Origin: Escherichia phage ZG49
Reading direction: 5' to 3' (one strand)
DNA: 40,291 nucleotides
Sequence record: NC_047777.1
Part shown: positions 1 through 40,291 of the stretch, piece after piece
Numbering within the stretch: the first letter of the stretch is position 1
How the letters are laid out: the number at the start of each line of letters is the position of its first letter
Notes under the pieces: generated by a model
What the model was told of the DNA's origin: nothing
What the model saw: only the letters and a program-made list of their open reading frames with translations
Databases searched by the model: none
Translations under genes and position numbers: made by a program

Positions 1-401
1 CCTAAGGCTTGCACCGATGGAAGGAGGGTGATATTAATCATAATCCCTCCAATACAGATAGTCACCGACCATAGATACAGGAGGTATGTAGCATATGGCA
101 AAGACCAAAGCTGTACTTAAAGCTCTGGCGACCAATCGAGCTACATACAGGTTTCTTGCTGCTGTTCTACTTGCTGCTGGCGTTACTGCTGGAAGTAAGT
201 GGGTCGGGTGGGTCGAGACTCTCGTATGTTCTCTGGTGTCTCAGTGTAATTAACGCAATCATGGTAACGATTCATGAGCGGAAGACCTAAGGTCAGTACG
301 TGGATAAAGACTCACTCTACTGACCTTAGCTACTGTAGTCAAGGACTTTAGGTAACACCTTAATAGAAGCTCACCTAGGGTCATCCTACTTATTGGTCTA
401 T
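1..401. repeat. Left direct terminal repeat, identical to 39891-40291
   Basis: Bases 1-401 read identically to 39891-40291; window begins and ends exactly on the repeat; T7-like genomes carry direct terminal repeats. Confidence 0.8.
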
Positions 402-689
402 CCTAGTGTCGCCTGACCTACGGTCCTTGACCTACAGTAGCTGCCACCTACGGTCACTCGATGAGTTTTGGACCAAAAGTTTGAGACCACATCTCACAGT
501 TCAAGAACCTCAAGTCTCCCCATAGGCCCTCTTTAAGTCCAGACCAAAGGCCCTACCCCAGTCTATCATAAGGCTGGACCGATGGTCAAGACGTTAGGTC
601 AACGATAGGTCTAGGCTATGGCTGGAGGTCAGGACGATAGGTAGGGACTATGGGTCTGTCTCTGAGTCTCTATCTGTATAACCATAGGT

Positions 690-780
690 CCTACAACCTA
701 GTCCTACAACCTACAGTCCTACAACCTACAGTCCTACAACCTACAGTCCTACAACCTACAGTCCTACAACCTACAGTCTA
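690..780. repeat. Tandem array of about 6 copies of a 15-bp unit (GTCCTACAACCTACA) in the left-end non-coding region
   Basis: Direct reading: a 13-bp partial copy followed by five exact 15-bp copies; no spacers. Confidence 0.8.
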
Positions 781-947
781 ACTAACCTACAGTATCAACC
801 ATAAGACACCAACACCTACGGTCATAGACCCACAGTTAATAGACACAAAGCTATAGACTTAAGGTCTTAAACATGTTAGTCAAAGACTATATCCTATTAC
901 ACCATGGGGCCGACGATAGCTTAATCAATATTATTTAAGATTACCTA

Positions 948-976
948 TTGACTACAGGTCCAGACTATGGCTTAAT
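948..976 (+). promoter_or_regulatory. Candidate host sigma70 early promoter (A1-like): TTGACT, 17-nt spacer, CTTAAT, with AT-rich upstream stretch
   Basis: -35 TTGACT at 948-953; weak -10; AT-rich 925-947; position corresponds to T7 early promoter region. Confidence 0.3.
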
Positions 977-1088
977 AGCTTCCGTCAACACGACACGGCA
1001 ACAACCGGATAGTGAAGACGCCTGGTCATCCCGGTTAAGTAGACAGCCTGATAAGTCATACGAACAACAGGCAGATGACAGAAAGTAG

Positions 1089-1118
1089 TTGACAAGATGT
1101 ACCGACTTAAAGTAGTAT
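1089..1118 (+). promoter_or_regulatory. Candidate host sigma70 early promoter (T7 A3-like): TTGACA, 18 nt, TAGTAT
   Basis: TTGACA 1089-1094, TAGTAT 1113-1118, followed by GTACCACAT as downstream of T7 A3 (from memory). Confidence 0.5.
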
Positions 1119-1309
1119 GTACCACATCAACACGAAACAACGGTGACGACCAACACTGAAACGGTCTACCTGAAGTCCTCTGACTGAAGGGAATGCTCTT
1201 TAACAATCTGGATAAACTCTTAATGTGCGCCGATAGCGACTAACTACAGGGTCTTTGAGTCTACATCTGAAGGCCCTGACTGATAGTCACTAACTAAAGG
1301 ATAAACAAG

Positions 1310-1834
1310 ATGAAACTGATAGGCAAAGGCGCGTTCACTAAGTGCTACCTGAAGGATTGCGGAAAGCGTGTACTTCTGGTCTCTTCAGACCCAATCAAGG
1401 AGTGTATGGCGTGGGGATGGTTCCCTGAGTCTTCACTGTTCCCTGAAGTCAAGATGATTGAGGTGGGCACGTATGAGATGGACTACATGCCACCAACACG
1501 AGGTCTCAAGGCGCATTTAGATGACGACCAGTGGCAACTCTATCAGGTGCTGCGAGATTGCTTCTCACGGTCTCCGGTATTCTCTCGACCTGCTGACCTG
1601 TATCACAAGTGGTACGAGATATTCCAAGCTGCACACGACAGGTCTGAGACCGAGACTGTGCGGGAAGGTCTGATGGATGTACTGATGGCGCTGGACGCTT
1701 GCGCTAACTTCGGGTCTGACATTCAGTTTGAGATAAGCCCACGAAATGTACGGGCTGTGAATGGTAAGCTGATACTAGTGGATTGTTTCTTCCTTGTGTC
1801 CAAGCTGCCAGAGGTGAGGGCGTTAAGATGGTAA
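1310..1834 (+). CDS. gp0.7-like serine/threonine protein kinase (kinase domain only, 174 aa)
   Basis: Glycine-rich loop IGKGAFTKCY resembles T7 gp0.7 LGNGHFSAAY; further similarity (VLRDCF, ILVDCFF); RBS AAGGA upstream; first gene after early promoters. Confidence 0.7.
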   Translation: MKLIGKGAFTKCYLKDCGKRVLLVSSDPIKECMAWGWFPESSLFPEVKMIEVGTYEMDYMPPTRGLKAHLDDDQWQLYQVLRDCFSRSPVFSRPADLYHKWYEIFQAAHDRSETETVREGLMDVLMALDACANFGSDIQFEISPRNVRAVNGKLILVDCFFLVSKLPEVRALRW

Positions 1835-2289
1835 CTTATGGTCTCTGCCAGCACCACGTCACCAACGCCCGGCTTATGGTCGAGACCGGGCAGTTAGACC
1901 ACGAGATGACGACCAGTGGCAACTCTATCAGGTGCTGCGAGATTGCTTCTCACGGTCTCCGGTATTCTCTCGACCTGCTGACCTGTATCACAAGTGGTAC
2001 GAGATATTCCAAGCTGCACACGACAGGTCTGAGACCGAGACTGTGCGGGAAGGTCTGATGGATGTACTGATGGCGCTGGACGCTTGCGCTAACTTCGGGT
2101 CTGACATTCAGTTTGAGATAAGCCCACGAAATGTACGGGCTGTGAATGGTAAGCTGATACTAGTGGATTGTTTCTTCCTTGTGTCCAAGCTGCCAGAGGT
2201 GAGGGCGTTAAGATGGTAACTTATGGTCTCTGCCAGCACCACGTCACCAACGCCCGGCTTATGGTCGAGACCGGGCAGTTAGACCACGA
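1520..2289. repeat. Tandem duplication A: two identical 385-bp copies (1520-1904, 1905-2289)
   Basis: Direct reading; ORFs 1310-1834 and 1932-2219 share an identical C-terminal 95 aa; 1783-2058 and 2168-2362 share their N-terminus. Confidence 0.9.
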
Positions 2290-2362
2290 TTGGGCTATGC
2301 GTCTCTTGAAAGTGGTCTACAGGAGACGCAAGCGCATACACGATAGTTTACACACTGAGTGA
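2213..2362 (+). CDS. Small hypothetical protein (49 aa) overlapping kinase 3' end; start uncertain (track ORF begins at a TTG at 2168)
   Basis: ATG at 2213 preceded by GAGGTGAG; intact only in copy 2 of duplication A; copy at 1828 is chimeric. Confidence 0.3.
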   Translation: MVTYGLCQHHVTNARLMVETGQLDHDWAMRLLKVVYRRRKRIHDSLHTE

Positions 2363-2428
2363 TAGACGAGAGGTCATCGACTGATAGGTGGCCTCAAAGA
2401 TTATCACTTAAATTGATAGGAGTTAACT

Positions 2429-2596
2429 ATGAAATTTACAGGAATAGCACTTTACGTAACGATTATTATGGCGTGGCTGACTGCGGTATTCACTGATGGG
2501 AACGCATTACGACTAGGCTGGATGGCAGTGGATATTATCTTCTCTCCGGTAGGGGTCGTGCGGGGCATCTTGATGTGGTTTGGATTGGCGGGATAA
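2429..2596 (+). CDS. Small hydrophobic early protein (55 aa, predicted membrane peptide)
   Basis: ATG at 2429 with AGGAG RBS; hydrophobic sequence MKFTGIALYVTIIMAWLTAVF...; below the 60-aa cutoff of the ORF track. Confidence 0.4.
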   Translation: MKFTGIALYVTIIMAWLTAVFTDGNALRLGWMAVDIIFSPVGVVRGILMWFGLAG

Positions 2597-2599
2597 ACT

Positions 2600-2743
2600 A
2601 TGAGTGTGGGATATTTGGTATGCCTGTCTCCGGTCATCTTTCTGATAGCTTGGGGGATATACGATTGTATTAAACGGAAATCACGATTCATGTGCAACCT
2701 CGCGAACGTCTGGGATATAGCAACTATTGGGAGCAAACTGTAA
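2600..2743 (+). CDS. Small hydrophobic early protein (47 aa)
   Basis: ATG at 2600 directly after previous stop; stop overlaps next start (TAATG). Confidence 0.3.
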   Translation: MSVGYLVCLSPVIFLIAWGIYDCIKRKSRFMCNLANVWDIATIGSKL

Positions 2744-3069
2744 TGAATAAGTCATACGGGATTAATCTGGTACACTCTATGGATGCAGAAATGAACATGT
2801 TGAGCCTACTGGCTACAGGCTACCGTCACGGGACCTCAAGTCACACCATTCGTCAACAGCAGGAGCGCGACCGTGTACTTCAGGCACGACTCCGGGCAGA
2901 GGGCCATAAGTCCGAACTGATGTGTCTGGCGTATGGCGGACGACCGATCACTGACGATGGTAAACTTCTGGTATCAGGCTGGAAGGCGATAGACCAACGG
3001 TCAACCATCAAGCACACGACCAAAGGTGACTTCAGTCATCTTCACGCTAACCCACTGATATGCAAGTAA
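2743..3069 (+). CDS. Hypothetical early protein (109 aa)
   Basis: ATG at 2743 overlapping upstream stop; in frame with track ORF 2692-3069; no recognisable motif. Confidence 0.5.
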   Translation: MNKSYGINLVHSMDAEMNMLSLLATGYRHGTSSHTIRQQQERDRVLQARLRAEGHKSELMCLAYGGRPITDDGKLLVSGWKAIDQRSTIKHTTKGDFSHLHANPLICK

Positions 3070-3076
3070 TTATGAC

Positions 3077-3094
3077 TTAACTATCACTATAGGA
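3077..3094 (+). promoter_or_regulatory. Phage RNAP promoter TTAACTATCACTATAGGA, upstream of the RNAP gene
   Basis: Matches the 18-bp consensus found at 10 other intergenic sites; predicted +1 at the first G of TATAGG. Confidence 0.65.
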
Positions 3095-3166
3095 CTCAAG
3101 GTCTAAGACTCCAAGTGAAAGACCAAAGAGACTCTAAGTGAAAGACTAATAACAAGGACTTTAAGT

Positions 3167-5848
3167 ATGAGCGTCATCTCTATTGACAAACACGACTTCT
3201 CTGATGTGTCGAACGCCATTGAGCCGTTTAACCTGCTGGCTGACCACTACGGGCAAGACCTTGCAGTCAAACAGCTTCAGCTTGAGCATGAGGCATATAC
3301 AGAAGGCGAGCGACGTTTCATCAAGAACCTTGAGCGACAGACTGAGCGCGGGGAACTGGCAGACAATCAGGTCGCCAAGCCTTTGATGCAGACTCTGGTC
3401 CCTAAGATTGCGCAAGCCGTCAGGGAGTGGCACGAAGGCCTAGACGGGAAGCTGTCAACCTCGCGTCCTAGCGTAGCGTTCACCATGTTGAGCACTGAAG
3501 AGAAGGCCGTAAAGGACCGCTCTATGCGCATCTCCTGTGAGTCCGCTGCGGTTATCATACTGAAGGTCATACTCTCCAAGCTGGTCAAGCCTGAAGGGAT
3601 ACCGATTACACCGATGTCCTCCGCGATAGGTCGCACACTTGAGGACGAAATCCGCTTCGGTCGCATCCGTGACAAAGAGAAGGAGCACTTCAAGAAGACG
3701 ATAGCTGAGAACCTGAACAAGCGAGTTGGGGCATCCTACAAGAAAGCCTACATGCAAGCGGTCGAGGCGTCCATGCTGGAGCAAGGCCAACTGGAAGATG
3801 CATGGGGGACTTGGAGTCCTACAGAGGCTGTCCACGTTGGCATCAAGATGCTCGAGATTGTCATCCAGTCAACACAACTGGTCGAGCTTAAGCGGTACGG
3901 TGCTGGTAATGCAGCGGCTGACGTAGAGATGGTCCACCTGTCAGACTTCTGGGTCAAGAAGATGGCACAACGAGGATTCAGCCTTGCGGGTATCGCCCCA
4001 GTCTACCAGCCTTGCGTCGTTCCACCTAAGCCGTGGACTGGTGTCGTAGGTGGTGGGTACTGGGCCAAAGGTCGCAGACCGTTACCATTGATTCGCTTAG
4101 GGTCTAAGTCTGCGGTAGCACGTTATGAAGACGTATACATGCCTGAAGTCTATGACGCTGTGAACATCATTCAGAATACACCTTGGAAAGTTAACAAGAA
4201 GGTTCTGGACGTGGTGAACATGGTCGAGAAGTTGAACAACACGCCTATTGATGACATCCCTCAGATGGAACCGCTGAAGCCTGAGGACTATGCTGGTGAG
4301 ACCGAGGAGGAACTCAAGGCATGGAAGAAGGCTGCTGCTGGTATCTATCGCCGCGAGAAGGCCAGACAGTCACGCAGATTATCACTGAGCTTTATCGTTA
4401 ACCAAGCAAACAAGTTCTCTCAGTTCAAGACCATCTGGTTCCCGTACAACATGGATTGGCGTGGTCGTGTCTACGCTGTCCCGATGTTCAACCCTCAGGG
4501 TAACGACATGCAGAAGGGTCTCCTGACGCTGGCAGTCGGCAAGCCTATTGGTGCTGACGGTTTCAAATGGCTGAAGGTCCACGGTGCAAACTGTGCGGGT
4601 GTCGATAAAGTCACCTTCGATGAGCGCATCAAGTGGGTGGAAGACAACCACGAAAACATCATGGCTGCTGCTAAGGCACCGATGGATAGTATTGAGTGGT
4701 GGGGCAAGTTAGACTCTCCGTTCTGTTTCCTCGCGTTCTGCTTCGAGTATGCTGGCGTAATGCACCACGGCCTGTCTTACTCCTGCTCGCTGCCGATAGC
4801 GTTCGATGGGTCCTGCTCTGGTATTCAGCACTTCAGTGCGATGCTTCGTGACCACATCGGTGGACATTCAGTAAACCTGACGCCATCCGGTAAGGTACAA
4901 GACATCTACCGCATTGTGTCTGACCGCATTGAGGAGGAGCTTAAAGTCCTGCTGATTAACGGTACTGACAACGAGATGGTCACTCACGAGGATAAGAAAA
5001 CTGGTGAGATTACCGAACGTATCAAGCTGGGGACACGAGAGCTGGCCCGTCAGTGGCTGACATACGGTATGTCACGCAAGGTCACTAAGCGTTCAGTCAT
5101 GACTCTGGCATACGGGTCAAAAGAGTACGGCTTCGCAGACCAAGTTTACGAGGACATCGTGATGCCAGCGATTGACTCAGGGTCTGGCGCTATGTTCACT
5201 GAACCAAGCCAAGCGTCTCGCTTCATGGCAAAGATGATTTGGGAAGCTGTGAGTGTGACAGTAGTTGCTGCGGTTGACGCGATGAAGTGGCTTCAAGGTG
5301 CTGCCAAGCTGCTGGCTGCTGAGGTGAAGGACAAGAAGACTGGAGAAATCCTGAAGCCTTGCCTTCCGGTACACTGGGTCACACCTGATGGGTTCCCGGT
5401 CTGGCAGGAGTACCGCAAGAAGGATACCACTCGTCTGAACCTGATGTTCTTAGGGTCATTCAATCTTCAGCCTACCGTCAACAGAGGTACGAAGAAAGAG
5501 CTGGACAAGCACAAGCAGGAGTCAGGCATTAGCCCTAACTTCGTCCACTCACAAGATGGTAGCCACCTGCGGAAGACTGTAGTCCACACTCACCGCAAGT
5601 ATGGCGTGATGTCATTCGCAGTGATTCACGATAGCTTCGGGACCATCCCTGCTGACGCTGAGTATCTGTTCCGTGGTGTCCGTGAGACGATGGTCGAGAC
5701 ATACCGCGATAACGATGTGCTGCTTGACTTCTACGAGCAGTTTGAATACCAGCTTCATGAAAGCCAGCGCGACAAGTTGCCTGAGCTTCCGAAGAAAGGT
5801 AAACTGAATATCGAAGACATCTTGTCTTCAGACTTTGCATTCGCTTAA
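3167..5848 (+). CDS. Single-subunit DNA-directed RNA polymerase (gp1-like, 893 aa)
   Basis: Near-colinear similarity to T7 RNAP; C-terminus ...HSQDGSHLRKTVV...HDSFGT...SDFAFA matches the T7 C-terminus. Confidence 0.97.
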   Translation: MSVISIDKHDFSDVSNAIEPFNLLADHYGQDLAVKQLQLEHEAYTEGERRFIKNLERQTERGELADNQVAKPLMQTLVPKIAQAVREWHEGLDGKLSTSRPSVAFTMLSTEEKAVKDRSMRISCESAAVIILKVILSKLVKPEGIPITPMSSAIGRTLEDEIRFGRIRDKEKEHFKKTIAENLNKRVGASYKKAYMQAVEASMLEQGQLEDAWGTWSPTEAVHVGIKMLEIVIQSTQLVELKRYGAGNAAADVEMVHLSDFWVKKMAQRGFSLAGIAPVYQPCVVPPKPWTGVVGGGYWAKGRRPLPLIRLGSKSAVARYEDVYMPEVYDAVNIIQNTPWKVNKKVLDVVNMVEKLNNTPIDDIPQMEPLKPEDYAGETEEELKAWKKAAAGIYRREKARQSRRLSLSFIVNQANKFSQFKTIWFPYNMDWRGRVYAVPMFNPQGNDMQKGLLTLAVGKPIGADGFKWLKVHGANCAGVDKVTFDERIKWVEDNHENIMAAAKAPMDSIEWWGKLDSPFCFLAFCFEYAGVMHHGLSYSCSLPIAFDGSCSGIQHFSAMLRDHIGGHSVNLTPSGKVQDIYRIVSDRIEEELKVLLINGTDNEMVTHEDKKTGEITERIKLGTRELARQWLTYGMSRKVTKRSVMTLAYGSKEYGFADQVYEDIVMPAIDSGSGAMFTEPSQASRFMAKMIWEAVSVTVVAAVDAMKWLQGAAKLLAAEVKDKKTGEILKPCLPVHWVTPDGFPVWQEYRKKDTTRLNLMFLGSFNLQPTVNRGTKKELDKHKQESGISPNFVHSQDGSHLRKTVVHTHRKYGVMSFAVIHDSFGTIPADAEYLFRGVRETMVETYRDNDVLLDFYEQFEYQLHESQRDKLPELPKKGKLNIEDILSSDFAFA

Positions 5849-5864
5849 CAGGGGAGAGAGAGTT

Positions 5865-6080
5865 ATGAAATTTGCACACAAGCAGGCTGGAGTTAAGGGC
5901 GGGACTCAAATCGTGACCGTAACAGAACACAACGGCAATGGTCTGGTGAAGACCACGGTCATTCCTACCGAGATGTCAAAGCAGCTTAACGTCCCATTCA
6001 AGACCCTCGTCTATCTTGTGGAATCCAGCCACGAGAAATACCTGAAAGACGCAGTATCCAAGCTGGTGAAGACCAAATGA
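5865..6080 (+). CDS. Hypothetical protein (71 aa) downstream of RNAP
   Basis: ATG at 5865 with GGAGAG RBS; the track ORF begins at a TTG at 5835. Confidence 0.45.
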   Translation: MKFAHKQAGVKGGTQIVTVTEHNGNGLVKTTVIPTEMSKQLNVPFKTLVYLVESSHEKYLKDAVSKLVKTK

Positions 6081-6156
6081 CATACCTACAGTTACTGGCC
6101 TTGTGGCTGGGAGCACTCGCAGTATTCACTTTAATCCAACGCAGAAGAGGTTAACC

Positions 6157-6174
6157 TAAACTATCACTATAGGA
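6157..6174 (+). promoter_or_regulatory. Phage RNAP promoter TAAACTATCACTATAGGA (phi1.1-like position)
   Basis: Exact consensus; intergenic. Confidence 0.7.
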
Positions 6175-6182
6175 TTAGACTC

Positions 6183-6209
6183 AAGGTCATGACTCAAAGT
6201 CGTGGCCTT
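6183..6209 (+). promoter_or_regulatory. RNA hairpin (12-bp stem with G-U pairs, 3-nt loop); candidate RNase III processing site (R1.1-like)
   Basis: AAGGUCAUGACU / AGUCGUGGCCUU pair fully; motif AGACTCAAGGTCAT...GTGGCCTT..ATGATTA recurs at 13549 and 37381. Confidence 0.5.
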
Positions 6210-6246
6210 CATGATTAACCTAACTCATTCAATCAGGAGCTACACC

Positions 6247-6426
6247 ATGTATCAGAACACTATCAACTTCGAGCGCATCCGTGAACGTCAGCAGACTGAA
6301 GACTACATTCCGAAGGGCCGCAAGCTGAACAAGACCAAGCGTGGCGGTGGTGTCAAGGGTGCTTTCCGTAACGCTGAAGGCAAAGACTCTCTGGTCAACC
6401 GAGAGAAGTATTTCATAGGAGCGTAA
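6247..6426 (+). CDS. gp1.1-like small basic protein
   Basis: KGRKLNKTKR motif as in T7 gp1.1 (from memory); AGGAG RBS 7 nt upstream of ATG 6247. Confidence 0.5.
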   Translation: MYQNTINFERIRERQQTEDYIPKGRKLNKTKRGGGVKGAFRNAEGKDSLVNREKYFIGA

Positions 6427-6429
6427 GCC

Positions 6430-6681
6430 ATGAGTGAACGTTGGTTATTCGACGCATCCACGAGCCAGTGGTCAGCGGTAGGCCGGACTCACCGCGCGAT
6501 GAGTGAGGCAGGACTTGATGTCCTAATGGATTACTCGCCGTGCCCCGGAAAAACTCTGGTCAGAGTAATTGAAGCAGATGGTGGGAGGCTTCTGGTCTCC
6601 AGAGAATTTACCGAAGATGAAATCTTTAGCTGTGAGCAATGGTGCTTACAACAATTGAACGATTATAGGAGCTGGAAATAA
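6430..6681 (+). CDS. gp1.2-like protein (dGTPase inhibitor family)
   Basis: 83 aa versus T7 gp1.2 85 aa; similar C-terminal end (DYRSWK versus DQLKDWK); conserved position. Confidence 0.5.
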   Translation: MSERWLFDASTSQWSAVGRTHRAMSEAGLDVLMDYSPCPGKTLVRVIEADGGRLLVSREFTEDEIFSCEQWCLQQLNDYRSWK

Positions 6682-7736
6682 TGACTACGACTATTAAAAC
6701 TAACCCGCACCGCGCTGTAGATTACTCTGAGTCAGGAGTTACGAAAGCACTGGCAGCAGCCGGGTCGCTGGAAGCTGAAGTGAAGTATGATGGTGTGCGG
6801 CTGAACCTCCCGGTCTTCCCTACTGGTGAGACTCAATGGTTGAGCCGTGAGTCTAAACCTCTCCCAGCCCTTGAGTGGCTGTCAGTCCTTACCAACATCG
6901 ACAACATCGTCGGGGACCAGCAAAAAGCTAGCGACTGGCGGTGGTTCCTGAAGCAGGCTGGCTACGAAGGCACTGGTCTGATGATTGACGGTGAGGTCAT
7001 GGTAAAAGGAATGGACTTCAATACGTCTTCAGGTCTCATCCGAACGAAGTGGGTAAAGCAAAAGAACTTTGAGTTTTCAACTGGTGAGCACTGGGGTAAG
7101 GACTGGACGAAAGAGAAGCTACCATTCTGTCTGGACCAGAGGTTCATCAAGGTGGTCGTCTACGGTGTAGTGGACCTTAACGTCATCCTTGACCCGAAAG
7201 CCGAAGGTCCTATCCATAGCGTCACACGCCTGAAGGCCGAAGCTATCGTCCCTCTCCTCCAGAAATACTCCCCTGAAATCGACTGGGTTCTGTCTGAGTC
7301 ACACACGGTCTATGACCTTGAGTCGCTCAGCTCCCTGTACGAAGAGAAGCGGCTGGAAGGACATGAGGGTCTGGTAGTCAAGGACCCACTGGGTAAATAC
7401 AAGCGTGGCAAGAAGTCAGGCATGTGGAAGATGAAGCCAAGCGAAGAGGCAGACGGTCACGTTGTGCGCCCTGTGTGGGGTACGGATGGGTTAGCCAACG
7501 AAGGCATGGTCATCGGATTTGACGTTATGCTTGAGAACGGGATGGAGGTCTCCGCAACTAACATTAGTCGCGCCCTTATGTCCGAGTTCACGGAGAATGT
7601 TAAGTCAGACCCTGACTACTACAAGGGGTGGGCTTGCCAGATTACCTACATGGAGGAGACACCAGATGGCTCATTGCGACACCCCTCGTTCGACCAGTGG
7701 CGTGGAACTGAGGATAACCCGACCATTAAGAGCTAA
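6681..7736 (+). CDS. ATP-dependent DNA ligase (gp1.3-like)
   Basis: Adenylation motif KYDGVR; 351 aa versus T7 ligase 359 aa; conserved position. Confidence 0.9.
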   Translation: MTTTIKTNPHRAVDYSESGVTKALAAAGSLEAEVKYDGVRLNLPVFPTGETQWLSRESKPLPALEWLSVLTNIDNIVGDQQKASDWRWFLKQAGYEGTGLMIDGEVMVKGMDFNTSSGLIRTKWVKQKNFEFSTGEHWGKDWTKEKLPFCLDQRFIKVVVYGVVDLNVILDPKAEGPIHSVTRLKAEAIVPLLQKYSPEIDWVLSESHTVYDLESLSSLYEEKRLEGHEGLVVKDPLGKYKRGKKSGMWKMKPSEEADGHVVRPVWGTDGLANEGMVIGFDVMLENGMEVSATNISRALMSEFTENVKSDPDYYKGWACQITYMEETPDGSLRHPSFDQWRGTEDNPTIKS

Positions 7737-7745
7737 CTAAATGTC

Positions 7746-7783
7746 AACCCAGTGGTCTTAGGACTGCTGGGTTTCTTTGCTTG
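7746..7783 (+). terminator. Candidate intrinsic terminator (TE-like) after the ligase gene
   Basis: 7-bp stem AACCCAG/CTGGGTT followed by TTTCTTTGCTT; T7 places its early terminator after gene 1.3. Confidence 0.45.
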
Positions 7784-7820
7784 TGCTAGCAAGCTATCGT
7801 CTGGGCCACAAGCCTGACCC

Positions 7821-7838
7821 TAAGCTATCACTATAGGA
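7821..7838 (+). promoter_or_regulatory. Phage RNAP promoter TAAGCTATCACTATAGGA
   Basis: One mismatch to consensus; intergenic. Confidence 0.65.
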
Positions 7839-7867
7839 CAACCATAACTCGACCTAAGGAGGCCGAC

Positions 7868-8122
7868 ATGTTTAAGAACTTAATGTTCAATCGTTATACC
7901 AGTACATTCCACCTGTCTCACAACCCATTAGCTTGCATTAAGCGCAACGAGAAGCTGGGCTACTTCGGGAAGGCCGTTAAGCTGTCACCTACAGTCTTCG
8001 CTCTGATTACTCCGGGCAAAGCTGAAGAGGCTCGCCAGAAGCGTGCGACCCACGTACCTGTGGTCTACACTAAGTGGCCTCGAGTTCGTCTGTTCGTTGA
8101 GTTCGTGAAGGAGGTGTTCTGA
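7868..8122 (+). CDS. gp1.6-like hypothetical protein (84 aa)
   Basis: RBS AAGGAGG; position between ligase and gp1.7. Confidence 0.5.
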   Translation: MFKNLMFNRYTSTFHLSHNPLACIKRNEKLGYFGKAVKLSPTVFALITPGKAEEARQKRATHVPVVYTKWPRVRLFVEFVKEVF

Positions 8123-8854
8123 TGGGATGTATAGCTTGCTTAGAGAAACCAGAGGTAACTCCTACAGATGACCAACCTTCCACTGAGTCAATCGACGCTG
8201 TCCGCAAGCCGTCCCACTATCAGGTATTTGACGGAGTGGAGTCCATTGAGATTATCGCTCGGTCCATGACTGTCAGCGAGTTCCGTGGGTTCTGCATGGG
8301 TAACGTCCTGAAGTATCGACTCCGAGCTGGTAAGAAGTCCGAGCTGGCTACTATGGAGAAGGACCTGAACAAAGCGGACTTCTATCAGGAGCTGTTCGAC
8401 CTGAGCTGGGCTACTTCGGGAAGGCCGTTAAGCTGTCACCTACAGTCTTCGCTCTGATTACTCCGGGCAAAGCTGAAGAGGCTCGCCAGAAGCGTGCGAC
8501 CCACGTACCTGTGGTCTACACTAAGTGGCCTCGAGTTCGTCTGTTCGTTGAGTTCGTGAAGGAGGTGTTCTGATGGGATGTATAGCTTGCTTAGAGAAAC
8601 CAGAGGTAACTCCTACAGATGACCAACCTTCCACTGAGTCAATCGACGCTGTCCGCAAGCCGTCCCACTATCAGGTATTTGACGGAGTGGAGTCCATTGA
8701 GATTATCGCTCGGTCCATGACTGTCAGCGAGTTCCGTGGGTTCTGCATGGGTAACGTCCTGAAGTATCGACTCCGAGCTGGTAAGAAGTCCGAGCTGGCT
8801 ACTATGGAGAAGGACCTGAACAAAGCGGACTTCTATCAGGAGCTGTTCGACCTG
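7953..8854. repeat. Tandem duplication B: two identical 451-bp copies (7953-8403, 8404-8854)
   Basis: Direct reading; ORFs 8122-8457 and 8573-8881 share their first 94 aa. Confidence 0.9.
8122..8457 (+). pseudogene. Chimeric gp1.7 copy created by duplication B (native C-terminus replaced by out-of-frame gp1.6 sequence)
   Basis: Identical to 8573-8881 until ...QELFDL, then diverges at the duplication junction. Confidence 0.6.
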
Positions 8855-8881
8855 CACAAAGGTAAGTGTTATGACGTATGA
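8573..8881 (+). CDS. gp1.7-like protein (nucleotide kinase family), 102 aa
   Basis: GCIACLEK...KPEVTPTDDQPS...IARSMTV...KYRLRAGKKSELA...KADFY resembles the T7 gp1.7 C-terminal half (from memory). Confidence 0.65.
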   Translation: MGCIACLEKPEVTPTDDQPSTESIDAVRKPSHYQVFDGVESIEIIARSMTVSEFRGFCMGNVLKYRLRAGKKSELATMEKDLNKADFYQELFDLHKGKCYDV

Positions 8882-8910
8882 AGAACTTAAAGCTGTAATG
8901 GTGAACCGAT

Positions 8911-9009
8911 ATGCTTAAACCGAGTGAGTGGTGCCGGGAGATGTACGAGAAGACTCTCAACCCGGACTACATTACGTTATACAACCAATGGAAGGAGCGT
9001 GGTCTATGA
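8911..9009 (+). CDS. Small ORF (32 aa), gp1.8-like position
   Basis: ATG at 8911, ends overlapping the gp2 start; no motif. Confidence 0.25.
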
Positions 9010-9164
9010 CTGACGTAGAGAAGAAATACATCGTTGAGCTTGAGGGTCGCGTTCAGTCCTTCGAGGTTCCGGTGTACGCAAAGTCTCTTGAAGAGGCTAC
9101 ACTGAAGTCCCAAGAGTATGAGGACGCTGGGTTTGTGGTCGGACGGATTCGTCCTGAGACCTAA
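9006..9164 (+). CDS. gp2-like inhibitor of host RNA polymerase (52 aa)
   Basis: [14 protein letters not shown]...[10 protein letters not shown] versus T7 gp2 SFEVPIYAETLDEA...AGFEVTRVRP; RBS AAGGAG before ATG 9006. Confidence 0.7.
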
Positions 9165-9179
9165 ACTATCACTGTAGGA
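9162..9179 (+). promoter_or_regulatory. Phage RNAP promoter variant TAAACTATCACTGTAGGA (phi2.5-like position)
   Basis: One mismatch (-3 G) to consensus. Confidence 0.5.
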
Positions 9180-9221
9180 CAGACGTCCAGTTCGTAACTT
9201 TAAAATAGGAGATTTACACCG

Positions 9222-9920
9222 ATGGCTAAAGAGCAACTGAAGACTTTCACCACTCCGGTAGCTGGTATCGTTGAGCCTTACGCATGGCTGAACAAAGCAG
9301 ACACCAAGTTTAACGAGCGTGGTGAGCATAAGGTTAACCTGACATTCGACCTGAGCAACCCGAAGGTCCGTAAGATGATTGATGTCTTACAGAAGATTCA
9401 CGACGATGCGTATGCGAAAGCACTTGCAGACCACGAGAAGAACCCACCTCAGGTTCAGCGTGGCAAGAAGCCTATTGAACCACGAGAAGGCGACATGCCG
9501 TGGATTGAGAATGGTGACGGTACTGTTACCATGAAGTTTAAATGCTTCGCGTCTTACCTGAAGGATGGTAAGTCTGAGCCTATCATATTACGGTTCTACG
9601 ACACCGATGCTAAGTTAATCCGTGACGTCCCGAATATTGGCGCTGGCTCAAAGCTGAAGGTCAAGTTTAAAGTCCTGCCGTTTAAGTGGAACGCTGCGAC
9701 TGGTGCAAGCGTTAAGCTACAGCTTGAGTCCTGCCTTCTGGTAGAACTGAAGGAGTGGAAAGGCGATGGTGCTGGTGGCGATGGTGGTTGGGGTGATGAT
9801 GAAGACCTCGGTACTGGCTACAAAGCGTCAACCGATGGTGACTTCGGGTCTGATGACTTCGGTGACGATGGTTCCGAAGGTGGTGACGACTCCAACTCTG
9901 GTGGCGATTACGACTTCTAA
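9222..9920 (+). CDS. Single-stranded DNA-binding protein (gp2.5-like, 232 aa)
   Basis: Same length as T7 gp2.5; acidic Gly/Asp-rich C-terminal tail ending in aromatic F (GGDYDF). Confidence 0.9.
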   Translation: MAKEQLKTFTTPVAGIVEPYAWLNKADTKFNERGEHKVNLTFDLSNPKVRKMIDVLQKIHDDAYAKALADHEKNPPQVQRGKKPIEPREGDMPWIENGDGTVTMKFKCFASYLKDGKSEPIILRFYDTDAKLIRDVPNIGAGSKLKVKFKVLPFKWNAATGASVKLQLESCLLVELKEWKGDGAGGDGGWGDDEDLGTGYKASTDGDFGSDDFGDDGSEGGDDSNSGGDYDF

Positions 9921-9976
9921 TGAAACTTAAAGAGAAACTAGAGGCTTACTCTGAGGTTTCTCCTGGTGGATGTAGT

Positions 9977-10426
9977 ATGAGTAGAGGACATCAAGTAGGT
10001 GCTTATCGCTCTGGACTCGAAGCAAAGAACCAAGAGTGGCTTGAGAAGAATGGCGTAAAAGCTGAATACGAAGCATATAAAATAGGCTACGTAGTACCAT
10101 CCAGCGACCACTTCTACACACCAGATTTTATCCTTCCTAACGGTATCATCGTGGAGACCAAAGGTCTCTTCGATAGTGATGACCGTAAGAAGCACCTTCT
10201 GGTACGAGAACAGCACCCTGAGTTAGACATTCGGTTCGTGTTCTCAAGTTCACGCTCCAAGTTATACAAGGGGTCTCCGACCACGTATGGCGCATGGTGC
10301 GAAAAGAACGGCTTTAAGTTTGCCGACAAGTTTATCCCGGTTGAGTGGCTGAGAGAGGTGACTGTACGTCTACCTTCAGGTATTCTCATCCCCAAGAAGA
10401 AAGGAGTTAAGGATATTCGCACCTAA
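9977..10426 (+). CDS. Endonuclease I (gp3-like Holliday junction resolvase, 149 aa from ATG 9977)
   Basis: Strong similarity to T7 gp3 (GAYRSGLE, YTPDF, PNGI.VETKGL..SDDRKKHLL.REQHPELDIR.VFSSSR.KLYKGSPT); track ORF starts earlier at 9920. Confidence 0.85.
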   Translation: MSRGHQVGAYRSGLEAKNQEWLEKNGVKAEYEAYKIGYVVPSSDHFYTPDFILPNGIIVETKGLFDSDDRKKHLLVREQHPELDIRFVFSSSRSKLYKGSPTTYGAWCEKNGFKFADKFIPVEWLREVTVRLPSGILIPKKKGVKDIRT

Positions 10427-11009
10427 AGCGAGACCCTTAAGTTTATGGCTGAAAAATACTCAGTAAGTGAGACAACCATAAGTCGAATCAGGAACAACAA
10501 GAGGTGGAAATAATAATGGGAAGTAAAGTACAATTCATGCCACGCAAGTCAACTGACGCTATCTTCGTTCACTGTTCGGCTACCAAGCCAGAGATGGACA
10601 TCGGGGTAGAGACCATCCGTATGGTGTTCTCAAGTTCACGCTCCAAGTTATACAAGGGGTCTCCGACCACGTATGGCGCATGGTGCGAAAAGAACGGCTT
10701 TAAGTTTGCCGACAAGTTTATCCCGGTTGAGTGGCTGAGAGAGGTGACTGTACGTCTACCTTCAGGTATTCTCATCCCCAAGAAGAAAGGAGTTAAGGAT
10801 ATTCGCACCTAAAGCGAGACCCTTAAGTTTATGGCTGAAAAATACTCAGTAAGTGAGACAACCATAAGTCGAATCAGGAACAACAAGAGGTGGAAATAAT
10901 AATGGGAAGTAAAGTACAATTCATGCCACGCAAGTCAACTGACGCTATCTTCGTTCACTGTTCGGCTACCAAGCCAGAGATGGACATCGGGGTAGAGACC
11001 ATCCGTATG
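10238..11009. repeat. Tandem duplication C: two identical 386-bp copies (10238-10623, 10624-11009)
   Basis: Direct reading; ORF 10504-10812 has the lysozyme N-terminus fused to the endonuclease I C-terminus. Confidence 0.9.
10504..10812 (+). pseudogene. Chimeric ORF: lysozyme N-terminal 40 aa fused to endonuclease I C-terminal 62 aa
   Basis: N-terminus identical to 10890-11360 and C-terminus identical to 9920-10426; switch at the duplication junction. Confidence 0.6.
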
Positions 11010-11360
11010 TGGCACAAGCAACAAGGCTGGCTGGACGTAGGCTACCACTTTATCATCAAGCGAGATGGCACTGTGGAAGAGGGTCGCCCGGTCAATGTCG
11101 TAGGGTCACACGTTAAGGACTGGAACTCAAAGTCCGTAGGCGTCTGCCTTGTAGGTGGAATTGACGCTAAGGGCAAGTTTGAAGCTAACTTCACTCCGGC
11201 CCAGATGAACTCCCTGCGCAACAAGCTGGCTGACCTGAAGGCCCTGTATCCTCAGGCAGAAATAAAAGCACACCATGATGTAGCACCTAAGGCGTGTCCA
11301 AGTTTCGACTTGCAACGCTGGCTGTCTACCGATGAACTGGTCACTTCCGACCGTGGTTAA
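10902..11360 (+). CDS. Lysozyme / N-acetylmuramoyl-L-alanine amidase (gp3.5-like)
   Basis: Strong similarity to T7 lysozyme (STDAIFVHCSATKP, WLDVGYHFIIKRDGTVE, HH..APKACPSFD, ELVTSDRG); ATG 10902 after GAGGTGGA. Confidence 0.9.
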   Translation: MGSKVQFMPRKSTDAIFVHCSATKPEMDIGVETIRMWHKQQGWLDVGYHFIIKRDGTVEEGRPVNVVGSHVKDWNSKSVGVCLVGGIDAKGKFEANFTPAQMNSLRNKLADLKALYPQAEIKAHHDVAPKACPSFDLQRWLSTDELVTSDRG

Positions 11361-11384
11361 TAAACTCTAAAGGAGAACAACTCA

Positions 11385-11585
11385 ATGATTAAACTTATTG
11401 AATTTCTTGGTCGTCTGGTGGTGCGTGGTTATCGTCGTGCTGCGGTTATGGAACGAAAGGTAGAAAAGAAGACTGCTGACAGTGCGGCTGATGCTGCTGC
11501 TCTGGCTGACAAGCTGACCATCGCGTCACTGGAAGCTGGAATGAAGGCACGTCAAGCTGACACCAAAGCTGACCAGTTGGCTTAG
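11385..11585 (+). CDS. Hypothetical protein (66 aa)
   Basis: ORF with GGAG RBS; no motif recognised. Confidence 0.4.
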   Translation: MIKLIEFLGRLVVRGYRRAAVMERKVEKKTADSAADAAALADKLTIASLEAGMKARQADTKADQLA

Positions 11586-11597
11586 TTCTTCAAAGAC

Positions 11598-11616
11598 TAA
11601 ACTATCACCTTAGGGA
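11598..11616 (+). promoter_or_regulatory. Degenerate phage promoter-like site TAAACTATCACCTTAGGGA upstream of gene 4
   Basis: Two mismatches in the -4/-3 core; position matches T7 phi3.8. Confidence 0.3.
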
Positions 11617-11665
11617 TGGGACCATGAGTCCTTTCCCTTTGTTCGCATTTGTGATTAAGGAGTGA

Positions 11666-13369
<1,704 letters not shown>

Positions 13370-13380
13370 GGAGGAGTACA

Positions 13381-13545
13381 TTGCTAAGAAAACTTAAAGC
13401 TCGCTACCATCGGTTCATGTACAAATGGTGGAGTGATGAAGCAACCTGCCTGTCCAACATTCTGGGAGACCAGAGGTTCGACTCTAAGGCATGGAAGAAA
13501 GCTAACCGGAAGTTTATGTATCACTTCTTGCGTACAGACTTCTAG
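13381..13545 (+). CDS. Small basic ORF (about 54 aa), gp4.3/4.5-like position; start uncertain
   Basis: TTG at 13381 with RBS AAGGAGGA; in frame with track ORF 13348-13545. Confidence 0.25.
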
Positions 13546-13555
13546 GTCTAGACTC

Positions 13556-13580
13556 AAGGTCATTCACATCGAGTGGCCTT
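13556..13580 (+). promoter_or_regulatory. RNA hairpin (10-bp stem, 5-nt loop); candidate RNase III site (R4.7-like)
   Basis: AAGGUCAUUC / GAGUGGCCUU; same flanking motif as 6183 and 37388. Confidence 0.45.
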
Positions 13581-13608
13581 TATGATTAGACTAAACGGAG
13601 GATTAACC

Positions 13609-15780
13609 ATGTTTGACCTTAAGAGTATCTGGGGTTCTGACATAGAGACCAACGGTCTCCTTGATACAGTCTCCCAGTTTCACTGTGGGGTCCTGATTAA
13701 CGCCGAGTCGAATGAGACCCTTAAGTATGGGGTAGCTCCGATGGTCGGTATCGTCGGTGGCTTCAAAGAGTATGTACAGAAGGTGGAAGAGATTGCCGCA
13801 TCACCTGATGGTATGCTGGTATTCCACAACGGTATCAACTATGACGTACCTGCTATTGACAAGCTGAAACGTCTGTACTTTGGGAAACGTTTCAACTTCC
13901 CGAAACACAAGATGATTGATACCTTGGTGCTGGGCCGCTTGATGTATCCCAACATTAAGTTCTCAGACATGGGAGCAGTGAAAGCTGGTCGTCTGCCACC
14001 TAAGATGATGGGACGCCAGTCTCTTGAGGCTTGGGGCTATCGTCTCGGTGAGATGAAAGGTGAGTACAAACACGATTACGTTGCCAAGTGCAAGGCTGAA
14101 GGTATCGAATATAAGGCTGGGGACGAATGGTTGTTCCCATCTCAGGAGATGCTAGACTATAACGTTCAAGACGTTGTGGTCACACTGGCGTTGTTCAAGA
14201 AGTTCCTGACTGACAAGTATTACTTCCAGTCTGAACAGTTTGCTTTCGACCAGATTTATGCGTTGCGTCTGGAACATGATGCTGCGTGGACCTGTGCGAA
14301 GATGGAACGTAACGGCTATCCGATGAACACCGAGATGGTCGAAGGTTTATATCGTGAACTCACCGTCAAACGTGCAGAGCTGTTGGACAAGCTGCGTTCG
14401 ACTTTCGGTAGCTGGTATGCACCAAAGGGAGGCAAGGAGTTCTTCAAGCACCCACGGACAGGCAAGGACCTTCCGAAGTATCCGCGAGTCGTGTATCCTA
14501 AGGTCGGGTCAGTATTCAAGAAGCCGAAGAACAAAGCTCAACGCTTAGGTCTGGAGCCTTGCGAGTTAGACTCACGAGACACGATGGAAGGAGCACCGTT
14601 CACGCCAATCACTTACGTTGAGTTTAATCCGGGAAGCGGAGACCACTTAGCGAAAGTCTTGATGGAGCGTGGTTGGGAGCCTGTGGACTTCACTGACACT
14701 GGGAAACCTGTAGTCGATGACGAGACGTTAGAACACGTTAAGCTACCAGACGCAGAGGCTCAGGCTTGCGTAGAGCTGGTCCGTGAGTATCTGGTAGTCC
14801 AGAAGCGCATCGGTCAGGCGGCTGAAGGTAAGAACGCATGGTTGAAACTTGTAGGTCCAGACGGACGTATGCACGGTTCAATCAACCCATGCGGTGCAGT
14901 AACAGGACGTGCGACTCATAGTTCACCAAACATGGCTCAGGTCCCTGCTAACGGTGCTCCGTATGGTGAGATTTGCCGTGGTGCTTTCGGTGCAGCTTGG
15001 AACAAGACGGATGGTAAGCCAGACCCTTGGATTCAAGTGGGTGTGGATGCTTCAGGTCTTGAGCTTCGTTGTCTGGGGAACCGAGCAGCTCCGTTTGATG
15101 GTGGTGCCTATGCGAAGACTGTGGTCGAAGGTGACATCCACTGGGCCAACGCAGTAAACGCTGGGTTAGCACCTAATGTCCCACGAGATAAGTTGAACCA
15201 CGACCATGATGCTTTCCGTAACAACGCTAAGACGTTCATCTATGCGTTCCTGTATGGTGCAGGGGCCGCTAAGATTGGACTGATAGTCGGCGGTGGTAAG
15301 AAGGAAGGTTCAGCTCTCATGAAGAAATTCATTGAGGGTACACCAGCCATCAAGGACCTCAGGGAAGCTGTGAGTAAGACGTTAATCTCAGACTCTAAGT
15401 GGGTGGACGGAGAGAACATCGTTAAGTGGAAACGCCGTTGGTTGCGTGGACTTGATGGTCGCCGTATCCACATCCGGTCTCCGCACTCAGCACTGAACGC
15501 CTTACTTCAAGGTGACGGTGCGGTAGTTTGTAAAACGTGGTTCACTTGGCTTGAGAGGAACCTAGAAGCTAAAGGCTACGTGCATGGCTGGGATGGTGAC
15601 TTTGCGATTATGGCTTTTGTCCATGACGAAGTTCAGGTTGCCGCAAGGACTATGGAAATAGCTGAGGACATAGTTAGGGTGGCGCAGTCCACAATGCGAG
15701 AGGTTGGAGAGTTCTACCAGTTCAAGTGTGTGCTTGACACCGAGGGTAAGATAGGACCTACGTGGCGCGAATGTCACTAA
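13609..15780 (+). CDS. DNA polymerase (gp5-like, family A) with thioredoxin-binding loop
   Basis: Colinear similarity to T7 DNAP including the thioredoxin-binding insert (TFGSWY.PKGG.E.F.HPRTGK.LPKYPR...PKVG..FKKPKNKAQR); ATG 13609 after GGAGG. Confidence 0.95.
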   Translation: MFDLKSIWGSDIETNGLLDTVSQFHCGVLINAESNETLKYGVAPMVGIVGGFKEYVQKVEEIAASPDGMLVFHNGINYDVPAIDKLKRLYFGKRFNFPKHKMIDTLVLGRLMYPNIKFSDMGAVKAGRLPPKMMGRQSLEAWGYRLGEMKGEYKHDYVAKCKAEGIEYKAGDEWLFPSQEMLDYNVQDVVVTLALFKKFLTDKYYFQSEQFAFDQIYALRLEHDAAWTCAKMERNGYPMNTEMVEGLYRELTVKRAELLDKLRSTFGSWYAPKGGKEFFKHPRTGKDLPKYPRVVYPKVGSVFKKPKNKAQRLGLEPCELDSRDTMEGAPFTPITYVEFNPGSGDHLAKVLMERGWEPVDFTDTGKPVVDDETLEHVKLPDAEAQACVELVREYLVVQKRIGQAAEGKNAWLKLVGPDGRMHGSINPCGAVTGRATHSSPNMAQVPANGAPYGEICRGAFGAAWNKTDGKPDPWIQVGVDASGLELRCLGNRAAPFDGGAYAKTVVEGDIHWANAVNAGLAPNVPRDKLNHDHDAFRNNAKTFIYAFLYGAGAAKIGLIVGGGKKEGSALMKKFIEGTPAIKDLREAVSKTLISDSKWVDGENIVKWKRRWLRGLDGRRIHIRSPHSALNALLQGDGAVVCKTWFTWLERNLEAKGYVHGWDGDFAIMAFVHDEVQVAARTMEIAEDIVRVAQSTMREVGEFYQFKCVLDTEGKIGPTWRECH

Positions 15781-15789
15781 GGAGATAAG

Positions 15790-16116
15790 ATGGGAGGTGT
15801 AGCAACCTTACGCTTCCATAAGATGCCTACTGGATGTATCGTCTGTGTATCACATCGTCGAAACCATGATGGATACTTTCGGTACACGGTAGGCTCTGCC
15901 CGTAAGCCTGGACGCAAGGCGTTTATGTTCCACCGATGGGTGTGGGAACAGAAGCGTGGGCCTATACCAGATGGCTATGAGATAGACCATTTGTGTTTGA
16001 ATCGTGGGTGCTGTAACGTAGAACATCTACAATGTATTCCAAAGCGTGATCACGTCATCAAGACGAACCGTGAGCGCAAACTTATTAAGAAGGAGAAGAC
16101 TAATGGCTATTACTAA
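15790..16116 (+). CDS. HNH family endonuclease (108 aa)
   Basis: H-N-H type motif region HRWVWE...DHLCLNRGCCNVEHL...H; immediately after DNAP. Confidence 0.75.
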   Translation: MGGVATLRFHKMPTGCIVCVSHRRNHDGYFRYTVGSARKPGRKAFMFHRWVWEQKRGPIPDGYEIDHLCLNRGCCNVEHLQCIPKRDHVIKTNRERKLIKKEKTNGYY

Positions 16117-16292
16117 ACGTATTCGTGTAAGTTTCGACCTGAAGATGGTTGTTAGCTCAAAGAAAGAAGAGACCAGGCCCTGAGTCTGCCCTTGAAATTG
16201 CCATCAAGAAGGCCGTCAAGGAGGAGCTGGTAGATGCCTTTGATGATGACCAGTTCGGCGTGTCCAACCTGCGATTCGAGGTCAAGCAATGA
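16103..16292 (+). pseudogene. gp5.5-like gene interrupted by a +1 frame change (26-aa N-terminal ORF 16103-16183, remainder open in the next frame to 16292)
   Basis: N-terminus MAITKRIRVSFD resembles T7 gp5.5 MAMTKKFKVSFD (from memory); stop after 26 codons; adjacent frame open to the gp5.7 start. Confidence 0.4.
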
Positions 16293-16498
16293 GTGAATAC
16301 TTACGGGTCCTAGCGGCCCTTAAGTCCTGCCCGAAGACCTTCCAGTCTAACTATGTGCGCAATAACGCTGCACTTGTGGCTGAGGCTGCGAGTCGTGGAC
16401 ATCTAAGCTGCCTGTCTATGGATGGGCGTAACAACGGTGCGTGGGAGATTACCGCTGCTGGCACCAAGTTCCTGAACCAACACGGAGGCTGTCTGTGA
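16289..16498 (+). CDS. gp5.7-like protein (69 aa)
   Basis: Same length and position as T7 gp5.7; ATG overlaps upstream stop. Confidence 0.5.
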   Translation: MSEYLRVLAALKSCPKTFQSNYVRNNAALVAEAASRGHLSCLSMDGRNNGAWEITAAGTKFLNQHGGCL

Positions 16499-16947
16499 AG
16501 ATACCTGAAAGTCTGAAAGAGCTGGTCCTTGAAATGGGTGAATTCGATAAGGAGCACCGCAAGTACGGTGAGTTCTACGCATCTTGGTCATTCACCCTGA
16601 CTGAGAAGGACGTTGAGGCCTACGCCGAGTCTCCCGCTGAGGTTTATGAGTGGCGTCCGTTCATCGGACTGACCATCGTAGCTAGCGGTATGTGGGATGA
16701 CGGATACGGCTCAGAGGTAAACGACTGGGACGTATATCGCCAAGTTGAGAAGGAGACCGAAATGTCTTCCAACTTCTGGAGCCTGATGTCACACCTCAAC
16801 TCAGAGGATAATGACATGGCCCATGAGTTCGCCAACAAATGGCTGAAGCCTGAGGTGACTCTCGAACGTATTGAGGAGCCGAAAGTTTCCTTGATGCCAG
16901 CTACGGTAGCTATGGCTACAGGAGGTCTGGACGATGACTTCGAATAA
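16495..16947 (+). CDS. Strongly acidic hypothetical protein (about 150 aa), gp5.9-like position
   Basis: GTG at 16495 after GGAGG overlapping upstream stop; large excess of D/E over K/R. Confidence 0.45.
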   Translation: MKIPESLKELVLEMGEFDKEHRKYGEFYASWSFTLTEKDVEAYAESPAEVYEWRPFIGLTIVASGMWDDGYGSEVNDWDVYRQVEKETEMSSNFWSLMSHLNSEDNDMAHEFANKWLKPEVTLERIEEPKVSLMPATVAMATGGLDDDFE

Positions 16948-17803
16948 GAAGATAGCTCTGGTTCTGGATGGTGACTATCTGGTCTTCTCTTCTATGGCTG
17001 CTGCCGAGGACGAGACAGACTGGGGTGATGACATCTGGACCCTTATCTGCGACCACGCCAAGGCTCGTCGTATCCTTGAGAACACCATCGCTGAAATCGT
17101 TAAGAAGCGCAAGGCGTGGAAAGACGCTAAGATTGTGATGTGCTTCACCGACGATTACAACTGGCGTAAGGACGTTCTGCCAACCTATAAGGCCAACCGT
17201 AAAGGTTCCCGCAAGCCTGTAGGTTACAAGAAGTTCGTAGCCGAAGTGATGGCTGACCCACGGTTCAACAGCTTCCTGCGTCCTACGCTTGAAGGTGATG
17301 ACTGTATGGGTATCATCGGGACCCGACCTCAGATTGTTGACTGTGATCATGCGGTTCTGGTGTCCTGTGACAAGGACTTCAAGACCATCCCGAACTGTGA
17401 GTTCTTCTGGTTAACCACTGGTGAAATCCTGAGTCATACGACTGCTGAGGCAGACTATTGGCACATGGAGCAGACCATCAAGGGTGACACTACAGATGGC
17501 TATGGTGGTATTCCGGGGATGGGTGAGGACACCACTCGTGCGTTCCTTGACGAGCCGTACTACTTCGTGCAGGAGAGCCGTGAGCTTAAGACTGGCAAGA
17601 ACAAAGGCCAGATTAAGACCGAATGGAAGAAGTATCCGAAGCGTGAAGACATGACGCTGTGGGACTGCATGGTTACACTGGCTGCTAAGGCTGGCATGAC
17701 CGAGGAGGAACTTCTGGTCCAAGCTCAGGTCGCTCGTATTTGTCGAGCATCTGACTATGACCCTAAGTCCAAGGAGGTCATCCTATGGACACCACCCATG
17801 TAA
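16934..17803 (+). CDS. 5'-3' exonuclease (gp6-like)
   Basis: 289 aa versus T7 gp6 300 aa; conserved position; RBS AGGAGG. Confidence 0.85.
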   Translation: MTSNKKIALVLDGDYLVFSSMAAAEDETDWGDDIWTLICDHAKARRILENTIAEIVKKRKAWKDAKIVMCFTDDYNWRKDVLPTYKANRKGSRKPVGYKKFVAEVMADPRFNSFLRPTLEGDDCMGIIGTRPQIVDCDHAVLVSCDKDFKTIPNCEFFWLTTGEILSHTTAEADYWHMEQTIKGDTTDGYGGIPGMGEDTTRAFLDEPYYFVQESRELKTGKNKGQIKTEWKKYPKREDMTLWDCMVTLAAKAGMTEEELLVQAQVARICRASDYDPKSKEVILWTPPM

Positions 17804-17877
17804 TTTACTGGGTAGGACTTCTTGCCCTTTACTGCATGTACAAGTGGTTCGGGTCGAACAACCGCCCTAAACACTGA
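17785..17877 (+). CDS. Small hydrophobic peptide (30 aa), gp6.3-like
   Basis: ATG 17785 with RBS AAGGAGG 7 nt upstream; hydrophobic; overlaps gp6 3' end. Confidence 0.35.
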   Translation: MDTTHVIYWVGLLALYCMYKWFGSNNRPKH

Positions 17878-17931
17878 GTCTAGCCGATAGTCATATCCTA
17901 TCAATCCAACAGTCATCCATAGGTGAAACAC

Positions 17932-17950
17932 TAAACTATCACTATAGGGA
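17932..17950 (+). promoter_or_regulatory. Phage RNAP promoter TAAACTATCACTATAGGGA (phi6.5-like)
   Basis: Exact consensus; intergenic. Confidence 0.7.
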
Positions 17951-18013
17951 CTTTAGGACCTAAGATATGACTATAAGATAGACTTTAGTCTTAACTTAAA
18001 GAGGAGATTCAAG

Positions 18014-18286
18014 ATGGCTATTACTGCTATTGAAAACGTTGTTAAGCAGTTACAGGAAGAAAGACTTGATGTCCCGAACATCTCACAGTCTGCTATCCAG
18101 TTCCTGCACGTATTGTTCAACGCAAGCTACGCTGAGAAGATGGGAGCTATCAGTCTCCTCAAGCAGCAAGGCTACAGCGATGCGTTCATTGCCGGGTTCA
18201 TCAAGGGTCTCCAGTATTGTTCTGACACTCTCGACTCTGCGATTGCTATGCGTCGTGAGCTGAAAGATACCGTTCAGTTTGATTAA
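18014..18286 (+). CDS. gp6.5-like hypothetical protein
   Basis: Position and size; RBS AGAGGAG. Confidence 0.5.
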   Translation: MAITAIENVVKQLQEERLDVPNISQSAIQFLHVLFNASYAEKMGAISLLKQQGYSDAFIAGFIKGLQYCSDTLDSAIAMRRELKDTVQFD

Positions 18287-18300
18287 CTGTAGGAGGGACT

Positions 18301-18525
18301 ATGTGTTTCAGTCCGAAGATTAGCACTCCGAAGCCTTCGGTCAAAGCACCTGAACCAGCACCTCTGAGTGAGGAAGTTGCGTCAGTTGACATCGGGGCTG
18401 AATCAGATGTGGACACCAACGAGACCAAAGGTATCAAAGACCTGAAGGTCAAGAAGGAGACTGCACCTAAAGATAAATCGTCAGTAAGTCGCGCTATGCG
18501 TAACTCTGGCGTCAACATGGGGTAA
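18301..18525 (+). CDS. gp6.7-like virion protein
   Basis: Position and size; RBS GGAGGG. Confidence 0.5.
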   Translation: MCFSPKISTPKPSVKAPEPAPLSEEVASVDIGAESDVDTNETKGIKDLKVKKETAPKDKSSVSRAMRNSGVNMG

Positions 18526-18529
18526 GATA

Positions 18530-18952
18530 ATGCTACCATATCTCAACTCACGCGAAGGTCGCCACATGTGCGCTTGTCGCCTCTGGGAAGACGGGCAGTC
18601 TAACTTCAAGTCATTCGAGGACTTCAAGGCTCATACTTACCGTATGGCTGACGAGTTCGACGGTGAAGAATACACAATCTACGATGCCTCAGGTCAACCA
18701 GTAGCGTATCTCTACATGCTGGCTACCGCATCTTGGCACCGACCGACTCCCGGTCTTGACCTTTCAATAGTCGCTATTCGTCGTGACTCGCAGTCCTCCC
18801 GCAAGGTTCTTGAGACTGTCAGACACATCATAGACGAAGAGTGCAAGCGTTGGGGTCTTGGCTGGTATTCTCGTGTCAAGCATGTTTCCGGGTCGGTAGA
18901 CATCGTAACAACCAAGTGCGTTAGCACGAACAAGGAGATTAATCGTGGGTAA
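18530..18952 (+). CDS. gp7-like virion protein
   Basis: Position and size (140 aa versus T7 133 aa). Confidence 0.5.
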   Translation: MLPYLNSREGRHMCACRLWEDGQSNFKSFEDFKAHTYRMADEFDGEEYTIYDASGQPVAYLYMLATASWHRPTPGLDLSIVAIRRDSQSSRKVLETVRHIIDEECKRWGLGWYSRVKHVSGSVDIVTTKCVSTNKEINRG

Positions 18953-19199
18953 ATCAATCAGTAAGGCCTTCAAGAAAGTGGTGAAAAGTACGTTAGGGGC
19001 AGTCGGTCTTGGAGCTGATGATGCACCTAAAGTTGTTGAGGCTCAGACCCCAGCACCAGCAGCACCAGTGGAAGTACCGAACGACAAAGTGGAGGATGTG
19101 GATACTGAAGCTACTGCATCTGATGAGAAGAAAGTGAAGCGTTCCGGTAAGCGTAGCCTTCAGGTCTCTCGCACCTCTGGTGGCGGTATTTCTATTTAA
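18945..19199 (+). CDS. gp7.3-like tail-associated protein
   Basis: GTG start after AAGGAG; Ala/Pro-rich, as T7 gp7.3; position. Confidence 0.55.
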   Translation: MGKSISKAFKKVVKSTLGAVGLGADDAPKVVEAQTPAPAAPVEVPNDKVEDVDTEATASDEKKVKRSGKRSLQVSRTSGGGISI

Positions 19200-19210
19200 G
19201 GAGGTGACGA

Positions 19211-20779
19211 ATGGCTGAACGTGAAGGGTTCGCTGCTGAAGGAGCCAAAGCGGTCTATGACCGACTGAAGAACGGTAGACAGCCATATGAGACACGCGCT
19301 CAGAACTGTGCTGCTGTCACTATCCCGTCACTGTTTCCTAAGGAGTCCGACAACTCGTCTACTGAGTACACAACTCCGTGGCAAGCTGTAGGTGCTCGCT
19401 GTTTGAACAACTTGGCTGCAAAGCTGATGTTGGCATTATTCCCTCAGTCACCGTGGATGCGACTGACAGTCTCCGAATATGAGGCCAAGACCTTGAGTCA
19501 GGACTCAGAGGCTGCTGCTCGTGTTGACGAAGGGCTGGCTATGGTCGAGCGTGTGTTGATGGCCTACATGGAGACTAACAGTTTCCGTGTCCCACTGTTC
19601 GAAGCTCTGAAGCAGCTTATCGTCTCCGGTAACTGTCTGCTCTACATTCCAGAGCCTGAACAAGGTACTTACAGTCCTATGCGAATGTACCGCTTAGTGT
19701 CCTACGTTGTTCAACGTGATGCTTTCGGTAATATCTTGCAGATTGTGACTCTCGACAAGGTAGCGTTTAGTGCTCTACCGGAAGACGTTAAGTCACAACT
19801 CAACGCAGACGACTATGAGCCTGACACAGAGCTGGAAGTATATACGCACATCTACCGTCAAGACGACGAGTATCTACGTTATGAAGAAGTGGAAGGCATT
19901 GAGGTAGCAGGGACCGAGGGTTCCTACCCACTGACTGCATGTCCATACATCCCGGTACGAATGGTTCGACTGGATGGTGAAGACTATGGTCGTTCTTACT
20001 GCGAGGAGTATCTGGGAGACCTGAACTCGCTGGAGACGATTACAGAAGCTATCACCAAAATGGCTAAGGTAGCCTCCAAGGTGGTGGGCCTCGTTAACCC
20101 GAACGGTATCACGCAACCTCGTCGTCTGAACAAGGCGGCTACAGGTGAGTTCGTTGCCGGTCGCGTTGAGGACATCAACTTCCTGCAACTGACTAAGGGT
20201 CAGGACTTTACGATTGCCAAGTCGGTGGCTGATGCTATCGAGCAACGTTTAGGCTGGGCCTTCCTTCTTAATAGTGCTGTTCAGCGTAATGCCGAGCGAG
20301 TCACTGCTGAAGAGATTCGTTATGTTGCTGGCGAACTGGAGGCGACCTTAGGTGGCGTGTACTCAGTACAATCCCAAGAGCTTCAGTTACCTATCGTCCG
20401 TGTGCTGATGAACCAACTTCAGTCTGCTGGCATGATTCCTGACCTTCCGAAAGAAGCGGTAGAGCCTACTGTCTCCACTGGTCTGGAAGCGTTAGGTCGT
20501 GGTCAGGACTTGGAGAAGCTAACTCAGGCGGTTAACATGATGACTGGTCTTCAGCCGCTATCTCAGGACCCGGACATCAACTTGCCGACCCTTAAGCTAC
20601 GACTCCTGAACGCTCTGGGTATCGACACCGCTGGCCTACTCCTGACGCAAGACGAGAAGATTCAGCGCATGGCTGAGCAGTCGTCTCAACAGGCAGTTGT
20701 CCAAGGTGCTAGTGCTGCTGGTGCTAACATGGGTGCTGCTGTAGGTCAGGGAGCTGGTGAGGACATGGCTCAAGCCTAA
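19211..20779 (+). CDS. Head-to-tail connector / portal protein (gp8-like)
   Basis: 522 aa versus T7 gp8 536 aa; conserved position before scaffold and capsid; RBS AAGGAGG. Confidence 0.9.
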   Translation: MAEREGFAAEGAKAVYDRLKNGRQPYETRAQNCAAVTIPSLFPKESDNSSTEYTTPWQAVGARCLNNLAAKLMLALFPQSPWMRLTVSEYEAKTLSQDSEAAARVDEGLAMVERVLMAYMETNSFRVPLFEALKQLIVSGNCLLYIPEPEQGTYSPMRMYRLVSYVVQRDAFGNILQIVTLDKVAFSALPEDVKSQLNADDYEPDTELEVYTHIYRQDDEYLRYEEVEGIEVAGTEGSYPLTACPYIPVRMVRLDGEDYGRSYCEEYLGDLNSLETITEAITKMAKVASKVVGLVNPNGITQPRRLNKAATGEFVAGRVEDINFLQLTKGQDFTIAKSVADAIEQRLGWAFLLNSAVQRNAERVTAEEIRYVAGELEATLGGVYSVQSQELQLPIVRVLMNQLQSAGMIPDLPKEAVEPTVSTGLEALGRGQDLEKLTQAVNMMTGLQPLSQDPDINLPTLKLRLLNALGIDTAGLLLTQDEKIQRMAEQSSQQAVVQGASAAGANMGAAVGQGAGEDMAQA

Positions 20780-20794
20780 ACTATCACTATAGGA
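20777..20794 (+). promoter_or_regulatory. Phage RNAP promoter TAAACTATCACTATAGGA (phi9-like)
   Basis: Exact consensus. Confidence 0.7.
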
Positions 20795-20875
20795 ACTTAG
20801 ACAAGATTCACAAAGCATTAGGCCGGGTGAGACTCCCGGTCGGTTCCTATCATCAACTTAAAGGAGAATGACTCA

Positions 20876-21760
20876 ATGTCTCAATCAGTTTATGCCGAGT
20901 TCGGCGTTAGCTCTAATGCAATCACTGGTTCCGTTGAGGACCTGAACGAACACCAGAAGTCTATGCTTGAACAGGACGTATCGGTTCGTGATGGCGACGA
21001 TGCTATTACCTTCAAGCAACTGGAAGCTGAAACCGAAGAGGCTACCGAAGAAGACGATGACGTCGACGAGACTGAAGGTGAAGAAGACCACGAGTCCGAT
21101 GACGAAGAGTCTGAGACCGATGGTGAGCAGCCTGAGTTCATCGAACTAGGTGATGCACCGAAAGAGCTGACTGAAAGTGTCACCGCTCTGGATGAAAACG
21201 AAGCTGCATTTGACGACATGGTGTCTTCTGCTGTAGAAGCTGGCAAGGTCACTGCTGATGAAATTACCGCTATCAAGGCTGAATACGCCAAGGACGGTAA
21301 GCTGTCTGACGCATCCTACGCTAAGTTGCAGGAAGCAGGTTACACCAAGCGTTTCGTAGATTCGTTTGTCCGTGGTCAGGAAGCTCTTGCTGAACAGTAT
21401 GCTGCTGGTGTGGTTCGCTACGCTGGTGGTGCTGAACAGTTTAATCGCATCCTGTCACACCTTGAGTCCAACGACCCGTCAACTCGTGAAGCACTGGAAG
21501 CTGCTATCGTTCGTAAGGACATTGCGACTACCAAAGCTCTGCTGAATCTGGCTGGCAAGACTCTGGGTAAAGCTGTAGGTGTTAAACCTCAGCGAACCAT
21601 CACCACTCAGGCTAAACCTGTGGTCGCACCTAAGGCTCCTCAGACCGAAGCATTCAGCTCCAAGGCTGACATGATTAAGGCTATGAGTGACCCGCGCTAC
21701 CTGCGTGACGCTAAGTACACGATGGAAGTTCGCGCCAAGGTAGCTGCCTCAAGCCTGTAG
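20876..21760 (+). CDS. Capsid assembly scaffolding protein (gp9-like)
   Basis: Highly acidic N-terminal half; position between portal and capsid. Confidence 0.8.
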   Translation: MSQSVYAEFGVSSNAITGSVEDLNEHQKSMLEQDVSVRDGDDAITFKQLEAETEEATEEDDDVDETEGEEDHESDDEESETDGEQPEFIELGDAPKELTESVTALDENEAAFDDMVSSAVEAGKVTADEITAIKAEYAKDGKLSDASYAKLQEAGYTKRFVDSFVRGQEALAEQYAAGVVRYAGGAEQFNRILSHLESNDPSTREALEAAIVRKDIATTKALLNLAGKTLGKAVGVKPQRTITTQAKPVVAPKAPQTEAFSSKADMIKAMSDPRYLRDAKYTMEVRAKVAASSL

Positions 21761-21763
21761 GAC

Positions 21764-21781
21764 TAAACTATCACTATAGGA
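21764..21781 (+). promoter_or_regulatory. Phage RNAP promoter TAAACTATCACTATAGGA (phi10-like)
   Basis: Exact consensus directly upstream of the capsid gene. Confidence 0.75.
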
Positions 21782-21885
21782 GACCAAGAGACAGACTCAA
21801 GGTTCCCCTATTACTTCAGTCCATACGGATTGGGCGTACAGCAAGTAATAAACTTTATCTTTCAATTGAATAGGAGAATTATCAT

Positions 21886-22938
21886 ATGGCAAACGTTCCG
21901 GGTCAGAAAGTAGGTACAGACCAAGGTAAAGGCAAATCTGGTTCCGACGCTCTGGCGTTGTTCCTGAAGGTCTTTGCTGGCGAAGTCCTGACCGCATTCA
22001 CTCGCCGCTCTGTAACTGCTGACAAGCATATTGTCCGTACAATTCAGAACGGTAAGTCTGCTCAGTTCCCGGTCATGGGTCGCACCTCTGGTGTGTATCT
22101 AGCTCCGGGTGAGCGACTGTCCGATAAGCGTAAAGGTATCAAACATACCGAGAAAACAATTACCATTGATGGTCTGCTGACTGCCGATGTGATGATTTTC
22201 GACATTGAAGACGCGATGAACCACTATGACGTGGCTGGTGAGTATTCCAACCAGTTGGGTGAAGCTCTGGCTATCGCTGCTGATGGTGCGGTTCTGGCTG
22301 AAATTGCTATCCTGTGTAACCTCCCAGCTGCATCCAACGAGAACATCGCTGGTCTGGGTACTGCGTCCGTACTGGAAGTTGGTAAGAAAGCTGACCTCAA
22401 CACCCCGGCTAAACTGGGCGAAGCAATCATCGGTCAACTGACCATCGCTCGTGCGAAACTGACCTCCAACTACGTTCCTGCTGGCGACCGTTATTTCTAT
22501 ACAACGCCGGATAACTACTCTGCAATCCTCGCGGCTCTGATGCCGAACGCTGCTAACTATGCTGCGCTGATTGACCCAGAGACTGGTAACATCCGTAACG
22601 TAATGGGCTTCGTGGTTGTTGAAGTCCCACACTTGACTCAGGGTGGTGCTGGTGAAACTCGTGGTGATGATGGTATCACTATTGCGACTGGTCAGAAGCA
22701 CGCCTTCCCAGCTACTACTACTACTGGTAATGCTAAAGTTGCTCTGGACAACGTTGTGGGCCTGTTCTCTCACCGTTCTGCTGTGGGTACTGTGAAGCTT
22801 CGTGACTTGGCGCTGGAACGTGACCGTGACGTCGATGCTCAGGGCGACCTGATTGTTGGTAAGTACGCTATGGGTCACGGTGGTCTGCGTCCTGAAGCGG
22901 CGGGTGCGCTGGTTTTCACAGCAGCGTCAGCGGTCTAA
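21886..22938 (+). CDS. Major capsid protein (gp10A-like, 350 aa)
   Basis: Extensive similarity to T7 gp10A (ALFLKVF.GEVLTAF, GKSAQFPV.GRT, IKHTEK.ITIDGLLTADV, DIEDAMNHYDV, AILAALMPNAANYAALIDPE, HRSAVGTVKLRDLALER, KYAMGHGGLRPEAAGA). Confidence 0.97.
   Translation: MANVPGQKVGTDQGKGKSGSDALALFLKVFAGEVLTAFTRRSVTADKHIVRTIQNGKSAQFPVMGRTSGVYLAPGERLSDKRKGIKHTEKTITIDGLLTADVMIFDIEDAMNHYDVAGEYSNQLGEALAIAADGAVLAEIAILCNLPAASNENIAGLGTASVLEVGKKADLNTPAKLGEAIIGQLTIARAKLTSNYVPAGDRYFYTTPDNYSAILAALMPNAANYAALIDPETGNIRNVMGFVVVEVPHLTQGGAGETRGDDGITIATGQKHAFPATTTTGNAKVALDNVVGLFSHRSAVGTVKLRDLALERDRDVDAQGDLIVGKYAMGHGGLRPEAAGALVFTAASAV
22911..22917 (+). promoter_or_regulatory. Putative -1 ribosomal frameshift heptamer G GTT TTC near the 3' end of the capsid gene (gp10B-type)
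   Basis: Same heptamer occurs at the equivalent position of T7 gene 10 (from memory); -1 frame open from 22917 to 23195. Confidence 0.45.
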
Positions 22939-22948
22939 CGACCTTTAA

Positions 22949-23086
22949 GGCCCTCTCTACAGAGGGTCCTACCTTAGAGACGTACAGTTCTACGGTGGGG
23001 ACCAGCCTTAAGGTTGACTTACCTGAGCTTTCAGATGTGACCGATTGGTCGCTGCTTGAGGTGACTACGCCTGAGTGGTTTTTTTT
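22949..23086 (+). terminator. Candidate late terminator region (Tphi-like): 8-bp hairpin 22949-22968 and a T8 tract 23079-23086
   Basis: Hairpin GGCCCTCT/AGAGGGTC just after gp10 stop; T8 run further downstream; no clean hairpin directly abutting the T-run. Confidence 0.3.
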
Positions 23087-23203
23087 GCTTAAAGTGAGGA
23101 TGATTATGTTTTACTTACTTACAGCCTTGGGACTATTTGTTAGTTTCTGGGCGATTATATTATTAACCGGACCATGCAGTCCTTACGACAGATAGGAGGG
23201 AGT

Positions 23204-23770
23204 ATGGCTCAATACATTCCACTGAATGCTAACGATGACTTAGACGCTATCAACGATATGTTAGCTGCTATCGGTGAACCAGCAGTCCTACAGCTTGACG
23301 AGGGGAATGCTGACGTCTCGAACGCCCAACGTATCCTGCATCGTGTCAATCGTCAGGTCCAAGCTAAAGGCTGGAACTTTAACATCAACGAAGCTGCTGT
23401 CCTGACACCTGATGTCCAAGACAATAGGATTCGATTCTTGCCGTCATACCTTCGTGTAATGACCGCTGGGGCCACCAGCTACTACAGCAACATGGGTGGA
23501 TACCTGTACGACCTGTCCACTCAGTCGACCACTTTCACCGACCCTATCACGGTAGAGCTTGTGGAGATGAAGCCATTCTCAGAGATGCCTGTGGTCTTCA
23601 GGGACTACATCGTCACTAAAGCTAGCCGTGAGTTCAACGCTAAGTTCTTCGGTAGCCCAGAGTCTGAACTGTACCTTCGTGAGCAGGAAGCAGAACTCTA
23701 TCAGCAGGTCATGGAATACGAGATGGATACTGGTCGCTACAACATGATGTCCGACATTGGGAGAGACTAA
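23204..23770 (+). CDS. Tail tubular protein A (gp11-like)
   Basis: Similarity to T7 gp11 (IGEP, RILN/HR.NRQ.Q..GW.FNI, ..YEMD.G.YNM); ATG 23204 after AGGAGGG. Confidence 0.9.
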   Translation: MAQYIPLNANDDLDAINDMLAAIGEPAVLQLDEGNADVSNAQRILHRVNRQVQAKGWNFNINEAAVLTPDVQDNRIRFLPSYLRVMTAGATSYYSNMGGYLYDLSTQSTTFTDPITVELVEMKPFSEMPVVFRDYIVTKASREFNAKFFGSPESELYLREQEAELYQQVMEYEMDTGRYNMMSDIGRD

Positions 23771-26127
23771 TGCCACTAATTACTCAATCAATCAAGAACC
23801 TTAAGGGTGGCATTAGCCAACAGCCTGACATACTGAGGTTCTCAGACCAAGGCGAGTCACAGGTTAACTGCTGGTCATCAGAGAGTGATGGCCTCCAGAA
23901 GCGTCCACCTACAGTCTTCAAGCGACGTCTTAACATCGACGTTGGGAGCAACCCTAAGTTCCACCTGATTAACCGTGATGAGCATGAGCAGTATTACATC
24001 GTGTTCAATGGGTCCAACATTCAGGTAGTTGACTTGAGTGGTAATCAATACTCAGTGTCCGGTGCGGTAGATTACGTTAAGTCCTCCAACCCACGAGATG
24101 ACATCCGTGTCGTTACCGTGGCAGACTATACGTTCGTCGTTAACCGTAAGGTTGTCGTCAAAGGTGGAAGCGAGAAGTCACACTCTGGTTATAACCGCAA
24201 AGCACGAGCTTTAATTAACCTGCGTGGTGGGCAGTATGGTCGAACCCTTAAGGTGGGAATCAACGGTGGCGTCAAGGTCTCGCATAAGCTACCAGCAGGT
24301 AATGATGCCGAGAATGACCCACCTAAGGTGGACGCTCAAGCCATTGGTGCAGCTCTGAGAGACCTTCTTGTTCAGTCCTATCCTGACTTCACGTTTGACC
24401 TTGGGTCTGGCTTCCTGCTAATCACAGCTCCTTCAGGGACCGACATTAACTCAGTGGAGACGGAGGATGGCTACGCTAACCAGCTAATAAGCCCAGTCCT
24501 AGACACTGTGCAGACAATCTCTAAACTACCTCTTGCCGCTCCTAATGGGTATATCATTAAGATTCAAGGTGAAACAAACAGTAGCGCCGATGAATACTAC
24601 GTGATGTATGACTCCAACACTAAGACGTGGAAGGAGACAGTGGAGCCGGGAGTTGTCACTGGGTTCGATAACACCACAATGCCACACGCTCTGGTACGAC
24701 AATCTGATGGCTCCTTTGAGTTCAAGACTCTGGATTGGTCCAAGCGTGGTGCTGGTAACGATGACACAAACCCTATGCCTAGCTTCGTGGATGCTGCGAT
24801 TAATGATGTGTTCTTCTACAGGAACAGGCTAGGGTTCTTGTCGGGTGAGAACGTAATCATGAGCCGTTCAGCCAGCTACTTTGCGTTCTTCCCTAAGAGT
24901 GTGGCGACACTGAGTGATGGTGACCCTATTGATGTAGCTGTAAGTCACCCTCGAATCTCAATCCTTAAGTATGCCGTTCCGTTTAGTGAGCAGCTACTAC
25001 TTTGGTCGGATGAGGTTCAGTTCGTGATGACAAGCTCTGGGGTCCTTACCTCGAAGTCTATCCAGCTTGATGTAGGCTCAGAGTTTGCCTTAGGTGATAA
25101 TGCCAGACCGTTCGCTGTAGGACGCTCAGTCTTCTTCTCAGCTCCTCGTGGGTCATTCACCAGCATTAAGCGATACTTCGCTGTAGCTGATGTGTCTGAT
25201 GTGAAGGATGCTGATGATACAACCGGTCACGTATTGTCCTACATCCCTAACGGGGTGTTTGATATTCAAGGTACAGGGACTGAGAACTACATCTGCGTCA
25301 ACTCTACAGGTGCATACAACCGTATCTACATCTACAAGTTCTTGTTTAAGGACGGCGTACAGCTTCAAGCCTCTTGGTCACACTGGGAGTTCCCTAAAGA
25401 TGATAAGATTCTGGCGTCTGCTTCTATTGGCTCTACCATGTTCATCGTTCGTCAGCATCAAGGAGGGGTAGACATTGAGCACCTTAAGTTCATCAAGGAG
25501 GCAACTGACTTCCCGTCAGAGCCATATAGACTACACATTGACTCCAAGGTGTCTATGGTAATTCCAATTGGCTCATATAATGCTGACACCTATAAGACTA
25601 CGGTTGACATTGGTGCTGCTTATGGTGGCAACGCTCCGTCTCCCGGTCGGTACTATCTGATTGACAGTCAGGGTGCGTATGTGGACCTTGGGGACTTGAC
25701 CAGTATCTCTACTGTGATTACCCTCAACGGCGATTGGTCAGGACGTACAGTGTTCATCGGACGGCCCTATCTGATGTCCTACAAGTTCTCACGGTTCCTG
25801 ATTAAGATTGAAGATGATAGGGGCACTCAGTCTGAAGACACTGGTCGTCTACAGCTTCGTCGGGCTTGGGTAAACTACAAGGACACTGGCGCTCTGAGAC
25901 TCATTGTCAGAAACGGTGAGCGGGAGTTCGTGAACACCTTTAACGGGTACACCCTTGGTCAGCAAACCATCGGGACTACAAACATCGGTGACGGGCAGTA
26001 TCGCTTCGCTATGAATGGTAACGCATTAACCACGAGTCTAACCTTAGAGTCCGACTATCCTACCCCAGTGTCAATCGTTGGTTGTGGCTGGGAGGCGTCA
26101 TACGCTAAGAAAGCTCGTTCCGTTTAA
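23770..26127 (+). CDS. Tail tubular protein B (gp12-like)
   Basis: 785 aa versus T7 gp12 794 aa; conserved position; start overlaps gp11 stop. Confidence 0.9.
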   Translation: MPLITQSIKNLKGGISQQPDILRFSDQGESQVNCWSSESDGLQKRPPTVFKRRLNIDVGSNPKFHLINRDEHEQYYIVFNGSNIQVVDLSGNQYSVSGAVDYVKSSNPRDDIRVVTVADYTFVVNRKVVVKGGSEKSHSGYNRKARALINLRGGQYGRTLKVGINGGVKVSHKLPAGNDAENDPPKVDAQAIGAALRDLLVQSYPDFTFDLGSGFLLITAPSGTDINSVETEDGYANQLISPVLDTVQTISKLPLAAPNGYIIKIQGETNSSADEYYVMYDSNTKTWKETVEPGVVTGFDNTTMPHALVRQSDGSFEFKTLDWSKRGAGNDDTNPMPSFVDAAINDVFFYRNRLGFLSGENVIMSRSASYFAFFPKSVATLSDGDPIDVAVSHPRISILKYAVPFSEQLLLWSDEVQFVMTSSGVLTSKSIQLDVGSEFALGDNARPFAVGRSVFFSAPRGSFTSIKRYFAVADVSDVKDADDTTGHVLSYIPNGVFDIQGTGTENYICVNSTGAYNRIYIYKFLFKDGVQLQASWSHWEFPKDDKILASASIGSTMFIVRQHQGGVDIEHLKFIKEATDFPSEPYRLHIDSKVSMVIPIGSYNADTYKTTVDIGAAYGGNAPSPGRYYLIDSQGAYVDLGDLTSISTVITLNGDWSGRTVFIGRPYLMSYKFSRFLIKIEDDRGTQSEDTGRLQLRRAWVNYKDTGALRLIVRNGEREFVNTFNGYTLGQQTIGTTNIGDGQYRFAMNGNALTTSLTLESDYPTPVSIVGCGWEASYAKKARSV

Positions 26128-26154
26128 CTTATTGAATGGCCTATAGATTTACCT

Positions 26155-26173
26155 TAACTATCACTATAGGGAC
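26155..26173 (+). promoter_or_regulatory. Phage RNAP promoter TTAACTATCACTATAGGGA (phi13-like)
   Basis: Consensus match; intergenic. Confidence 0.7.
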
Positions 26174-26213
26174 TATAGGCCCTTTAAGTTATAATACTTT
26201 AATAGGAGACTTT

Positions 26214-26540
26214 ATGTATATTCGCAAGGCTACGGAACCGGATGTCCACTACTTTCTGTGGCATCTTTCAGCAGATGATGTTAATGAGTGCAAAGCAAAC
26301 TACGGGTCAACCGTTGGTCTCTCTGAAAGACTGCTTAAGCACCTATCTCCGTCATCTGTGGTTTTAACGAACGGTGTAGGCGAAGTGTTTGCCTATGGTG
26401 GAAACCAAGGGGATAACGTATGGTTCTTGACTTCAGGTCTGGTCTATAAGCTGAGACCTAAAGAGAAGCGAGAGTTCATAAAGCGTATCTCTGAGTACAG
26501 GGACTTAATGTTAGACCAATACGGGACCATCTGGAACTGA
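26214..26540 (+). CDS. gp13-like internal virion/assembly protein (108 aa from ATG 26214)
   Basis: ATG 26214 with AGGAG RBS downstream of the promoter; the track ORF start at 26136 would precede the promoter. Confidence 0.55.
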   Translation: MYIRKATEPDVHYFLWHLSADDVNECKANYGSTVGLSERLLKHLSPSSVVLTNGVGEVFAYGGNQGDNVWFLTSGLVYKLRPKEKREFIKRISEYRDLMLDQYGTIWN

Positions 26541-26585
26541 GTATGTGCTATATGCAGGACTTCAGGCCCTAGCAGAGGACTATGC

Positions 26586-26735
26586 GTGGACCATTGCCAT
26601 GACTCCGGTAAGGTGCGTGGTATTCTGTGCCACACCTGCAACATTAAGCTGACACGTCGAAACTATCCGTCTAACTGTGATAATTTTGACGAGAAGGCTG
26701 CCGAGTATCTGGCTACCAGCCAGAAGGGGGATTAG
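26586..26735 (+). CDS. Endonuclease VII-like (His-Me finger) small protein; start unclear (GTG 26586, or continuous with gp13 frame from 26541)
   Basis: CAICRTSG...CVDHCHDSGKVRGILCHTCNIKL...AAEYL fits the CxxC...DHxH..GKVRGLLCxxCN pattern of T4 endonuclease VII family proteins; same frame as gp13 across one TGA. Confidence 0.45.
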   Translation: MDHCHDSGKVRGILCHTCNIKLTRRNYPSNCDNFDEKAAEYLATSQKGD

Positions 26736-26762
26736 AAAATTTGCGAGCCAATTAGCATTGGG

Positions 26763-27326
26763 ATGGGAATCATGTCTGTAGCAGGGGCCACTATGTCCGC
26801 ATCCCAACAGGCCAAGGCTGAAGGAGCAGCAATTGACGCTCAGAACCGACAGGCTCAGGAAATGGTTAAGCAGATGAACTACTCTGACGCCAACCTGAAG
26901 ATGCAGGAGCGAGACCTGAAGGAGCAGCAGATGGCTGAACTGACAGAGACCACTCTAAACGGTATCCGCAATCAGGGGATGGTCCGAGCTGCAGTGGCTG
27001 AGTCAGGTCTGGAAGGTAACTCTATGGACAGGATTGAACGTCAGGTCAAAGGAGATACAGTCAAGGAGCGAGCAGGGATTACCGAAAGTTACAACCGCGA
27101 CTATGCGGCTATCTTCGGGAACCGTATCGCCAACATTGAGAACACAAAGTCTGCTATCCGTGGTCAGGGTAAAATCATCAAGACCAGCCCACTGGCTCAT
27201 GCACTTAATGTTGCTACAGCAGGGATGCAAGGTTACGCCGCTGGTAAGTCAATCTCTGGAGCGTCAAGCTCTGGTGGTGCTGCACCAATTAGTGCTGCTA
27301 AAGGCACACCTACAGGTCATAGCTAA
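26763..27326 (+). CDS. Internal virion protein A (gp14-like)
   Basis: 187 aa versus T7 gp14 196 aa; position. Confidence 0.7.
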   Translation: MGIMSVAGATMSASQQAKAEGAAIDAQNRQAQEMVKQMNYSDANLKMQERDLKEQQMAELTETTLNGIRNQGMVRAAVAESGLEGNSMDRIERQVKGDTVKERAGITESYNRDYAAIFGNRIANIENTKSAIRGQGKIIKTSPLAHALNVATAGMQGYAAGKSISGASSSGGAAPISAAKGTPTGHS

Positions 27327-27337
27327 GAGGAGGACTA

Positions 27338-29620
27338 ATGGCTAGTAATATTGAATCAGCTCTGGCTAATCGGACTATGGGTCGCGGCAGAGCGCCGGGT
27401 AAAACTATCGCCGTCAACTATCAAGCAGCCAGCGTTCAGGCTCCGACTGGTGACTCCGGTCTGGCTCGTGCGTTAACCAACTTCGTTGAGTCTGGGACAG
27501 GATTGTACAAGCAGTTCAAGGACGATGAAAAGACACGGGCCGACGAGAGGTCTAACGAGATTATCCGTAAGCTGACACCTCAGCAAAGACGTGAGGCTAT
27601 CCAGAACGGTACATTGCTGTATCAGGATGACCCTTACGCTATGGAAGCACTTCGAGTCAAGACTGGTCGTAATGCTGCCTTTGCTGTAGACGACGAGATT
27701 AACGTTAAGATTCAGAACGGTGAGTTCCGTACACGTCAGGACATGGAAGAGTATCGCCACCAGCGACTTCAGGACGCCGCTAAGTCCTATGCTGAAGAGG
27801 CAGGTATTAACCCTACCGACGAGTTCTTCCAGCGTGGCTTCAACGATAACATCACGGACAGAAACATCGCTATCTATGGGTCTTTCAATAAGTATTTCAG
27901 CAAGCAGTCTGAAGAGACAGCAATGTTGAACACTCGTATTGAGATGAACTCGTTCCTTAACGATGGGGACCTGATGCGTTCGCCTGAGTCTGGAAAGACC
28001 TTCATGGCCTACCTTCGGGATGGACTAACGACTGCCGCTATCCCTTCGGACCAGCGAGCACGAGAGGTAATTACCCAGACGGTACGTGACGCAATCCAGA
28101 AGTCTGGAGGCTCAAACTTCCTACAGCAAGTCCGTGGTGAGCGTATAAACCTTAACGGTGTTGATGCTACCGTAGAAGAGATTGTAGGACCTGATGTCTT
28201 CAACGCTGCTATTGTTGAGGCACAAGGAACTGAGTACAAGCTGGTGGCTAAGTATCAGGAAGACTTAGCGTTAGGCGTTCAGTCTGCGATTCTTCAGGAT
28301 GACCCAACCATTGGTCTTGCCCAGATTCAGAAACTCAAGGAGCAGAACAACCTGCTTCAGCCGGGTGAAGAACTCACGCCTCAGCGTCAGATGCTTATTA
28401 ATGCCGAAGCCAGCTTACTGGAAGCGGTCAAGCGTAAGTCTGCTGAACAGGCAAAGGAGAACACTAAGTTAATCCAGACCCAGAACAAGCAACTGGTCAT
28501 CGACCAAGTTTATCAGCGACGTCTGGCTGGGGACAACGTGTCCACCAACTATGAGGACCTTCCGGTCTCTGAATCCACAGGAGAGTTCAAGCGTTCAGAC
28601 ATGAACAACTATGCGTCTGCTAAGCTACAGCAGATTGACCAGATGGACATCCCTGAGGCTGCTAAGGACGCACAGAAGGTTGCATTATTAAGAGCTGACA
28701 CTAACAACGGTCCGTTCCGTAATGCCTTCCAGACGCTGACTCAGGACGCTGCTGGTGAGTGGCAAGCTGCGGTCATCCGTGGGCAGTACGACCCAGACAA
28801 GATGCAACGCTTCGAATCTCTTCGTCGTGCCTACACTCAGGACCCTTCAAGTTTTTCTGCTCTGTATCCTGACCAAGCTCAGTTGTTCTCTACGTTCGAC
28901 CAGATGGACAAGATGGGTCTGGACCCTCAGACGATGATTGAAGCTGATAAGCAAGCTGCAAGTCAAAGCCGTGAGATGCGCATGGAGTCAGACAAGGCGT
29001 GGCAGGAGTTGAAGAATGACTCTCGGAATAAGGACCTTTCGCGTCTTCCTACGTCTCTGGACGCAAGTGCTCGTAAGGTCTGGGACTCATGGTACTATCG
29101 TACAGGTAACGCTGACGCTGCAACTCAGCAGACTCAACGCTGGCTGAATGAGAACACCGTAACGTTCCAGTCTGAAGGTTCTGACGGTAAGTCCATCGGC
29201 ATGGTGTCCAAGCACCAGCTTATGGTCGGGGATAACCCAGAGTCGTGGCAGGTGGGTCGAGACATTATCGACACCGCTCGTAAGCAACTCATTAAGGCCA
29301 ACCCTTGGGTAGTGAACTCTCAGTTGTCCGTTGTTGAACAGAACGGCTCTATCTTCCTCCAAGACGCTACAGGGACTATTCGTATTCGCTACGATAAAGA
29401 ACTTGTAGGTAAACTCTACCGCGAACAACAGCAGAAGGCACAAGATGCCGCATACGCTCAGGCAGAACGTGACGCTAACAAGCGAGCGCGTATCGTCGGG
29501 ACTAAAGCTGCTGGTGACAAACGTCGAGCTGACCGAGAGGCCAACATCGAGAAGCGCGGTGGGATGTACAATGACGTCTCACTGGAGGGTATCGCAAACG
29601 TACTAATTGGTAAGGAGTAA
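27338..29620 (+). CDS. Internal virion protein B (gp15-like)
   Basis: 760 aa versus T7 gp15 747 aa; RBS AGAGGAGG; position. Confidence 0.8.
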   Translation: MASNIESALANRTMGRGRAPGKTIAVNYQAASVQAPTGDSGLARALTNFVESGTGLYKQFKDDEKTRADERSNEIIRKLTPQQRREAIQNGTLLYQDDPYAMEALRVKTGRNAAFAVDDEINVKIQNGEFRTRQDMEEYRHQRLQDAAKSYAEEAGINPTDEFFQRGFNDNITDRNIAIYGSFNKYFSKQSEETAMLNTRIEMNSFLNDGDLMRSPESGKTFMAYLRDGLTTAAIPSDQRAREVITQTVRDAIQKSGGSNFLQQVRGERINLNGVDATVEEIVGPDVFNAAIVEAQGTEYKLVAKYQEDLALGVQSAILQDDPTIGLAQIQKLKEQNNLLQPGEELTPQRQMLINAEASLLEAVKRKSAEQAKENTKLIQTQNKQLVIDQVYQRRLAGDNVSTNYEDLPVSESTGEFKRSDMNNYASAKLQQIDQMDIPEAAKDAQKVALLRADTNNGPFRNAFQTLTQDAAGEWQAAVIRGQYDPDKMQRFESLRRAYTQDPSSFSALYPDQAQLFSTFDQMDKMGLDPQTMIEADKQAASQSREMRMESDKAWQELKNDSRNKDLSRLPTSLDASARKVWDSWYYRTGNADAATQQTQRWLNENTVTFQSEGSDGKSIGMVSKHQLMVGDNPESWQVGRDIIDTARKQLIKANPWVVNSQLSVVEQNGSIFLQDATGTIRIRYDKELVGKLYREQQQKAQDAAYAQAERDANKRARIVGTKAAGDKRRADREANIEKRGGMYNDVSLEGIANVLIGKE

Positions 29621-29624
29621 CATA

Positions 29625-32600
29625 ATGGCGACTCGTGGTATTCGCAATAACAATCCGGGTAACATCCGGGTAGGTAAGGACCAATGGGAAGGAATGACTG
29701 GAGATGATGGCGCATTCGTCACCTTCGATAGTCCAGAGTCTGGCGTCCGAGCTTTAGGTAAAAACCTGCTGTCCTACGGTCGCCAAGGCTATGACTCCAT
29801 CGAGAAGATTATTAACCGATGGGCACCTCCTAACGAGAACGACACTAAGGCTTATATCGACTCAGTGGTGGCTGCAACTGGTATTCCAGCTACCCAGAGT
29901 CTCGACCTATCGGACCATGACACCCTGTCTTCTCTGGCTCAAGCTATCAGCTTCCATGAGACAGGCTCCCGGTACGACCCTGAAGTCTATCAGAAGGGAG
30001 TCGCACGCGCACTCAATGGCATTAGCCCAAAGACTCCACCAGTAAGCGCTAACGTATTTGACGCACTCACGGAAGGACTCAAGGCTAAACCTAAAGTAGC
30101 TCTGGGTGAGAACCTTCCGACCGCTGCTGGTCTAAACATTGAGGGTCAAGCACCTGAAGCTCCCAACGAATCGTTCGGTGAGATGTTCTATAAGTCTACT
30201 GGCGATACCATGCAGGAGCGAGAAGACCGCTCTACGTGGTTCGGTTTTGGTGCTGCTACAGAAGCTGAAGTGAAGAACTCTATGGTCGGCGTGGCTATCC
30301 GCGCTGGTAAGACCGAGGACTCACTTGATGTCATTGGCGATGTGTTTAACCCTACCAGATGGAACAACCATAAGTGGACTCGCGAGGAGCTGGACCAGAT
30401 TCGTAACGCTGGGGTTCTGCCTCAGTATTATGGAGTCATTACTGGTGGGTCTCCTCAGAACCTGACCGAGCTTATTAACTTGGCTCTTGAGAACCAGAAG
30501 TTGGACCAAGAGAAGGCCAAGGCTGGGACTGGTGCTCAGTTAGCTGCTGGTGTGATTGGCGCTGGTGTAGACCCTCTGACATACGTTCCTATCGCTGGAC
30601 AGGTTGGTAAAGGCGGTAAGTTGGTCAACAAGATGTTCACCGTGGCTGCTCAATCTGGAGCACTGGCTGGTGTGTCCGAGATGGCCCGTACCTCAGTGGC
30701 TGGTGGTGATGCTCATGTGGCTGAAGCTATCCTTGGTGGTGCTCTCTTTGGTGGTGGTATGACTGCTATCGCTGATGGGTTAGGCAGAGCCTTGGGTCGC
30801 AACACTAATGAGTTTGCTGGTCCAGCTACACGTCTGGAAGCTCGTGAGACCGCTCGTAACGTTGATGGTCAGGACCTGTCTCGTCTCCCTATTCAGGAAG
30901 GTGAGCAGACCTTTAGTCATCAAGGCGTTAAGTTCGCTGACGTTCCGAACGAGCCGGGTAGTGTACGACTGGAAGATGGTTCAATCCTGATTGGTGAGAA
31001 CCCTCTGAACCCTAAGACACGTCAAGTCTTTGATGAAGTGATTGAGCCTGAACGTGCCGCTGCTGGTGTGAACCTTGGTGGGCTGACTGAGATTGGCCTG
31101 AAGCTGCTTCGGTCAGAGAACCCTGAGATTCGTGGAGTCGCTGCTGACTTAGTGCGTTCACCAACCGGTATGCAGTCAGGGGCCTCAGGTAAAATCGGGA
31201 CCACTGCGTCAGACGTATTCGAGAGACTTCGTGCTGTGGACCATCGGTTCTACAACGACATCGACGATGCGGTTACTGAGGCGCTCAAGGACCCATACTT
31301 CCAGACAGCATTCTGGCGAGACTCTGGCGCATTCCGTCAGGACATCTACCAGCGTGTGTCTATGGCTATTGAAGACGGAAGTGGGAACCTGAAGGCTGAA
31401 CTGACTCCGGGAGAACTGAAAGTCTATGACCTGCTGAAGAACCAGTTTGACGCCAAGCGTGAGATGATGGAGAACCCGGCGATGTTTGGTCGTCCAGACG
31501 CTCAGTCTATCTTTCCGGGCAGCCGATTCAAGGGAACCTACGTCCCGCATGTGTATAGCAACCAGATGAAGGAGCTGTACATCAAGGAGCTTGGGAGTCC
31601 AGAGGCACTACAGGAGGCCATCAAGAAGTCATGGTTGACCAGCTATGCGTCTCGACCTGAGGTCAAGAAACGTGTGGACGAGGCACTCTTAGAGGCTGAC
31701 CCTACGTTGACTCCAGAAGGACTTGCGGCTGCGGTCGATAAGTACGCCAACGATAAGGCTTATGGTATCTCTCACACCGAGCAGTTCGAGCGTTCATCCG
31801 TAATGGAAGAGAACATCAATGGTCTGGTTGGTCTTGAGAACAACAGCTTCCTTGAGGCTCGTAACCTGTTCGATAGCGATATGTCAATCGTTCTTCCTAA
31901 CGGTCAGACCTTCAGTGTCAACAACCTGCGTGAGTGGGACATGGACAAGATTGTCCCGGCCTACAACCGTCGAGTTAATGGTGATATTGCTATCATGGCT
32001 GGTACAGGCAAGACCACGAAGGAAATGAAGGACTTGGTTGAGACCATGATGAACAAGGCTGGTGATGACGGAAAGTTGAAAGGTGAAGTATCTACCTTAC
32101 GTGACACCTTGAAGATTCTAACGGGTCGTTCTCGACGTGATGGTGCTGATGATGCAGCCTTCGCTACCGTGATGCGCACAATGACAGACCTATCGTTCTT
32201 CGCTAAGAATGCCTACATGGGTGTTCAGAACTTAACGGAGATTGGTGGTATGCTGGCTCGTGGCAACGTTCGTGCAATGCTGCATGGAGTCCCAATTTTC
32301 CGTGACCTAGCCTTCCGTAACAAGAAGGTTGGGGCCTCAGAGATTAAGGACCTTCACAATGTTCTCTTCGGTAAGGAACTTGATGACTCAATCCGTCCGT
32401 CTAAACAGGATGTCATTGACCGTCTGCGATCTTACAGTGACCTCGGTCGTGGTACAGCTACAGCTCTGGGGACTGCCAAGTATTACACTGGCGAACTTGC
32501 AGTACGCTCTCCGTTCACTAAAGTCCTCAACGGTACGACCAACTACCTGTTAGATGCTGGACGTCAAGGCTTCCTGTCTGACATCGTGGAGCATAGCCTG

Positions 32601-33512
32601 ACTGGTAGTAAGCGTAAGTTCGATGACCGCTGGCTTAAGACCGCTGGTATCTCTGACGAGCAGTGGAAGGGCATTAAGTCCCTAATCCGTGAGTCAGTGA
32701 CTCGTGGTCCAGACGGGAAGTACACCATCAAGGATAAGAAGGCGTTCAGTCAGGACCCAAGGGCTATGGACCTATGGCGTATGGGTGACACCATCGCAGA
32801 TGAAACGTTACTCCGTCCTCATAAGCTGTCCAACATGGACGCCAAGGCTTATGGTCCTCTCGCTAAGACTGTCCTTCAGTTTAAGAACTTCGTCATCAAG
32901 TCCATCAATGGTCGAACCATGCGAACATTCTATAACGCCACGAAGAACAACCGAGCGATGGACGCTGCACTGTCTACTGTGATGTCTATGGGTCTGGCTG
33001 GTATCTACTACATGGCTCAGGCGCACGTCAAGGCTTACGCTATGCAGGACGGTCGAGACCGAGATTATCTCAAGCAAGCTCTGGACCCAACGATGATTGG
33101 CTATGCGGCCCTGTCCCGTAGTTCACATCTGGGTGGACCACTTGGGGTAGCTAACATTCTAGGTGGCATCGCTGGGTATGAGGACACTAAGATGCTCCGT
33201 TCGTCTATCCTCCCGCGTTCACCTACAGAGAAACCCGAACGTGCCATCCCATATGGTGCGGCTACAAGTGACCCTGTGATGAATGTCGTTGGTAACTTCT
33301 TGGAGCAGGTCCCGGCTTTCGGCTATGCTGCTAACGTTGGCGCTTCGGCATACAACTTGGCTGGCTACCTCAAGGCTGATACTCGTGTCAACGAGCGGGA
33401 CTACATGACCGGGATGTATAATACGTTCCGTGAACTGGTTCCGAACGACCCCATTACCCAGAAGTTGCTGCTTGGAACGTTTGAGGAGCAAGGTATCCAC
33501 ATCAAGGACTAA
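29625..33512 (+). CDS. Internal virion protein D (gp16-like) with a divergent N-terminal domain
   Basis: From about residue 190 onward colinear with T7 gp16 (RSTFFGF, TPTRWN, VVTGGSP.NL, RLEARETARN, LVRSPTGMQSGASGK, NSFLEARNLFDSD, RRVNGDIAIM, LLNGTTNYLLDA, RAMDLWR, YALSRSS); first about 145 aa unlike the T7 transglycosylase domain; ATG 29625. Confidence 0.9.
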   Translation: MATRGIRNNNPGNIRVGKDQWEGMTGDDGAFVTFDSPESGVRALGKNLLSYGRQGYDSIEKIINRWAPPNENDTKAYIDSVVAATGIPATQSLDLSDHDTLSSLAQAISFHETGSRYDPEVYQKGVARALNGISPKTPPVSANVFDALTEGLKAKPKVALGENLPTAAGLNIEGQAPEAPNESFGEMFYKSTGDTMQEREDRSTWFGFGAATEAEVKNSMVGVAIRAGKTEDSLDVIGDVFNPTRWNNHKWTREELDQIRNAGVLPQYYGVITGGSPQNLTELINLALENQKLDQEKAKAGTGAQLAAGVIGAGVDPLTYVPIAGQVGKGGKLVNKMFTVAAQSGALAGVSEMARTSVAGGDAHVAEAILGGALFGGGMTAIADGLGRALGRNTNEFAGPATRLEARETARNVDGQDLSRLPIQEGEQTFSHQGVKFADVPNEPGSVRLEDGSILIGENPLNPKTRQVFDEVIEPERAAAGVNLGGLTEIGLKLLRSENPEIRGVAADLVRSPTGMQSGASGKIGTTASDVFERLRAVDHRFYNDIDDAVTEALKDPYFQTAFWRDSGAFRQDIYQRVSMAIEDGSGNLKAELTPGELKVYDLLKNQFDAKREMMENPAMFGRPDAQSIFPGSRFKGTYVPHVYSNQMKELYIKELGSPEALQEAIKKSWLTSYASRPEVKKRVDEALLEADPTLTPEGLAAAVDKYANDKAYGISHTEQFERSSVMEENINGLVGLENNSFLEARNLFDSDMSIVLPNGQTFSVNNLREWDMDKIVPAYNRRVNGDIAIMAGTGKTTKEMKDLVETMMNKAGDDGKLKGEVSTLRDTLKILTGRSRRDGADDAAFATVMRTMTDLSFFAKNAYMGVQNLTEIGGMLARGNVRAMLHGVPIFRDLAFRNKKVGASEIKDLHNVLFGKELDDSIRPSKQDVIDRLRSYSDLGRGTATALGTAKYYTGELAVRSPFTKVLNGTTNYLLDAGRQGFLSDIVEHSLTGSKRKFDDRWLKTAGISDEQWKGIKSLIRESVTRGPDGKYTIKDKKAFSQDPRAMDLWRMGDTIADETLLRPHKLSNMDAKAYGPLAKTVLQFKNFVIKSINGRTMRTFYNATKNNRAMDAALSTVMSMGLAGIYYMAQAHVKAYAMQDGRDRDYLKQALDPTMIGYAALSRSSHLGGPLGVANILGGIAGYEDTKMLRSSILPRSPTEKPERAIPYGAATSDPVMNVVGNFLEQVPAFGYAANVGASAYNLAGYLKADTRVNERDYMTGMYNTFRELVPNDPITQKLLLGTFEEQGIHIKD

Positions 33513-33527
33513 ACTATCACTATAGGA
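33510..33527 (+). promoter_or_regulatory. Phage RNAP promoter TAAACTATCACTATAGGA (phi17-like)
   Basis: Exact consensus upstream of the tailspike gene. Confidence 0.75.
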
Positions 33528-33576
33528 AACGGGAGGCGCTACCATAGGTCTCCGTTTAAATAACAAAGGAGGCATA

Positions 33577-35637
33577 ATGTCCACGATTACACAATTCCCT
33601 TCAGGAAACACTCAGTACAGGATTGAGTTCGACTACCTAGCCAGAACGTTTGTTGTTGTTACGCTGGTGAATAGCTCTAACCCTACCCTGAACCGTGTAC
33701 TGGAAGTTGGTCGAGATTACCGATTCCTTAACCCAACGATGATTGAGATGTTGGTTGACCAATCAGGTTTCGACATCGTTCGTATTCACCGTCAGACTGG
33801 AACTGACTTAGTGGTAGACTTCAGGAATGGCTCAGTGTTGACAGCTAGTGACCTGACCAATTCAGAGCTTCAGGCTATCCATATTGCAGAAGAAGGTCGA
33901 GACCAAACGGTTGACTTAGCGAAGGAATATGCCGATGCTGCTGGTAGCTCTGCTGGCAACGCTAAGGATAGCGAGGACGAAGCACGCCGAATCGCTGCGA
34001 GTATCAGGGAAGCTGGTCTAATTGGCTATATTACCCGTCGCTCCTTCGAGAAAGGCTACAACGTTACAACATGGAGCGAGGTCCTGCTATGGGAAGAGGA
34101 TGGTGATTATTACCGCTGGGATGGTACGCTTCCAAAGAACGTTCCTGCTGGTTCAACTCCTGAAACTTCCGGTGGGATTGGATTAGGTGCGTGGGTTAGT
34201 GTTGGTGATGCTGCTTTAAGAAGTCAGATTTCAAACCCGGAAGGGGCAATACTCTACCCGGAATTGCAGATGGCAAGATGGCGTGATGAGGGTGATGTTC
34301 GAGGCTGGGGTGCTAAAGGGGATGGTGTAACAGATAGTACGGAGAATATAGCTGCTTCACTAAATTCTCAAAAAGCTGTCGTAGCATCAGAAGGTGTATT
34401 CTCTAGTTCTGGTATTAATAGTAATTACTGTAACTTAGACGGTAGAGGCAGTGGTGTACTAAGTCACCGTTCAAGTACAGGTAACTACTTAGTATTTAAC
34501 AATCTACGCTCAGGTCGCTTAAGTAATATTACGGTAGAAAGTAATAAGGCGACCGATACCACTCAAGGGCAGCAGGTATCTCTTGCTGGTGGCAGTGATG
34601 TTACTATAAGTGATGTTAATTTCTCAAACGTTAAGGGCGCTGGTTTCAGTTTAATCACATACCCTAATGATGCACCCTCTGATGGGCTTATGATTAAAGG
34701 CATTCGAGGTAGCTACTCCGGCTATGCTACTAATAAGGCGGCTGGATGCATACTTGCTGATTCCTCAGTTAACTCCCTCATAAATAACGTCATTGCTAAG
34801 AACTACCCTCAGTTCGGGGCTGTAGAACTGAAAGGTACAGCCAGTTATAACATAGTCAGCAATGTTATAGGGGCAGACTGCCAGCATGTAACTTACAACG
34901 GTACAGAAGGGTCAATAGCTCCCTCTAACAACCTTATCAATGGGGTAGTGGCTAATAATCCTAAATATGCAGCGGTTGTTGCAGGCAAAGGTAGTACCAA
35001 CTTAATCTCCGATGTGCTTGTAGATTTCTCAACCTCTGATGCTAGGCAGGCTCATGGTGTTACAGTAGAAGGTTCTGATAACGTCATAAATAATGTGCTT
35101 ATGTCAGGGTGTGATGGTACTAACTCTTTAGGGCAAGCTCAGACTGCTACAATTGCGCGCTTTATAGATACGGCTAATAACAACTATGCGTCTGTATTTC
35201 CTAGCTACAGTGCTACAGGTGTTATTACTTTCGAATCAGGTTCTACCCGTAACTTCGTAGAGGTAAAGCATCCGGGAAGGAGAAACGACCTTCTCAGTGC
35301 TACTGGTACTATTGAAGGTAAAGTTACTATTGACGGCACTAGTAATAGCAACGTAGTGCACGCTCCTGCATTAGGACAGTACATAGGCAGTATGTCCGGT
35401 AGGTTCGAATGGCGGATTAAGTCCATGTCACTTCCGTCAGGCGTTCTTACCTCGGCTGATAAGTACAGAATGCTTGGGGATGGTGCTGTGTCATTAGCTG
35501 TAGGTGGGGGTACTTCTTCTCAAGTTCGCCTATTTACTTCTGATGGTACTTATCGGACAGTATCACTCACCAACGGTAACGTGCGTCTTCCTACCAGTAG
35601 CACAGGTTATTTGCAGTTAGGTTCTAGCTCCCTCTAA
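33577..35637 (+). CDS. Tailspike (gp17-like), N-terminal 686-aa fragment truncated by tandem duplication D
   Basis: N-terminal 150 aa resemble the T7 gp17 adaptor domain (EFDYLARTFVVVTL, DYRF, VDFRNGSVL.ASDL, IAEEGRD); then a beta-helix-like region (WGAKGDGVTD); reading frame breaks at the duplication junction at 35625. Confidence 0.8.
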   Translation: MSTITQFPSGNTQYRIEFDYLARTFVVVTLVNSSNPTLNRVLEVGRDYRFLNPTMIEMLVDQSGFDIVRIHRQTGTDLVVDFRNGSVLTASDLTNSELQAIHIAEEGRDQTVDLAKEYADAAGSSAGNAKDSEDEARRIAASIREAGLIGYITRRSFEKGYNVTTWSEVLLWEEDGDYYRWDGTLPKNVPAGSTPETSGGIGLGAWVSVGDAALRSQISNPEGAILYPELQMARWRDEGDVRGWGAKGDGVTDSTENIAASLNSQKAVVASEGVFSSSGINSNYCNLDGRGSGVLSHRSSTGNYLVFNNLRSGRLSNITVESNKATDTTQGQQVSLAGGSDVTISDVNFSNVKGAGFSLITYPNDAPSDGLMIKGIRGSYSGYATNKAAGCILADSSVNSLINNVIAKNYPQFGAVELKGTASYNIVSNVIGADCQHVTYNGTEGSIAPSNNLINGVVANNPKYAAVVAGKGSTNLISDVLVDFSTSDARQAHGVTVEGSDNVINNVLMSGCDGTNSLGQAQTATIARFIDTANNNYASVFPSYSATGVITFESGSTRNFVEVKHPGRRNDLLSATGTIEGKVTIDGTSNSNVVHAPALGQYIGSMSGRFEWRIKSMSLPSGVLTSADKYRMLGDGAVSLAVGGGTSSQVRLFTSDGTYRTVSLTNGNVRLPTSSTGYLQLGSSSL

Positions 35638-36333
35638 CAACCTTATCAATGGGGTAGTGGCTAATAATCCTAAATATGCAGCGGTTGTTGCAGGCAAAGG
35701 TAGTACCAACTTAATCTCCGATGTGCTTGTAGATTTCTCAACCTCTGATGCTAGGCAGGCTCATGGTGTTACAGTAGAAGGTTCTGATAACGTCATAAAT
35801 AATGTGCTTATGTCAGGGTGTGATGGTACTAACTCTTTAGGGCAAGCTCAGACTGCTACAATTGCGCGCTTTATAGATACGGCTAATAACAACTATGCGT
35901 CTGTATTTCCTAGCTACAGTGCTACAGGTGTTATTACTTTCGAATCAGGTTCTACCCGTAACTTCGTAGAGGTAAAGCATCCGGGAAGGAGAAACGACCT
36001 TCTCAGTGCTACTGGTACTATTGAAGGTAAAGTTACTATTGACGGCACTAGTAATAGCAACGTAGTGCACGCTCCTGCATTAGGACAGTACATAGGCAGT
36101 ATGTCCGGTAGGTTCGAATGGCGGATTAAGTCCATGTCACTTCCGTCAGGCGTTCTTACCTCGGCTGATAAGTACAGAATGCTTGGGGATGGTGCTGTGT
36201 CATTAGCTGTAGGTGGGGGTACTTCTTCTCAAGTTCGCCTATTTACTTCTGATGGTACTTATCGGACAGTATCACTCACCAACGGTAACGTGCGTCTTCC
36301 TACCAGTAGCACAGGTTATTTGCAGTTAGGTTC
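34916..36333. repeat. Tandem duplication D: two identical 709-bp copies (34916-35624, 35625-36333) inside the tailspike gene
   Basis: Direct reading; ORFs 33577-35637 and 35657-36817 share about 230 identical residues. Confidence 0.9.
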
Positions 36334-36817
36334 CAATGCAATGACCCCAGATAGTACTAATACATACGCATTAGGTTCCGCAAGTCGAGCATGGTCTGGC
36401 GGTTTTACTCAATCAGCATTCACTGTTGTCTCAGATGCTAGGGATAAAACAGAGCCTCTTAATATCTCAGATGCTTTACTGGATGCTTGGTCTGAAGTTG
36501 ACTTTGTGCAGTTTCAGTACTTGGACCGAATTGAGGAGAAGGGTGCAGACTCAGCTAGATGGCACTTCGGCATCATCGCTCAGCGAGCTACGGAGGCCTT
36601 CGAACGTCACGGTATAGATGCACATCGCTATGGCTTCCTGTGCTTCGACAGTTGGGATGATGTGTACGAGGAAGATGCCAATGGCTCTCGTAAACTGATT
36701 ACACCAGCAGGTTCCCGCTATGGTATTCGTTACGAGGAAGTACTGATATTAGAGGCTGCGTTGATGCGGCGTACTATTAAGCGTATGCAGGAAGCATTAG
36801 CTGTTATGTCTAAGTGA
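35657..36817 (+). CDS. Tailspike C-terminal fragment (386 aa) including an intramolecular-chaperone-like domain
   Basis: C-terminus GSASRAWSGGFTQSAFTVVSDARDKTEP... resembles peptidase S74-type chaperone domains of phage tailspikes; begins at an internal Met created by the duplication. Confidence 0.65.
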   Translation: MANNPKYAAVVAGKGSTNLISDVLVDFSTSDARQAHGVTVEGSDNVINNVLMSGCDGTNSLGQAQTATIARFIDTANNNYASVFPSYSATGVITFESGSTRNFVEVKHPGRRNDLLSATGTIEGKVTIDGTSNSNVVHAPALGQYIGSMSGRFEWRIKSMSLPSGVLTSADKYRMLGDGAVSLAVGGGTSSQVRLFTSDGTYRTVSLTNGNVRLPTSSTGYLQLGSNAMTPDSTNTYALGSASRAWSGGFTQSAFTVVSDARDKTEPLNISDALLDAWSEVDFVQFQYLDRIEEKGADSARWHFGIIAQRATEAFERHGIDAHRYGFLCFDSWDDVYEEDANGSRKLITPAGSRYGIRYEEVLILEAALMRRTIKRMQEALAVMSK

Positions 36818-36921
36818 GTAATACTGGTACGGTATTTTCGCACAATGAAATCGTTGAACACGCTAACCAACGTATGTAACAACTTTGGGTCACGGACGAC
36901 CCGCTTTAAACTGGAGGTTTT

Positions 36922-37116
36922 ATGATTGAGTTAGACTTCAAGAATGAGGTCCTTAAAGCCTCTCCTATCGTCGGGACCGCTGCGGCTGATGGTGCCAGTC
37001 GGTTCTTCTTCGGACTTACACTGAACGAATGGTTCTACGTTGCAGCTATCGCGTACACCGTTGTCCAGATTGGTGTGCTAGTCTACAAAACGATTAAAGG
37101 AGGTGGTAAAACATGA
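36922..37116 (+). CDS. Holin (gp17.5-like, 64 aa)
   Basis: Single hydrophobic segment FYVAAIAYTVVQIGVLVY; position between tail fiber and terminase small subunit; RBS GGAGG. Confidence 0.65.
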   Translation: MIELDFKNEVLKASPIVGTAAADGASRFFFGLTLNEWFYVAAIAYTVVQIGVLVYKTIKGGGKT

Positions 37117-37376
37117 CGCAGATGGACTTAGAGAAGTTCCTCTTGATGCTTGATACTGAACGTGCTCGACTCATGCTGCAAGACCTGCGGGATGACACTA
37201 AGCGTTCACCTCAGCTCTACAACGCCATTGAGAAGCTGCTTGCTCGTCACAACTTTGTGTTAAGCAAGGTGTCCGTGGACGAGAAGACTCTGGCTGATAT
37301 GGAGGCCCTGAACGCAGAGTACGATAAGGTGCTTTCAGTGACTGAGGATAATGACACCGGGTATGGTGTTCAATAA
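37113..37376 (+). CDS. Terminase small subunit (gp18-like, 87 aa)
   Basis: Size and position (T7 gp18 89 aa); RBS AAGGAGGTGG. Confidence 0.7.
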   Translation: MTQMDLEKFLLMLDTERARLMLQDLRDDTKRSPQLYNAIEKLLARHNFVLSKVSVDEKTLADMEALNAEYDKVLSVTEDNDTGYGVQ

Positions 37377-37387
37377 GTGTTAGACTC

Positions 37388-37414
37388 AAGGTCATTACTA
37401 TATGTAGTGGCCTT
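37388..37414 (+). promoter_or_regulatory. RNA hairpin (10-bp stem); candidate RNase III site (R18.5-like)
   Basis: AAGGUCAUUA / UAGUGGCCUU; same flanking motif as 6183 and 13556. Confidence 0.45.
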
Positions 37415-37477
37415 TATGGTTAACACTAACTAGTGGAGGCGACTCTACGTGAAATCTGATAAACCGGGAGGACAACT

Positions 37478-37927
37478 ATGCTCGAATTTTTAAAGAGAGC
37501 GGCTCCGTGGGTACTCGCAGCAGTGATGTTTGCTGGTGGCTACCACACCGCTAACAATAAGTGGGAGGCTAAGGTAAATGCAGAATACACCTCGAATCTT
37601 AAGGCATCGGAGGATACAAGGCTTGCTGTCCAAGCTGAAGTCAACAAAGTGTCCAAACGGTTTCAGGACGAAATGTCCTCGTTGGAAGGCAGCACTGATA
37701 GGATTATTGCTGACCTTAAGTCTGACAATAAGCGGCTGCGCATCCGAGTCAAACCTACGAGTGGAACCACGCAAAGTGACGGTAGATGCGTCATTGATGA
37801 TTTCGCCGAACTTGACGAACGAGATGCTAAACGTCTTATCGCCATCGGAGTGAAAGGAGACAAATGGATTAAGGCGCTTCAGGACACTGTGAGAGCCTTG
37901 CAGCAAGATAAGGAGGTGATGCATTGA
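37478..37927 (+). CDS. Rz-like i-spanin (gp18.5-like)
   Basis: N-terminal TM segment then coiled-coil-like charged region; 149 aa versus T7 gp18.5 143 aa. Confidence 0.65.
37578..37853 (+). CDS. Rz1-like o-spanin embedded in the +1 frame of the Rz gene; true start unclear
   Basis: Embedded ORF with lipoprotein-like segment [15 protein letters not shown] (lipobox-like ISGC); embedded arrangement as in T7 18.5/18.7. Confidence 0.4.
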   Translation: MQNTPRILRHRRIQGLLSKLKSTKCPNGFRTKCPRWKAALIGLLLTLSLTISGCASESNLRVEPRKVTVDASLMISPNLTNEMLNVLSPSE

Positions 37928-39687
37928 GTAAAGATTTAGTGGCGCGTCGGGCGCTAGTGACTACCCGTATGAAGGCAGACTTCGTGTTCTTCCTGTTCGT
38001 CCTGTGGAAAGCCTTGTCACTCCCAGTCCCGACTCGCTGTCAGATTGACATGGCGAAGAAACTATCGGCTGGGGACAACAGGCGTTTCATCCTACAGGCG
38101 TTCCGTGGTATCGGGAAGTCCTTCATTACGTGTGCCTTCGTGGTCTGGAAGCTATGGAACAACCCAGACTTGAAGTTCATGATTGTGTCGGCCTCAAAGG
38201 AACGAGCCGATGCTAACTCCATCTTCATCAAGCGAATCATCGACCTCATGCCTCAGCTTAAGGAACTCAAACCTAAGCAGGGGCAGCGAGATGCGGTTAT
38301 CAGCTTCGACGTTGGACCAGCCAAGCCAGACCACTCACCTTCGGTTAAGTCCGTTGGTATCACTGGTCAGTTGACTGGTAGTCGTGCTGACATCCTGATT
38401 GCCGATGACGTGGAGGTTCCGAACAACTCAGCGACTCAGGCTGCACGAGACCGTCTGTCAGAGCTTGTGAAAGAGTTCGACGCTATCCTGAAGCCGGGAG
38501 GTACAATCATCTATCTGGGTACTCCTCAGAACGAGATGACCTTGTATCGTGAGCTGGAAGGCCGTGGATACACCACTACCATCTGGCCTGCTCGTTATCC
38601 ACGCGACAGGAAGGACTGGCAGTCTTACGGCGACCGTCTGGCACCGATGCTTCAGGCAGAGCTTGAAGAGGACCCTGAGTCCTTCTACTGGCGTCCGACC
38701 GATGAAGTACGATTCGATGATACGGACCTGAAGGAACGTGAGCTGTCCTATGGTAAAGCTGGCTTCGCTCTACAGTTCATGCTTAACCCTAACCTGAGTG
38801 ATGCTGAGAAGCACCCTCTGAAGCTCCGTGACCTTATCGTAGCCGACTTGGACCCAGCGTCTAGCCCAATGGTATACCAATGGCTTCCTAACCCTCAGAA
38901 CAAGCGTGAGGACGTTCCTAACGTTGGACTCATGGGTGACTCATACCACACGTATCAGACTGTAGGTTCTGCCTTCAGTTCGTACACCCAGAAGATTCTG
39001 GTCATTGACCCTAGTGGTCGTGGTAAGGATGAAACTGGTTATGCGGTACTGTACCAGCTAAACGGCTACATCTTCGCTATGGAAGTTGGCGGTATGCGAG
39101 GTGGCTATGAAGACTCTACGCTGGAAGCCTTGGCTAAGATTGGTCGTAAGTGGAAGGTCAACGAATACGTCATTGAGGGTAACTTCGGTGATGGTATGTA
39201 CCTTGAGCTATTCAAGCCTGTAGCTTCCCGTATTCATCCTGCTGCTGTAACTGAAGTGAAGAGTAAGGGTCAGAAGGAACTCCGCATCTGTGACGTTCTG
39301 GAGCCTATCATGGGGTCTCACCGACTTATCGTCAACGCTTCTGCTATCGTCCAAGACTACCAGACAGCCTCTGATAAGGATGGTGTGCGTAACCCTATCT
39401 ACTCTCTCTTCTATCAGATGACCCGTATCTCTCGTGAACGTGGAGCACTGGCACACGATGACCGACTTGATGCGCTGGCTATCGGTGTACAGTTCTTCGT
39501 TGAGTCTATGGCTAAGGATGCCAACAAAGGCGAACGTGAAGTCACTGAGGAGTGGCTGGAGGAACAGATGGAGAACCCACGGAAAGGCTTTGAGTCCATC
39601 CACACTGAGTTCTGGGACAATGGGGTCCGGGTAACTCACGATACTGACGACGAGCTGGGGCTAGGGTCCTACGTTACGTTCCACTAG
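37924..39687 (+). CDS. Terminase large subunit (gp19-like), apparent TTG start
   Basis: Near-colinear similarity to T7 gp19 ([91 protein letters not shown]); N-terminus aligns from the TTG at 37924, 7 nt after GGAGG. Confidence 0.93.
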
Positions 39688-39783
39688 CTGAATGAATAAC
39701 TATAGGCGAAAACTGAATTAATAAGCAGTTAGTAACCTATAGTTACTACCAGTCTAACCTACTGTTTTACAAGGAGTTTGGAC

Positions 39784-39802
39784 TTAACTATCACTATAGG
39801 GA
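39784..39802 (+). promoter_or_regulatory. Phage RNAP promoter TTAACTATCACTATAGGGA (phiOR-like)
   Basis: Consensus match about 90 bp before the right terminal repeat. Confidence 0.7.
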
Positions 39803-39890
39803 AGACCCCCGGTTACTTATAGTATTACTGTAGTGAATATACATATGCAGACTTTATGCAAGACCTTAGGAGGCAGACTCCGAGTTCTTA

Positions 39891-40291
39891 CCTAAGGCTT
39901 GCACCGATGGAAGGAGGGTGATATTAATCATAATCCCTCCAATACAGATAGTCACCGACCATAGATACAGGAGGTATGTAGCATATGGCAAAGACCAAAG
40001 CTGTACTTAAAGCTCTGGCGACCAATCGAGCTACATACAGGTTTCTTGCTGCTGTTCTACTTGCTGCTGGCGTTACTGCTGGAAGTAAGTGGGTCGGGTG
40101 GGTCGAGACTCTCGTATGTTCTCTGGTGTCTCAGTGTAATTAACGCAATCATGGTAACGATTCATGAGCGGAAGACCTAAGGTCAGTACGTGGATAAAGA
40201 CTCACTCTACTGACCTTAGCTACTGTAGTCAAGGACTTTAGGTAACACCTTAATAGAAGCTCACCTAGGGTCATCCTACTTATTGGTCTAT
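39891..40291. repeat. Right direct terminal repeat, identical to 1-401
   Basis: Direct comparison of both ends. Confidence 0.8.

What the first reader, a model, noticed from the sequence alone, without database searches (positions are those of the whole stretch)
7953..8854. 451-bp duplication spanning gp1.6 and gp1.7
Copy 1 carries an intact gp1.6 and a gp1.7 whose C-terminus is replaced by out-of-frame gp1.6 sequence; copy 2 carries a gp1.6 fragment and an intact gp1.7. This doubles the gp1.7 N-terminal region.
Basis: seen in the sequence. Interest (0 to 1): 0.45.

Follow-up and report, generated by a model that had tools for sequence, protein, structure and literature searches.

The report
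Probable assembly-made duplication in phage genome
The 451-base repeat across genes 1.6 and 1.7 of this T7-like phage is really in the sequence, but it is one of five same-style redundancies in the record, one of which breaks the essential tailspike gene, so it is most likely a product of how the sequence was put together and not phage biology.

Summary

The window is a Kayfunavirus (T7-like) genome. It holds three further perfect tandem duplications, of 385, 386 and 709 bp, and a 401-bp redundancy between its two ends. None of the four lengths is a multiple of 3. Junction microhomology is 0, 0, 0 and 1 bp, which is what chance gives.

The 709-bp duplication lies wholly inside the tailspike gene 17. 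It frameshifts the gene at residue 682 of 843 and removes the C-terminal chaperone domain. With the duplication collapsed, the gene is 97% identical, without gaps, to a single 843-aa gene in phage IME177. The genome as written should therefore not be viable.

The 401-bp end redundancy is a wrap-round overlap of a circularly permuted contig, not the biological terminal repeat. Five sequenced relatives and a Logan contig carry single copies. At most 1 of 974 related phage records has a second copy of the unit. The 8403|8404 junction is in none of four public collections, and the other three are absent from the viral contigs.

Most likely this is an assembly or stitching artefact (about 0.78). 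Only reads or PCR can prove it. Interest is low.

The parts
7825..7837 (+). Phage RNA-polymerase promoter core (CTATCACTATAGG) upstream of gp1.6. It lies outside the duplicated unit.
   Evidence: It is one of 10 matches to the phage promoter consensus, against 0.15 expected by chance. None of the matches lies in 7953-8854.
7868..8122 (+). gp1.6, 84 aa, intact. The duplication starts in its codon 29.
   Evidence: ORF. It matches phrog_1777 at E = 2e-33. CR44b annotates the homologue as gene 1.6.
7953..8403 (+). Copy 1 of the 451-bp unit. It holds the 3' two thirds of gp1.6 and codons 1-94 of gp1.7.
   Evidence: It is 100% identical to 8404-8854.
8404..8854 (+). Copy 2 of the 451-bp unit. The novel junction is 8403|8404 (…TTCGACCTG|AGCTGGGCT…), with 0 bp of microhomology.
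   Evidence: No record of the phage collection shows the junction in one aligned piece. It is absent from viral contigs, metagenome contigs and genome contigs.
8122..8457 (+). Chimeric gp1.7' of 111 aa: gp1.7 residues 1-94, with the complete DUF3310 domain, plus 17 out-of-frame residues from the gp1.6 fragment.
   Evidence: ORF. DUF3310 covers residues 27-89 at E = 1e-21. Alignment. The exact protein is not on record.
8404..8573 (+). Duplicated 3' fragment of gp1.6, from codon 29 to the stop, with no usable start codon. It carries the ribosome-binding site (AAGGAGGTG) and the TGATG stop/start overlap for the second gp1.7.
   Evidence: Sequence read. No ORF of 30 aa or more is listed in this frame.
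8573..8881 (+). gp1.7, short form, 102 aa, with a DUF3310 domain.
   Evidence: DUF3310 at E = 7e-22. It matches positions 76-172 of the 175-position phrog_2585 'nucleotide kinase' profile. It is a 78-codon in-frame deletion relative to the 180-aa protein of phage Bia.
8143..8147 (+). Scar (GAGAA) of the 234-bp in-frame deletion inside gp1.7. It is repeated at 8594-8598 in copy 2, so the deletion predates the duplication or whatever made it.
   Evidence: DNA alignment with Bia and IME177. The flanks are 100% identical to phages LNA5 and SHAK7854, which carry about 231-233 bp more. The scar junction is absent from viral and metagenome contigs.
1519..2288 (+). Sister redundancy 1: perfect tandem duplication of 385 bp (1519-1903 / 1904-2288), with 1 bp of microhomology. 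It spans the boundary between two early genes.
   Evidence: Phage YZ1 has a single copy.
10238..11009 (+). Sister redundancy 2: perfect tandem duplication of 386 bp (10238-10623 / 10624-11009), with 0 bp of microhomology. It spans gp3 (endonuclease I) and gp3.5 (amidase).
   Evidence: Phages YZ1 and PE3-1 have a single copy.
34916..36333 (+). Sister redundancy 3: perfect tandem duplication of 709 bp (34916-35624 / 35625-36333), with 0 bp of microhomology. It lies wholly inside tailspike gene 17 and frameshifts it after residue 682 of 843.
   Evidence: The collapsed ORF of 843 aa is 97.2% identical, without gaps, to the single 843-aa gene of IME177. The Peptidase_S74 chaperone domain at residues 716-776 is lost from the long ORF.
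1..401 (+). End redundancy: bases 1-401 are identical to 39891-40291 and include the gp19.5-like ORF. This is a wrap-round overlap of a circularly permuted contig.
   Evidence: The right end of phage YZ1 maps to window 491 and its left end to window 492, so the window's own ends are internal to the physical genome.

Best explanation
The 451-bp duplication is present in the record, but it most likely does not exist in the phage DNA. It looks like one of five overlap redundancies: four internal and one between the two ends of the record. These would arise when overlapping pieces of one circularly assembled Kayfunavirus genome, whether contigs, reads or chunks, are joined end to end without merging their overlaps. 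Each join writes the shared stretch twice, which gives a perfect, spacer-free tandem repeat whose breakpoints ignore genes and reading frames.

Shown here: the five redundancies, their perfect identity, the absence of microhomology, the frameshift in gene 17, the permuted ends, and the single copies in relatives.

Inferred: that a joining step produced them. I cannot tell which program or person did it.

Underneath is an ordinary gp1.6-gp1.7 locus with a single copy of each gene.
For: 1. The window holds four perfect tandem duplications, of 385, 451, 386 and 709 bp, plus a 401-bp identity between its ends. Four of the five lengths fall within 385-451 bp, which points to a technical length scale.
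2. Junction microhomology is 1, 0, 0 and 0 bp, the chance expectation. The genuine-looking 234-bp deletion in gp1.7 sits on a GAGAA repeat.
3. The 709-bp duplication lies inside gene 17 and is not a multiple of 3. The ORF stops after residue 682 plus 4 residues, losing the Peptidase_S74 chaperone domain at 716-776. The collapsed gene is an uninterrupted 843-aa ORF, 97.2% identical without gaps to the 843-aa protein of IME177. A phage with this genome should lack a functional tailspike. This class of tailspike uses its C-terminal intramolecular chaperone to fold (PMC4690869).
4. Breakpoint placement fits random placement. For these lengths, 2.0 of 4 duplications would be expected to fall inside a single gene, and 1 does.
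5. The ends of the window are not the physical genome ends. YZ1's termini map to window 491|492, so the 401-bp end redundancy is an untrimmed circular overlap. T7-like assemblies are often linearised at arbitrary internal points (PMC10438801).
6. YZ1, PE3-1, IME177, Bia and KM02 have single copies and no tandem repeat of period over 60. The closest local relative, a Logan contig that is 97-100% identical, has a single copy. Of 974 phage records matching the unit, there are 975 matching places, so at most one record has a second copy.
7. The 8403|8404 junction is absent from the phage collection, viral contigs, metagenome contigs and genome contigs. The other three junctions are absent from viral contigs.
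Against: - No reads are available, so the junction cannot be tested directly.
- This duplication on its own is compatible with a viable phage, since one intact gp1.6 and one gp1.7 remain. The same holds for the 385- and 386-bp ones.
- De Bruijn short-read assemblers usually collapse tandem repeats and do not create them, so a specific joining step has to be assumed.
- The rest of the genome is of high quality, with every large gene apart from gene 17 an intact ORF. It is therefore not a generally poor assembly.
- The source genome is not in the public collections: gp1.6, ligase and both gp1.7 forms have no exact match on record. Absence of the junctions elsewhere is therefore weak evidence.
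Confidence: 0.78

Rival explanations
1. The duplication is a real and very recent tandem duplication in the phage DNA. It would have arisen by illegitimate recombination or template switching during concatemer replication. It gives one intact gp1.6, a gp1.7 variant with a changed C-terminal tail and a second gp1.7, all transcribed from the promoter at 7825. It may exist only in part of the population.
For: The sequence is internally consistent, and the duplication leaves intact copies of both genes with their ribosome-binding sites. The chimeric ORF keeps the full DUF3310 domain. This locus is plastic in the genus: there is a unique in-frame deletion in the same gene, and gp1.7 N-termini differ among KM02, PE3-1, CR44b and YZ1. 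Assemblers more often collapse tandem repeats than create them (general knowledge).
Against: It comes with three other perfect duplications and an end overlap of the same style, and one of them inactivates the tailspike. There is no microhomology at the junction. From my own knowledge of the Studier and Masker work, not checked here, T7 rearrangements typically use short direct repeats, and long direct repeats in T7 are lost rapidly by recombination. Keeping four of them at 100% identity in a consensus would need selection, and no reason for such selection is apparent. Relatives have no counterpart.
Confidence: 0.14
2. The record is a chimera of two or more co-assembled, closely related phages. 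The repeats would mark places where the path switched between strains through a shared segment.
For: Kayfunaviruses are mosaic, and many near-identical strains co-occur in wastewater. Identity to the Logan contig varies from 97% to 100% over short distances around the unit.
Against: Strain switching through a shared segment gives a recombinant path, not a doubled segment. The two copies are identical to the last base in all four cases. The sequence that follows copy 2 continues collinearly from the same point as in relatives.
Confidence: 0.05

Closest known systems
Untrimmed overlap redundancy in assembled circular or concatemeric phage contigs, including contigs joined without merging their overlaps
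   Same: The repeat is perfect and has no spacer. There are several such repeats in one record. One of them is at the record's own ends, and those ends are permuted relative to the physical genome. The breakpoints ignore genes and reading frame.
   Different: Typical untrimmed overlaps occur only at contig ends and often have the assembler's k-mer length. Here four are internal and measure 385-709 bp, so an additional joining step has to be assumed.
Genuine tandem segmental duplications in phage genomes, as in classical phage genetics (lambda, T4, T7)
   Same: The architecture is head to tail. The duplication spans a gene boundary and leaves one intact copy of each gene plus a chimeric ORF at the junction.
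   Different: There is no junction microhomology. It co-occurs with a lethal duplication inside a gene. No independent occurrence was found.
T7 gene 1.7 nucleotide kinase family (Pfam DUF3310, PHROG 2585)
   Same: Both gp1.7 ORFs carry the DUF3310 domain at E of about 1e-21 and match the C-terminal 97 positions of phrog_2585.
   Different: They lack the roughly 75-78-residue cysteine-rich N-terminal region present in Bia, YZ1 and the Logan contig. Kinase activity of such short forms was not tested.

Membership tests
Biological tandem duplication | Two adjacent head-to-tail copies of the same segment | tested here: met
   451 of 451 bases are identical, at 7953-8403 and 8404-8854.
Biological tandem duplication | The novel junction is supported by independent molecules: reads, PCR or other assemblies | not testable with these tools
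   No reads are available. The junction is absent from the phage collection and from viral, metagenome and genome contigs. The source genome itself is not in those collections.
Biological tandem duplication | The genome that carries it is compatible with a propagating phage | tested here: not met
   This duplication alone is harmless. The 709-bp duplication in the same record frameshifts tailspike gene 17, which in IME177 is a single 843-aa ORF 97.2% identical to the collapsed window gene.
Biological tandem duplication | Short direct repeat (microhomology) at the breakpoints, as is usual for illegitimate recombination in T7-like phages | tested here: not met
   Microhomology is 0 bp here and 1, 0 and 0 bp at the other three junctions. 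The gp1.7 deletion in the same gene uses GAGAA.
Assembly or stitching overlap artefact | Perfectly identical copies with no spacer, recurring at several sites in one record | tested here: met
   There are four internal duplications and a 401-bp end redundancy, all 100% identical. Five relatives have none.
Assembly or stitching overlap artefact | The record's ends are arbitrary and overlap each other (circular wrap-round) | tested here: met
   Bases 1-401 equal 39891-40291. YZ1's termini map to window 491|492.
Assembly or stitching overlap artefact | Breakpoints are indifferent to gene boundaries, reading frame and viability | tested here: met
   None of the four lengths is a multiple of 3. One of the four lies inside a gene, against 2.0 expected under random placement. 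That one inactivates an essential gene.
Assembly or stitching overlap artefact | Reads do not span the junction, and read depth over the collapsed unit is even | not testable with these tools
   This needs the raw reads of the source assembly.
T7 gp1.7 nucleotide kinase (DUF3310 / phrog_2585) | DUF3310 domain above Pfam's gathering score | tested here: met
   Scores are 76.8 and 77.6 bits against a cut-off of 24, over residues 27-89.
T7 gp1.7 nucleotide kinase (DUF3310 / phrog_2585) | Full-length architecture with the N-terminal region | tested here: not met
   Only profile positions 76-172 of 175 are matched. There is a 78-codon deletion relative to Bia.
T7 gp1.7 nucleotide kinase (DUF3310 / phrog_2585) | Nucleotide kinase activity (dTMP/dGMP, as I recall for T7 gp1.7; not checked here) | not testable with these tools
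   This needs a biochemical assay.

The most novel reading that the evidence does not exclude
All four duplications are real. In that case this Kayfunavirus stock was sequenced just after a burst of microhomology-independent tandem duplications of 385-709 bp, for example from aberrant template switching or concatemer processing. The gp1.6-gp1.7 duplication would then give two expressed DUF3310 proteins with different C-terminal tails. The genome with a split tailspike would persist only as a defective or complemented majority.
Probability: 0.07. Interest if true: 0.45.

Novelty: not a real feature. Interest (0 to 1): 0.08.

Why it matters
If the duplication is an artefact, the practical point is quality control. 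As written, the record is about 1.9 kb too long internally and about 0.4 kb too long at its ends. It would be annotated with spurious chimeric genes (a 111-aa gp1.7', a 98-aa gp3.5-gp3 fusion and others) and with a falsely split tailspike. It should be collapsed to about 37.96 kb of unique sequence before use.

If the duplication were real, it would be an unusually direct snapshot of gene duplication in a T7-like phage, where long direct repeats are expected to be lost quickly (from my own knowledge, not checked here). In neither case does it reveal a new kind of system.

Tried and rejected
- **Junction in public data.** I looked for the 8403|8404 junction in the phage collection and in viral, metagenome and genome contigs. 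I looked for the other three junctions in viral contigs. Nothing was found. This is weak evidence, because the source genome is not in those collections.
- **Independent assembly of the same phage.** Exact-protein look-ups found nothing for chimeric gp1.7', gp1.7, ligase or gp1.6. The gp2.5 look-up found relatives only.
- **Regulatory element inside the unit.** A regulatory element inside the unit could have given its duplication a function. There is no phage promoter inside the unit. There are only two weak sigma-70-like matches, which are the same site duplicated, and no terminator.
- **Inverted repeats or hairpins at the breakpoints.** None were found.
- **The 401-bp end repeat as the biological terminal repeat.** Rejected, because YZ1's termini map about 491 bases inside the window.
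I redid it from the sequence.
- **Literature searches for T7 tandem duplications and for assembly-made duplications.** These gave no directly relevant open paper. Only general support on T7-like assembly problems turned up (PMC10438801).

Full report
**What the window is.** It is a T7-like phage genome of the genus Kayfunavirus (Autographiviridae, Studiervirinae). It is 93-96% identical over most of its length to Escherichia phages IME177, YZ1, KM02 and EcoIv41_Bia. Around the finding the gene order is the usual one:
- ligase gp1.3 at 6681-7736;
- a terminator-like hairpin at 7746-7773;
- a phage promoter at 7825;
- gp1.6, then gp1.7;
- a small DUF8272-type ORF, by position and length the counterpart of the 32-aa ORF in the Logan contig;
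- the RNA polymerase inhibitor gp2 at 9006-9164;
- a promoter at 9166;
- the single-strand binding protein gp2.5.

Bases 7953-8403 and 8404-8854 are identical at all 451 positions and abut directly. At period 451 the run of matches is exactly 451 long, so there is no shared base beyond the unit on either side and therefore no microhomology at the junction …TTCGACCTG|AGCTGGGCT….

- gp1.6 (7868-8122, 84 aa, phrog_1777) is intact.
- An ORF at 8122-8457 (111 aa) is gp1.7 residues 1-94 followed by 17 residues read out of frame through the duplicated gp1.6 fragment.
- The fragment 8404-8573 has no usable start codon.
- A second gp1.7 follows at 8573-8881 (102 aa).

Two details need refining. The chimeric ORF keeps the whole DUF3310 domain (residues 27-89), so nearly the entire protein is doubled. 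The 'intact' gp1.7 is a shortened form. It matches only positions 76-172 of the 175-position PHROG profile. Compared with the 180-aa gp1.7 of phage Bia it lacks 78 codons, in frame, between two LEK motifs. At the DNA level the deletion sits on a GAGAA direct repeat. Its flanks are 100% identical to phages LNA5 and SHAK7854, which carry the extra 231-233 bp or so.

**The finding is not alone.** A scan of the whole window changes the picture. There are three more perfect tandem duplications: 1519-1903/1904-2288 (385 bp), 10238-10623/10624-11009 (386 bp) and 34916-35624/35625-36333 (709 bp). In addition, the first 401 bases of the window equal its last 401. None of the four lengths is a multiple of three. 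Junction microhomology is 1, 0, 0 and 0 bp, which is the chance expectation. Four of the five redundancies measure 385-451 bp.

**The ends of the record are not the ends of the phage.** The last 491 bases of YZ1 map to window 1-491, and YZ1's first base maps to window 492. The window is therefore a circularly permuted contig. Its 401-bp end identity includes a gp19.5-like ORF at both ends and is an untrimmed wrap-round overlap, not the biological terminal repeat. Arbitrary linearisation of this kind is described for T7-like assemblies (PMC10438801).

**One sister duplication is lethal as written.** The 709-bp duplication lies entirely within tailspike gene 17. With the duplication, the ORF from 33577 ends at 35637, after 682 native residues plus 4. 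With it collapsed, the gene is a clean 843-aa ORF that is 97.2% identical, without a gap, to the single 843-aa gene of IME177. The collapsed protein has a T7 tail-fibre N-terminal domain, a tailspike N domain and a C-terminal Peptidase_S74 intramolecular chaperone at residues 716-776, and it resembles K5 lyases. The truncated product lacks that chaperone, which this class of tailspike uses to fold (PMC4690869). There is no second tailspike gene in the window. A phage with this exact genome should not be infective, so at least this duplication cannot be the majority state of a propagating stock.

**Placement looks random, not filtered by selection.** For duplications of these four lengths placed at random in the collapsed genome, 2.0 of 4 would be expected to have both breakpoints inside one gene. 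One does. The other three, including the one in question, are harmless only because they span boundaries between small genes.

**Relatives.** YZ1 has a single copy at each of the first three sites, and PE3-1 at the gp1.6-1.7 and gp3-3.5 sites; IME177, Bia and CR44b were checked at the gp1.6-1.7 unit. For the gene 17 site the single-copy evidence comes from IME177, since YZ1 and PE3-1 carry a different tailspike. YZ1, PE3-1, IME177, Bia and KM02 contain no exact tandem repeat of 60 bases or more with a period above 60. A Logan contig, 97-100% identical around gp1.3-gp2.5, also has one copy, with a full-length gp1.7. A search with the 451-bp unit found 975 matching places in 974 phage records, so at most one record holds a second copy. 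No phage record shows the 8403|8404 junction in one aligned piece. No viral, metagenome or genome contig contains it. The other three junctions are absent from viral contigs. These absences carry little weight, because the source genome itself is not in the collections.

**Interpretation.** The simplest account of all five redundancies is a joining artefact. Overlapping pieces of one circularly assembled genome were concatenated without merging the overlaps, so each overlap was written twice. This explains:
- the perfect identity of the copies;
- the lack of spacers and microhomology;
- the similar sizes;
- the indifference to reading frame and to an essential gene;
- the fifth redundancy at the permuted ends.

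It is an inference. I cannot identify the step that did it, and short-read assemblers normally collapse tandem repeats and do not create them. I give it 0.78.

The main rival is a real, very recent duplication, perhaps in part of the population (0.14). Taken alone, this duplication would be viable, and the gp1.7 locus is visibly plastic. The rival has to explain away the company the duplication keeps and the missing microhomology. From my own knowledge of T7 recombination, not checked here, it also has to explain how four 385-709-bp direct repeats persist. A strain-chimera origin is unlikely (0.05), because switching between strains does not double a segment.

**Comparison with what is known.** As a structure this is an ordinary tandem duplication. 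As a record feature it resembles untrimmed overlaps in phage contigs. The genes involved are ordinary members of the T7 gp1.6 and gp1.7 (DUF3310) families, the latter in a shortened form. Nothing here points to a new system.

**Verdict.** The biological reading is not supported. It is most likely not a real feature, and interest is low (0.08). Read mapping, or PCR across 8403|8404 and across 35624|35625, would settle it.

Noticed in passing
window 1519-2288, 10238-11009, 34916-36333 and 1-401 / 39891-40291: There are three further perfect tandem duplications (385, 386 and 709 bp) and a 401-bp identity between the two ends of the window. The 709-bp one frameshifts tailspike gene 17. Collapsing all of them leaves about 37,959 bp of unique sequence.
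   Followed up: yes
window 8143-8147 (again at 8594-8598): gp1.7 carries an in-frame 78-codon (234-bp) deletion of its cysteine-rich N-terminal region relative to Bia, LNA5, SHAK7854 and the Logan contig L011. The deletion sits on a GAGAA direct repeat. Its junction was found in no public collection searched. Other Kayfunaviruses (KM02, PE3-1, CR44b) have different short N-termini, so this part of gene 1.7 seems to be lost or replaced repeatedly.
   Followed up: partly
window junctions 1903|1904, 8403|8404, 10623|10624, 35624|35625: The stretches between successive junctions are 1903, 6500, 2220, 25001 and 4667 bases long. Two of these are oddly round, and two match runs are both exactly 386 bases. 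This may hint at a programmatic chunking or joining step, or it may be coincidence.
   Followed up: no
window 33577-36817 (collapsed 843 aa): The tailspike is of the K5-lyase type. It has a T7 tail-fibre N-terminal domain, a Tail_spike_N domain and a C-terminal Peptidase_S74 chaperone. It is up to 97% identical at the DNA level to 'K5 lyase' genes of unrelated, larger phages (UE-S5b, UE-M6). That suggests a K5-capsulated E. coli host and horizontal exchange of the spike.
   Followed up: partly
window 10516-10812: The chimeric ORF made by the 386-bp duplication is an in-frame fusion of the first roughly 36 residues of amidase gp3.5 to the C-terminal third of endonuclease I (Pfam Phage_endo_I positions 89-147). 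The window also lacks the 156-aa gp3.2 gene that IME177, the Logan contig and PE3-1 have between gp3 and gp3.5.
   Followed up: no
window 700-793 and about 492: A 15-nt tandem array (AGTCCTACAACCTAC, about 6 copies) lies just right of the position that corresponds to the physical left end of YZ1 (window 492). PE3-1 has a 16-nt array and an annotated concatemer junction at the equivalent place.
   Followed up: no
L002/L006 (IME177, MZ398247.1) 13374-14449 and 14902-15371: In the IME177 record, both the ligase and gp1.7 are split into two ORFs. These are probably frameshift errors in that deposited sequence.
   Followed up: no

What the first reader, a model, noticed from the sequence alone, without database searches (positions are those of the whole stretch)
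10238..11009. 386-bp duplication creates a lysozyme/endonuclease I chimera
The unit spans the 3' end of the endonuclease I gene, the intergenic region and the 5' end of the lysozyme gene. Intact copies of both genes remain (9977-10426, 10902-11360), with a chimeric ORF 10504-10812 between them.
Basis: seen in the sequence. Interest (0 to 1): 0.5.

Follow-up and report, generated by a model that had tools for sequence, protein, structure and literature searches.

The report
Probable assembly-made duplication in T7-like phage
The 386-base duplication is really in the sequence, but it is one of five perfect, similar-sized redundancies in this T7-like phage genome, one of which breaks an essential gene, so it is most likely an assembly error and not a new fusion gene.

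Summary
Bases 10238-10623 and 10624-11009 are a perfect head-to-tail 386-bp repeat. It leaves endonuclease I (gp3) and lysozyme (gp3.5) intact and creates an in-frame gp3.5(1-36)/gp3(88-149) ORF.

The window is a circularly permuted Kayfunavirus assembly with three more perfect tandem duplications, of 385, 451 and 709 bp. It also has a 401-bp end overlap that is not the biological terminal repeat.

- **Essential gene broken:** the 709-bp duplication lies inside the tailspike gene gp17 and frameshifts it. Removing the duplication restores an 843-aa protein 97% identical to that of phage IME177.
- **No microhomology:** the four junctions share 0-1 nt.
- **Absent elsewhere:** 1.59 Mb of related phage DNA holds no comparable repeat. 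The junction was not found in IMG/VR, JGI metagenomes or GTDB genomes, nor in any of the best-matching records of the phage collection.
- **Precedent:** the pattern matches documented "artefactual tandem expansions", in which overlapping contig ends are joined in tandem.

Most likely this is not a real biological feature (about 0.8). Even if real, the chimera lacks all catalytic residues of both parent enzymes. Interest is low. Read mapping or one PCR would settle it.

The parts
10238..10623 (+). Copy 1 of the 386-bp tandem unit (gp3 codons 88-149, 89-bp intergenic stretch, gp3.5 codons 1-36)
   Evidence: Period-386 exact run 10238-10623
10624..11009 (+). Copy 2 of the 386-bp tandem unit, 386/386 identical and directly abutted, with 0 nt junction microhomology
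9977..10426 (+). gp3, T7-type endonuclease I, intact (149 aa from ATG 9977; an upstream ATG at 9920 gives 168 aa)
   Evidence: Pfam Phage_endo_I E 1.2e-75; PDB 1M0D/2PFJ E 1e-59
10516..10812 (+). Chimeric ORF (98 aa): gp3.5 residues 1-36 fused in frame to gp3 residues 88-149. It has the same ribosome-binding site and start context as gp3.5.
10902..11360 (+). gp3.5, T7-type lysozyme (N-acetylmuramoyl-L-alanine amidase), intact (152 aa)
   Evidence: Pfam Amidase_2; PDB 1ARO/1LBA T7 lysozyme E 7e-71
10445..10513 (+). 22-aa ORF that is the 3' remnant of an HNH homing-endonuclease gene; duplicated again at 10831-10899
   Evidence: 21/22 identical to the C-terminus of the annotated HNH endonuclease of phage PH1061
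1519..2289 (+). Sister duplication A: 1519-1904 / 1904-2289, period 385, perfect, 1 nt microhomology. It spans the end of a 174-aa early ORF and the start of the next gene (by position the gp0.4-like ORF of related contigs; not checked in the window).
7953..8854 (+). Sister duplication B: 7953-8403 / 8404-8854, period 451, perfect, 0 nt microhomology. It spans the gp1.6 3' end and the gp1.7 5' end.
34916..36333 (+). Sister duplication D: 34916-35624 / 35625-36333, period 709, perfect, 0 nt microhomology. It lies wholly inside tailspike gene gp17 and frameshifts it.
33577..35637 (+). Truncated gp17 N-fragment (686 aa: T7 tail-fibre N domain plus tailspike N domain), cut off by duplication D
35657..36817 (+). 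gp17 C-fragment ORF (386 aa) carrying the Peptidase_S74 intramolecular chaperone domain, separated from the N-fragment by duplication D
1..401 (+). 401-bp end overlap, identical to 39891-40291. It lies between phiOR and the true terminal repeat and includes the gp19.5-like ORF, so it is not the biological terminal repeat.
39891..40291 (+). Second copy of the 401-bp end overlap
492..671 (+). Position of the true direct terminal repeat by homology to EcoDS1 (annotated TR 1-178 and 39075-39252), present once. This shows the window is a circularly permuted assembly with a collapsed terminal repeat.

Best explanation
The 386-bp tandem duplication is most likely not part of the phage's real genome. 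It looks like an artefactual tandem expansion. During assembly or finishing, or some other in-silico construction of this sequence, adjacent pieces that overlapped by a few hundred bases were joined end to end instead of being merged. This left a perfect head-to-tail repeat at each of four internal joins (385, 451, 386 and 709 bp) and a 401-bp overlap where the circularised assembly was opened. On this reading the real phage has the ordinary Kayfunavirus order gp2.5-gp3-gp3.5-gp4, a unique sequence of 37,959 bp, and no lysozyme/endonuclease I chimera. Shown here: the repeats, their perfection, their number, the broken gp17, and the absence from relatives. Inferred: that the cause is assembly. 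Without reads this cannot be proven.
For: (1) The window has five perfect redundancies of one size class: four internal tandem duplications of 385, 451, 386 and 709 bp, and a 401-bp end overlap. (2) By homology to EcoDS1, the biological terminal repeat sits at window ~492-671 in a single copy. The window is therefore an uncurated, circularly permuted assembly, and its 401-bp overlap is non-biological. (3) Duplication D lies entirely inside gp17, and 709 mod 3 = 1. gp17 is split into a 686-aa fragment and a 386-aa fragment that carries the Peptidase_S74 chaperone domain. Collapsing the repeat restores an 843-aa ORF, 819/843 identical to IME177 gp17. gp17 is the only ORF of the collapsed genome lost in the window. 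In K1F the tailspike is essential, its C-terminal chaperone domain is required for folding, and stop codons are not tolerated (PMC12632334). (4) Junction microhomology is 1, 0, 0 and 0 nt, which is what chance gives. (5) In 82 related loci (1.59 Mb) the only perfect direct repeats longer than 87 bp at spacing 30-1500 belong to a 42-bp minisatellite. (6) IME177 holds each duplicated unit it shares with the window once: B, C and D in full, and of A only the conserved 3' part. Collapsed versions of A, B and D align contiguously to relatives, and no relative spans any junction. (7) Junction C is absent from IMG/VR, JGI metagenomes and GTDB genomes. The parental breakpoints are found exactly in 9 and 2 IMG/VR contigs. 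In the 50,697 phage records, every listed best hit to the junction matched as two separate pieces in normal gene order. [quoted passage not shown] The phage annotation guide tells authors to inspect contigs for duplicated regions (PMC8785237).
Against: No reads are available, so the artefact is inferred and not demonstrated. Duplication C on its own is compatible with a viable phage, because both genes stay intact. A very recent real duplication would also be 100% identical. De Bruijn assemblers do not normally leave 385-709-bp overlaps, so the exact pipeline that would do this is unknown. Duplications A, B and C all happen to preserve every gene, although that is expected for ~400-bp units among small early genes.
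Confidence: 0.8

Rival explanations
1. Duplication C is a genuine, very recent tandem duplication in this Kayfunavirus, made by illegitimate recombination or template switching during T7-type replication. The phage then expresses a 98-aa gp3.5(1-36)/gp3(88-149) fusion from the gp3.5 translation signals.
For: Both parental genes remain intact and the fusion is in frame. The fusion ORF has the same upstream sequence as gp3.5 because 278 bp upstream of the start codon are duplicated. Perfect identity is also expected for a recent event. Adding 386 bp (1%) to the genome is, from general knowledge of T7, within packaging tolerance.
Against: There is no microhomology at the breakpoints. From my own knowledge, spontaneous T7 rearrangements characteristically use short direct repeats (Studier 1979; Pierce, Kong and Masker 1991; not retrieved here). 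The only natural indel seen at this locus does show imperfect microhomology. The genome carries three more such repeats and a non-biological end overlap, and one repeat kills gp17. The junction was not found in any collection searched. A 386-bp perfect tandem repeat should be lost quickly by the efficient T7-type homologous recombination (general knowledge, not tested). In-frame fusion has a 1-in-3 chance, and the hybrid ORFs made by duplications A and B are out of frame.
Confidence: 0.12
2. The duplications exist only in a minority of molecules, such as defective genomes, replication or recombination intermediates, or amplification chimeras in the library. The assembler threaded them into the consensus.
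For: This would explain how a lethal gp17 disruption can appear in a sequence obtained from a propagating phage. It would also explain why several rearrangements co-occur in one assembly.
Against: Four independent minority rearrangements would all have to win the consensus. Nothing in the sequence itself distinguishes this from plain mis-joining. In practice it is still an artefact with respect to the phage genome.
Confidence: 0.06

Closest known systems
Artefactual tandem expansions from mis-joined contig ends (Mandel, Stabb and Ruby 2008, Vibrio fischeri ES114 v1.0; PMC2330054)
   Same: Several unique stretches of a few hundred bases (318-1264 bp there, 385-709 bp here) are incorporated twice in tandem. 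They split or duplicate ORFs and are absent from close relatives.
   Different: In that study the artefact was proven by resequencing, whereas here it is only inferred. That case was a bacterial Sanger assembly and this is a 40-kb phage genome from an unknown pipeline.
Untrimmed circularisation overlap and collapsed terminal repeat in phage assemblies (Phage Annotation Guide, PMC8785237)
   Same: The window opens at an arbitrary point, repeats its first 401 bp at its end, and holds the true terminal repeat once, internally.
   Different: The guide describes end redundancy and contigs extended past 100% of the genome. Internal tandem repeats such as the one in the finding are an additional error type.
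T7 gene 3 (endonuclease I) and gene 3.5 (lysozyme/amidase) module of Studiervirinae
   Same: gp3 and gp3.5 are clear orthologues (PDB 1M0D E 1e-59; 1ARO E 7e-71). They sit in the canonical order between gp2.5 and gp4.
   Different: The variable slot between them holds gp3.2, with or without an HNH endonuclease, in relatives. Here it is reduced to a ~110-bp HNH gene remnant. The apparent second, partial copy is the duplication under test.
Genuine repeat-mediated deletions and duplications in T7-like phages
   Same: These would also give a head-to-tail repeat with identical copies.
   Different: As far as I know, such events use short direct repeats at the breakpoints. Here microhomology is 0 nt at this junction and 0-1 nt at the other three.

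Membership tests
Artefactual tandem expansion (overlapping assembly pieces joined in tandem) | The two copies are identical and directly abutted, with no spacer or foreign bases | tested here: met
   386/386 identity, with period equal to unit length
Artefactual tandem expansion (overlapping assembly pieces joined in tandem) | The same kind of error recurs in one assembly, in a size class of a few hundred bases | tested here: met
   Four internal tandem repeats of 385, 451, 386 and 709 bp plus a 401-bp end overlap; compare 318-1264 bp in PMC2330054
Artefactual tandem expansion (overlapping assembly pieces joined in tandem) | The extra copy is absent from close relatives, and removing it restores normal gene structure | tested here: met
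   IME177 holds each unit it shares once. The collapsed gp17 is an 843-aa ORF 97% identical to IME177 gp17. No junction-spanning alignment exists in 91 loci. No comparable repeat exists in 1.59 Mb.
Artefactual tandem expansion (overlapping assembly pieces joined in tandem) | Placement is blind to function and can destroy essential genes | tested here: met
   Duplication D frameshifts gp17. All four periods are not multiples of 3.
Artefactual tandem expansion (overlapping assembly pieces joined in tandem) | No sequencing reads span the junction, and read depth over the collapsed unit equals flanking depth | not testable with these tools
   No reads are available
Genuine repeat-mediated tandem duplication in a T7-like phage | Short direct repeat (microhomology) at the two parental breakpoints | tested here: not met
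   0 nt at junction C, and 1, 0 and 0 nt at A, B and D
Genuine repeat-mediated tandem duplication in a T7-like phage | The genome that carries it is viable, with all essential genes intact | tested here: not met
   Locally met, since gp3 and gp3.5 are intact. The same genome has gp17 split by a sister duplication.
Genuine repeat-mediated tandem duplication in a T7-like phage | The junction is seen in independent sequences | tested here: not met
   0 exact matches in IMG/VR, JGI metagenomes and GTDB genomes. All listed best hits in the phage records matched as two pieces. The chimeric protein is not in the protein collection.
Biological direct terminal repeat of T7-like phages (tested for the 401-bp end overlap) | Lies at the physical genome ends, between gene 19.5 and the early promoters, as in EcoDS1 (TR 1-178) | tested here: not met
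   The EcoDS1 TR maps to window 492-671. The overlap 1-401 corresponds to EcoDS1 ~38609-39000, upstream of the TR, and includes the gp19.5-like ORF.
Phage endonuclease I (PF05367): is the chimera a functional member? | Catalytic residues E20, D55, E65 and K67 (T7 numbering, from my knowledge of the T7 endonuclease I structures) | tested here: not met
   Using the 1M0D alignment together with my recollection that its chain starts at T7 residue 12, these residues map to gp3 E15, D50, E60 and K62. The chimera holds only gp3 residues 88-149 (Pfam profile positions 89-147 only).
T7 lysozyme / Amidase_2 (PF01510): is the chimera a functional member? | Zn ligands H17, H122 and C130, and catalytic Y46 and K128 (T7 numbering, from my knowledge of 1LBA) | tested here: not met
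   The chimera keeps only gp3.5 residues 1-36, which contain the H17 equivalent alone. It gave no Amidase_2 hit.

The most novel reading that the evidence does not exclude
Duplication C is real, whatever the other four redundancies are. In that case this Kayfunavirus expresses, at gp3.5 level, a 98-aa in-frame fusion of the lysozyme N-terminus to the C-terminal third of endonuclease I. In T7 the lysozyme N-terminus contributes to RNA-polymerase binding. Such a fusion could act as a dominant-negative partner of the intertwined gp3 dimer or as a decoy for the phage RNA polymerase.
Probability: 0.08. Interest if true: 0.3.

Novelty: not a real feature. Interest (0 to 1): 0.07.

Why it matters
If the duplication is accepted at face value, it would put a fictitious lysozyme/endonuclease chimera into annotation. 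With its three siblings, it would also add a split tailspike and two other hybrid ORFs. The value of this check is in data quality. This genome should be collapsed to 37,959 bp of unique sequence, plus a second copy of the ~180-bp terminal repeat, before it is used for comparative or protein-family work. If the duplication were real, it would be a modest example of gene-fusion birth in a T7-like phage. The fusion would lack all catalytic residues of both parent enzymes.

Tried and rejected
- **Exact-sequence look-ups:** the chimeric protein and gp3.5 are not on record, so no independent assembly of the same phage could be compared at this locus. Look-ups of gp2.5 and gp4 found related contigs, all with a single gp3-gp3.2-gp3.5 arrangement. 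These are different phages, so they say nothing about this isolate.
- **Pieces from different phages:** I tested whether the segments between junctions come from different phages by tracking identity to IME177 along the window. Identity fluctuates in a mosaic pattern everywhere, with no step at the junctions, so there is no evidence for a chimera of strains.
- **The 401-bp overlap as true terminal repeat:** rejected by homology to the annotated EcoDS1 repeat.
- **Literature on T7 rearrangements:** two searches for breakpoint microhomology and repeat instability in T7 returned nothing specific. Those points rest on my own knowledge and are marked as such.
- **Klebsiella phage SAKp10309:** I checked whether its 'endolysin (x2)' annotation hides a similar duplication. 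It does not; the first 'endolysin' is the 74-aa gp3.2-slot ORF.
- **Deliberate in-silico duplications:** this cannot be told apart from an assembly error with these tools, and it would lead to the same verdict.

Full report
**What the window is.** The 40,291-bp window is the genome of a T7-like phage of the genus Kayfunavirus (Studiervirinae). A 20-kb stretch is 97% identical to Enterobacteria phage IME177, and gene order follows phage EcoDS1. The region of the finding holds the usual genes: gp2.5 SSB (9222-9920), gp3 endonuclease I (9977-10426), gp3.5 lysozyme/amidase (10902-11360) and gp4 primase-helicase (11669-13369). The identifications rest, on Pfam hits (Phage_endo_I E 1e-75, Amidase_2 E 2e-16), and on matches to solved structures (T7 endonuclease I 1M0D E 1e-59; T7 lysozyme 1ARO E 7e-71).

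**Check of the observation.** A scan over all periods finds one unbroken run of identity at period 386 from 10238 to 10623. So 10238-10623 and 10624-11009 are 386/386 identical and abut with no spacer. The unit contains gp3 codons 88-149, the 89-bp gp3/gp3.5 intergenic stretch and gp3.5 codons 1-36. One intact gp3 and one intact gp3.5 remain. Between them lies an ORF (10504-10812, probable ATG at 10516) that reads gp3.5 residues 1-36 fused in frame to gp3 residues 88-149. Such a repeat cannot be a chance match.

**The context changes the reading.** The same scan finds four more perfect redundancies in the window:

| Label | Coordinates | Period | Junction microhomology | What it spans |
|---|---|---|---|---|
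| A | 1519-1904 / 1904-2289 | 385 bp | 1 nt | end of a 174-aa early ORF and start of the next gene |
| B | 7953-8403 / 8404-8854 | 451 bp | 0 nt | gp1.6 3' end and gp1.7 5' end |
| C (the finding) | 10238-10623 / 10624-11009 | 386 bp | 0 nt | gp3 3' end, intergenic stretch, gp3.5 5' end |
| D | 34916-35624 / 35625-36333 | 709 bp | 0 nt | inside tailspike gene gp17 |
| End overlap | 1-401 = 39891-40291 | n/a | n/a | region after gene 19, including the gp19.5-like ORF |

The end overlap is not the biological terminal repeat. The annotated repeat of EcoDS1 (1-178 and 39075-39252) maps to window ~492-671, where it occurs once. The window is therefore a circularly permuted assembly with a collapsed terminal repeat, opened at an arbitrary point, with an untrimmed 401-bp overlap. 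That overlap is of the same size class as the internal duplications.

**One sister duplication is incompatible with a live phage.** Duplication D lies wholly inside gp17, and its length (709) is not a multiple of three.
- In the window, gp17 stops after 686 aa. This fragment holds the T7 tail-fibre N-terminal domain and a tailspike N domain.
- The remainder, including the Peptidase_S74 intramolecular chaperone domain, sits in a separate 386-aa ORF.
- Deleting one copy restores an 843-aa ORF that is 819/843 identical to IME177 gp17.
- gp17 is the only ORF of the collapsed genome that the window lacks in full length.
- For the type phage K1F, the tailspike is essential, its C-terminal chaperone domain is required for folding, and stop codons are not tolerated in deep mutational scanning (PMC12632334).

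Duplications A, B and C each span a gene boundary. They spare both neighbouring genes and create a hybrid ORF, which is in frame only for C. This is what blind placement predicts: units of about 400 bp among small early genes usually straddle a boundary, while a 709-bp unit in a 2.5-kb gene does not.

**Comparison with relatives and public data.**
- IME177 holds each duplicated unit it shares with the window once: B, C and D in full, and of A only the conserved 3' part.
- Collapsed versions of A, B and D align contiguously to related contigs, and no relative spans any of the four junctions.
- In 82 related loci (1.59 Mb), the only perfect direct repeats longer than 87 bp at spacing 30-1500 belong to a 42-bp minisatellite. 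The window has four large ones in 40 kb.
- The junction C sequence has no exact match in IMG/VR, JGI metagenome contigs or GTDB genomes. As controls, the two parental breakpoint sequences match exactly in 9 and 2 IMG/VR contigs.
- Junction D is also absent from IMG/VR and JGI metagenomes.
- Against 50,697 phage records, every listed best hit to a 160-bp junction probe matched as two separate pieces in normal gene order, 500-750 bp apart.
- The chimeric protein is not in the 15-billion-protein collection.

**Mechanism.** The best-supported explanation is an artefactual tandem expansion: neighbouring assembly pieces that overlapped by a few hundred bases were concatenated instead of merged. This has a well-documented precedent. 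[quoted passage not shown] The phage annotation guide also warns that contigs should be checked for duplicated regions (PMC8785237). The public IME177 record itself ends in a perfect 60-bp tandem repeat, so residues of this kind do occur in this group's records.

The lack of microhomology (1, 0, 0 and 0 nt) fits mis-joining. It does not fit the repeat-mediated rearrangements that, to my knowledge, characterise T7. By contrast, the one natural indel visible at this locus does have an imperfect microhomology (GTTAAG versus GTTGAG). That indel removed gp3.2 and most of an HNH endonuclease gene. I cannot tell an assembler or finishing error from a deliberate in-silico edit, and the verdict would be the same for both. 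The step from "pattern typical of mis-joining" to "is mis-joining" is inference, because no reads are available.

**If the duplication were real.** The fusion ORF would be translated like gp3.5, because it shares the same upstream 278 bp, including the GAGGTGG ribosome-binding site. It would lack all four endonuclease I catalytic residues. In T7 numbering these are E20, D55, E65 and K67. Using the 1M0D alignment and my recollection that its chain begins at T7 residue 12, they correspond to gp3 E15, D50, E60 and K62. Of the amidase site it would keep only the first zinc ligand, the H17 equivalent. The T7 residue numbers come from my own knowledge. At most the fusion could act as an interfering fragment. 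I give the reading that duplication C is real a probability of about 0.12. I give about 0.08 to the narrower reading that the fusion is also expressed and functional.

**Verdict.** The most likely explanation (0.8) is that this is not a real feature of the phage. Interest is low (0.07). The practical consequence is that the genome should be collapsed to 37,959 bp of unique sequence before use. Read mapping, or a single PCR across 10150-11100 (951 bp versus 565 bp), would settle the question.

Noticed in passing
window 1519-2289, 7953-8854, 34916-36333: Three more perfect head-to-tail duplications (periods 385, 451 and 709 bp) with 0-1 nt junction microhomology. The 709-bp one frameshifts the tailspike gene gp17. 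The other two create out-of-frame hybrid ORFs (1783-2058, 8122-8457).
   Followed up: yes
window 1-401 and 39891-40291; 492-671: The first 401 bp are repeated exactly at the end of the window. By homology to EcoDS1, the real terminal repeat is at ~492-671 and is present once. The window is therefore a circularly permuted assembly with an untrimmed overlap and a collapsed terminal repeat.
   Followed up: yes
window 10403-10513 (again at 10789-10899): The last five codons of gp3 (KDIRT*) and a 22-aa ORF (MAEKYSVSETTISRIRNNKRWK) are the 3' remnant of an HNH homing-endonuclease gene. That gene lies between gp3.2 and gp3.5 in phages PH1061, SD6 and ZH4. The window has lost gp3.2 and most of the HNH gene through a deletion with imperfect microhomology (GTTAAG/GTTGAG).
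   Followed up: partly
window 700-793: A tandem array of about six copies of the 15-bp unit AGTCCTACAACCTAC lies just right of the terminal-repeat position. It may correspond to the short repeat arrays near T7-group genome ends.
   Followed up: no
window 3068, 6148, 7812, 9153, 17923, 20768, 21755, 26145, 33501, 39775 (plus a variant at 11592): Ten copies of a phage-RNA-polymerase promoter-like consensus (CTAAACTATCACTATAGG) are present. Those I compared lie at positions corresponding to phi promoters annotated in EcoDS1 (for example phi1.6, phi2.5 and phiOR).
   Followed up: no
L001 (MZ398247.1, IME177) 39105-39224: The public IME177 record starts inside gene 16 and ends with a perfect 60-bp tandem repeat (39105-39164 = 39165-39224). 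This is probably an assembly residue in a database record.
   Followed up: partly
window 6681-7736 versus L001 13374-14449: DNA ligase is a single 351-aa ORF in the window but is annotated as two CDSs (184 and 110 aa) in IME177. This suggests a frameshift or sequencing error in that record.
   Followed up: no

What the first reader, a model, noticed from the sequence alone, without database searches (positions are those of the whole stretch)
16103..16292. gp5.5-like gene interrupted by a frame change
The N-terminus resembles T7 gp5.5 but stops after 26 codons (TGA 16181-16183), while the next frame stays open to 16292 and overlaps the gp5.7 start. This could be a sequencing indel, a pseudogene, or programmed recoding; a gp5.5-5.7 fusion product is noted in T7 annotation as I recall.
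Basis: partly seen in the sequence, partly recalled or inferred. Interest (0 to 1): 0.4.

Follow-up and report, generated by a model that had tools for sequence, protein, structure and literature searches.

The report
Gene 5.5 broken by 95-bp deletion
In this T7-like (Kayfunavirus) phage genome the small H-NS-inhibitor gene 5.5 changes frame because 95 bases found in every relative are missing, so it is an ordinary broken gene or an assembly fault, not programmed recoding.

Summary
An ATG at 16103 opens a gp5.5-like frame that stops at TGA 16181-16183 after 26 codons. The +1 frame then stays open to TGA 16290-16292, which overlaps the gene 5.7 ATG at 16289.

The cause is a 95-bp deletion, not a single-base indel. 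Every relative examined has an uninterrupted gene 5.5 of 285-288 nt (94-96 aa). The window keeps gene nt 1-73 and 167-285, joined at a 2-nt "CA". Because 95 mod 3 = 2, the frame changes. The junction was found in no other sequence searched.

The two retained pieces are otherwise intact, with 3 private substitutions and no extra stops. So the event is recent or artefactual.

By chance the junction creates AGG_CCC_UGA, a known +1 "shifty stop". It is not conserved, has no stimulator, and has an Arg codon 5' of CCC, which abolished shifting in the published pheL test. Programmed recoding is therefore very unlikely.

T7's annotated "possible gene 5.5-5.7" exists, but it concerns a -1 shift at the 5.5/5.7 overlap, which is a different site.

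Caveat: the same window carries four private, perfect tandem duplications. One splits the essential tail-spike gene, so the structural fidelity of this assembly is doubtful.

The parts
15790..16116 (+). HNH homing-endonuclease gene between the DNA polymerase gene and gene 5.5 (context). Its last 14 nt overlap the start of gene 5.5.
   Evidence: Pfam HNH_3, E 1.7e-18. The identical protein occurs in IME177. The gene is absent from many relatives, whose matches begin at query position ~306.
16090..16095 (+). Shine-Dalgarno sequence AAGGAG of gene 5.5, 7 nt upstream of the ATG
   Evidence: Read directly from the sequence.
16103..16183 (+). 5' stub of gene 5.5: 24 native codons, then AGG CCC TGA read across the deletion scar
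   Evidence: PHROG 1452 profile positions 1-23, E 1.5e-7. Equals gene nt 1-73 of the relatives.
16174..16175 (+). Deletion junction. The dinucleotide CA is shared by both flanks, and 95 bp present in all relatives are missing here.
   Evidence: Alignment A1 has a 95-column gap. BLAST maps gene nt 1-73 to 16103-16175 and nt 167-285 to 16174-16292. The same -95 appears against four whole genomes.
16175..16183 (+). AGG_CCC_TGA in the zero frame: an accidental +1 'shifty stop' created by the deletion. In relatives the same bases are read as (TC)A GGC CCT GAG.
   Evidence: Sequence, alignment and literature on CCC_UGA (PMC3082878).
16176..16292 (+). 3' remnant of gene 5.5 (codons 57-94 plus stop), now in the +1 frame relative to the ATG at 16103. 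It has no credible start signal of its own.
   Evidence: PHROG 1452 profile positions 56-101, E 4.3e-6. 92% identical to IME177 gene nt 167-285.
16278..16281 (+). GAGG Shine-Dalgarno sequence of gene 5.7, 7 nt upstream of its ATG
   Evidence: Read directly from the sequence.
16289..16498 (+). Gene 5.7, intact (69 aa)
   Evidence: ORF list. PHROG 1334, E 7e-39. The identical protein is encoded in very many public contigs.

Best explanation
The frame change is the scar of a 95-bp internal deletion in gene 5.5, the T7-group inhibitor of the host nucleoid protein H-NS.

Intact gene and deletion: in relatives the gene is one 285-nt ORF (94 aa), and its stop overlaps the gene 5.7 start (ATGA). Here nt 74-168 are missing; the bounds are ambiguous by the 2-nt CA. 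Because 95 is not a multiple of 3, translation from the well-placed SD and ATG at 16103 runs 24 native codons, reads AGG CCC across the scar, and terminates at TGA 16181-16183.

Consequences: the last 38 codons remain as an untranslated remnant in the +1 frame. As the sequence stands, gene 5.5 is inactivated and only a 26-aa peptide is made. Gene 5.7 is intact and has its own SD, but it has lost the termination-reinitiation overlap with gene 5.5.

What is shown and what is inferred: the deletion, its size and position, its privacy to this sequence, and the otherwise undecayed state of both pieces are shown. Loss of function is inferred. The phenotype is also inferred; in T7 it is poorer growth, especially on lambda lysogens.

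Origin: the sequence alone cannot decide whether the deletion happened in the phage or arose in assembly. I put this at roughly even odds, because the same sequence carries four other private structural anomalies.
For: Size of the gap: all 40 listed relatives match in at least 2 pieces and span about 95 nt more than the query (for example IME177, 816 vs 721 nt). In some searches, four relatives align with a single 95-column gap, and the protein alignment lacks residues 25-57.

Privacy to this sequence: all 25 listed records span 190-191 nt for a 96-nt junction query. In one search, all 57 listed full-coverage records (of 69) carry 285-288 nt where the window has 190. In one search the same -95 event appears against four whole genomes. 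In some searches, ten contigs encoding the identical gp5.7 all have an open gp5.5 of 94-100 aa. The junction is absent from IMG/VR, and the three hits in metagenomes and GTDB are chance. The missing 95 nt are nowhere else in the window.

State of the retained pieces: only 3 private substitutions (T->A, I->V and one synonymous) and no extra stop occur in the retained 190 nt against 10 relatives.

Family identity: PHROG 1452, weak Pfam PF11247 for the intact relative, and T7 gp5.5 vs IME177 gp5.5 at E 4e-7.
Against: No reads are available, so a real deletion cannot be separated from an assembly or record artefact. The junction has only 2 nt of microhomology. From my own knowledge, not checked here, classical T7 deletions usually lie between direct repeats of 5 nt or more. 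In T7, gene 5.5 clusters with high-essentiality genes in a genome-wide knockout screen (bioRxiv 10.1101/2024.10.10.617714), so its loss should be selected against in nature.
Confidence: 0.9

Rival explanations
1. Assembly or record artefact. The phage really has an intact 285-nt gene 5.5, and the 95-bp gap was introduced during assembly or handling of the sequence. This accepts the deletion-scar reading but denies that it is biology.
For: The window carries four further private structural anomalies. These are perfect (100%) tandem duplications of 385, 451, 386 and 709 bp, each single-copy in the relatives examined, with 0-1 nt of junction microhomology. The 709-bp duplication splits the tail-spike gene into two incomplete ORFs, covering phrog_14895 profile positions 2-475 and 247-632, which should be lethal. 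The window also ends in a 401-bp overlap with its own start and does not begin at a physical genome end, so it is an assembled contig. The retained gene 5.5 pieces show no decay.
Against: All large genes other than the tail-spike gene split by the 709-bp duplication are open (RNA polymerase, primase-helicase, DNA polymerase, portal, gp15, gp16, terminase), so base-level quality looks good. Short-read assemblers usually collapse perfect tandem repeats rather than create them (my own knowledge). Gene 5.5 is dispensable on some hosts, so a real deletion is possible.
Confidence: 0.45
2. Programmed, or functionally exploited, +1 ribosomal frameshifting at CCC_UGA (16178-16183). This would join the 26-codon stub to the +1 frame and yield a 62-aa 'mini gp5.5'.
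For: CCC_UGA is a documented +1 shift-prone 'shifty stop' in E. coli and is used by some phages (PMC3082878). A shift there enters exactly the frame that encodes the gp5.5 C-terminus.
Against: The configuration exists only because of the private deletion. In all relatives the same bases are read in frame as GGC CCT GAG. The product would lack 32 central residues and would not be a colinear protein. CCC_UGA alone generally gives no more than 2% shifting, and an Arg codon 5' of CCC made shifting undetectable in the pheL test; here that codon is AGG. There is no SD-like stimulator 3 nt upstream. There is no significant RNA structure (z -0.37) and no Rfam match.
Confidence: 0.03
3. A single-base sequencing indel at about 16165-16185 in an otherwise full-length gene.
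For: The net frame change is +1, as a 1-nt insertion would give.
Against: The locus is 95 nt shorter than in every relative, and the two frames meet exactly at the edges of that gap. Correcting one base would give a 62-aa protein lacking the central third, not a normal gp5.5.
Confidence: 0.01
4. Two genuine small genes: a 26-aa peptide gene and a separate 47-aa gene starting at TTG 16149.
For: Both ORFs exist, and the first has a good SD.
Against: No relative has this arrangement. Each ORF is simply one end of gp5.5. The TTG at 16149 has no recognisable SD.
Confidence: 0.02

Closest known systems
Bacteriophage T7 gene 5.5 protein (Pfam PF11247 Phage_T7_55; PHROG 1452 'Gp5.5-like host HNS inhibition')
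   Same: It occupies the same genomic slot, after the DNA polymerase gene (plus an optional HNH gene) and immediately before gene 5.7. The N-terminal motif MA-TKR--VSFD and the C-terminal segment are homologous.
   Different: Here the central third (codons 25-56) is deleted and the reading frame is broken, so no full-length member is encoded. The Kayfunavirus allele is only 25% identical to T7 gp5.5 over 77 aligned residues. H-NS binding has been shown only for T7 (PMC8501957).
T7 'possible gene 5.5-5.7' fusion (NC_001604 T7p31; CR44b 5.5-5.7 'putative fusion protein')
   Same: It involves the same pair of genes, and a change of frame is invoked.
   Different: That proposal is a -1 shift at the 5.5 stop / 5.7 start overlap, which would join two complete proteins. 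Here the change is +1, lies 106 nt upstream inside gene 5.5, and is caused by missing DNA.
CCC_UGA +1 'shifty stop' frameshifting (E. coli pheL; tail genes of some Listeria phages)
   Same: The hexanucleotide CCC_UGA is present in the zero frame, and the +1 frame is open downstream.
   Different: It is not conserved. It has an unfavourable Arg codon 5' of CCC and no stimulator, and its product would be an internally deleted protein.
Spontaneous deletion mutants of T7-group phages in non-essential or conditionally essential genes
   Same: It is a small internal deletion in a gene that is only conditionally required; in T7 gene 5.5 matters most on lambda lysogens.
   Different: There are only 2 nt of junction homology. 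It also occurs together with four perfect tandem duplications in the same sequence.

Membership tests
T7 gp5.5 family (PF11247 / PHROG 1452) | Sequence homology over the whole ~94-101-residue profile | tested here: not met
   The stub matches profile positions 1-23 and the remnant matches 56-101. Positions ~24-55 are absent. The intact relative IME177 matches positions 1-101 (E 1.9e-25).
T7 gp5.5 family (PF11247 / PHROG 1452) | A single uninterrupted ORF of about 94-100 codons whose stop overlaps the gene 5.7 start | tested here: not met
   The ORF stops after 26 codons, and the remainder lies in the +1 frame. Relatives have 285-288 nt ORFs.
T7 gp5.5 family (PF11247 / PHROG 1452) | Genomic position between gene 5 (DNA polymerase) and gene 5.7 | tested here: met
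T7 gp5.5 family (PF11247 / PHROG 1452) | Binding and inhibition of host H-NS | not testable with these tools
   Known only for T7 gp5.5 (PMC8501957). No solved structure was found.
Programmed +1 ribosomal frameshift (shifty-stop type) | [quoted passage not shown] | tested here: met
   CCC_UGA at 16178-16183, with the +1 frame open to 16292.
Programmed +1 ribosomal frameshift (shifty-stop type) | Conservation of the two-frame arrangement among relatives | tested here: not met
   None of the 57 listed full-coverage phage records and none of 10 further contigs has it. The junction is absent from IMG/VR.
Programmed +1 ribosomal frameshift (shifty-stop type) | A stimulatory context (upstream SD-like element, favourable penultimate codon, or RNA structure) | tested here: not met
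   The 5' codon is AGG (Arg), which was unfavourable in the pheL test. No SD-like element lies 3 nt upstream. The fold z-score is -0.37.
Programmed +1 ribosomal frameshift (shifty-stop type) | A measured frameshift product | not testable with these tools
   Needs a reporter assay or proteomics.
T7-type 5.5-5.7 fusion | A -1 shift at the 5.5 stop / 5.7 start overlap, joining both full proteins | tested here: not met
   The frame change here is +1, at 16175-16183, 106 nt upstream of the overlap at 16289-16292.

The most novel reading that the evidence does not exclude
A private out-of-frame deletion happened to create a CCC_UGA shifty stop exactly where the +1 frame restores the gp5.5 C-terminus. 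A small percentage of ribosomes would then make a 62-aa 'mini gp5.5' (residues 1-24 + RP + 59-94) that retains some anti-H-NS activity. That would be a natural case of a frameshift lesion partly rescued by incidental recoding.
Probability: 0.03. Interest if true: 0.4.

Novelty: already known. Interest (0 to 1): 0.1.

Why it matters
It matters little biologically. A conditionally dispensable host-takeover gene is broken in one genome, and there is no evidence of recoding.

The practical value is for annotation and quality control:
- This locus should be annotated as a disrupted gene 5.5, not as a 26-aa gene or a frameshift-joined CDS.
- The 95-bp deletion, together with four private perfect tandem duplications (one of which splits the tail-spike gene), flags this assembly as structurally unreliable or as a defective genome.

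If the deletion is real, the phage would be predicted to grow poorly on lambda-lysogenic hosts, as T7 gene 5.5 mutants do.

Tried and rejected
-, a BLAST check of the three junction-pattern hits, was invalid because the subject files did not exist under those names. It was redone. L005-L007 match only the 21-23-nt pattern and nothing else in the window, so they are chance matches.
- Exact 31-mer and 39-mer searches flanking the deletion found nothing in IMG/VR.
- Exact-protein look-ups of the window's DNA polymerase and truncated tail-spike ORF found nothing. The source contig and any near-identical sibling are therefore not in those collections, and the immediate ancestor could not be recovered.
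- An ENA contig of exactly 40,291 bp (L020) looked like a possible source but has different local gene content. This is a coincidence.
- L019 (OQ860968) has no called gp5.5 gene, but the frame is open: it carries a divergent allele of 100 codons from a TTG. It is not a second disrupted case.
- The solved-structure search for gp5.5 gave only noise.
- Pfam PF11247 is below threshold even for the intact Kayfunavirus protein (16.8 bits vs 25), so PHROGs was used for family assignment.
- The literature search for T7 deletion junction rules returned nothing usable. That point rests on my own knowledge.
- Structure prediction was not run, because it would not change the verdict.

Full report
**Context.** The window is a complete genome-length contig of a T7-supergroup phage of the genus Kayfunavirus. 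Its closest deposited relative is Enterobacteria phage IME177, at about 96.6% identity over 15 kb. The gene order around the finding is:
- DNA polymerase (ends at 15780)
- an HNH endonuclease (15790-16116; Pfam HNH_3, E 1.7e-18)
- the flagged locus
- gene 5.7 (16289-16498)
- a 149-aa ORF of unknown function
- the gene 6 exonuclease (16934-17803)

**Observation.**
- AAGGAG at 16090-16095 and the ATG at 16103 open a frame reading MAITKRIRVSFDLKMVVSSKKEETRP. It stops at TGA 16181-16183.
- The +1 frame is open up to TGA 16290-16292, which overlaps the gene 5.7 ATG at 16289.
- Both pieces are homologous to gp5.5. The 26-aa stub hits PHROG 1452 ('Gp5.5-like host HNS inhibition') at profile positions 1-23 (E 1.5e-7). 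The +1 ORF hits positions 56-101 (E 4.3e-6).
- The intact Kayfunavirus protein is related to T7 gp5.5 (25% identity over 77 residues, E 4e-7). It reaches Pfam PF11247 only below threshold.

**Cause of the frame change.** It is a 95-bp deletion.
- Every relative matches this region in two pieces and spans about 95 nt more than the window.
- IME177, pO91, SH3 and vB_EcoP-R1 all annotate a 285-nt, 94-aa gene here. Its stop overlaps the gene 5.7 start.
- The DNA alignment shows one clean 95-column gap. The protein alignment shows that residues 25-57 are missing.
- BLAST maps gene nt 1-73 to 16103-16175 and nt 167-285 to 16174-16292. The junction is the shared dinucleotide CA at 16174-16175.
- The missing 95 nt occur nowhere else in the window.
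- Because 95 mod 3 = 2, the downstream part falls into the +1 frame. Restoring one base would give a 62-aa protein without its central third.

**The deletion is private to this sequence.**
- A 96-nt query across the junction matched 67 phage records, and all 25 listed span 190-191 nt.
- A 190-nt query matched 73 records, 69 of them at 80% coverage or more. All 57 listed full-coverage rows carry 285-288 nt.
- The same -95 event appears against four whole genomes.
- Ten metagenomic or NCBI contigs that encode the identical gp5.7 all carry an open gp5.5 of 94-100 codons.
- The junction 21-mer is absent from IMG/VR. Three hits to a degenerate pattern in metagenomes and GTDB genomes are chance (which replaces my faulty).

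**Age of the event.** Against ten relatives, the retained 190 nt carry only three private substitutions (T->A, I->V and one synonymous) and no additional stop or indel. The event is therefore recent on an evolutionary scale, or it is not biological at all.

**Recoding.**
- The scar places AGG_CCC_UGA in the zero frame. CCC_UGA is a well-known +1 'shifty stop' (PMC3082878), and a shift there would enter the frame encoding the C-terminus. That would give a 62-aa product.
- In all relatives the same bases are simply read in frame as GGC CCT GAG. The site is therefore an accident of the deletion.
- The published data say CCC_UGA alone generally gives no more than 2% shifting, and that an arginine codon 5' of CCC made shifting undetectable in pheL. 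Here the 5' codon is AGG.
- No SD-like stimulator lies 3 nt upstream. The local RNA fold is unremarkable (z -0.37), and Rfam finds nothing in the window.
- I put a functional role for recoding at about 3%.

**The T7 '5.5-5.7 fusion'.** NC_001604 lists a 'possible gene 5.5-5.7' and CR44b a 'putative fusion protein'. That proposal is a -1 event at the 5.5 stop / 5.7 start overlap. It is unrelated to this +1 change 106 nt upstream.

**Consequences if the sequence is faithful.**
- Only a 26-aa peptide is made from a good ribosome-binding site.
- The 3' remnant has no credible start, since the TTG at 16149 lacks an SD.
- Gene 5.7 is intact and has its own GAGG 7 nt upstream, but it loses the ATGA coupling to gene 5.5.
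- In T7, gp5.5 binds the oligomerisation domain of H-NS and allows growth on lambda lysogens (PMC8501957). In a genome-wide knockout screen gene 5.5 grouped with high-essentiality genes and mattered most in lambda-lysogenic strains (bioRxiv 10.1101/2024.10.10.617714).
- Loss of function, and a host-dependent fitness cost, are inferences from these T7 data.

**Reliability of the sequence.**
- A self-comparison found four perfect tandem duplications: 1519-1903/1904-2289, 7953-8403/8404-8854, 10238-10623/10624-11009 and 34916-35624/35625-36333. It also found a 401-bp overlap between the two ends of the window.
- Each duplicated segment is single-copy in the relatives examined. The 709-bp segment could be compared only with IME177, because the other relatives carry different tail spikes. 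The junctions have 0-1 nt of microhomology.
- Three of the duplications straddle gene boundaries or gene ends and leave one intact copy of each gene.
- The 709-bp duplication lies inside the tail-spike gene and splits it into two incomplete ORFs, covering phrog_14895 profile positions 2-475 and 247-632. That should be lethal.
- The window does not start at a physical T7-type end, so it is an assembled contig.
- Five private structural changes in one genome, one of them in an essential gene, make it about as likely as not that the gene 5.5 deletion is an assembly or record artefact, or that it belongs to a defective genome. Without reads this cannot be settled.

**Verdict.** The finding is real in the sequence and fully explained by a 95-bp out-of-frame deletion of gene 5.5. 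It is an ordinary disrupted gene or an assembly fault. It is not programmed recoding, and it is not the T7 5.5-5.7 fusion. Interest is low.

Noticed in passing
window 1519-2289, 7953-8854, 10238-11009, 34916-36333: There are four perfect (100%) tandem duplications with units of 385, 451, 386 and 709 bp. Each is single-copy in the relatives examined, and the junctions have 0-1 nt of microhomology. The first three leave one intact copy of every gene they touch.
   Followed up: yes
window 33577-35637 and 35657-36817: The tail-spike gene (843 aa in IME177) is split by the 709-bp duplication into two overlapping, incomplete ORFs of 686 and 386 aa (phrog_14895 profile positions 2-475 and 247-632). 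As written, the genome encodes no complete tail spike.
   Followed up: yes
window 1-401 and 39891-40291: The two ends of the window are identical over 401 bp. The window starts inside the right-end region (a small gene 19.5-like ORF), not at a T7-type physical end. This looks like the overlap of an assembled, circularly closed or concatemeric contig rather than the true terminal repeat.
   Followed up: partly
window 15790-16116: An HNH homing-endonuclease gene is inserted between the DNA polymerase gene and gene 5.5, and it overlaps the gene 5.5 start by 14 nt. The identical protein was found only in IME177. Many relatives lack the gene or have a different insert (a PD-(D/E)XK gene or a 52-aa ORF) in the same slot.
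   Followed up: partly
window 16498-16947: The slot after gene 5.7 (the T7 gene 5.9 position) holds a 149-aa ORF of unknown function (phrog_4382). Relatives have instead an HNH endonuclease (pO91), a Y04K-like 110-111-aa ORF, a DUF7205 ORF, or nothing. This is a mosaic hot spot.
   Followed up: partly
window 3071-3116, 7820-7859, 17902-17948, 20771-20816, 21758-21803, 26124-26170, 33504-33549, 39754-39823: A repeated motif, (T/A)AACTATCACTATAGG(A/G), recurs upstream of gene blocks. These are presumably the phage RNA polymerase promoters.
   Followed up: no
window 1262-1306, 6175-6219, 37380-37424: A 45-nt repeat family (TTAGACTCAAGGTCATGACT...GTGGCCTT.ATG.TTAAC) occurs at three intergenic places. 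It may mark RNase III-type processing hairpins, but this was not examined.
   Followed up: no
Related loci L003, L004, L026, L027 (SH3, vB_EcoP-R1, LET1, SH4) and others listed: Many GenBank records label gene 5.7 as 'HNS binding protein' or 'fusion protein 5.5/5.7'. The H-NS binder characterised in T7 is gp5.5, so these look like propagated misannotations.
   Followed up: no
L020 (ENA ERZ27293808 contig k109_85394): This public contig has exactly the same length as the window (40,291 bp) and encodes the identical gp5.7. Its flanking genes differ and it is only about 80% identical in the polymerase gene. The matching length is a coincidence; it is not the source.
   Followed up: yes

What the first reader, a model, noticed from the sequence alone, without database searches (positions are those of the whole stretch)
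16495..16947. Strongly acidic 150-aa protein in the gp5.9 position
In T7 this position holds the small acidic RecBCD inhibitor gp5.9. Here a much larger but similarly acidic protein is encoded, a candidate DNA-mimic anti-defence or anti-nuclease protein without recognisable motifs.
Basis: inference. Interest (0 to 1): 0.4.

Follow-up and report, generated by a model that had tools for sequence, protein, structure and literature searches.

The report
Orphan acidic accessory protein replacing gp5.9
A real, selected 150-residue acidic gene of unknown function sits where phage T7 keeps its RecBCD inhibitor gp5.9; it is unrelated to gp5.9, belongs to a small uncharacterised phage family with no known fold, and is a reasonable but untested candidate host or defence inhibitor.

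Summary
The window is a K1F-like (Kayfunavirus) T7 relative. The ORF at 16495-16947 (GTG start, GGAGG 6 nt upstream) encodes 150 aa with pI 4.33 and net charge -20. It lies between the gp5.7 homologue and the gene 6 exonuclease, which is the gp5.9 slot of T7.

It is a genuine gene: dN/dS is 0.14-0.33, relatives start with ATG at the same position, and it matches PHROG 4382 (function unknown) at E 8e-48. It is not a gp5.9 homologue.

- The family is tiny: 25 clusters among 1.84 billion representatives, all apparently phage.
- Its acidity is conserved: pI 4.15-4.83 even at about 25% identity.
- It is accessory: about a fifth of close relatives carry it. K1F has an empty slot and TM1 holds a 42-aa CxxC ORF.
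- It never co-occurs with gp5.9 (0 of 352 genomes).

Best reading: a stoichiometric acidic inhibitor of a host DNA-binding or defence protein. RecBCD is one unproven candidate. Function remains untested.

The parts
16484..16488 (+). Shine-Dalgarno GGAGG, 6 nt upstream of the GTG start. K1F uses the same signal for gene 6.
   Evidence: Sequence read; alignment with K1F.
16495..16947 (+). CDS of the 150-aa acidic protein (GTG start, TAA stop). Member of PHROG 4382, function unknown.
   Evidence: E 7.7e-48, residues 1-130 on profile positions 6-129 of 130; dN/dS 0.14-0.33.
16495..16878 (+). Residues 1-128: confidently predicted compact alpha/beta core (H5-14, E16-23, E26-34, H37-43, H47-56, E59-68, E72-86, H89-100, H107-116, E120-125). 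It carries the family motifs E-H-R-K-Y (20-24), G-M-W-x-D (65-69), G72, E74 and S-H-L-N-S-E-D-N (99-106).
   Evidence: 10-residue block pLDDT 85-95 through residue 120, 72 for 121-130; conservation.
16879..16944 (+). Residues 129-150: disordered tail ending GGLDDDFE. It is present only in the Kayfunavirus-type subfamily. Codons 143-148 double as the Shine-Dalgarno (AGGAGG, 16920-16925) and ATG (16934) of gene 6.
   Evidence: pLDDT below 50; alignments; sequence.
16289..16498 (+). Upstream gp5.7-like gene (69 aa). Its stop overlaps the target's start, which implies translational coupling.
   Evidence: phrog_1334, E 7e-39; T7 gp5.7 sequence.
16934..17803 (+). Downstream gene 6 5'-3' exonuclease. 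Its start lies 14 nt inside the target's 3' end.
   Evidence: PF02739; phrog_107, E 1e-78.
16497..16503 (+). GAAGATA, the left copy of a 7-bp direct repeat bracketing the 451-bp cassette. The right copy is at 16948-16954. The target starts M-K-I and gp6 has K-K-I at the matching place.
   Evidence: That this marks the recombination junction is inference.
16948..16954 (+). GAAGATA, the right copy of the 7-bp direct repeat.
11592..11616 (+). Nearest upstream phage-RNA-polymerase promoter-like element (family consensus CTAAACTATCACTATAGG). It heads the unit helicase - polymerase - HNH - 5.5 - 5.7 - target - exonuclease.
   Evidence: families D6 and D9. Promoter function is inferred from T7 biology.
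17923..17948 (+). Next promoter-like element downstream of gene 6, in the position of T7 phi6.5. It marks the end of the unit that contains the target.

Best explanation
The gene is an accessory middle (class II) gene of a K1F-like phage. It is co-transcribed and translationally coupled with the DNA-metabolism genes. Its product is a small, stably folded, very acidic protein from an orphan phage-only family.

The most likely mode of action is stoichiometric. The protein binds a host DNA- or nucleic-acid-binding protein, such as a defence or repair nuclease or another takeover target, through its negatively charged surface and blocks it. This is the general strategy used by gp5.9, Ocr and similar proteins, here achieved with an unrelated fold.

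Shown:
- It is a real gene under purifying selection.
- It lies in the gp5.9 slot.
- Acidity is conserved across the family.
- Its distribution is accessory.
- It has no detectable homology or fold similarity to anything characterised.

Inferred:
- That it is an inhibitor at all.
- That charge is the functional principle.
- Any specific target. RecBCD is one candidate, at roughly 0.15 probability.
For: 1. Slot. The gene lies between the gp5.7 and gene 6 homologues, where T7 and T3 carry gp5.9. It holds the same slot in Przondovirus IME321, Aarhusvirus Mysterion, K42PH8 and a metagenomic T7-like contig.

2. The slot is polymorphic.
- It is empty in K1F and 101136BS1, where 5.7 abuts or overlaps gene 6.
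- TM1 holds a 42-aa CxxC...CxxC ORF there.
- IME321 holds the family member plus a 58-aa basic ORF.
- Only 53 of about 242 close relatives (>=80% nt identity) cover >=80% of the 5.7-target-6 query.
Such present/absent cassettes in lytic phages are typically host-interaction or counter-defence genes (established pattern; e.g. bioRxiv 10.1101/2023.04.06.535777).

3. Conserved charge. Thirty-four diverse members down to about 25% identity all have pI 4.15-4.83 and net charge -10 to -19.

4. Mutual exclusivity with gp5.9. A concatenated query found 352 records and 352 places, with none holding both genes. The window has no gp5.9 homologue.

5. Purifying selection. dN/dS is 0.14-0.33.

6. Narrow, phage-only distribution. 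There are 25 clusters among 1.84 billion representatives. Every member whose source was inspected comes from a lytic enterobacterial phage record or a phage-like contig, always among early or middle DNA- and nucleotide-metabolism genes and with no partner conserved across all of them.

7. No catalytic family. There is no match in Pfam, NCBIfam, PDB sequences or PDB folds.
Against: - There is no experimental or structural evidence of any binding partner.
- Acidity alone is weak evidence. The scaffold, portal and helicase proteins in this window are also strongly negative.
- The most conserved residues are glycines, aromatics and a basic/polar set (E20, H21, R22, K23, E74, H100). That pattern fits a defined ligand or active site at least as well as a diffuse charged surface.
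- Exclusivity with gp5.9 is confounded by phylogeny and by both genes occupying the same locus.
- In Mooglevirus the homologue sits between nrdD and nrdG, a context that points to nucleotide metabolism rather than defence.
Confidence: 0.4

Rival explanations
1. Specific functional analogue of gp5.9. The protein binds the DNA-end channel of RecBCD as a DNA mimic. This would protect phage DNA ends and recombination intermediates made by the adjacent gene 6 exonuclease.
For: - It occupies the same slot and the same transcription unit as gp5.9 and overlaps gene 6 in the same way.
- It never co-occurs with gp5.9, and the window has no gp5.9.
- Its acidity is similar.
- RecBCD inhibitors often sit beside a phage's own exonuclease or recombinase, as with lambda gam-bet-exo and P22 abc (established knowledge; eLife 2022, PMC9836394).
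Against: - There is no sequence or profile similarity.
- The predicted alpha/beta monomer differs from the helical gp5.9 dimer, and it matches no RecBCD-inhibitor chain in the PDB.
- K1F and most close relatives manage with an empty slot.
- Family members in Mooglevirus, Proteus phage J3S and large myovirus-like contigs are not next to recombination genes.
Confidence: 0.15
2. Accessory subunit of the phage's own replication or recombination machinery. The protein would dock on the phage DNA polymerase or exonuclease through an acidic, Phe-terminated C-terminal tail, as the gp2.5 and gp4 tails do in T7.
For: - The disordered tail ends DDDFE. Relatives end DDDF, DDGF or DDEF.
- The window's SSB ends GGDYDF and its helicase ends WEDTDF.
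- The gene lies between the polymerase and the exonuclease and is translationally coupled to the latter.
- Elsewhere the family lies near DNA polymerase, RNase H, DnaB, ribonucleotide reductase, thymidylate synthase and DHFR genes.
Against: - The tail is missing from the Przondovirus, Aarhusvirus, Mooglevirus and most metagenomic members.
- Some Kayfunavirus alleles end DDGC or RDE.
- Codons 143-148 are the Shine-Dalgarno and ATG of gene 6, so their conservation is explained by dual coding.
- The tail has only three consecutive acidic residues.
- A core replisome part would not be absent from four fifths of close relatives.
Confidence: 0.15
3. A small ligand- or metal-binding protein, or an enzyme, linked to nucleotide metabolism. 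It would use the conserved E20-H21-R22-K23 hairpin together with E74 and H100.
For: - The best-conserved non-glycine positions are K23 (95%), H100 (86%), E20, H21, R22 and E74.
- The Moogle homologue is inserted between the anaerobic ribonucleotide reductase and its activase.
- Other members lie near ribonucleotide reductase, thymidylate synthase and DHFR genes.
Against: - It matches no enzyme or cofactor-binding family by sequence or fold.
- The H-R-K motif is degenerate in one subfamily (FLKH, HIKH, HPED).
- The alignment of H100 between the two C-terminal subfamilies is uncertain.
- T7-like phages have no NrdD/NrdG.
- No gene neighbour is conserved across contexts.
Confidence: 0.15
4. A functionless passenger: a cassette that spreads by recombination at a hot spot and gives the phage no benefit.
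For: - Its presence is patchy.
- A 7-bp direct repeat brackets the cassette.
- An HNH homing endonuclease lies 380 bp upstream.
Against: - dN/dS of 0.14-0.33 and an intact frame in all five alleles compared.
- The ORF is retained in several phage groups (Kayfunavirus, Przondovirus, Aarhusvirus, Mooglevirus, Proteus phage J3S, large myovirus-like contigs) down to about 25% identity with conserved length and charge.
- The fold is confidently predicted.
Confidence: 0.05

Closest known systems
T7/T3 gp5.9 (RecBCD inhibitor, DNA mimic; PDB complexes described in eLife 2022, PMC9836394)
   Same: - Same genomic slot between genes 5.7 and 6.
- Same class II transcription unit.
- Its 3' end overlaps the gene 6 start.
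- Small and acidic (pI 4.08 against 4.33).
- Dispensable, accessory character.
- Never found in the same genome.
   Different: - 52 aa against 150 aa.
- No sequence or profile similarity.
- gp5.9 is a helical dimer, whereas this protein is predicted to be an alpha/beta domain with a five-stranded sheet plus a disordered tail.
- No structural match in PDB searches.
PHROG 4382 and its GenBank members, all annotated 'hypothetical protein' (e.g. Klebsiella phage IME321 YP_009806234.1, Dickeya phage Mysterion YP_009812061.1, Citrobacter phage Moogle AIW03751.1)
   Same: True homologues. The PHROG match is E 7.7e-48 over the whole core. Identity is 45%, 41% and 28%. They share the motifs and the acidity. 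Independent BFVD models superpose on this one (TM 0.55-0.75).
   Different: These members are 127-130 aa and lack the 22-residue tail. The Moogle copy lies between nrdD and nrdG rather than beside an exonuclease. None has an assigned function.
DNA-mimic inhibitor proteins as a functional class (Ocr, ArdA, Ugi, Arn, Gam, Acr DNA mimics)
   Same: Small size, 20-25% acidic residues, pI near 4, phage-encoded, accessory and non-enzymatic by all searches.
Acidic Phe-terminated C-terminal tails of T7 gp2.5 (SSB) and gp4 (helicase-primase), which bind the polymerase (established T7 biochemistry)
   Same: A disordered C-terminus ending in acidic residues plus Phe (DDDFE here, DDDF or DDGF in relatives). 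This resembles the window's own SSB (…DYDF) and helicase (…DTDF) tails.
   Different: The tail is much shorter and less acidic and is not universal in the family. Some alleles end in Cys. The sequence is dual-coded with the gene 6 ribosome-binding site and start codon.

Membership tests
gp5.9 family (T7-type RecBCD inhibitor) | Detectable sequence homology to T7/T3 gp5.9 | tested here: not met
   tblastn of gp5.9 against the window gave a best E of 0.09, on the opposite strand near 4150-4200. blastp against the target gave E 3.1. hhalign of family profile A3 against gp5.9 gave probability 0.1%.
gp5.9 family (T7-type RecBCD inhibitor) | A helical protein of about 50 residues that forms a DNA-mimicking dimer | tested here: not met
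   The target is 150 aa with a predicted alpha/beta fold of five strands and five helices. It has no PDB structural neighbour.
gp5.9 family (T7-type RecBCD inhibitor) | Location between genes 5.7 and 6 of a T7-like genome | tested here: met
gp5.9 family (T7-type RecBCD inhibitor) | Binds and inhibits RecBCD | not testable with these tools
   This needs a biochemical or genetic assay, or complex prediction.
PHROG 4382 (uncharacterised phage protein family) | Full-length match to the family profile | tested here: met
   E 7.7e-48, 163 bits, residues 1-130 on profile positions 6-129 of 130.
PHROG 4382 (uncharacterised phage protein family) | Shared motifs and fold with other members | tested here: met
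   The motifs EHRKY, GMWxD..G.E and SHLN(S/A)E(D/E)N are conserved. BFVD models of members align with TM 0.55-0.75 at E 5e-14 to 5e-10.
DNA-mimic proteins (functional class) | Small and strongly acidic (pI about 3-5, about 20% or more D+E) | tested here: met
   pI 4.33 and 22% D+E here. The family ranges over pI 4.15-4.83.
DNA-mimic proteins (functional class) | Surface carboxylates arranged like the phosphates of B-DNA | not testable with these tools
Only secondary structure and pLDDT were returned.
DNA-mimic proteins (functional class) | Competes with DNA for a DNA-binding protein | not testable with these tools
   Requires experiment.
Ocr / ArdA / Ugi / Gam and other solved inhibitor folds | Fold or sequence similarity to a solved representative | tested here: not met
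T7-type polymerase-binding acidic C-terminal tail | A disordered, highly acidic tail with a C-terminal aromatic residue, conserved across orthologues | tested here: inconclusive
   The tail is disordered and ends DDDFE, DDDF or DDGF in many Kayfunavirus alleles. Others end DDGC or RDE, the tail is absent outside that subfamily, and it is dual-coded with the gene 6 start region.

The most novel reading that the evidence does not exclude
The family is a previously unrecognised, new-fold inhibitor of RecBCD or of another host DNA-end-processing or defence nuclease. It would have replaced gp5.9 in the same slot in subsets of Kayfunavirus, Przondovirus and Aarhusvirus, and would also be used by Mooglevirus and large myovirus-like phages. 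That would make it an independent evolutionary solution to the same problem, carried by phages now used therapeutically against E. coli, Salmonella and Klebsiella.
Probability: 0.15. Interest if true: 0.6.

Novelty: new variant of a known kind. Interest (0 to 1): 0.35.

Why it matters
If the protein is a counter-defence or host-takeover inhibitor, it would add a new fold to the small set of phage acidic inhibitor proteins. It would also explain a presence/absence polymorphism in Kayfunavirus and Przondovirus phages, which are widely isolated for therapy against E. coli, Salmonella and Klebsiella. Carriage of the cassette could then predict host range on strains with the cognate defence, or sensitivity to systems that guard the inhibited target. 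If it has no such role, it remains one of many conserved phage 'hypothetical proteins'. Its interest would then be limited to a well-defined orphan family with a confident, unmatched predicted fold.

Tried and rejected
- gp5.9 homology: rejected by tblastn/blastp and hhalign.
- Pfam, NCBIfam and PHROG function labels: there is no informative hit. The only match is PHROG 4382, 'unknown function'. PF14718 SLT_L at E 0.41 is noise.
- PDB by sequence and by profile: nothing.
- Fold searches:
  - Foldseek against the PDB gave a best E of 0.37.
  - BFVD returned only uncharacterised family members.
  - The afdb50 library was unavailable.
- Word-index protein searches, with the single sequence and with the profile: all hits are unnamed or 'hypothetical'.
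- Exhaustive HMM search: 25 clusters. The 1148-aa hit P0050 is a repetitive surface-protein-like sequence with a marginal E of 4e-5 and was treated as spurious.
- Literature: searches on gp5.9/K1F, Kayfunavirus anti-defence, Przondovirus/RecBCD/DNA mimic, phrog_4382 and accessory-gene screens found nothing on this family.
- Motif searches in the supplements of two accessory-gene screens: no occurrence.
- Looking for a conserved gene partner across contexts: none across all of them.
- Rfam scan of the window: no hit.
- A T7/T3-type promoter pattern gave no match. The phage's own promoter consensus was recovered from repeats instead.
- GenBank labels on homologues such as 'baseplate hub assembly protein' (SH-Kp 152410) or 'nonfunctional dGTP triphosphohydrolase inhibitor' (ESh23) have no support and were disregarded.

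Full report
**What the window is.** Megablast of 15700-17900 finds 244 phage records. The best is Enterobacteria phage IME177 (95% identity, full coverage), and most of the rest are Kayfunavirus (K1F-like T7 relatives). All large ORFs are on the + strand. A promoter-like element with consensus CTAAACTATCACTATAGG recurs 11 times. The target lies in the unit that starts at 11592 and ends before the element at 17923. That unit reads helicase, DNA polymerase (13573-15780), HNH endonuclease (15790-16116), a gp5.5-like remnant (16149-16292), a gp5.7-like gene (16289-16498), the target, and the gene 6 exonuclease (16934-17803).

**The observation.** The ORF runs from GTG 16495 to TAA 16945-16947. GGAGG lies at 16484-16488, and the GTG overlaps the TGA of gene 5.7. 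Four GenBank relatives annotate the same ORF with ATG at the same position. The 150-aa product has pI 4.33, 33 acidic and 13 basic residues (net -20). These are the most extreme values among plausible genes in the window. In T7 the gene between 5.7 and 6 is 5.9, and gp5.9 is 52 aa with pI 4.08.

**It is a real gene.** Pairwise dN/dS among five Kayfunavirus alleles is 0.14-0.33, and 0.09-0.28 over the folded core. By tblastn, 167 phage records encode a relative:
- Kayfunavirus, 83-95% identity.
- Przondovirus (Klebsiella), about 45% identity, 127 aa.
- Aarhusvirus (Dickeya phage Mysterion), 41%.
- Mooglevirus (Citrobacter and Shigella myoviruses), about 28%.
- Proteus phage J3S, 33%.

**What family it is.** The only profile match is PHROG 4382, 'unknown function' (E 7.7e-48, full length). 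Pfam, NCBIfam and PDB sequence or profile searches give nothing. An exhaustive HMM search of 1.84 billion cluster representatives finds only 25 clusters, all proteins of about 100-150 aa apart from a few shorter fragments and one spurious repetitive hit. Word-index searches return only unnamed or 'hypothetical' proteins.

Members share an N-terminal module with the motifs E-H-R-K-Y-S-E-F-Y and G-M-W-S-D-x-x-G-x-E. They split into two C-terminal types. One type carries F-W-x-L-M-S-H-L-N-S-E-D-N-x-M-A-x-E-F, as here. The other carries a P-E-x-x-I-P-A-H segment.

**Acidity is a family trait.** Thirty-four diverse members, many at only 25-35% identity to the target, all have pI 4.15-4.83 and net charge -10 to -19. 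Positionally, though, the best-conserved residues are glycines (G58, G65, G72), aromatics and a polar set (E20, H21, R22, K23, E74, H100). This leaves room for a specific ligand or active site.

**The slot is a polymorphic accessory site.**
- K1F, the type phage of the genus, has gene 5.7 overlapping gene 6 directly, with neither gp5.9 nor this gene. Phage 101136BS1 is the same.
- Phage TM1 (MT808983) carries a 42-aa CxxC...CxxC ORF there.
- Klebsiella phage IME321 carries the family member plus a 58-aa basic ORF.
- With the 5.7-target-6 segment as query, 242 records match at >=80% identity. Only 53 cover >=80% of it. The rest cover about 70%, which is the two flanking genes alone.
- K1F uses the same GGAGG-N6-start signal for gene 6 that this phage uses for the target. 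A 7-bp repeat, GAAGATA, brackets the 451-bp cassette (16497-16503 and 16948-16954). This is compatible with gain or loss by short-homology recombination, but that is inference.

**Exclusivity with gp5.9.** gp5.9 homologues occur in 187 records (T7, T3, Berlin-like and others), always between 5.7 and 6. A concatenated target+gp5.9 query hits 352 records in 352 places, with none containing both. This fits functional substitution. It is equally expected from lineage structure and from both genes competing for one locus.

**Context elsewhere.**
- The same slot in a metagenomic T7-like contig.
- Between nrdD and nrdG in Moogle.
- Downstream of the DNA polymerase in Proteus phage J3S.
- In large myovirus-like contigs, directly after a DUF5405 gene and near Endonuclease_NS and GmrSD_N-like genes.
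- Near ribonucleotide reductase, thymidylate synthase/DHFR or RNase H genes in other contigs.

The common denominator is the early or middle DNA- and nucleotide-metabolism block of lytic phages of Enterobacterales. No partner gene is conserved across these contexts.

**The tail.** The disordered tail ends GGLDDDFE. Relatives end DDDF, DDGF, DDEF, DDGC or RDE. The window's SSB and helicase end DYDF and DTDF, the T7-type polymerase-binding signature (established T7 biochemistry). That makes a replisome-docking role conceivable. Three points argue against it. Codons 143-148 are also the AGGAGG (16920-16925) and ATG (16934) of gene 6. The tail is absent from most of the family. And the gene itself is dispensable in most relatives.

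**Interpretation.** The evidence establishes a genuine, selected accessory gene from an orphan, phage-restricted, uniformly acidic family with an unmatched predicted fold, sitting in the slot that holds gp5.9 in T7. The most economical mechanism is a stoichiometric inhibitor that uses its negative surface to occupy the nucleic-acid site of a host protein (confidence about 0.4). RecBCD is one specific candidate (about 0.15). Rivals are a replisome or recombination accessory factor (0.15), a small ligand-binding protein or enzyme tied to nucleotide metabolism (0.15), and a functionless passenger (0.05). None can be settled without experiments or complex prediction. Literature and supplement searches found no study of this family.

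**Verdict.** Interest is moderate to low (0.35): it is a clean candidate, but one among many uncharacterised acidic phage accessory proteins.

Noticed in passing
window 34916-35624 = 35625-36333; 7953-8403 = 8404-8854; 1519-1903 = 1904-2289; about 10228-10613 and 10614-11000: There are four tandem duplications. Three are exact (709, 451 and 385 bp) and the fourth (about 386 bp) is 99% identical. They duplicate parts of genes: two nucleotide-kinase-like ORFs at 8122-8457 and 8573-8881, and two phrog_11084 ORFs at 1310-1834 and 2058-2219. They could be real duplications or assembly artefacts.
   Followed up: partly
window 1-401 and 39891-40291: An exact 401-bp direct terminal repeat, as expected for a complete T7-like genome, or a circularly permuted assembly overlap.
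   Followed up: partly
window 15790-16292: An HNH_3 homing endonuclease (108 aa, PF13392, E 2e-18) lies between the DNA polymerase and gene 5.5. The gp5.5-like ORF is only 47 aa and matches only the C-terminal half of phrog_1452. Many relatives lack the HNH gene and align only from about 16087 onward. The insertion therefore appears to have truncated gp5.5.
   Followed up: partly
L011 (Escherichia phage TM1, MT808983) 507-635: In the same 5.7/6 slot, TM1 has an unannotated 42-aa ORF (MSLKGLFASRLKCKKCGQHPMLEGYAGSSYWWCLKCNKEVKE) with two CxxC pairs, resembling a zinc ribbon. It is a third occupant of this variable locus.
   Followed up: no
L001 (Klebsiella phage IME321) 2871-3047: A 58-aa basic ORF (pI 9.4) lies between the family member and the exonuclease. 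It is unrelated to gp5.9 and has no family match.
   Followed up: no
window 700-793: Five tandem copies of a 15-bp unit (AGTCCTACAACCTAC) near the left end, reminiscent of the repeat arrays next to T7-like terminal repeats (family D8).
   Followed up: no
window 3068, 6148, 7812, 9153, 11592, 17923, 20768, 21755, 26145, 33501, 39775: Eleven copies of a phage-promoter-like element with consensus CTAAACTATCACTATAGG. It is distinct from the T7 and T3 consensus downstream of the CACTATAGG core.
   Followed up: partly
L008 1911-2593; L010 4732-5411; L018 3668-4351: In three large myovirus-like metagenomic contigs, the family member always directly follows a DUF5405 (PF17399) gene. Each lies within a block that also holds an Endonuclease_NS gene and a GmrSD_N-like gene. 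This may be a local association worth testing.
   Followed up: no
GenBank records MT350292.1 and OR786095.1: Two Kayfunavirus-like genomes about 90-95% identical to this window are deposited as 'Enterococcus phage EFA-1' and 'Staphylococcus phage MBBL139'. The stated Gram-positive hosts are implausible for this genus and suggest contamination or mislabelling.
   Followed up: no

What the first reader, a model, noticed from the sequence alone, without database searches (positions are those of the whole stretch)
22911..23195. Conserved gene-10 slippery site with a long open -1 frame
The heptamer G GTT TTC lies 7 codons before the capsid stop, matching the T7 gene 10 frameshift site as I recall it. 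After a -1 shift the frame stays open for 93 codons to 23195, through a hairpin and a T8 tract, ending in a hydrophobic stretch. That stretch may instead be a separate 29-aa ORF (ATG 23106 after GAGGA). The 93-codon stop-free run has roughly 1% chance expectation.
Basis: partly seen in the sequence, partly recalled or inferred. Interest (0 to 1): 0.55.

Follow-up and report, generated by a model that had tools for sequence, protein, structure and literature searches.

The report
Capsid frameshift site, extension truncated by deletion
This is the well-known T7-type slippery site that lets some ribosomes make a longer minor capsid protein, but in this K1F-like phage a ~159-base deletion has cut the extension in half, removed the transcription terminator and accidentally joined the frame to a separate tiny membrane-protein gene.

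Summary
G GTT TTC lies at 22911-22917 in the register of capsid gene 10 (21886-22938). The -1 frame then runs 92 sense codons to TAG 23193-23195.

The window is a Kayfunavirus (K1F-like T7 relative). The heptamer is the T7/K1F/Kvp1 gene-10 -1 frameshift site. In 59 unique relatives it goes with a long -1 extension that shows a coding signature and has no conserved start codon.

The 93-codon frame is not a native 10B extension. It is a chimera of three parts:
- 53 codons are the first half of a 94-aa Ig-like extension (PHROG 7473).
- About 159 nt are deleted. The deletion took the other half of the domain, its TAA stop and nearly all of the T-phi terminator hairpin.
- The frame then crosses the leftover T8 run into an independent 29-codon membrane-protein gene (23106-23195). 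That gene has its own Shine-Dalgarno sequence and is conserved in 63 phage records.

The fusion depends on the T-run being exactly 8. The deletion junction occurs in no other sequence searched.

Verdict: a known mechanism and a new member, carrying a probably non-functional deletion scar. Interest is low.

The parts
21766..21783 (+). Phage RNA-polymerase promoter upstream of gene 10 (phi10 equivalent)
   Evidence: Perfect match to AACTATCACTATAGGAGA. This is one of 10 such sites in the window, against 0.07 expected by chance. The next ones downstream are at 26156 and 33512, and none lies between genes 10 and 11.
21886..22938 (+). Gene 10A, major capsid protein (350 aa), zero frame
   Evidence: ORF list. 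It is 93-99% identical to annotated Kayfunavirus major capsid genes.
22911..22917 (+). Slippery heptamer G GTT TTC (X_XXY_YYZ register), the -1 shift site
   Evidence: It occupies the same codons as the T7 site. It is present in 57 of 59 unique relatives that have a recognisable T7-like or PHROG-7473 extension. Val uses other codons in 11 of 14 ALVF relatives without an extension.
22917..23075 (+). Remnant of the 10B extension: -1 frame codons 1-53 (HSSVSG...EVTTPE), made of a linker plus beta-strands 1-3 of a 7-strand Ig-like domain
22943..22979 (+). Interrupted 14-bp RNA hairpin, starting 5 nt (outer stem) or 13 nt (inner stem, from 22951) after the 10A stop
   Evidence: Fold energy -16.8 kcal/mol, z -2.4. 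It is kept in 95.5% of cells in 12 close relatives, but these vary too little to be decisive. The 96-aa subgroup has a hairpin at the same offset with compensatory changes.
23070..23078 (+). Deletion junction (CCTGA|GTGG). About 159 nt present in all relatives are missing here.
   Evidence: Alignment A1. The spacer from the gene-10 stop to gene 11 is 265 nt here, against 422-423 nt in IME177, R1 and HC12. No phage record spans the junction in one piece. There is no exact match in IMG/VR or JGI metagenomes. The imperfect direct repeat GCCTGA / GC(T/C)TGA is exact in L017.
23075..23089 (+). Remnant of the 3' end of terminator T-phi (GTGG + T8 + GCT). The stem-loop is gone.
   Evidence: Relatives have a 17-bp hairpin, -26 kcal/mol, z -4.3. 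The window segment has nothing comparable, z -1.7. The T-phi motif occurs nowhere in the window. The terminator scan gives only chance-level hits.
23096..23195 (+). Independent small gene: SD GAGGA (23096-23100), ATG 23106, 29 codons, TAG 23193-23195. It encodes a single-pass hydrophobic peptide, MFYLLTALGLFVSFWAIILLTGPCSPYDR.
   Evidence: In relatives it lies downstream of T-phi and out of frame with 10B. tblastn finds 63 phage records, all with full-length 29 codons. Diverged copies are 52-58% identical in DNA yet keep the length, the hydrophobic core and the SPYD[RK] end.
22896..23195 (+). The whole open -1 frame (a chimera of the parts above)
23204..23770 (+). Gene 11, tail tubular protein A. 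The true start is ATG 23204, by homology.
   Evidence: Annotated gene 11 in relatives is 567 nt.

Best explanation
The window is a Kayfunavirus (K1F-like) genome.

Proposed mechanism:
- Ribosomes translating capsid gene 10 reach G GUU UUC at 22911-22917.
- A minority slip back one base, with tRNA-Val moving GUU to GGU and tRNA-Phe moving UUC to UUU. This is the mechanism of T7 gene 10, where about 10% of ribosomes shift.
- In relatives the shifted ribosomes add a short linker and an ~80-residue Ig-like beta-sandwich. They stop at a TAA placed directly before the T-phi terminator. The product is the minor capsid protein 10B.

What differs in this genome:
- A deletion of about 159 nt between short direct repeats removed beta-strands 4-7 of that domain, the TAA stop and almost the whole T-phi hairpin.
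- The residual T-run is 8 long, so the -1 frame now runs on. It crosses the ribosome-binding site and coding sequence of an unrelated, independently translated 29-codon membrane-peptide gene and ends at that gene's TAG.
- Any frameshift product here would be a 436-aa protein: 10A residues 1-344 plus 92 aa. It would carry half an Ig domain and a hydrophobic tail.
- This is most likely a tolerated, non-functional scar rather than an evolved extension.

Status of the steps:
- Shown: the sequence anatomy, homology, the coding signature of the extension in relatives, the deletion, the loss of the hairpin, and the independence of the small gene.
- Inferred: that slipping actually occurs here, its rate, and the fate of the chimeric product.
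For: Identity of the window: Kayfunavirus, nearest genome IME177 at 95%.

The heptamer and published frameshifting:
- The heptamer sits at the codons homologous to the T7 site.
- The review gives G_GU for T7 gene 10.
- K1F gene 10b is described as a -1 frameshift product, and a GFP fusion to it gives fluorescent phage.
- In Kvp1 the 10B protein was shown by mass spectrometry to arise by -1 frameshifting at TTTTCA.
- T7 shifts in about 10% of translations.

Evidence from relatives:
- With an intact heptamer the -1 frame runs 45-96 codons, and in all 24 Kayfunavirus loci it ends just before T-phi. The +1 frame is short in nearly all.
- Codon differences in the extension are 43% and 58% synonymous in the -1 frame, against 5-16% in the other two frames.
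- The first possible start codon in the -1 frame wanders between codons 8 and 33.
- The synonymous positions of the heptamer track the presence of an extension.
- Unrelated extension modules (T7-like, PHROG 7473, Big_2) all sit in the -1 frame.

The deletion and terminator loss.

The small gene is separate.
Against: - There is no protein or reporter data for this phage.
- In T7, a CCCC in the terminator more than 200 nt downstream contributes to frameshifting (review). The equivalent CCCC of T-phi is deleted here, so shifting may be weaker than in relatives.
- The deletion and the T8 length are unique to this sequence. They cannot be checked against reads, so an assembly or homopolymer error is not excluded.
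- The linker part of the extension (codons 9-20) shows only a weak coding signature.
Confidence: 0.8

Rival explanations
1. The long -1 frame is a genuine, selected 10B extension of this phage. On this view the capsid protein is meant to carry the hydrophobic tail, and the fusion to the small ORF is functional.
For: - The frame is open for 92 codons, with P about 0.001-0.006 by chance.
- The in-frame join needs a T-run of exactly 8, and that is what is present.
Against: - No other genome has this arrangement.
- In every relative the extension stops before T-phi, and the small gene lies in a different frame or is absent.
- The retained extension is 3 of 7 strands of a beta-sandwich, so it is unlikely to fold.
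- One in three T-run lengths would give this fusion by accident.
Confidence: 0.05
2. The deletion, the T8 length, or both are sequencing or assembly errors. The real phage would then have the normal 94-aa extension, its stop codon and T-phi.
For: - The junction is unique among about 50,000 phage records, IMG/VR and JGI metagenomes.
- It abuts a strong GC hairpin and a homopolymer, both of which are error-prone.
- Relatives have T-runs of 5-9.
Against: - The missing segment extends about 120 nt upstream of the hairpin into ordinary coding sequence.
- It is bounded by a short direct repeat, GCCTGA / GC(T/C)TGA. That is typical of a real microhomology deletion.
- The rest of the window is a normal, full-length genome.
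Confidence: 0.12
3. There is no frameshifting. The -1 ORF after gene 10 would be a free-standing small gene, as databases annotate it ('hypothetical protein', 63-87 aa), and the heptamer would be incidental.
For: All 22 database proteins of this family are called as stand-alone ORFs. HC12 has an ATG overlapping the capsid stop.
Against: - The start codon is not conserved. In some genomes it lies inside the domain, at codon 33.
- The -1 frame always opens upstream of the heptamer.
- Synonymous sites of the heptamer are fixed only where an extension exists.
- There is experimental 10B evidence in T7, K1F and Kvp1.
Confidence: 0.03

Closest known systems
Bacteriophage T7 gene 10A/10B programmed -1 ribosomal frameshift
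   Same: - The same heptamer, G GUU UUC, at the homologous codons (...G-A-[LV]-V-F) a few codons before the 10A stop.
- The same gene order: phi10, gene 10, T-phi, gene 11.
- In relatives the -1 product ends just before T-phi, as in T7.
   Different: - The T7 extension is 53 aa and not Ig-like. Here the ancestral extension is a 94-aa Ig-like domain (PHROG 7473), now truncated to 53 aa.
- T-phi, including the CCCC implicated in T7 frameshifting, is deleted.
- The frame runs into another gene.
Phage K1F gene 10b (type species of the same genus)
   Same: Same genus, the same heptamer and the same T-phi sequence. Gene 10b is described as a -1 product, and a GFP fusion to it gives fluorescent phage.
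   Different: K1F carries the 48-codon T7-like extension (...TPQQKAARTRAANRA...), not the Ig-like module. K1F has no small ORF between T-phi and gene 11.
Phage T3 gene 10B (Ig-like extension by -1 frameshift) and other phage Ig-like domains added by frameshifting
   Same: A capsid C-terminal Ig-like domain delivered by -1 frameshifting (review; T3 record).
   Different: - T3 slips at C CCA AAG, not on the U-run.
- Its domain is Pfam Big_2. The module here has no detectable sequence relation to Big_2 (hhalign probability 0.2%) and no Pfam hit.
Kluyvera phage Kvp1 10B
   Same: A -1 slip at TTTTCA, the same U-run, proven by mass spectrometry.
   Different: It is a different genus. Its extension type was not compared here.

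Membership tests
T7-type gene 10 -1 programmed ribosomal frameshift (10A/10B) | Slippery heptamer G_GUU_UUC in zero-frame register near the 3' end of the major capsid gene | tested here: met
   22911-22917, CTG GTT TTC. It is homologous to the T7 site.
T7-type gene 10 -1 programmed ribosomal frameshift (10A/10B) | The -1 frame is open from upstream of the shift site to well past the 10A stop | tested here: met
   Open 22896-23195. The same holds in relatives.
T7-type gene 10 -1 programmed ribosomal frameshift (10A/10B) | The extension evolves as protein-coding sequence in the -1 frame and has no start codon of its own | tested here: met
   Synonymous fraction is 43% and 58% in the -1 frame, against 5-16% in the other frames. 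Start positions are not conserved. This was tested on relatives; the window shares the first 53 codons.
T7-type gene 10 -1 programmed ribosomal frameshift (10A/10B) | The 10B frame terminates before the T-phi terminator that follows gene 10 | tested here: not met
   Met in all 24 Kayfunavirus relatives. In the window the stop codon and the hairpin are deleted.
T7-type gene 10 -1 programmed ribosomal frameshift (10A/10B) | A distal 3' stimulator, which in T7 is a CCCC in the terminator | tested here: not met
   The review states the T7 requirement. The T-phi 5' arm AAACCCC is absent from the window. Whether this lineage needs it is unknown.
T7-type gene 10 -1 programmed ribosomal frameshift (10A/10B) | A larger minor capsid protein carrying the trans-frame peptide is actually produced | not testable with these tools
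   Only literature on relatives is available: T7, K1F, Kvp1.
Phage Ig-like capsid decoration domains added by frameshift | The extension folds as an Ig-like beta-sandwich | tested here: met
Pfam Big_2 (the T3-type 10B domain) | Sequence match to the Big_2 profile | tested here: not met
   No Pfam hit. hhalign against the Big_2-type extensions gives probability 0.2%.

The most novel reading that the evidence does not exclude
The deletion is real and the phage is viable. It would then be a natural mutant that lacks both T-phi and a foldable 10B domain. It would also make a capsid protein ending in a transmembrane helix whenever ribosomes slip. If that chimera is made and matters, for example by tethering capsid subunits to the membrane or changing assembly or lysis, it would be a new capsid variant. 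At minimum the genome is a ready-made test of whether T7-type frameshifting depends on the terminator.
Probability: 0.07. Interest if true: 0.55.

Novelty: new member of a known kind. Interest (0 to 1): 0.25.

Why it matters
The mechanism is textbook, so the value is mostly in annotation and in what the deletion offers.

- **Annotation of this genome.** It should be annotated as gene 10A plus a truncated 10B. The terminator between genes 10 and 11 is deleted. The 29-codon gene is separate. There is no 93-codon extension.
- **Annotation of relatives.** The Ig-like PHROG-7473 module is recorded in databases only as free-standing 'hypothetical proteins' of 63-87 aa. The evidence here says it is the frameshift-delivered end of the minor capsid protein in many Kayfunavirus and related phages.
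- **What the deletion suggests.** If real, it suggests the Ig domain and T-phi are dispensable, at least for propagation of this isolate.
- **A comparison it allows.** Set against IME177, it pairs a genome with the terminator against one without it. That lets one ask whether the long-range terminator effect on T7 frameshifting holds in this genus.

Tried and rejected
- **Sequence relatives of the extension.** I looked for Pfam domains (no significant hits), solved structures by sequence (none) and relatedness to the Big_2-type extensions (none). Only a fold-level Ig-like assignment was possible.
- **The same deletion elsewhere.** I searched phage records, IMG/VR and JGI metagenomes and found none.
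- **A substitute terminator.** I looked for one, or a second T-phi copy, in the window and found none.
- **A common RNA structure after the heptamer.** RNAalifold found none across all extension subtypes. Only subgroup-specific hairpins exist.
- **Rfam.** No match.
- **Primary papers.** The Condron et al. 1991 and Sipley et al. 1991 papers are not held. Statements on T7 stimulators rest on the Atkins 2016 review.
- **Homology search with the window's own 92-aa chimera.** It gave only 5 partial hits, and none for the hydrophobic part.
- **Transcriptional slippage at the heptamer.** Rejected, because a U4 run is too short. This rests on established knowledge, not a test.

Full report
**1. The observation**

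The window has GGTTTTC once on the + strand, at 22911-22917. It lies in the frame of a 350-aa ORF (21886-22938) as CTG GTT TTC, which is the X_XXY_YYZ register. TTC is followed by ACA GCA GCG TCA GCG GTC TAA.

Reading from the last base of TTC in the -1 frame gives 92 sense codons and then TAG at 23193-23195. The -1 frame as a whole is open from 22896.

- a hairpin at 22943-22979, -16.8 kcal/mol, z -2.4;
- a T8 run at 23079-23086;
- ATG 23106 five bases after GAGGA.

With the off-frame stop frequency of this genome (7.2%), 92 open codons have P of about 0.001. Shuffling the segment gives 0.006.

**2. What the genome is**

The region is 93-99% identical to many Kayfunavirus (K1F-like, Autographiviridae, Studiervirinae) genomes. 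The closest overall is IME177, at 95% over 94% of the first 25 kb.

The ORF is the major capsid gene 10. Gene 11 (tail tubular protein A) starts at 23204 and gene 12 at 23770. A perfect phage promoter, AACTATCACTATAGGAGA, lies at 21766-21783. No other promoter occurs before 26156.

**3. The heptamer is the T7-type shift site, and relatives support its use**

T7 has GTG GTT TTC AAA at the homologous codons, a 53-codon -1 extension, and then T-phi. The published evidence on this type of site is as follows:
- The Atkins et al. 2016 review lists G_GU as the X_XX part of the T7 gene 10 site.
- T7 10B is made in about 10% of translations.
- In K1F, gene 10b is described as a -1 product. A GFP fusion to it gives fluorescent phage.
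- In Kvp1, mass spectrometry showed 10B arising by -1 shifting at TTTTCA.

I read the -1 frame from the conserved ...GALVF codon in 85 related loci. Where the heptamer is intact, the frame almost always runs 45-96 codons. In all 24 Kayfunavirus loci it ends at a TAA or TGA just before T-phi. The +1 frame is short in nearly all loci.

At least three unrelated extension modules occupy this -1 frame:
- a T7/K1F-like 45-48-aa tail, matching PHROGs annotated as head protein;
- a 91-96-aa module matching PHROG 7473, of unknown function;
- Big_2 domains, as in T3.

Four further results support translation by frameshifting rather than independent initiation:
- Within the PHROG-7473 module, codon differences between relatives are 43% (n=12) and 58% (n=28) synonymous in the -1 frame. 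In the other two frames they are 5-16%.
- The first ATG, GTG or TTG in the -1 frame wanders between extension codons 8 and 33. The frame always opens 6-22 codons upstream of the heptamer.
- Among unique relatives encoding the same ALVF residues, 57 of 59 with a T7-like or PHROG-7473 extension have GGTTTTC, and the other two have CGTTTTC. By contrast, 11 of 14 without an extension use GTC, GTG or GTA for Val.
- Databases call the PHROG-7473 ORF a stand-alone 'hypothetical protein' of 63, 64, 68, 75 or 87 aa, depending on where a start codon happens to lie. That looks like an annotation artefact.

One caveat applies. The counts are not phylogenetically independent.

**4. The 93-codon frame is a deletion chimera**

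I aligned the window with IME177, R1, HC12 and phiYIO1-1. The window follows its closest relatives (IME177, R1) for extension codons 1-52 and has Glu (as in L006 and L012) instead of Asp at codon 53 (...EVTTPE). It then lacks about 159 nt that all the relatives possess.

The spacer from the gene 10 stop to gene 11 is 265 nt here. It is 422-423 nt in IME177, R1 and HC12.

The missing piece encodes the rest of the extension, its TAA stop, and the 5' arm, loop and most of the 3' arm of T-phi:
- In IME177 the missing protein sequence is GVSYSRRTNSLYFKATSGAEGLVIVGYDGSPVRSFNVSFTN.
- The terminator sequence in relatives is AAACCCCTTGGGTGCCTTCGGGTGCTTGAGGGG followed by T5-9.

The borders are an imperfect direct repeat, GCCTGA / GCTTGA. 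The repeat is exact in L017. That fits a microhomology-mediated deletion.

In relatives the terminator folds into a 17-bp hairpin of -26 kcal/mol (z -4.3). The window segment has nothing comparable (z -1.7). No T-phi copy exists elsewhere in the window. The generic terminator scan finds only chance-level hits.

No phage record spans the junction in one piece. The junction 25-mer is absent from IMG/VR and JGI metagenomes.

**5. The hydrophobic end is a separate gene**

Downstream of T-phi, most Kayfunavirus genomes go straight to the gene 11 ribosome-binding site. A subset carries a ~100-nt insert with its own Shine-Dalgarno sequence and a 29-codon ORF.

tblastn finds this ORF in 63 phage records. 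Thirteen are identical and 50 are 41-59% identical. All are full-length at exactly 29 codons, and most are unannotated.

Diverged copies in Kayfunavirus and Przondovirus are only 52-58% identical in DNA. They still keep an N-terminal MF, an ~18-residue hydrophobic core and a C-terminal SPYD[RK]. This is therefore a real small membrane-peptide gene.

In relatives it is not in frame with 10B. The frame offset is 2 with a T7 run and 1 with a T6 run. In the window it is in frame only because the leftover run is T8. T7 or T6 would give a stop within a few codons. One run length in three would produce this fusion by accident.

**6. What the extension is**

An AlphaFold2 model was built from an 87-aa database ORF of this family with 22 aligned sequences. 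It has mean pLDDT 82 and seven beta-strands.

There is no sequence link to Big_2, Pfam or the PDB.

The window keeps PHROG profile positions 2-40 of 82. That corresponds to the linker and strands 1-3. The remnant should not fold as a domain.

**7. Most likely mechanism here**

- Shown: the anatomy, homology, coding signature, the deletion, the terminator loss and the separate small gene.
- Inferred: a fraction of ribosomes still slip at 22911-22917. They would make a 436-aa product, composed of 10A residues 1-344, 53 aa of Ig remnant, 10 junction residues (WFFLLKVRMI) and the 29-aa hydrophobic peptide.

The review reports that a CCCC in the T7 terminator contributes to T7 frameshifting. The equivalent CCCC is deleted here. 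The rate could therefore be lower than in relatives.

Loss of 10B appears to be tolerated in nature. L017 and L041 keep the heptamer, but their -1 frames break after 15 and 19 codons. T7 is generally held to be viable with 10A alone, as in the T7Select helper system. The helper plasmid carries three mutations in the natural shift sequence. This point rests on established knowledge, not on a test here.

Without T-phi, transcripts from phi10 should read on into the small gene and genes 11-12. This too is inference.

**8. Comparison and verdict**

The site is a member of the T7-type gene 10 -1 frameshift family by heptamer, register, position and open -1 frame. Its relatives show the coding signature.

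It fails two features of the canonical arrangement, both because of the deletion: a stop before T-phi, and the presence of the terminator element.

Novelty is low: a new member of a known kind with an idiosyncratic scar. The main residual doubt is whether the deletion and the T8 run are real or are sequencing artefacts. Only reads or PCR can settle that.

Noticed in passing
window 23096-23195; L006, L014, L088-L090: A conserved, mostly unannotated 29-codon gene for a single-pass hydrophobic peptide (M-F-hydrophobic core-...-SPYD[RK]). It sits between the T-phi U-run and gene 11 in 63 Kayfunavirus and Przondovirus records. It has its own AGGAGG, and in the Klebsiella phages a duplicated copy of the gene 11 ribosome-binding site flanks it, as if it were a small inserted cassette. 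Function unknown.
   Followed up: partly
window 22943-22979; L054-type loci, alignment A7 columns 44-66: Each PHROG-7473 subtype has a hairpin starting about 11-13 nt after the 10A stop codon, roughly 30 nt after the heptamer. In the 96-aa subgroup a 9-bp stem is 98% paired, with two pairs changed on both sides (0 of 500 shuffles reach this). In the window's own subgroup there is too little variation to judge. Its role is unknown; frameshifting, termination or mRNA stability are possibilities.
   Followed up: partly
window 22936-22948 and the equivalent in L003, L005, L020 and L054: The block TAA-N2-3-ACC(T/C)TTA(A/G) just after the 10A stop is conserved across otherwise unrelated extension modules (T7-like and three PHROG-7473 subtypes). 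It could be a shared linker, a recombination boundary between modules, or an RNA signal.
   Followed up: no
L023 2676-3161: At the same spot between T-phi and gene 11, this relative carries a ~140-160-aa Cys-rich ORF instead. It has an endonuclease VII/HNH-like motif (DHSHSTGEIRGVLCQRCNCAIG). The site seems to be a hot spot for small insertions.
   Followed up: no
L049 1254-2678: A more distant relative has GGTTTTT at the shift position and a 475-codon open -1 frame. A Big_2 domain is followed by about 390 residues with no Pfam match. This may be a very large capsid-displayed extension.
   Followed up: partly
L017 and L041 (gene 10 3' ends): The heptamer is intact but the -1 frame breaks after 15 or 19 codons. 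In L017 the T7-like extension sequence continues out of frame. These look like other natural, or sequencing-derived, 10B knock-outs.
   Followed up: no
L047, L053, L055, L059, L068: These have Big_2-type -1 extensions of 90-180 aa without the GGTTTTC heptamer (capsid ends ...ALVIAKA, ...ALVVTKA and so on). They must use another shift site, perhaps lysine codons as in T3 (C CCA AAG).
   Followed up: no
window 3079-39803: Ten + strand matches to the phage promoter core AACTATCACTATAGG (0.07 expected by chance). They map the phage RNA-polymerase promoters of this genome.
   Followed up: no
window 23174-23204: The mechanical ORF for gene 11 starts at ATG 23174, inside the small gene. By homology the true start is ATG 23204, after GGAGGGAGT.
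   Followed up: yes

What the first reader, a model, noticed from the sequence alone, without database searches (positions are those of the whole stretch)
26538..26735. Endonuclease VII-like ORF in frame with gp13 across a single TGA
Directly after the gp13 stop (TGA 26538-26540) the same frame continues for 65 codons encoding a zinc-finger/His-Me finger pattern typical of T4 endonuclease VII-like proteins. There is no in-frame ATG; the only ATG (26543) is in the +1 frame and stops after 9 codons. Options are stop-codon readthrough giving a gp13 fusion, an internal GTG start at 26586, or a nonsense/indel lesion. A second junction-resolvase-type nuclease inside the structural module is unusual for a T7-like genome, which already has endonuclease I.
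Basis: partly seen in the sequence, partly recalled or inferred. Interest (0 to 1): 0.6.

Follow-up and report, generated by a model that had tools for sequence, protein, structure and literature searches.

The report
Truncated homing-nuclease gene remnant after gp13
The nuclease-like reading frame after gene 13 is the surviving back half of a known selfish nuclease gene of T7-like phages, joined to a shortened gene 13 by a 320-base gap that itself creates the TGA, so it is a dead remnant or a sequence-record error and not a recoding signal.

Summary
TGA 26538-26540 is followed in frame by 64 sense codons and TAG, and they match Pfam Endonuclease_7 (E 3.9e-12).

The match covers only profile positions 26-81 of 82. 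The window is a Kayfunavirus (K1F-like) genome. Alignment with relatives shows a 320-bp gap. It removes the last ~45 codons of gene 13, its most conserved part, and the first 64 codons of a 128-aa "gene 13.5" endonuclease VII-type gene. The TGA is the junction itself: T from gp13 codon TAC plus GA from 13.5 codon GGA.

- T26549 lies in a conserved Ala codon, so it is not an indel.
- No relative or public contig shares the junction.
- No RNA structure supports readthrough.
- Gene 13.5 is a known, patchily distributed accessory gene of T7-group phages and probably a homing endonuclease. It has decayed independently in at least three other lineages.

The record also carries four perfect tandem duplications, one of which frameshifts the tail-spike gene, and two more unique deletions. 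The gap may therefore be an assembly or record artefact rather than a biological deletion. Either way the feature is ordinary and of low interest.

The parts
26154..26172 (+). Phage RNA-polymerase promoter upstream of gene 13. It transcribes gene 13, the remnant and gene 14.
   Evidence: TTAACTATCACTATAGGGA is one of 9 matches in the window, against 0.01 expected by chance. It is conserved in all relatives.
26214..26540 (+). Gene 13 (internal virion protein A / Gp13 family), C-terminally truncated to 108 codons and ending in the junction-made TGA.
   Evidence: Pfam PF11090 matches profile positions 2-61 of 86 only, while relatives match 2-86. Full-length homologues among the 96 clusters found are 147-160 aa; the six shorter entries are not counterparts of this truncation. 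The missing YVWSGNKSHI.FLKLLGAKFH..T.SPVTGERFQLFTISKE is the best conserved part of the protein. The start at 26214 follows the SD TAGGAGAC (compare).
26538..26539 (.). Junction of a 320-bp gap relative to genomes that carry gene 13.5. T26538 comes from gp13 codon TAC, and G26539-A26540 come from 13.5 codon GGA.
   Evidence: MAFFT alignment A1. In pairwise blastn the left match of each close relative (five of ten) ends at window 26538, and the right match of each relative with an intact 13.5 resumes at 26536-26541. The deleted 320 nt are not found elsewhere in the window.
26541..26735 (+). 3' remnant of gene 13.5 (Endonuclease_7 / DHHRN beta-beta-alpha-Me nuclease): codons 65-128 plus TAG. It has no start codon of its own.
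   Evidence: Pfam PF02945 positions 26-81 of 82. 89.6% nt and 59/64 aa identity to the same part of the 128-aa Penshu1 gene. It keeps CAIC...DHCH...R...CHTCN but lacks the N-terminal zinc finger and linker helix.
26724..26741 (+). Shine-Dalgarno-like AAGGGGGA inside the last codons of the remnant, then TAG, AAA and ATT 26739-26741. The ATT sits where genomes without 13.5 have the GTG/ATG start of gene 14.
   Evidence: Codon-register comparison of 11 genomes plus 5 metagenomic contigs. All four decayed copies of 13.5 keep this 3' end.
26739..27326 (+). Gene 14 (internal virion protein B). The start is uncertain: ATT 26739 (195 codons), or ATG 26763 or ATG 26772.
   Evidence: ORF list. Homologous gp14 of 195 aa starts at the aligned GTG/ATG in PRF-SP2 and R1. 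Pfam T7_gp14 is recorded on neighbouring genes of related contigs.

Best explanation
The 64-codon frame is the 3' half of a 'gene 13.5' endonuclease VII-type (DHHRN, beta-beta-alpha-Me) gene.

This gene is a free-standing, probably homing, endonuclease gene. A minority of T7-group phages carry it between genes 13 and 14.

In this sequence, 320 bp are missing relative to intact carriers. The missing stretch runs from codon 109 of gene 13 to codon 64 of gene 13.5. Joining the two ends puts the frames in register and creates TGA at the seam.

The remnant has no start codon, and it has lost its N-terminal zinc finger and linker helix. It is therefore not made as a working nuclease. It is transcribed passively from the gene 13 promoter.

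The only likely remaining role is at its 3' end, which carries the ribosome-binding site in front of gene 14.

Shown here: homology, truncation on both sides, the origin of the TGA, and uniqueness of the junction.

Inferred: homing function of the intact gene, and lack of expression of the remnant.

Unresolved: whether the 320-bp gap is a real deletion in the phage (about 45%) or an error of the sequence record (about 55%).
For: - Pfam and PHROG matches cover only the C-terminal two thirds of the domain.
- Alignment with Penshu1, ST21, HC13, CY1 and pO91 shows the 320-bp gap and how the TGA arises.
- gp13 is truncated within its most conserved segment, and no comparable truncation appears among 96 homologue clusters.
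- Most Kayfunaviruses, including the closest relatives IME177, R1 and PRF-SP2, lack 13.5 altogether.
- Three other independent decayed copies exist and all keep the 3' end: KM02 60 aa, P0097 101 aa, and P0098 39 aa in four samples.
- dN/dS of the remnant against Penshu1 is 0.10, the same as between intact copies, so the lesion is recent or not biological.
- The intact protein resembles Hpy99I over residues 3-122 (E 1.2e-4) and T4 endo VII only over its catalytic core.
- The window has its own T7-type endonuclease I.
- A homologue lies inside the split DNA polymerase gene of phage Berlin, which PMC6083498 describes as a group I intron. That paper also defines the DHHRN homing family.
- For the artefact reading: the record has four perfect tandem duplications. 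One of them frameshifts tail-spike gene 17; removing one copy restores an 843-aa ORF 97% identical to R1. There are also two further unique deletions.
Against: - The remnant is free of stops and frameshifts and keeps every catalytic and zinc residue, so residual function cannot be excluded from sequence alone.
- A plausible SD (AGAGGA) precedes GTG 26586.
- No reads are available, so neither a real deletion nor an artefact is demonstrated.
- The homing activity of any gene 13.5 protein has not been shown experimentally, as far as the papers read here go.
Confidence: 0.88

Rival explanations
1. Programmed or leaky UGA readthrough yields a gp13(1-108)-X-nuclease(64 aa) fusion of about 173 aa with a biological role.
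For: The two frames are in register across a single UGA. UGA is the leakiest stop codon in E. coli (own knowledge). By coincidence, the gp13 residues before the seam (LMLDQYGTIWN) resemble the helix that precedes CAIC in the intact nuclease (LTQDEYDSILRSQDG); tblastn extended its alignment across the stop.
Against: - The junction is unique to this sequence. It is absent from 50,697 phage records and from the viral contigs, and the only hits in metagenome and genome contigs are chance 21-mers.
- There is no stable or unusual RNA structure downstream (z -0.36) and no Rfam match.
- In-frame register has a 1-in-3 prior.
- The fusion would lack the conserved gp13 C-terminus and the nuclease's N-terminal DNA-binding finger.
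Confidence: 0.03
2. A separately initiated mini-nuclease of 49 aa starts at GTG 26586.
For: GTG 26586 is in frame, with AGAGGA six bases upstream.
Against: - The product would begin after the CAIC pair and so keep only two of the four zinc ligands of the fold. In T4 endo VII the CX2-4C and CX2C pairs together bind one zinc (PMC6083498).
- Intact relatives have a similar internal sequence (CGAGGGCTATGCGTG), so the SD-like motif is ordinary coding sequence.
- No such 49-aa protein is on record.
Confidence: 0.03
3. A point lesion (a nonsense mutation, or a 1-nt insertion at T26549) disrupts an ORF that once started at ATG 26543.
For: Removing T26549 would give ATG TGC ATA TGC... (MCIC...), which looks like a start.
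Against: Intact relatives read GGA GTG TGC GCT ATA TGC (G V C A I C) here. T26549 is the third base of the conserved Ala codon, and the real start codon lies 64 codons upstream in those genomes.
Confidence: 0.01

Closest known systems
Gene 13.5 'endonuclease VII' of T7-group phages (Penshu1 QEG09813, phiYeO3-12 13.5, EcoDS1 gp13.5, Ro45lw gp39, Klebsiella phage 6998, Yersinia phage Rambo)
   Same: Same genomic slot between genes 13 and 14. 59 of 64 residues are identical to the Penshu1 allele. Same Pfam family.
   Different: The window keeps only codons 65-128, has no start codon, and the missing stretch also takes 45 codons of gene 13.
Other decayed copies of the same gene: KM02 (60 aa), metagenomic P0097 (101 aa), P0098 (39 aa, four samples)
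   Same: Internal loss of nuclease sequence with retention of the 3' end and the ATT/SD region in front of gene 14.
   Different: Those deletions are in frame, stay inside 13.5, and leave gp13 full length (P0097's short contig does not include gene 13). This one runs into gene 13.
DHHRN family homing endonucleases (F-CphI of cyanophage S-PM2; the intron-encoded homologue in Yersinia phage Berlin)
   Same: The D-H-x-H...R...N motif and the CxxC...CxxC zinc site are present in the remnant. The genome also encodes endonuclease I, the criterion the authors used to assign such proteins to homing rather than resolution.
   Different: Cleavage by any 13.5 protein is untested here. The copy in the window is truncated.
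Restriction endonuclease Hpy99I (PDB 3FC3)
   Same: It is the best solved-structure match of the intact 128-aa relative, over residues 3-122. That span covers an N-terminal zinc finger plus the beta-beta-alpha-Me repeat.
   Different: No adjacent methylase. This is a phage accessory gene. The similarity is weak (E 1.2e-4).
T4 endonuclease VII (gp49), a Holliday junction resolvase
   Same: Shared catalytic core.
   Different: The match covers T4 residues 9-65 only. The 13.5 proteins end about 25 residues after the catalytic Asn and so have no counterpart of the C-terminal domain of the 157-aa T4 enzyme. The phage has a separate resolvase, endonuclease I.

Membership tests
Pfam PF02945 Endonuclease_7 / DHHRN beta-beta-alpha-Me nucleases | HMM score above the curated cut-off | tested here: met
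   46.4 bits against a cut-off of 23.6, E 3.9e-12.
Pfam PF02945 Endonuclease_7 / DHHRN beta-beta-alpha-Me nucleases | Catalytic D, H, H, R, N (T4 D40, H41, H43, R54, N62) and four Cys zinc ligands | tested here: met
   Remnant residues D16, H17, H19, R25, N33 and C2, C5, C29, C32. The intact relative aligns to T4 endo VII at these positions. The motif definition comes from PMC6083498.
Pfam PF02945 Endonuclease_7 / DHHRN beta-beta-alpha-Me nucleases | Complete domain in an ORF with its own start | tested here: not met
   Only profile positions 26-81 of 82 are present. There is no in-frame ATG. Intact relatives are 128 aa.
T4 endonuclease VII-type junction resolvase | C-terminal domain beyond the catalytic core (the T4 enzyme is 157 aa) | tested here: not met
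   The PDB match of the intact relative covers T4 residues 9-65 only, and the protein ends at residue 128.
T4 endonuclease VII-type junction resolvase | Serves as the phage's resolvase, with no endonuclease I present | tested here: not met
   The window encodes a complete Phage_endo_I at 9920-10426, E 7.9e-76. The reasoning follows PMC6083498.
Free-standing homing endonuclease gene | Presence/absence polymorphism at one fixed site in otherwise collinear genomes | tested here: met
   Carriers are Penshu1, ST21, HC13, CY1, pO91 and Ro45lw. PRF-SP2, R1, IME177 and most of the 219 matching records lack the gene.
Free-standing homing endonuclease gene | Degenerate copies in some lineages | tested here: met
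   KM02, P0097, P0098 and the window itself.
Free-standing homing endonuclease gene | Site-specific cleavage of the allele that lacks the gene | not testable with these tools
   Needs purified protein and a substrate containing the 13/14 junction.
Programmed stop-codon readthrough | The stop codon and downstream frame are conserved among relatives | tested here: not met
   No other sequence shares the junction.
Programmed stop-codon readthrough | Stimulatory RNA structure or known motif after the stop | tested here: not met
   Fold z-score -0.36. No Rfam match at E up to 1.

The most novel reading that the evidence does not exclude
The 320-bp deletion is real and the phage is viable. That would show that the highly conserved C-terminal 45 residues of gp13 are dispensable, or that they are functionally replaced by low-level UGA readthrough into the nuclease remnant, giving a virion-associated gp13-nuclease fusion.
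Probability: 0.03. Interest if true: 0.5.

Novelty: already known. Interest (0 to 1): 0.12.

Why it matters
As a biological finding it matters little. It is one more decayed copy of a known selfish nuclease gene. It adds to the picture of gain, decay and loss at the gene 13/14 junction of K1F-like phages.

Its practical value is as a warning. This sequence carries several gene-breaking structural anomalies, so features that depend on its exact structure should not be interpreted before the reads are checked.

The side observation has more biological content than the finding itself. In all carriers of 13.5 examined, an ATT codon replaces the start codon of gene 14, preceded by a ribosome-binding site inside the nuclease gene.

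Tried and rejected
- Exact-protein look-ups of the truncated gp13 (108 and 134 aa), the 49-aa ORF, gp14 and gp12 found nothing on record. No independent assembly of this phage could be examined.
- Scans for the junction sequence gave no hit in viral contigs. The 8 hits in metagenome and genome contigs match only the 21-mer itself.
- Literature searches for the phenotype of T7 gene 13 mutants returned nothing usable; the gp13 hits were mostly gp130 or gene tables. That T7 gene 13 was defined by conditional-lethal mutants is my own knowledge, not checked here.
- The homology search with the 64-aa remnant gave only 4 hits because of the word index, though two were informative decayed copies.
- RNA fold, Rfam, and promoter and terminator scans around the TGA showed nothing above background.
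- The missing gp13 C-terminus and nuclease N-terminus were searched for elsewhere in the window and not found.
- Microhomology at the seam is at most 2 nt (AC), with only loose similarity nearby (TCTGGAAC against TCTCAGGAC). This does not discriminate a real deletion from an artefact.
- Structure prediction was not run. It would not decide between the explanations.

Full report
**What the sequence shows**

The window is a K1F-like podovirus genome (genus Kayfunavirus, Autographiviridae). Its closest relatives are 93-98% identical over most of its length.

- Gene 12 ends at 26127.
- A phage promoter lies at 26154-26172. It is one of nine copies, against 0.01 expected by chance.
- Gene 13 starts at ATG 26214 behind TAGGAGAC.
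- Its frame stops at TGA 26538-26540, then continues for 64 sense codons to TAG 26733-26735.
- Those 64 residues match Pfam Endonuclease_7 (46.4 bits, E 3.9e-12) and PHROG endonuclease VII families.

The frame has no ATG. ATG 26543 is out of frame and closes after nine codons. GTG 26586 is in frame. Other out-of-frame ATGs exist.

**What it is**

The Pfam match starts at profile position 26 of 82, and gp13 matches only positions 2-61 of 86 of its own family. Both genes are therefore cut.

Alignment with the few Kayfunaviruses that carry a gene between 13 and 14 explains this (Penshu1, ST21, HC13, CY1, pO91). The window lacks 320 bp, running from gp13 codon 109 to codon 64 of a 128-aa endonuclease VII-type gene. 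In pairwise blastn the left match of each close relative ends at 26538, and the right match of each relative with an intact 13.5 resumes at 26536-26541.

Relatives read TGG AAC T|AC GTG in gene 13 and GAC G|GA GTG TGC in the nuclease gene. Joined, these give TGG AAC TGA GT(A) TG(T). The stop codon is made by the seam.

The nuclease gene is in the +2 frame relative to gene 13, and 320 = 2 mod 3. That is why the frames now coincide. The prior for this is one in three.

T26549 is the last base of the conserved Ala codon in GVCAIC, so the indel idea fails. The missing DNA is not elsewhere in the window.

**Consequences for gene 13**

The search returned 96 homologue clusters, and the full-length ones are 147-160 aa. 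The six shorter entries are not counterparts of this truncation: two are labelled partial, three cover only 31-56% of the query, and the sixth covers 68%.

The residues missing here (YVWSGNKSHI.FLKLLGAKFH..T.SPVTGERFQLFTISKE) include most of the nearly invariant columns of the alignment. A 108-aa gp13 is therefore unlikely to be fully functional.

To my knowledge T7 gene 13 was defined by conditional-lethal mutants. The literature searches here did not confirm this.

**What the intact gene is**

The slot between genes 13 and 14 holds an endonuclease VII-type gene in several genera: Kayfunavirus, Teetrevirus (Klebsiella phage 6998) and Teseptimavirus (Yersinia phage Rambo). Proteins named 13.5 are cited for EcoDS1 and phiYeO3-12. 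A tblastn search finds homologues in 456 phage records.

Most Kayfunaviruses lack the gene, including the window's nearest relatives IME177, R1 and PRF-SP2.

- By sequence, the intact protein's best solved relative is the restriction enzyme Hpy99I. The match spans residues 3-122 and includes an N-terminal zinc finger.
- T4 endonuclease VII matches only the catalytic core.
- The window has its own complete T7-type endonuclease I.
- A homologue sits inside the split DNA polymerase gene of phage Berlin.
- Fang et al. 2018 (PMC6083498) defined the DHHRN homing endonuclease family from such proteins. They argued that those in phages encoding endonuclease I are not resolvases.

I therefore read gene 13.5 as a free-standing homing endonuclease gene. 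That is inferred from distribution and homology and has not been tested.

**Decay elsewhere**

Three other decayed copies exist.

- KM02 has an in-frame internal deletion that removes the whole catalytic core (60 aa).
- P0097 lacks 27 residues of the N-terminal finger (101 aa).
- P0098 is reduced to 39 aa and occurs in four independent samples.

KM02 and the P0098 carriers keep a full gp13. All three keep the last ~30 codons of 13.5.

That 3' end carries AAGGGGGA (AAGGAGGA in Ro45lw), then TAG, AAA or GAA, and ATT. The ATT sits exactly where genomes without the gene have the GTG or ATG start of gene 14, followed by the conserved CEPISIG. The 3' end of 13.5 thus seems to supply the translation start region of gene 14. 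That would explain why it is retained.

**Is the remnant used?**

It keeps all catalytic and zinc residues, and it shows dN/dS 0.10 against Penshu1, the same as intact copies show among themselves. This indicates only that the lesion is recent relative to the divergence, or that it is not biological.

- The remnant has no start codon.
- A GTG-26586 product would keep only two of the four zinc ligands.
- The RNA after the TGA folds no better than shuffled sequence (z -0.36), and there is no Rfam match.
- The junction occurs in no other public sequence searched.

Readthrough or a mini-nuclease are therefore possible only as low-probability readings.

**Real deletion or record error?**

An exact-repeat scan made while checking for endonuclease I showed four perfect tandem duplications: 1519-2289 (period 385), 7953-8854 (451), 10238-11009 (386) and 34916-36333 (709). 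It also showed a 401-bp terminal repeat.

- The three duplications that could be compared are absent from R1 and IME177; the first lies in early-region sequence that does not align to either.
- The 709-bp duplication frameshifts tail-spike gene 17. Removing one copy restores an 843-aa ORF 97% identical to R1 gp17.
- The window also has a 95-nt deletion at about 16174 that frameshifts a 94-aa ORF.
- It has a 157-nt deletion at about 23079 that removes half of the terminator hairpin after gene 10.
- No listed relative is collinear across either of these two deletions.
- Three of the four duplications have no microhomology at their ends.

A genome with a split tail-spike gene is not expected to be viable. 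The pattern looks like overlapping pieces concatenated without merging, and non-overlapping pieces joined without a gap marker. On that reading, the 320-bp gap is one more such seam, and the true phage has intact genes 13 and 13.5.

I put this at slightly more than even odds. Without reads it cannot be settled. Under either reading the feature is not a recoding device and not a new kind of gene.

**Verdict**

The feature is a truncated copy of a known accessory nuclease gene. Interest is low.

Noticed in passing
window 1519-2289, 7953-8854, 10238-11009, 34916-36333: There are four perfect (100% identical) tandem duplications with periods of 385, 451, 386 and 709 bp. The last three are absent from R1 and IME177; the first could not be compared. 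The 709-bp one frameshifts tail-spike gene 17, splitting it into ORFs 33577-35637 and 35657-36817. Removing one copy restores an 843-aa ORF 97% identical to R1. The pattern looks like an assembly or stitching artefact.
   Followed up: partly
window about 16174 and about 23079: Two further deletions have no collinear match among the listed relatives. A 95-nt deletion frameshifts a 94-aa ORF downstream of the DNA polymerase gene. A 157-nt deletion removes the end of the small ORF after gene 10 and half of the terminator hairpin.
   Followed up: partly
window 26724-26741; the same place in L001, L002, L004-L008 and L019-L023: In every Kayfunavirus genome examined that carries gene 13.5 or a remnant of it, the codon aligned with the GTG/ATG start of gene 14 is ATT. 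It is preceded by AAGGGGGA or AAGGAGGA inside the last codons of 13.5 and followed by the conserved CEPISIG. This suggests initiation of gp14 at ATT, or an N-terminally shortened gp14. Teetrevirus and Teseptimavirus carriers keep ATG.
   Followed up: partly
L006 909-1091 (KM02); L019-L022 1501-1620; L023 111-416: The same nuclease gene has decayed independently by in-frame internal deletions to 60, 39 and 101 aa. The 39-aa form occurs in four separate samples.
   Followed up: yes
window 10445-10513: A 22-codon ORF (MAEKYSVSETTISRIRNNKRWK) lies between endonuclease I and the amidase gene. At this place R1, TM1 and IME177 have a gene of about 150 aa, and search hits for some other relatives list an HNH endonuclease nearby. 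It may be another small remnant of a mobile nuclease gene.
   Followed up: no
window 8143-8148: About 229 nt are missing relative to R1 and IME177 at the start of the gene 1.7-like (DUF3310) gene. The gap is flanked in R1 by the direct repeat GAGAA, the signature of a natural deletion between short repeats.
   Followed up: no
window 26136-26213: The mechanical ORF for gene 13 starts at ATG 26136, which overlaps the promoter. The real start is ATG 26214 behind TAGGAGAC, as in relatives.
   Followed up: yes
window 1-401 and 39891-40291: A 401-bp exact direct terminal repeat is present. It corresponds to a single copy in the permuted R1 record.
   Followed up: no

What the first reader, a model, noticed from the sequence alone, without database searches (positions are those of the whole stretch)
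33577..36817. Tailspike architecture suggests a capsule- or polysaccharide-targeting enzyme
Ignoring the duplication, the reconstructed 843-aa protein combines a T7 gp17-type adaptor, a region with beta-helix hallmarks (WGAKGDGVTD, repetitive Asn/Gly/Ser/Thr-rich segments) and a C-terminal intramolecular-chaperone-like domain. This is typical of depolymerase tailspikes rather than the T7 fibre. Together with the thioredoxin-binding loop in the DNA polymerase, it points to an encapsulated enterobacterial host.
Basis: inference. Interest (0 to 1): 0.4.

Follow-up and report, generated by a model that had tools for sequence, protein, structure and literature searches.

The report
K5 capsule lyase phage tailspike
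This is the tailspike gene of a K1F-like coliphage; it carries the well-known K5 (heparosan) capsule lyase, so it is ordinary, and in this sequence it is broken by an exact 709-base tandem duplication that is probably an assembly artefact.

Summary
Removing one copy of an exact 709-bp tandem duplication (34916-35624 = 35625-36333) restores a 2532-nt gene for an 843-aa protein. It has three parts: a T7 gp17-type N-terminal anchor (PF03906), a central lyase domain, and a C-terminal self-cleaving chaperone (PF13884). The protein is 96.9% identical to a solved 843-aa tail spike (PDB 9vvr). Over residues 242-716 it is 92% identical to the K5 heparosan lyase KflA (PDB 2x3h), a parallel beta-helix. 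At least 14 Kayfunavirus/coliphage records carry the intact 2532-bp gene at 95-96% DNA identity, and published relatives already annotate it as "K5 lyase". The backbone is about 95% identical to phage K1F, with K1F's endosialidase module swapped for the K5 lyase module. So this is already known. The main caveat is that the window does not encode the 843-aa protein. The duplication shifts the frame and separates the anchor and most of the beta-helix (ORF1, 686 aa) from the chaperone (ORF2). It is one of four exact tandem duplications unique to this sequence, so an artefact is most likely. If it is real, the allele should be null.

The parts
33510..33526 (+). Phage RNA-polymerase promoter-like site upstream of gene 17 (TAAACTATCACTATAGG).
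   Evidence: One of 11 + strand matches in the window, against 0 expected in shuffles. Also seen as a repeat family.
33566..33572 (+). Shine-Dalgarno sequence AAGGAGG, 4 nt before the ATG of gene 17.
   Evidence: Read directly from the sequence.
33577..35637 (+). ORF1 (686 aa). It holds native gene 17 codons 1-682, a changed residue 683, then two out-of-frame residues (tail ...GSSSL) and a stop just past the duplication junction.
   Evidence: Pfam finds PF03906 and PF18668 but no chaperone domain.
33604..33921 (+). T7 gp17-type N-terminal virion-anchor domain (aa 10-115).
   Evidence: PF03906, E = 6e-16. Matches T7 gp17 N-terminal structures 7boz and 8dsp over aa 6-116. Aa 1 to about 228 are almost identical to K1F gp17.
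34042..34209 (+). Tail_spike_N (TSP1/Gp66-type) small N-proximal domain (aa 156-211).
   Evidence: PF18668, E = 3e-19. Matches CBA120-type tailspike structures 4oj5, 5w6h and 6nw9.
34300..35624 (+). K5 (heparosan) lyase domain, KflA-type, aa 242-683 (first pass through the sequence).
   Evidence: 92.0% identical to PDB 2x3h over aa 242-716. phrog_14895 'tail spike protein', 1310 bits. 90% identical to K1-5 gp46 K5 lyase.
34825..34896 (+). Candidate catalytic residues E417, K419, H437 and Y440. These correspond to KflA E206, K208 and Y229; which residues are catalytic is recalled from Thompson et al. 2010, a paper that could not be retrieved.
   Evidence: The segments AVELKG and CQHVTYNG are identical to 2x3h in the alignment. 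Codons verified.
34916..35624 (+). Tandem duplication, copy 1 (codon 447 position 2 to codon 683 position 2).
   Evidence: Exact 709-bp identity at offset 709, with no microhomology at the ends.
35625..36333 (+). Tandem duplication, copy 2. It is absent from every relative.
   Evidence: All full-length relatives span 2532 bp, which is 3241 minus 709. A probe across the junction matches 52 records only as two separated pieces. The junction 31-mer is absent from IMG/VR.
35657..36817 (+). ORF2 (386 aa, GTG start, no convincing ribosome-binding site). It corresponds to native codons 458-843 in the native frame.
   Evidence: Pfam finds only PF13884.
36335..36430 (+). Last 32 residues of the mature spike (aa 684-715). 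They include the ALGSASRAW motif that precedes the cleavage site.
   Evidence: Aligned with the C-terminus of the 2x3h chain, which ends ...FTVTS.
36431..36817 (+). C-terminal intramolecular chaperone / Peptidase_S74 domain (aa 716-843) plus the stop codon. S716 is the scissile serine (36431-36433) and K721 its partner lysine (36446-36448).
   Evidence: PF13884, E = 3e-13. Matches 3gw6 (K1F endosialidase chaperone) and 3gud (phi29 gp12 chaperone). S716 and K721 are invariant in the alignment that includes K1F gp17. The Ser / Lys+5 mechanism is described in PMC4690869.

Best explanation
The region is gene 17, the only tailspike gene found in the late region of a K1F-like (Kayfunavirus, T7 supergroup) coliphage.

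The intact protein (843 aa) is inferred to form trimers that attach to the tail through a T7 gp17-type N-terminal domain. This is an inference from homology; the 18 chains deposited for 9vvr would fit six trimers.

Its central domain is a KflA-type right-handed beta-helix. KflA binds the E. coli K5 capsule (heparosan) and cuts it by beta-elimination, which lets the phage tunnel through the capsule to the outer membrane. The sequence relationship to KflA is shown here; the activity of this particular protein is inferred.

The C-terminal Peptidase_S74 chaperone is expected to drive trimerisation of the C-terminal stalk and then cut itself off at Ser716 using Lys721. The motifs are shown; the cleavage is inferred.

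The gene is a module swap. The K1F backbone and gp17 N-terminus are joined, near aa 228, to a K5-lyase cassette that is also found on SP6-like (K1-5, K5A) and N4-like (UE-S5b) phages.

In this window the gene is interrupted by an exact 709-bp frameshifting tandem duplication. It is one of four such duplications found only in this sequence. The most likely cause is a sequence-construction artefact, such as overlapping contigs joined without merging.
For: Identity of the protein:
- 96.9% identical to 9vvr_A over all 843 aa, and 92.0% to KflA 2x3h over 475 aa.
- 97% identical to gp17 of vB_EcoP-R1 and IME177, 90% to K1-5 gp46 'K5 lyase', 86% to UE-S5b 'K5 lyase'.
- 14 Kayfunavirus/coliphage records hold the intact 2532-bp gene at 94.7-96.3% DNA identity.
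- Domain hits from Pfam and PHROGs.

Genome context:
- The flanking structural module is about 95% identical to K1F, where the same slot holds the endosialidase.
- The gene lies between gp16 and the holin, as in its relatives.
- Kayfunavirus relatives are already described with a 'K5 lyase' CDS and UPEC hosts (PMC8614997).

Functional residues:
- E417/K419/Y440 and S716/K721 are conserved.

Mosaic joint.

Artefact reading of the duplication:
- There are four exact tandem duplications of 385, 451, 386 and 709 bp.
- Probes across three of the junctions match 52-219 relatives only as split pieces. For the 385-bp duplication, the relatives' spans equal the query length minus 385.
- The copies are 100% identical to each other, while the nearest relatives differ by 3-5%.
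Against: - No enzymatic or host data exist for this phage. K5 specificity rests on 92% identity and conserved candidate residues.
- 38 substitutions relative to KflA lie in the lyase domain.
- Which residues are catalytic in KflA is recalled from memory, because the primary paper could not be read.
- The artefact reading is an inference, since no reads are available. Three of the four duplications leave intact gene copies, so they could be tolerated in a real genome.
Confidence: 0.88

Rival explanations
1. The 709-bp duplication is real. This genome then carries a null allele of gene 17. ORF1 lacks the last 33 residues of the mature spike and the whole chaperone, so it would not be expected to fold into a trimer. 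Such a genome could only be a defective or minority variant, which would revert readily by recombination between the two copies.
For: The sequence as given contains the duplication. Tandem duplications do arise in T7-type phages (general knowledge). The other three duplications straddle gene boundaries and are coding-neutral, as expected for survivors of selection. At 40291 bp the genome is within the size range of its relatives, 38.8-40.9 kb.
Against: It hits the only tailspike gene found in the late region, whereas all 14 full-length relatives have it intact. There are four independent exact duplications with no divergence between copies, and none is shared with any of about 50-220 relatives. 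An obligately lytic phage with no functional receptor-binding protein could not be propagated.
Confidence: 0.15
2. The spike is intact in reality, but it either targets a polysaccharide other than K5 heparosan or only binds without cleaving.
For: There are 38 substitutions relative to KflA in the catalytic domain. A more distant K5-lyase-like fibre (phage ES17) was reported to bind heparan sulfate on mucosa (PMC7885116).
Against: 92% identity to KflA and 90% to K1-5 gp46. The candidate catalytic segments are unchanged. 11 of the 38 substitutions fall in the first 31 residues compared, next to the recombination joint.
Confidence: 0.05
3. It is a non-enzymatic T7-like tail fibre.
For: The N-terminal PF03906 domain, and the gene's position in the gene 17 slot.
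Against: Similarity to T7 gp17 stops at about aa 116. The rest matches lyase tailspike structures.
Confidence: 0.01

Closest known systems
PDB 9vvr chain A, 'Tail spike protein' (843 aa, 18 chains in the entry)
   Same: Same length, colinear from residue 1 to 843, and 96.9% identical (26 substitutions). All modules are shared.
   Different: 26 substitutions, most of them in the beta-helix. The window's gene is split by the duplication. No paper citing the 9vvr code is in the paper library.
KflA, K5 lyase of coliphage K5A (PDB 2x3h), and gp46 of phage K1-5 (Vectrevirus, SP6-like)
   Same: The catalytic beta-helix, the C-terminal stalk and the chaperone are shared. Identity is 92% to 2x3h over aa 242-716 and 90% to K1-5 gp46. 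The mature C-terminus aligns (...FTV[VT]S).
   Different: KflA/gp46 is 632 aa. According to the review PMC5380687, it attaches through a short N-terminal peptide to a separate adaptor protein. Here about 240 aa of T7 gp17-type anchor plus a Tail_spike_N domain replace that peptide.
gp17 endosialidase of coliphage K1F (Kayfunavirus type species)
   Same: Same genome backbone (about 95% DNA identity) and the same gene slot. The N-terminal residues 1 to about 228 are nearly identical, the GWGAKGDGVTD linker is shared, and the C-terminal chaperone is homologous with the same Ser/Lys pair.
   Different: The central catalytic module differs. K1F's protein is 1064 aa with an endo-N-acetylneuraminidase against the K1 capsule; here it is a K5 lyase beta-helix.
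K5 lyase of Gamaleyavirus (N4-like) phage UE-S5b
   Same: DNA is identical or nearly so from about window position 34259 onward, including the linker. Protein identity is 86% overall.
   Different: It has its own N-terminal region of about 150 aa for a different virion, and it sits next to an endosialidase gene.
T7 gp17 tail fibre
   Same: The N-terminal tail-binding domain (aa 6-116) and the position in the genome.
   Different: No similarity after the anchor. T7 has a shaft and tip domain with no enzyme and no S74 chaperone.

Membership tests
KflA-type K5 (heparosan) lyase tailspike | Catalytic domain homologous to the KflA right-handed parallel beta-helix. | tested here: met
   92.0% identity over 475 aa to PDB 2x3h, E = 3e-280. 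phrog_14895, 1310 bits.
KflA-type K5 (heparosan) lyase tailspike | Proposed catalytic residues retained (KflA E206, K208, Y229; recalled from Thompson et al. 2010, not re-read). | tested here: met
   E417, K419 and Y440 lie in segments identical to 2x3h. Caveat: which residues are catalytic comes from memory (retrieval failed).
KflA-type K5 (heparosan) lyase tailspike | Beta-eliminative cleavage of heparosan, and K5-specific plaques or halos. | not testable with these tools
   Needs enzyme and host assays.
KflA-type K5 (heparosan) lyase tailspike | One uninterrupted reading frame from the anchor to the chaperone. | tested here: not met
   The 709-bp duplication shifts the frame. ORF1 stops at 35637 and the chaperone is on ORF2. 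The feature is met only after one copy is removed.
T7 gp17-type tail-attachment domain (PF03906) | N-terminal domain scoring above the Pfam gathering score, encoded in the gene 17 slot between gp16 and the holin. | tested here: met
   58.9 bits against 25.2. Structures 7boz and 8dsp match aa 6-116. Gene order as in K1F, R1 and IME177.
Peptidase_S74 / C-terminal intramolecular chaperone (PF13884) | Domain scoring above the gathering score, with a scissile Ser and a Lys five residues downstream. | tested here: met
   50.2 bits against 22. The motif is S716-DARD-K721, invariant across the six aligned spikes including K1F. Mechanism as described in PMC4690869.
Peptidase_S74 / C-terminal intramolecular chaperone (PF13884) | Autoproteolytic release after trimer folding. 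| not testable with these tools
   Needs expression of the wild type and an S716A mutant.
Kayfunavirus (K1F-like Studiervirinae) | Genome-wide nucleotide similarity and T7-like gene order with its own RNA-polymerase promoters. | tested here: met
   93-97% identity to Kayfunavirus records over 82-97% of the queries. 11 promoter-like sites against 0 expected.
T7-type non-enzymatic tail fibre | Shaft and C-terminal tip domain homologous to T7 gp17. | tested here: not met
   No match to T7 gp17 beyond aa 116.

The most novel reading that the evidence does not exclude
The four exact tandem duplications are real. This would point to an unusual duplication-prone replication or recombination state in this phage. 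The split gene 17 might still yield a working spike, for example if the chaperone-bearing ORF2 fragment acted in trans or co-assembled with ORF1, or if a mixed population complemented the defect.
Probability: 0.03. Interest if true: 0.45.

Novelty: already known. Interest (0 to 1): 0.08.

Why it matters
There is little new here. The K5 lyase tailspike is a classic, structurally solved capsule depolymerase, and its presence on K1F-like phages is already in the databases, in the PDB and in print.

Two practical points follow:
- The phage's host range can be predicted with confidence as E. coli with the K5 capsule, a group that includes many uropathogenic strains (general knowledge).
- The sequence as given should not be trusted at four places, including this gene, before it is used for annotation, engineering or therapy.

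The locus is a clean example of receptor-enzyme cassette exchange. The same lyase cassette sits on T7-like, SP6-like and N4-like virions, joined at a conserved linker.

Tried and rejected
- Structure prediction of the central domain (aa 242-682, single sequence) gave mean pLDDT 38.7, which is uninformative. I did not run a fold search on it. Solved structures at 92-97% identity make the prediction unnecessary.
- The primary KflA papers could not be retrieved, and a text search for the residue names found nothing relevant. Which residues are catalytic therefore rests on memory, supported by a numbering offset of 211 that lands exactly on E, K and Y.
- No paper citing 9VVR was found.
- The duplication junction is not in IMG/VR. 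ORF1, gp16 and the spanin are not in the protein-to-contig collection as exact sequences, so the source record could not be checked.
- NCBIfam has no model for either ORF.
- A single circular contig rotated without trimming its overlap was rejected as the sole cause, because there are four separate duplications.
- Programmed frameshifting to rescue the gene was rejected. ORF1 stops 4 codons after the junction (after 13 nt), and there is no slippery motif (GGTTCTAGCTCCCTCTAA). Read-through would in any case give a 1079-aa protein with a repeated helix segment.
- The sigma-70 promoter and terminator scan of 33300-37200 found nothing above the shuffled expectation.
- For the 451-bp and 386-bp duplications, comparing record spans was ambiguous because relatives differ in gene content there. 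Junction probes settled it.
Full report
**What is in the sequence**

The interval 33577-36817 holds two ORFs on the + strand: 33577-35637 (686 aa) and 35657-36817 (386 aa, GTG start). Between them lies an exact tandem duplication of 709 bp, 34916-35624 = 35625-36333. The copies are 100% identical and there is no microhomology at the ends. Because 709 = 3n+1, the first frame runs out of register at the junction and stops four codons later (tail ...GSSSL*). Removing one copy gives 2532 nt, which encodes 843 aa plus a stop. A phage-promoter-like site (33510-33526) and an AAGGAGG ribosome-binding site precede the ATG.

**Domain anatomy of the reconstructed protein**

Pfam gives three hits above the curated cut-offs:
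- PF03906 Phage_T7_tail, aa 10-115
- PF18668 Tail_spike_N, aa 156-211
- PF13884 Peptidase_S74 'chaperone of endosialidase', aa 716-776

PHROGs gives phrog_14895 'tail spike protein' at 1310 bits over aa 209-843.

Against solved structures:
- The whole protein matches PDB 9vvr_A, an 843-aa 'Tail spike protein' present as 18 chains. The match is end to end with 26 differences (96.9% identity).
- Residues 242-716 match the K5 lyase KflA (2x3h) at 92.0% identity.
- The N-terminus matches T7 gp17 N-terminal structures only over aa 6-116.
- The C-terminus matches the chaperone domains of K1F endosialidase (3gw6) and phi29 gp12 (3gud).

So the centre is an enzyme domain, not a fibre shaft. No Pfam beta-helix model hit it. 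The beta-helix assignment rests on the KflA crystal structure, described as a trimeric beta-helical protein in PMC8822698.

**Functional residues**

An offset of 211 between this protein and KflA numbering puts E417, K419 and Y440 at KflA E206, K208 and Y229. I recall these as the proposed catalytic residues from Thompson et al. 2010, but the paper could not be retrieved. The surrounding segments AVELKG and CQHVTYNG are identical to 2x3h.

The chaperone carries S716 and K721. This matches the scissile Ser and the Lys at +5 described for the K1F and T5 chaperones (PMC4690869). Both residues are invariant in an alignment that includes K1F gp17. The 2x3h chain ends ...FTVTS, at the position aligned with S716.

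**Genome context and mosaic origin**

The window is a near-complete K1F-like genome:
- The first 25 kb is 93-95% identical to Kayfunavirus records.
- The last 15 kb is 95-97% identical to vB_EcoP-R1 and to K1F, except at gene 17.
- Gene order is gp12-gp16, gene 17, holin, gp18, spanin, terminase, as in K1F, R1 and IME177.

In K1F the gene 17 slot holds the 1064-aa endosialidase. Protein and DNA alignments show the following:
- The window is identical to K1F gp17 DNA up to about 34259 (aa ~228).
- Downstream of that point it is near-identical to the K5 lyase of the N4-like phage UE-S5b.
- From about aa 254 it also matches gp46 of the SP6-like phage K1-5.
- The GWGAKGDGVTD stretch is common to K1F gp17 and to this protein, so it lies in a linker region close to the joint. 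It is not a beta-helix signature in itself.

The same lyase cassette therefore sits on three virion platforms with three different N-terminal adaptors.

**Is it known?**

Yes. Fourteen Kayfunavirus/coliphage records hold the intact 2532-bp gene at 94.7-96.3% DNA identity. Several of these are the UPEC phages of PMC8614997, whose text names the CDS 'K5 lyase'. K5 lyase biology is textbook material: it cleaves the heparosan capsule by beta-elimination, and it is used by phages K5A and K1-5 (PMC5380687 and PMC6966330; PMC7885116).

**The duplication**

No relative has it:
- All full-length hits span 2532 bp.
- A 301-nt probe centred on the junction matches 52 records only as two pieces about 709 bp apart.
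- The junction 31-mer is absent from IMG/VR.

A scan of the whole window found four exact tandem duplications:
- 1519-1903, twice (385 bp)
- 7953-8403, twice (451 bp)
- 10238-10623, twice (386 bp)
- 34916-35624, twice (709 bp)

There is also a 401-nt terminal repeat. Junction probes or span comparisons show that relatives lack all four duplications. The first three straddle gene boundaries, so intact copies of the flanking genes remain. Only the gene 17 duplication is intragenic.

As encoded, ORF1 carries the anchor and the helix up to residue 683. It lacks the last 33 residues of the mature spike and the chaperone, which is on ORF2. From established knowledge of this chaperone family, such a truncated protein should not trimerise. 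A real phage with this allele would then lack the only tailspike found in its late region.

Four unshared duplications with no divergence between copies fit a construction artefact best, for example overlapping contigs or amplicons concatenated without merging. I put that at about 0.8, but it cannot be proven without reads.

**Verdict**

This is already known and of low interest. The practical message is that the gene is broken in this sequence, and that the sequence has three further suspicious duplications.

A single-sequence AlphaFold run on the central domain was uninformative (pLDDT 38.7). It was not needed, given the solved homologues.

Noticed in passing
window 1519-2288, 7953-8854, 10238-11009 (and 34916-36333): There are three further exact tandem duplications (385, 451 and 386 bp; none is a multiple of 3) besides the one in gene 17. 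Each straddles a gene boundary, so intact copies of the flanking genes remain. Examples are endonuclease I 9920-10426 and amidase 10890-11360. No related phage record has these junctions. The pattern suggests unmerged overlaps or another construction artefact.
   Followed up: partly
window 1-401 and 39891-40291: An exact 401-nt direct terminal repeat, as expected for a T7-type linear genome. I did not compare its length with relatives.
   Followed up: no
window 700-793: A head-to-tail array of a 15-nt unit (AGTCCTACAACCTAC, about 5 copies) lies near the left end, just inside the terminal repeat region.
   Followed up: no
window 3077, 6157, 7821, 9162, 11598, 17932, 20777, 21764, 26154, 33510, 39784 (+ strand): Eleven copies of a phage RNA-polymerase promoter-like 17-mer (TAAACTATCACTATAGG, up to 2 mismatches) occur, all on the + strand, against none expected by chance.
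   Followed up: partly
window 13573-15780: The DNA polymerase is colinear with T7 gp5, including the thioredoxin-binding insertion (FGSWY...KNKAQR...NP segment conserved).
   Followed up: yes
window ~34259 (gene 17 codon ~228): This is the recombination joint. Upstream the DNA is identical to K1F gp17. Downstream it is near-identical to the K5 lyase of the N4-like Gamaleyavirus UE-S5b, and from about codon 254 to gp46 of the SP6-like phage K1-5. The same lyase cassette is thus carried on three phage families with different adaptors.
   Followed up: partly
L004 (PP301341.1 UE-S5b) 1-3418; L003 (K1-5) 1373-4756: In both the N4-like UE-S5b and the SP6-like K1-5, the K5 lyase gene sits next to an endosialidase gene (dual K1/K5 specificity). 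The window has a single spike gene.
   Followed up: no
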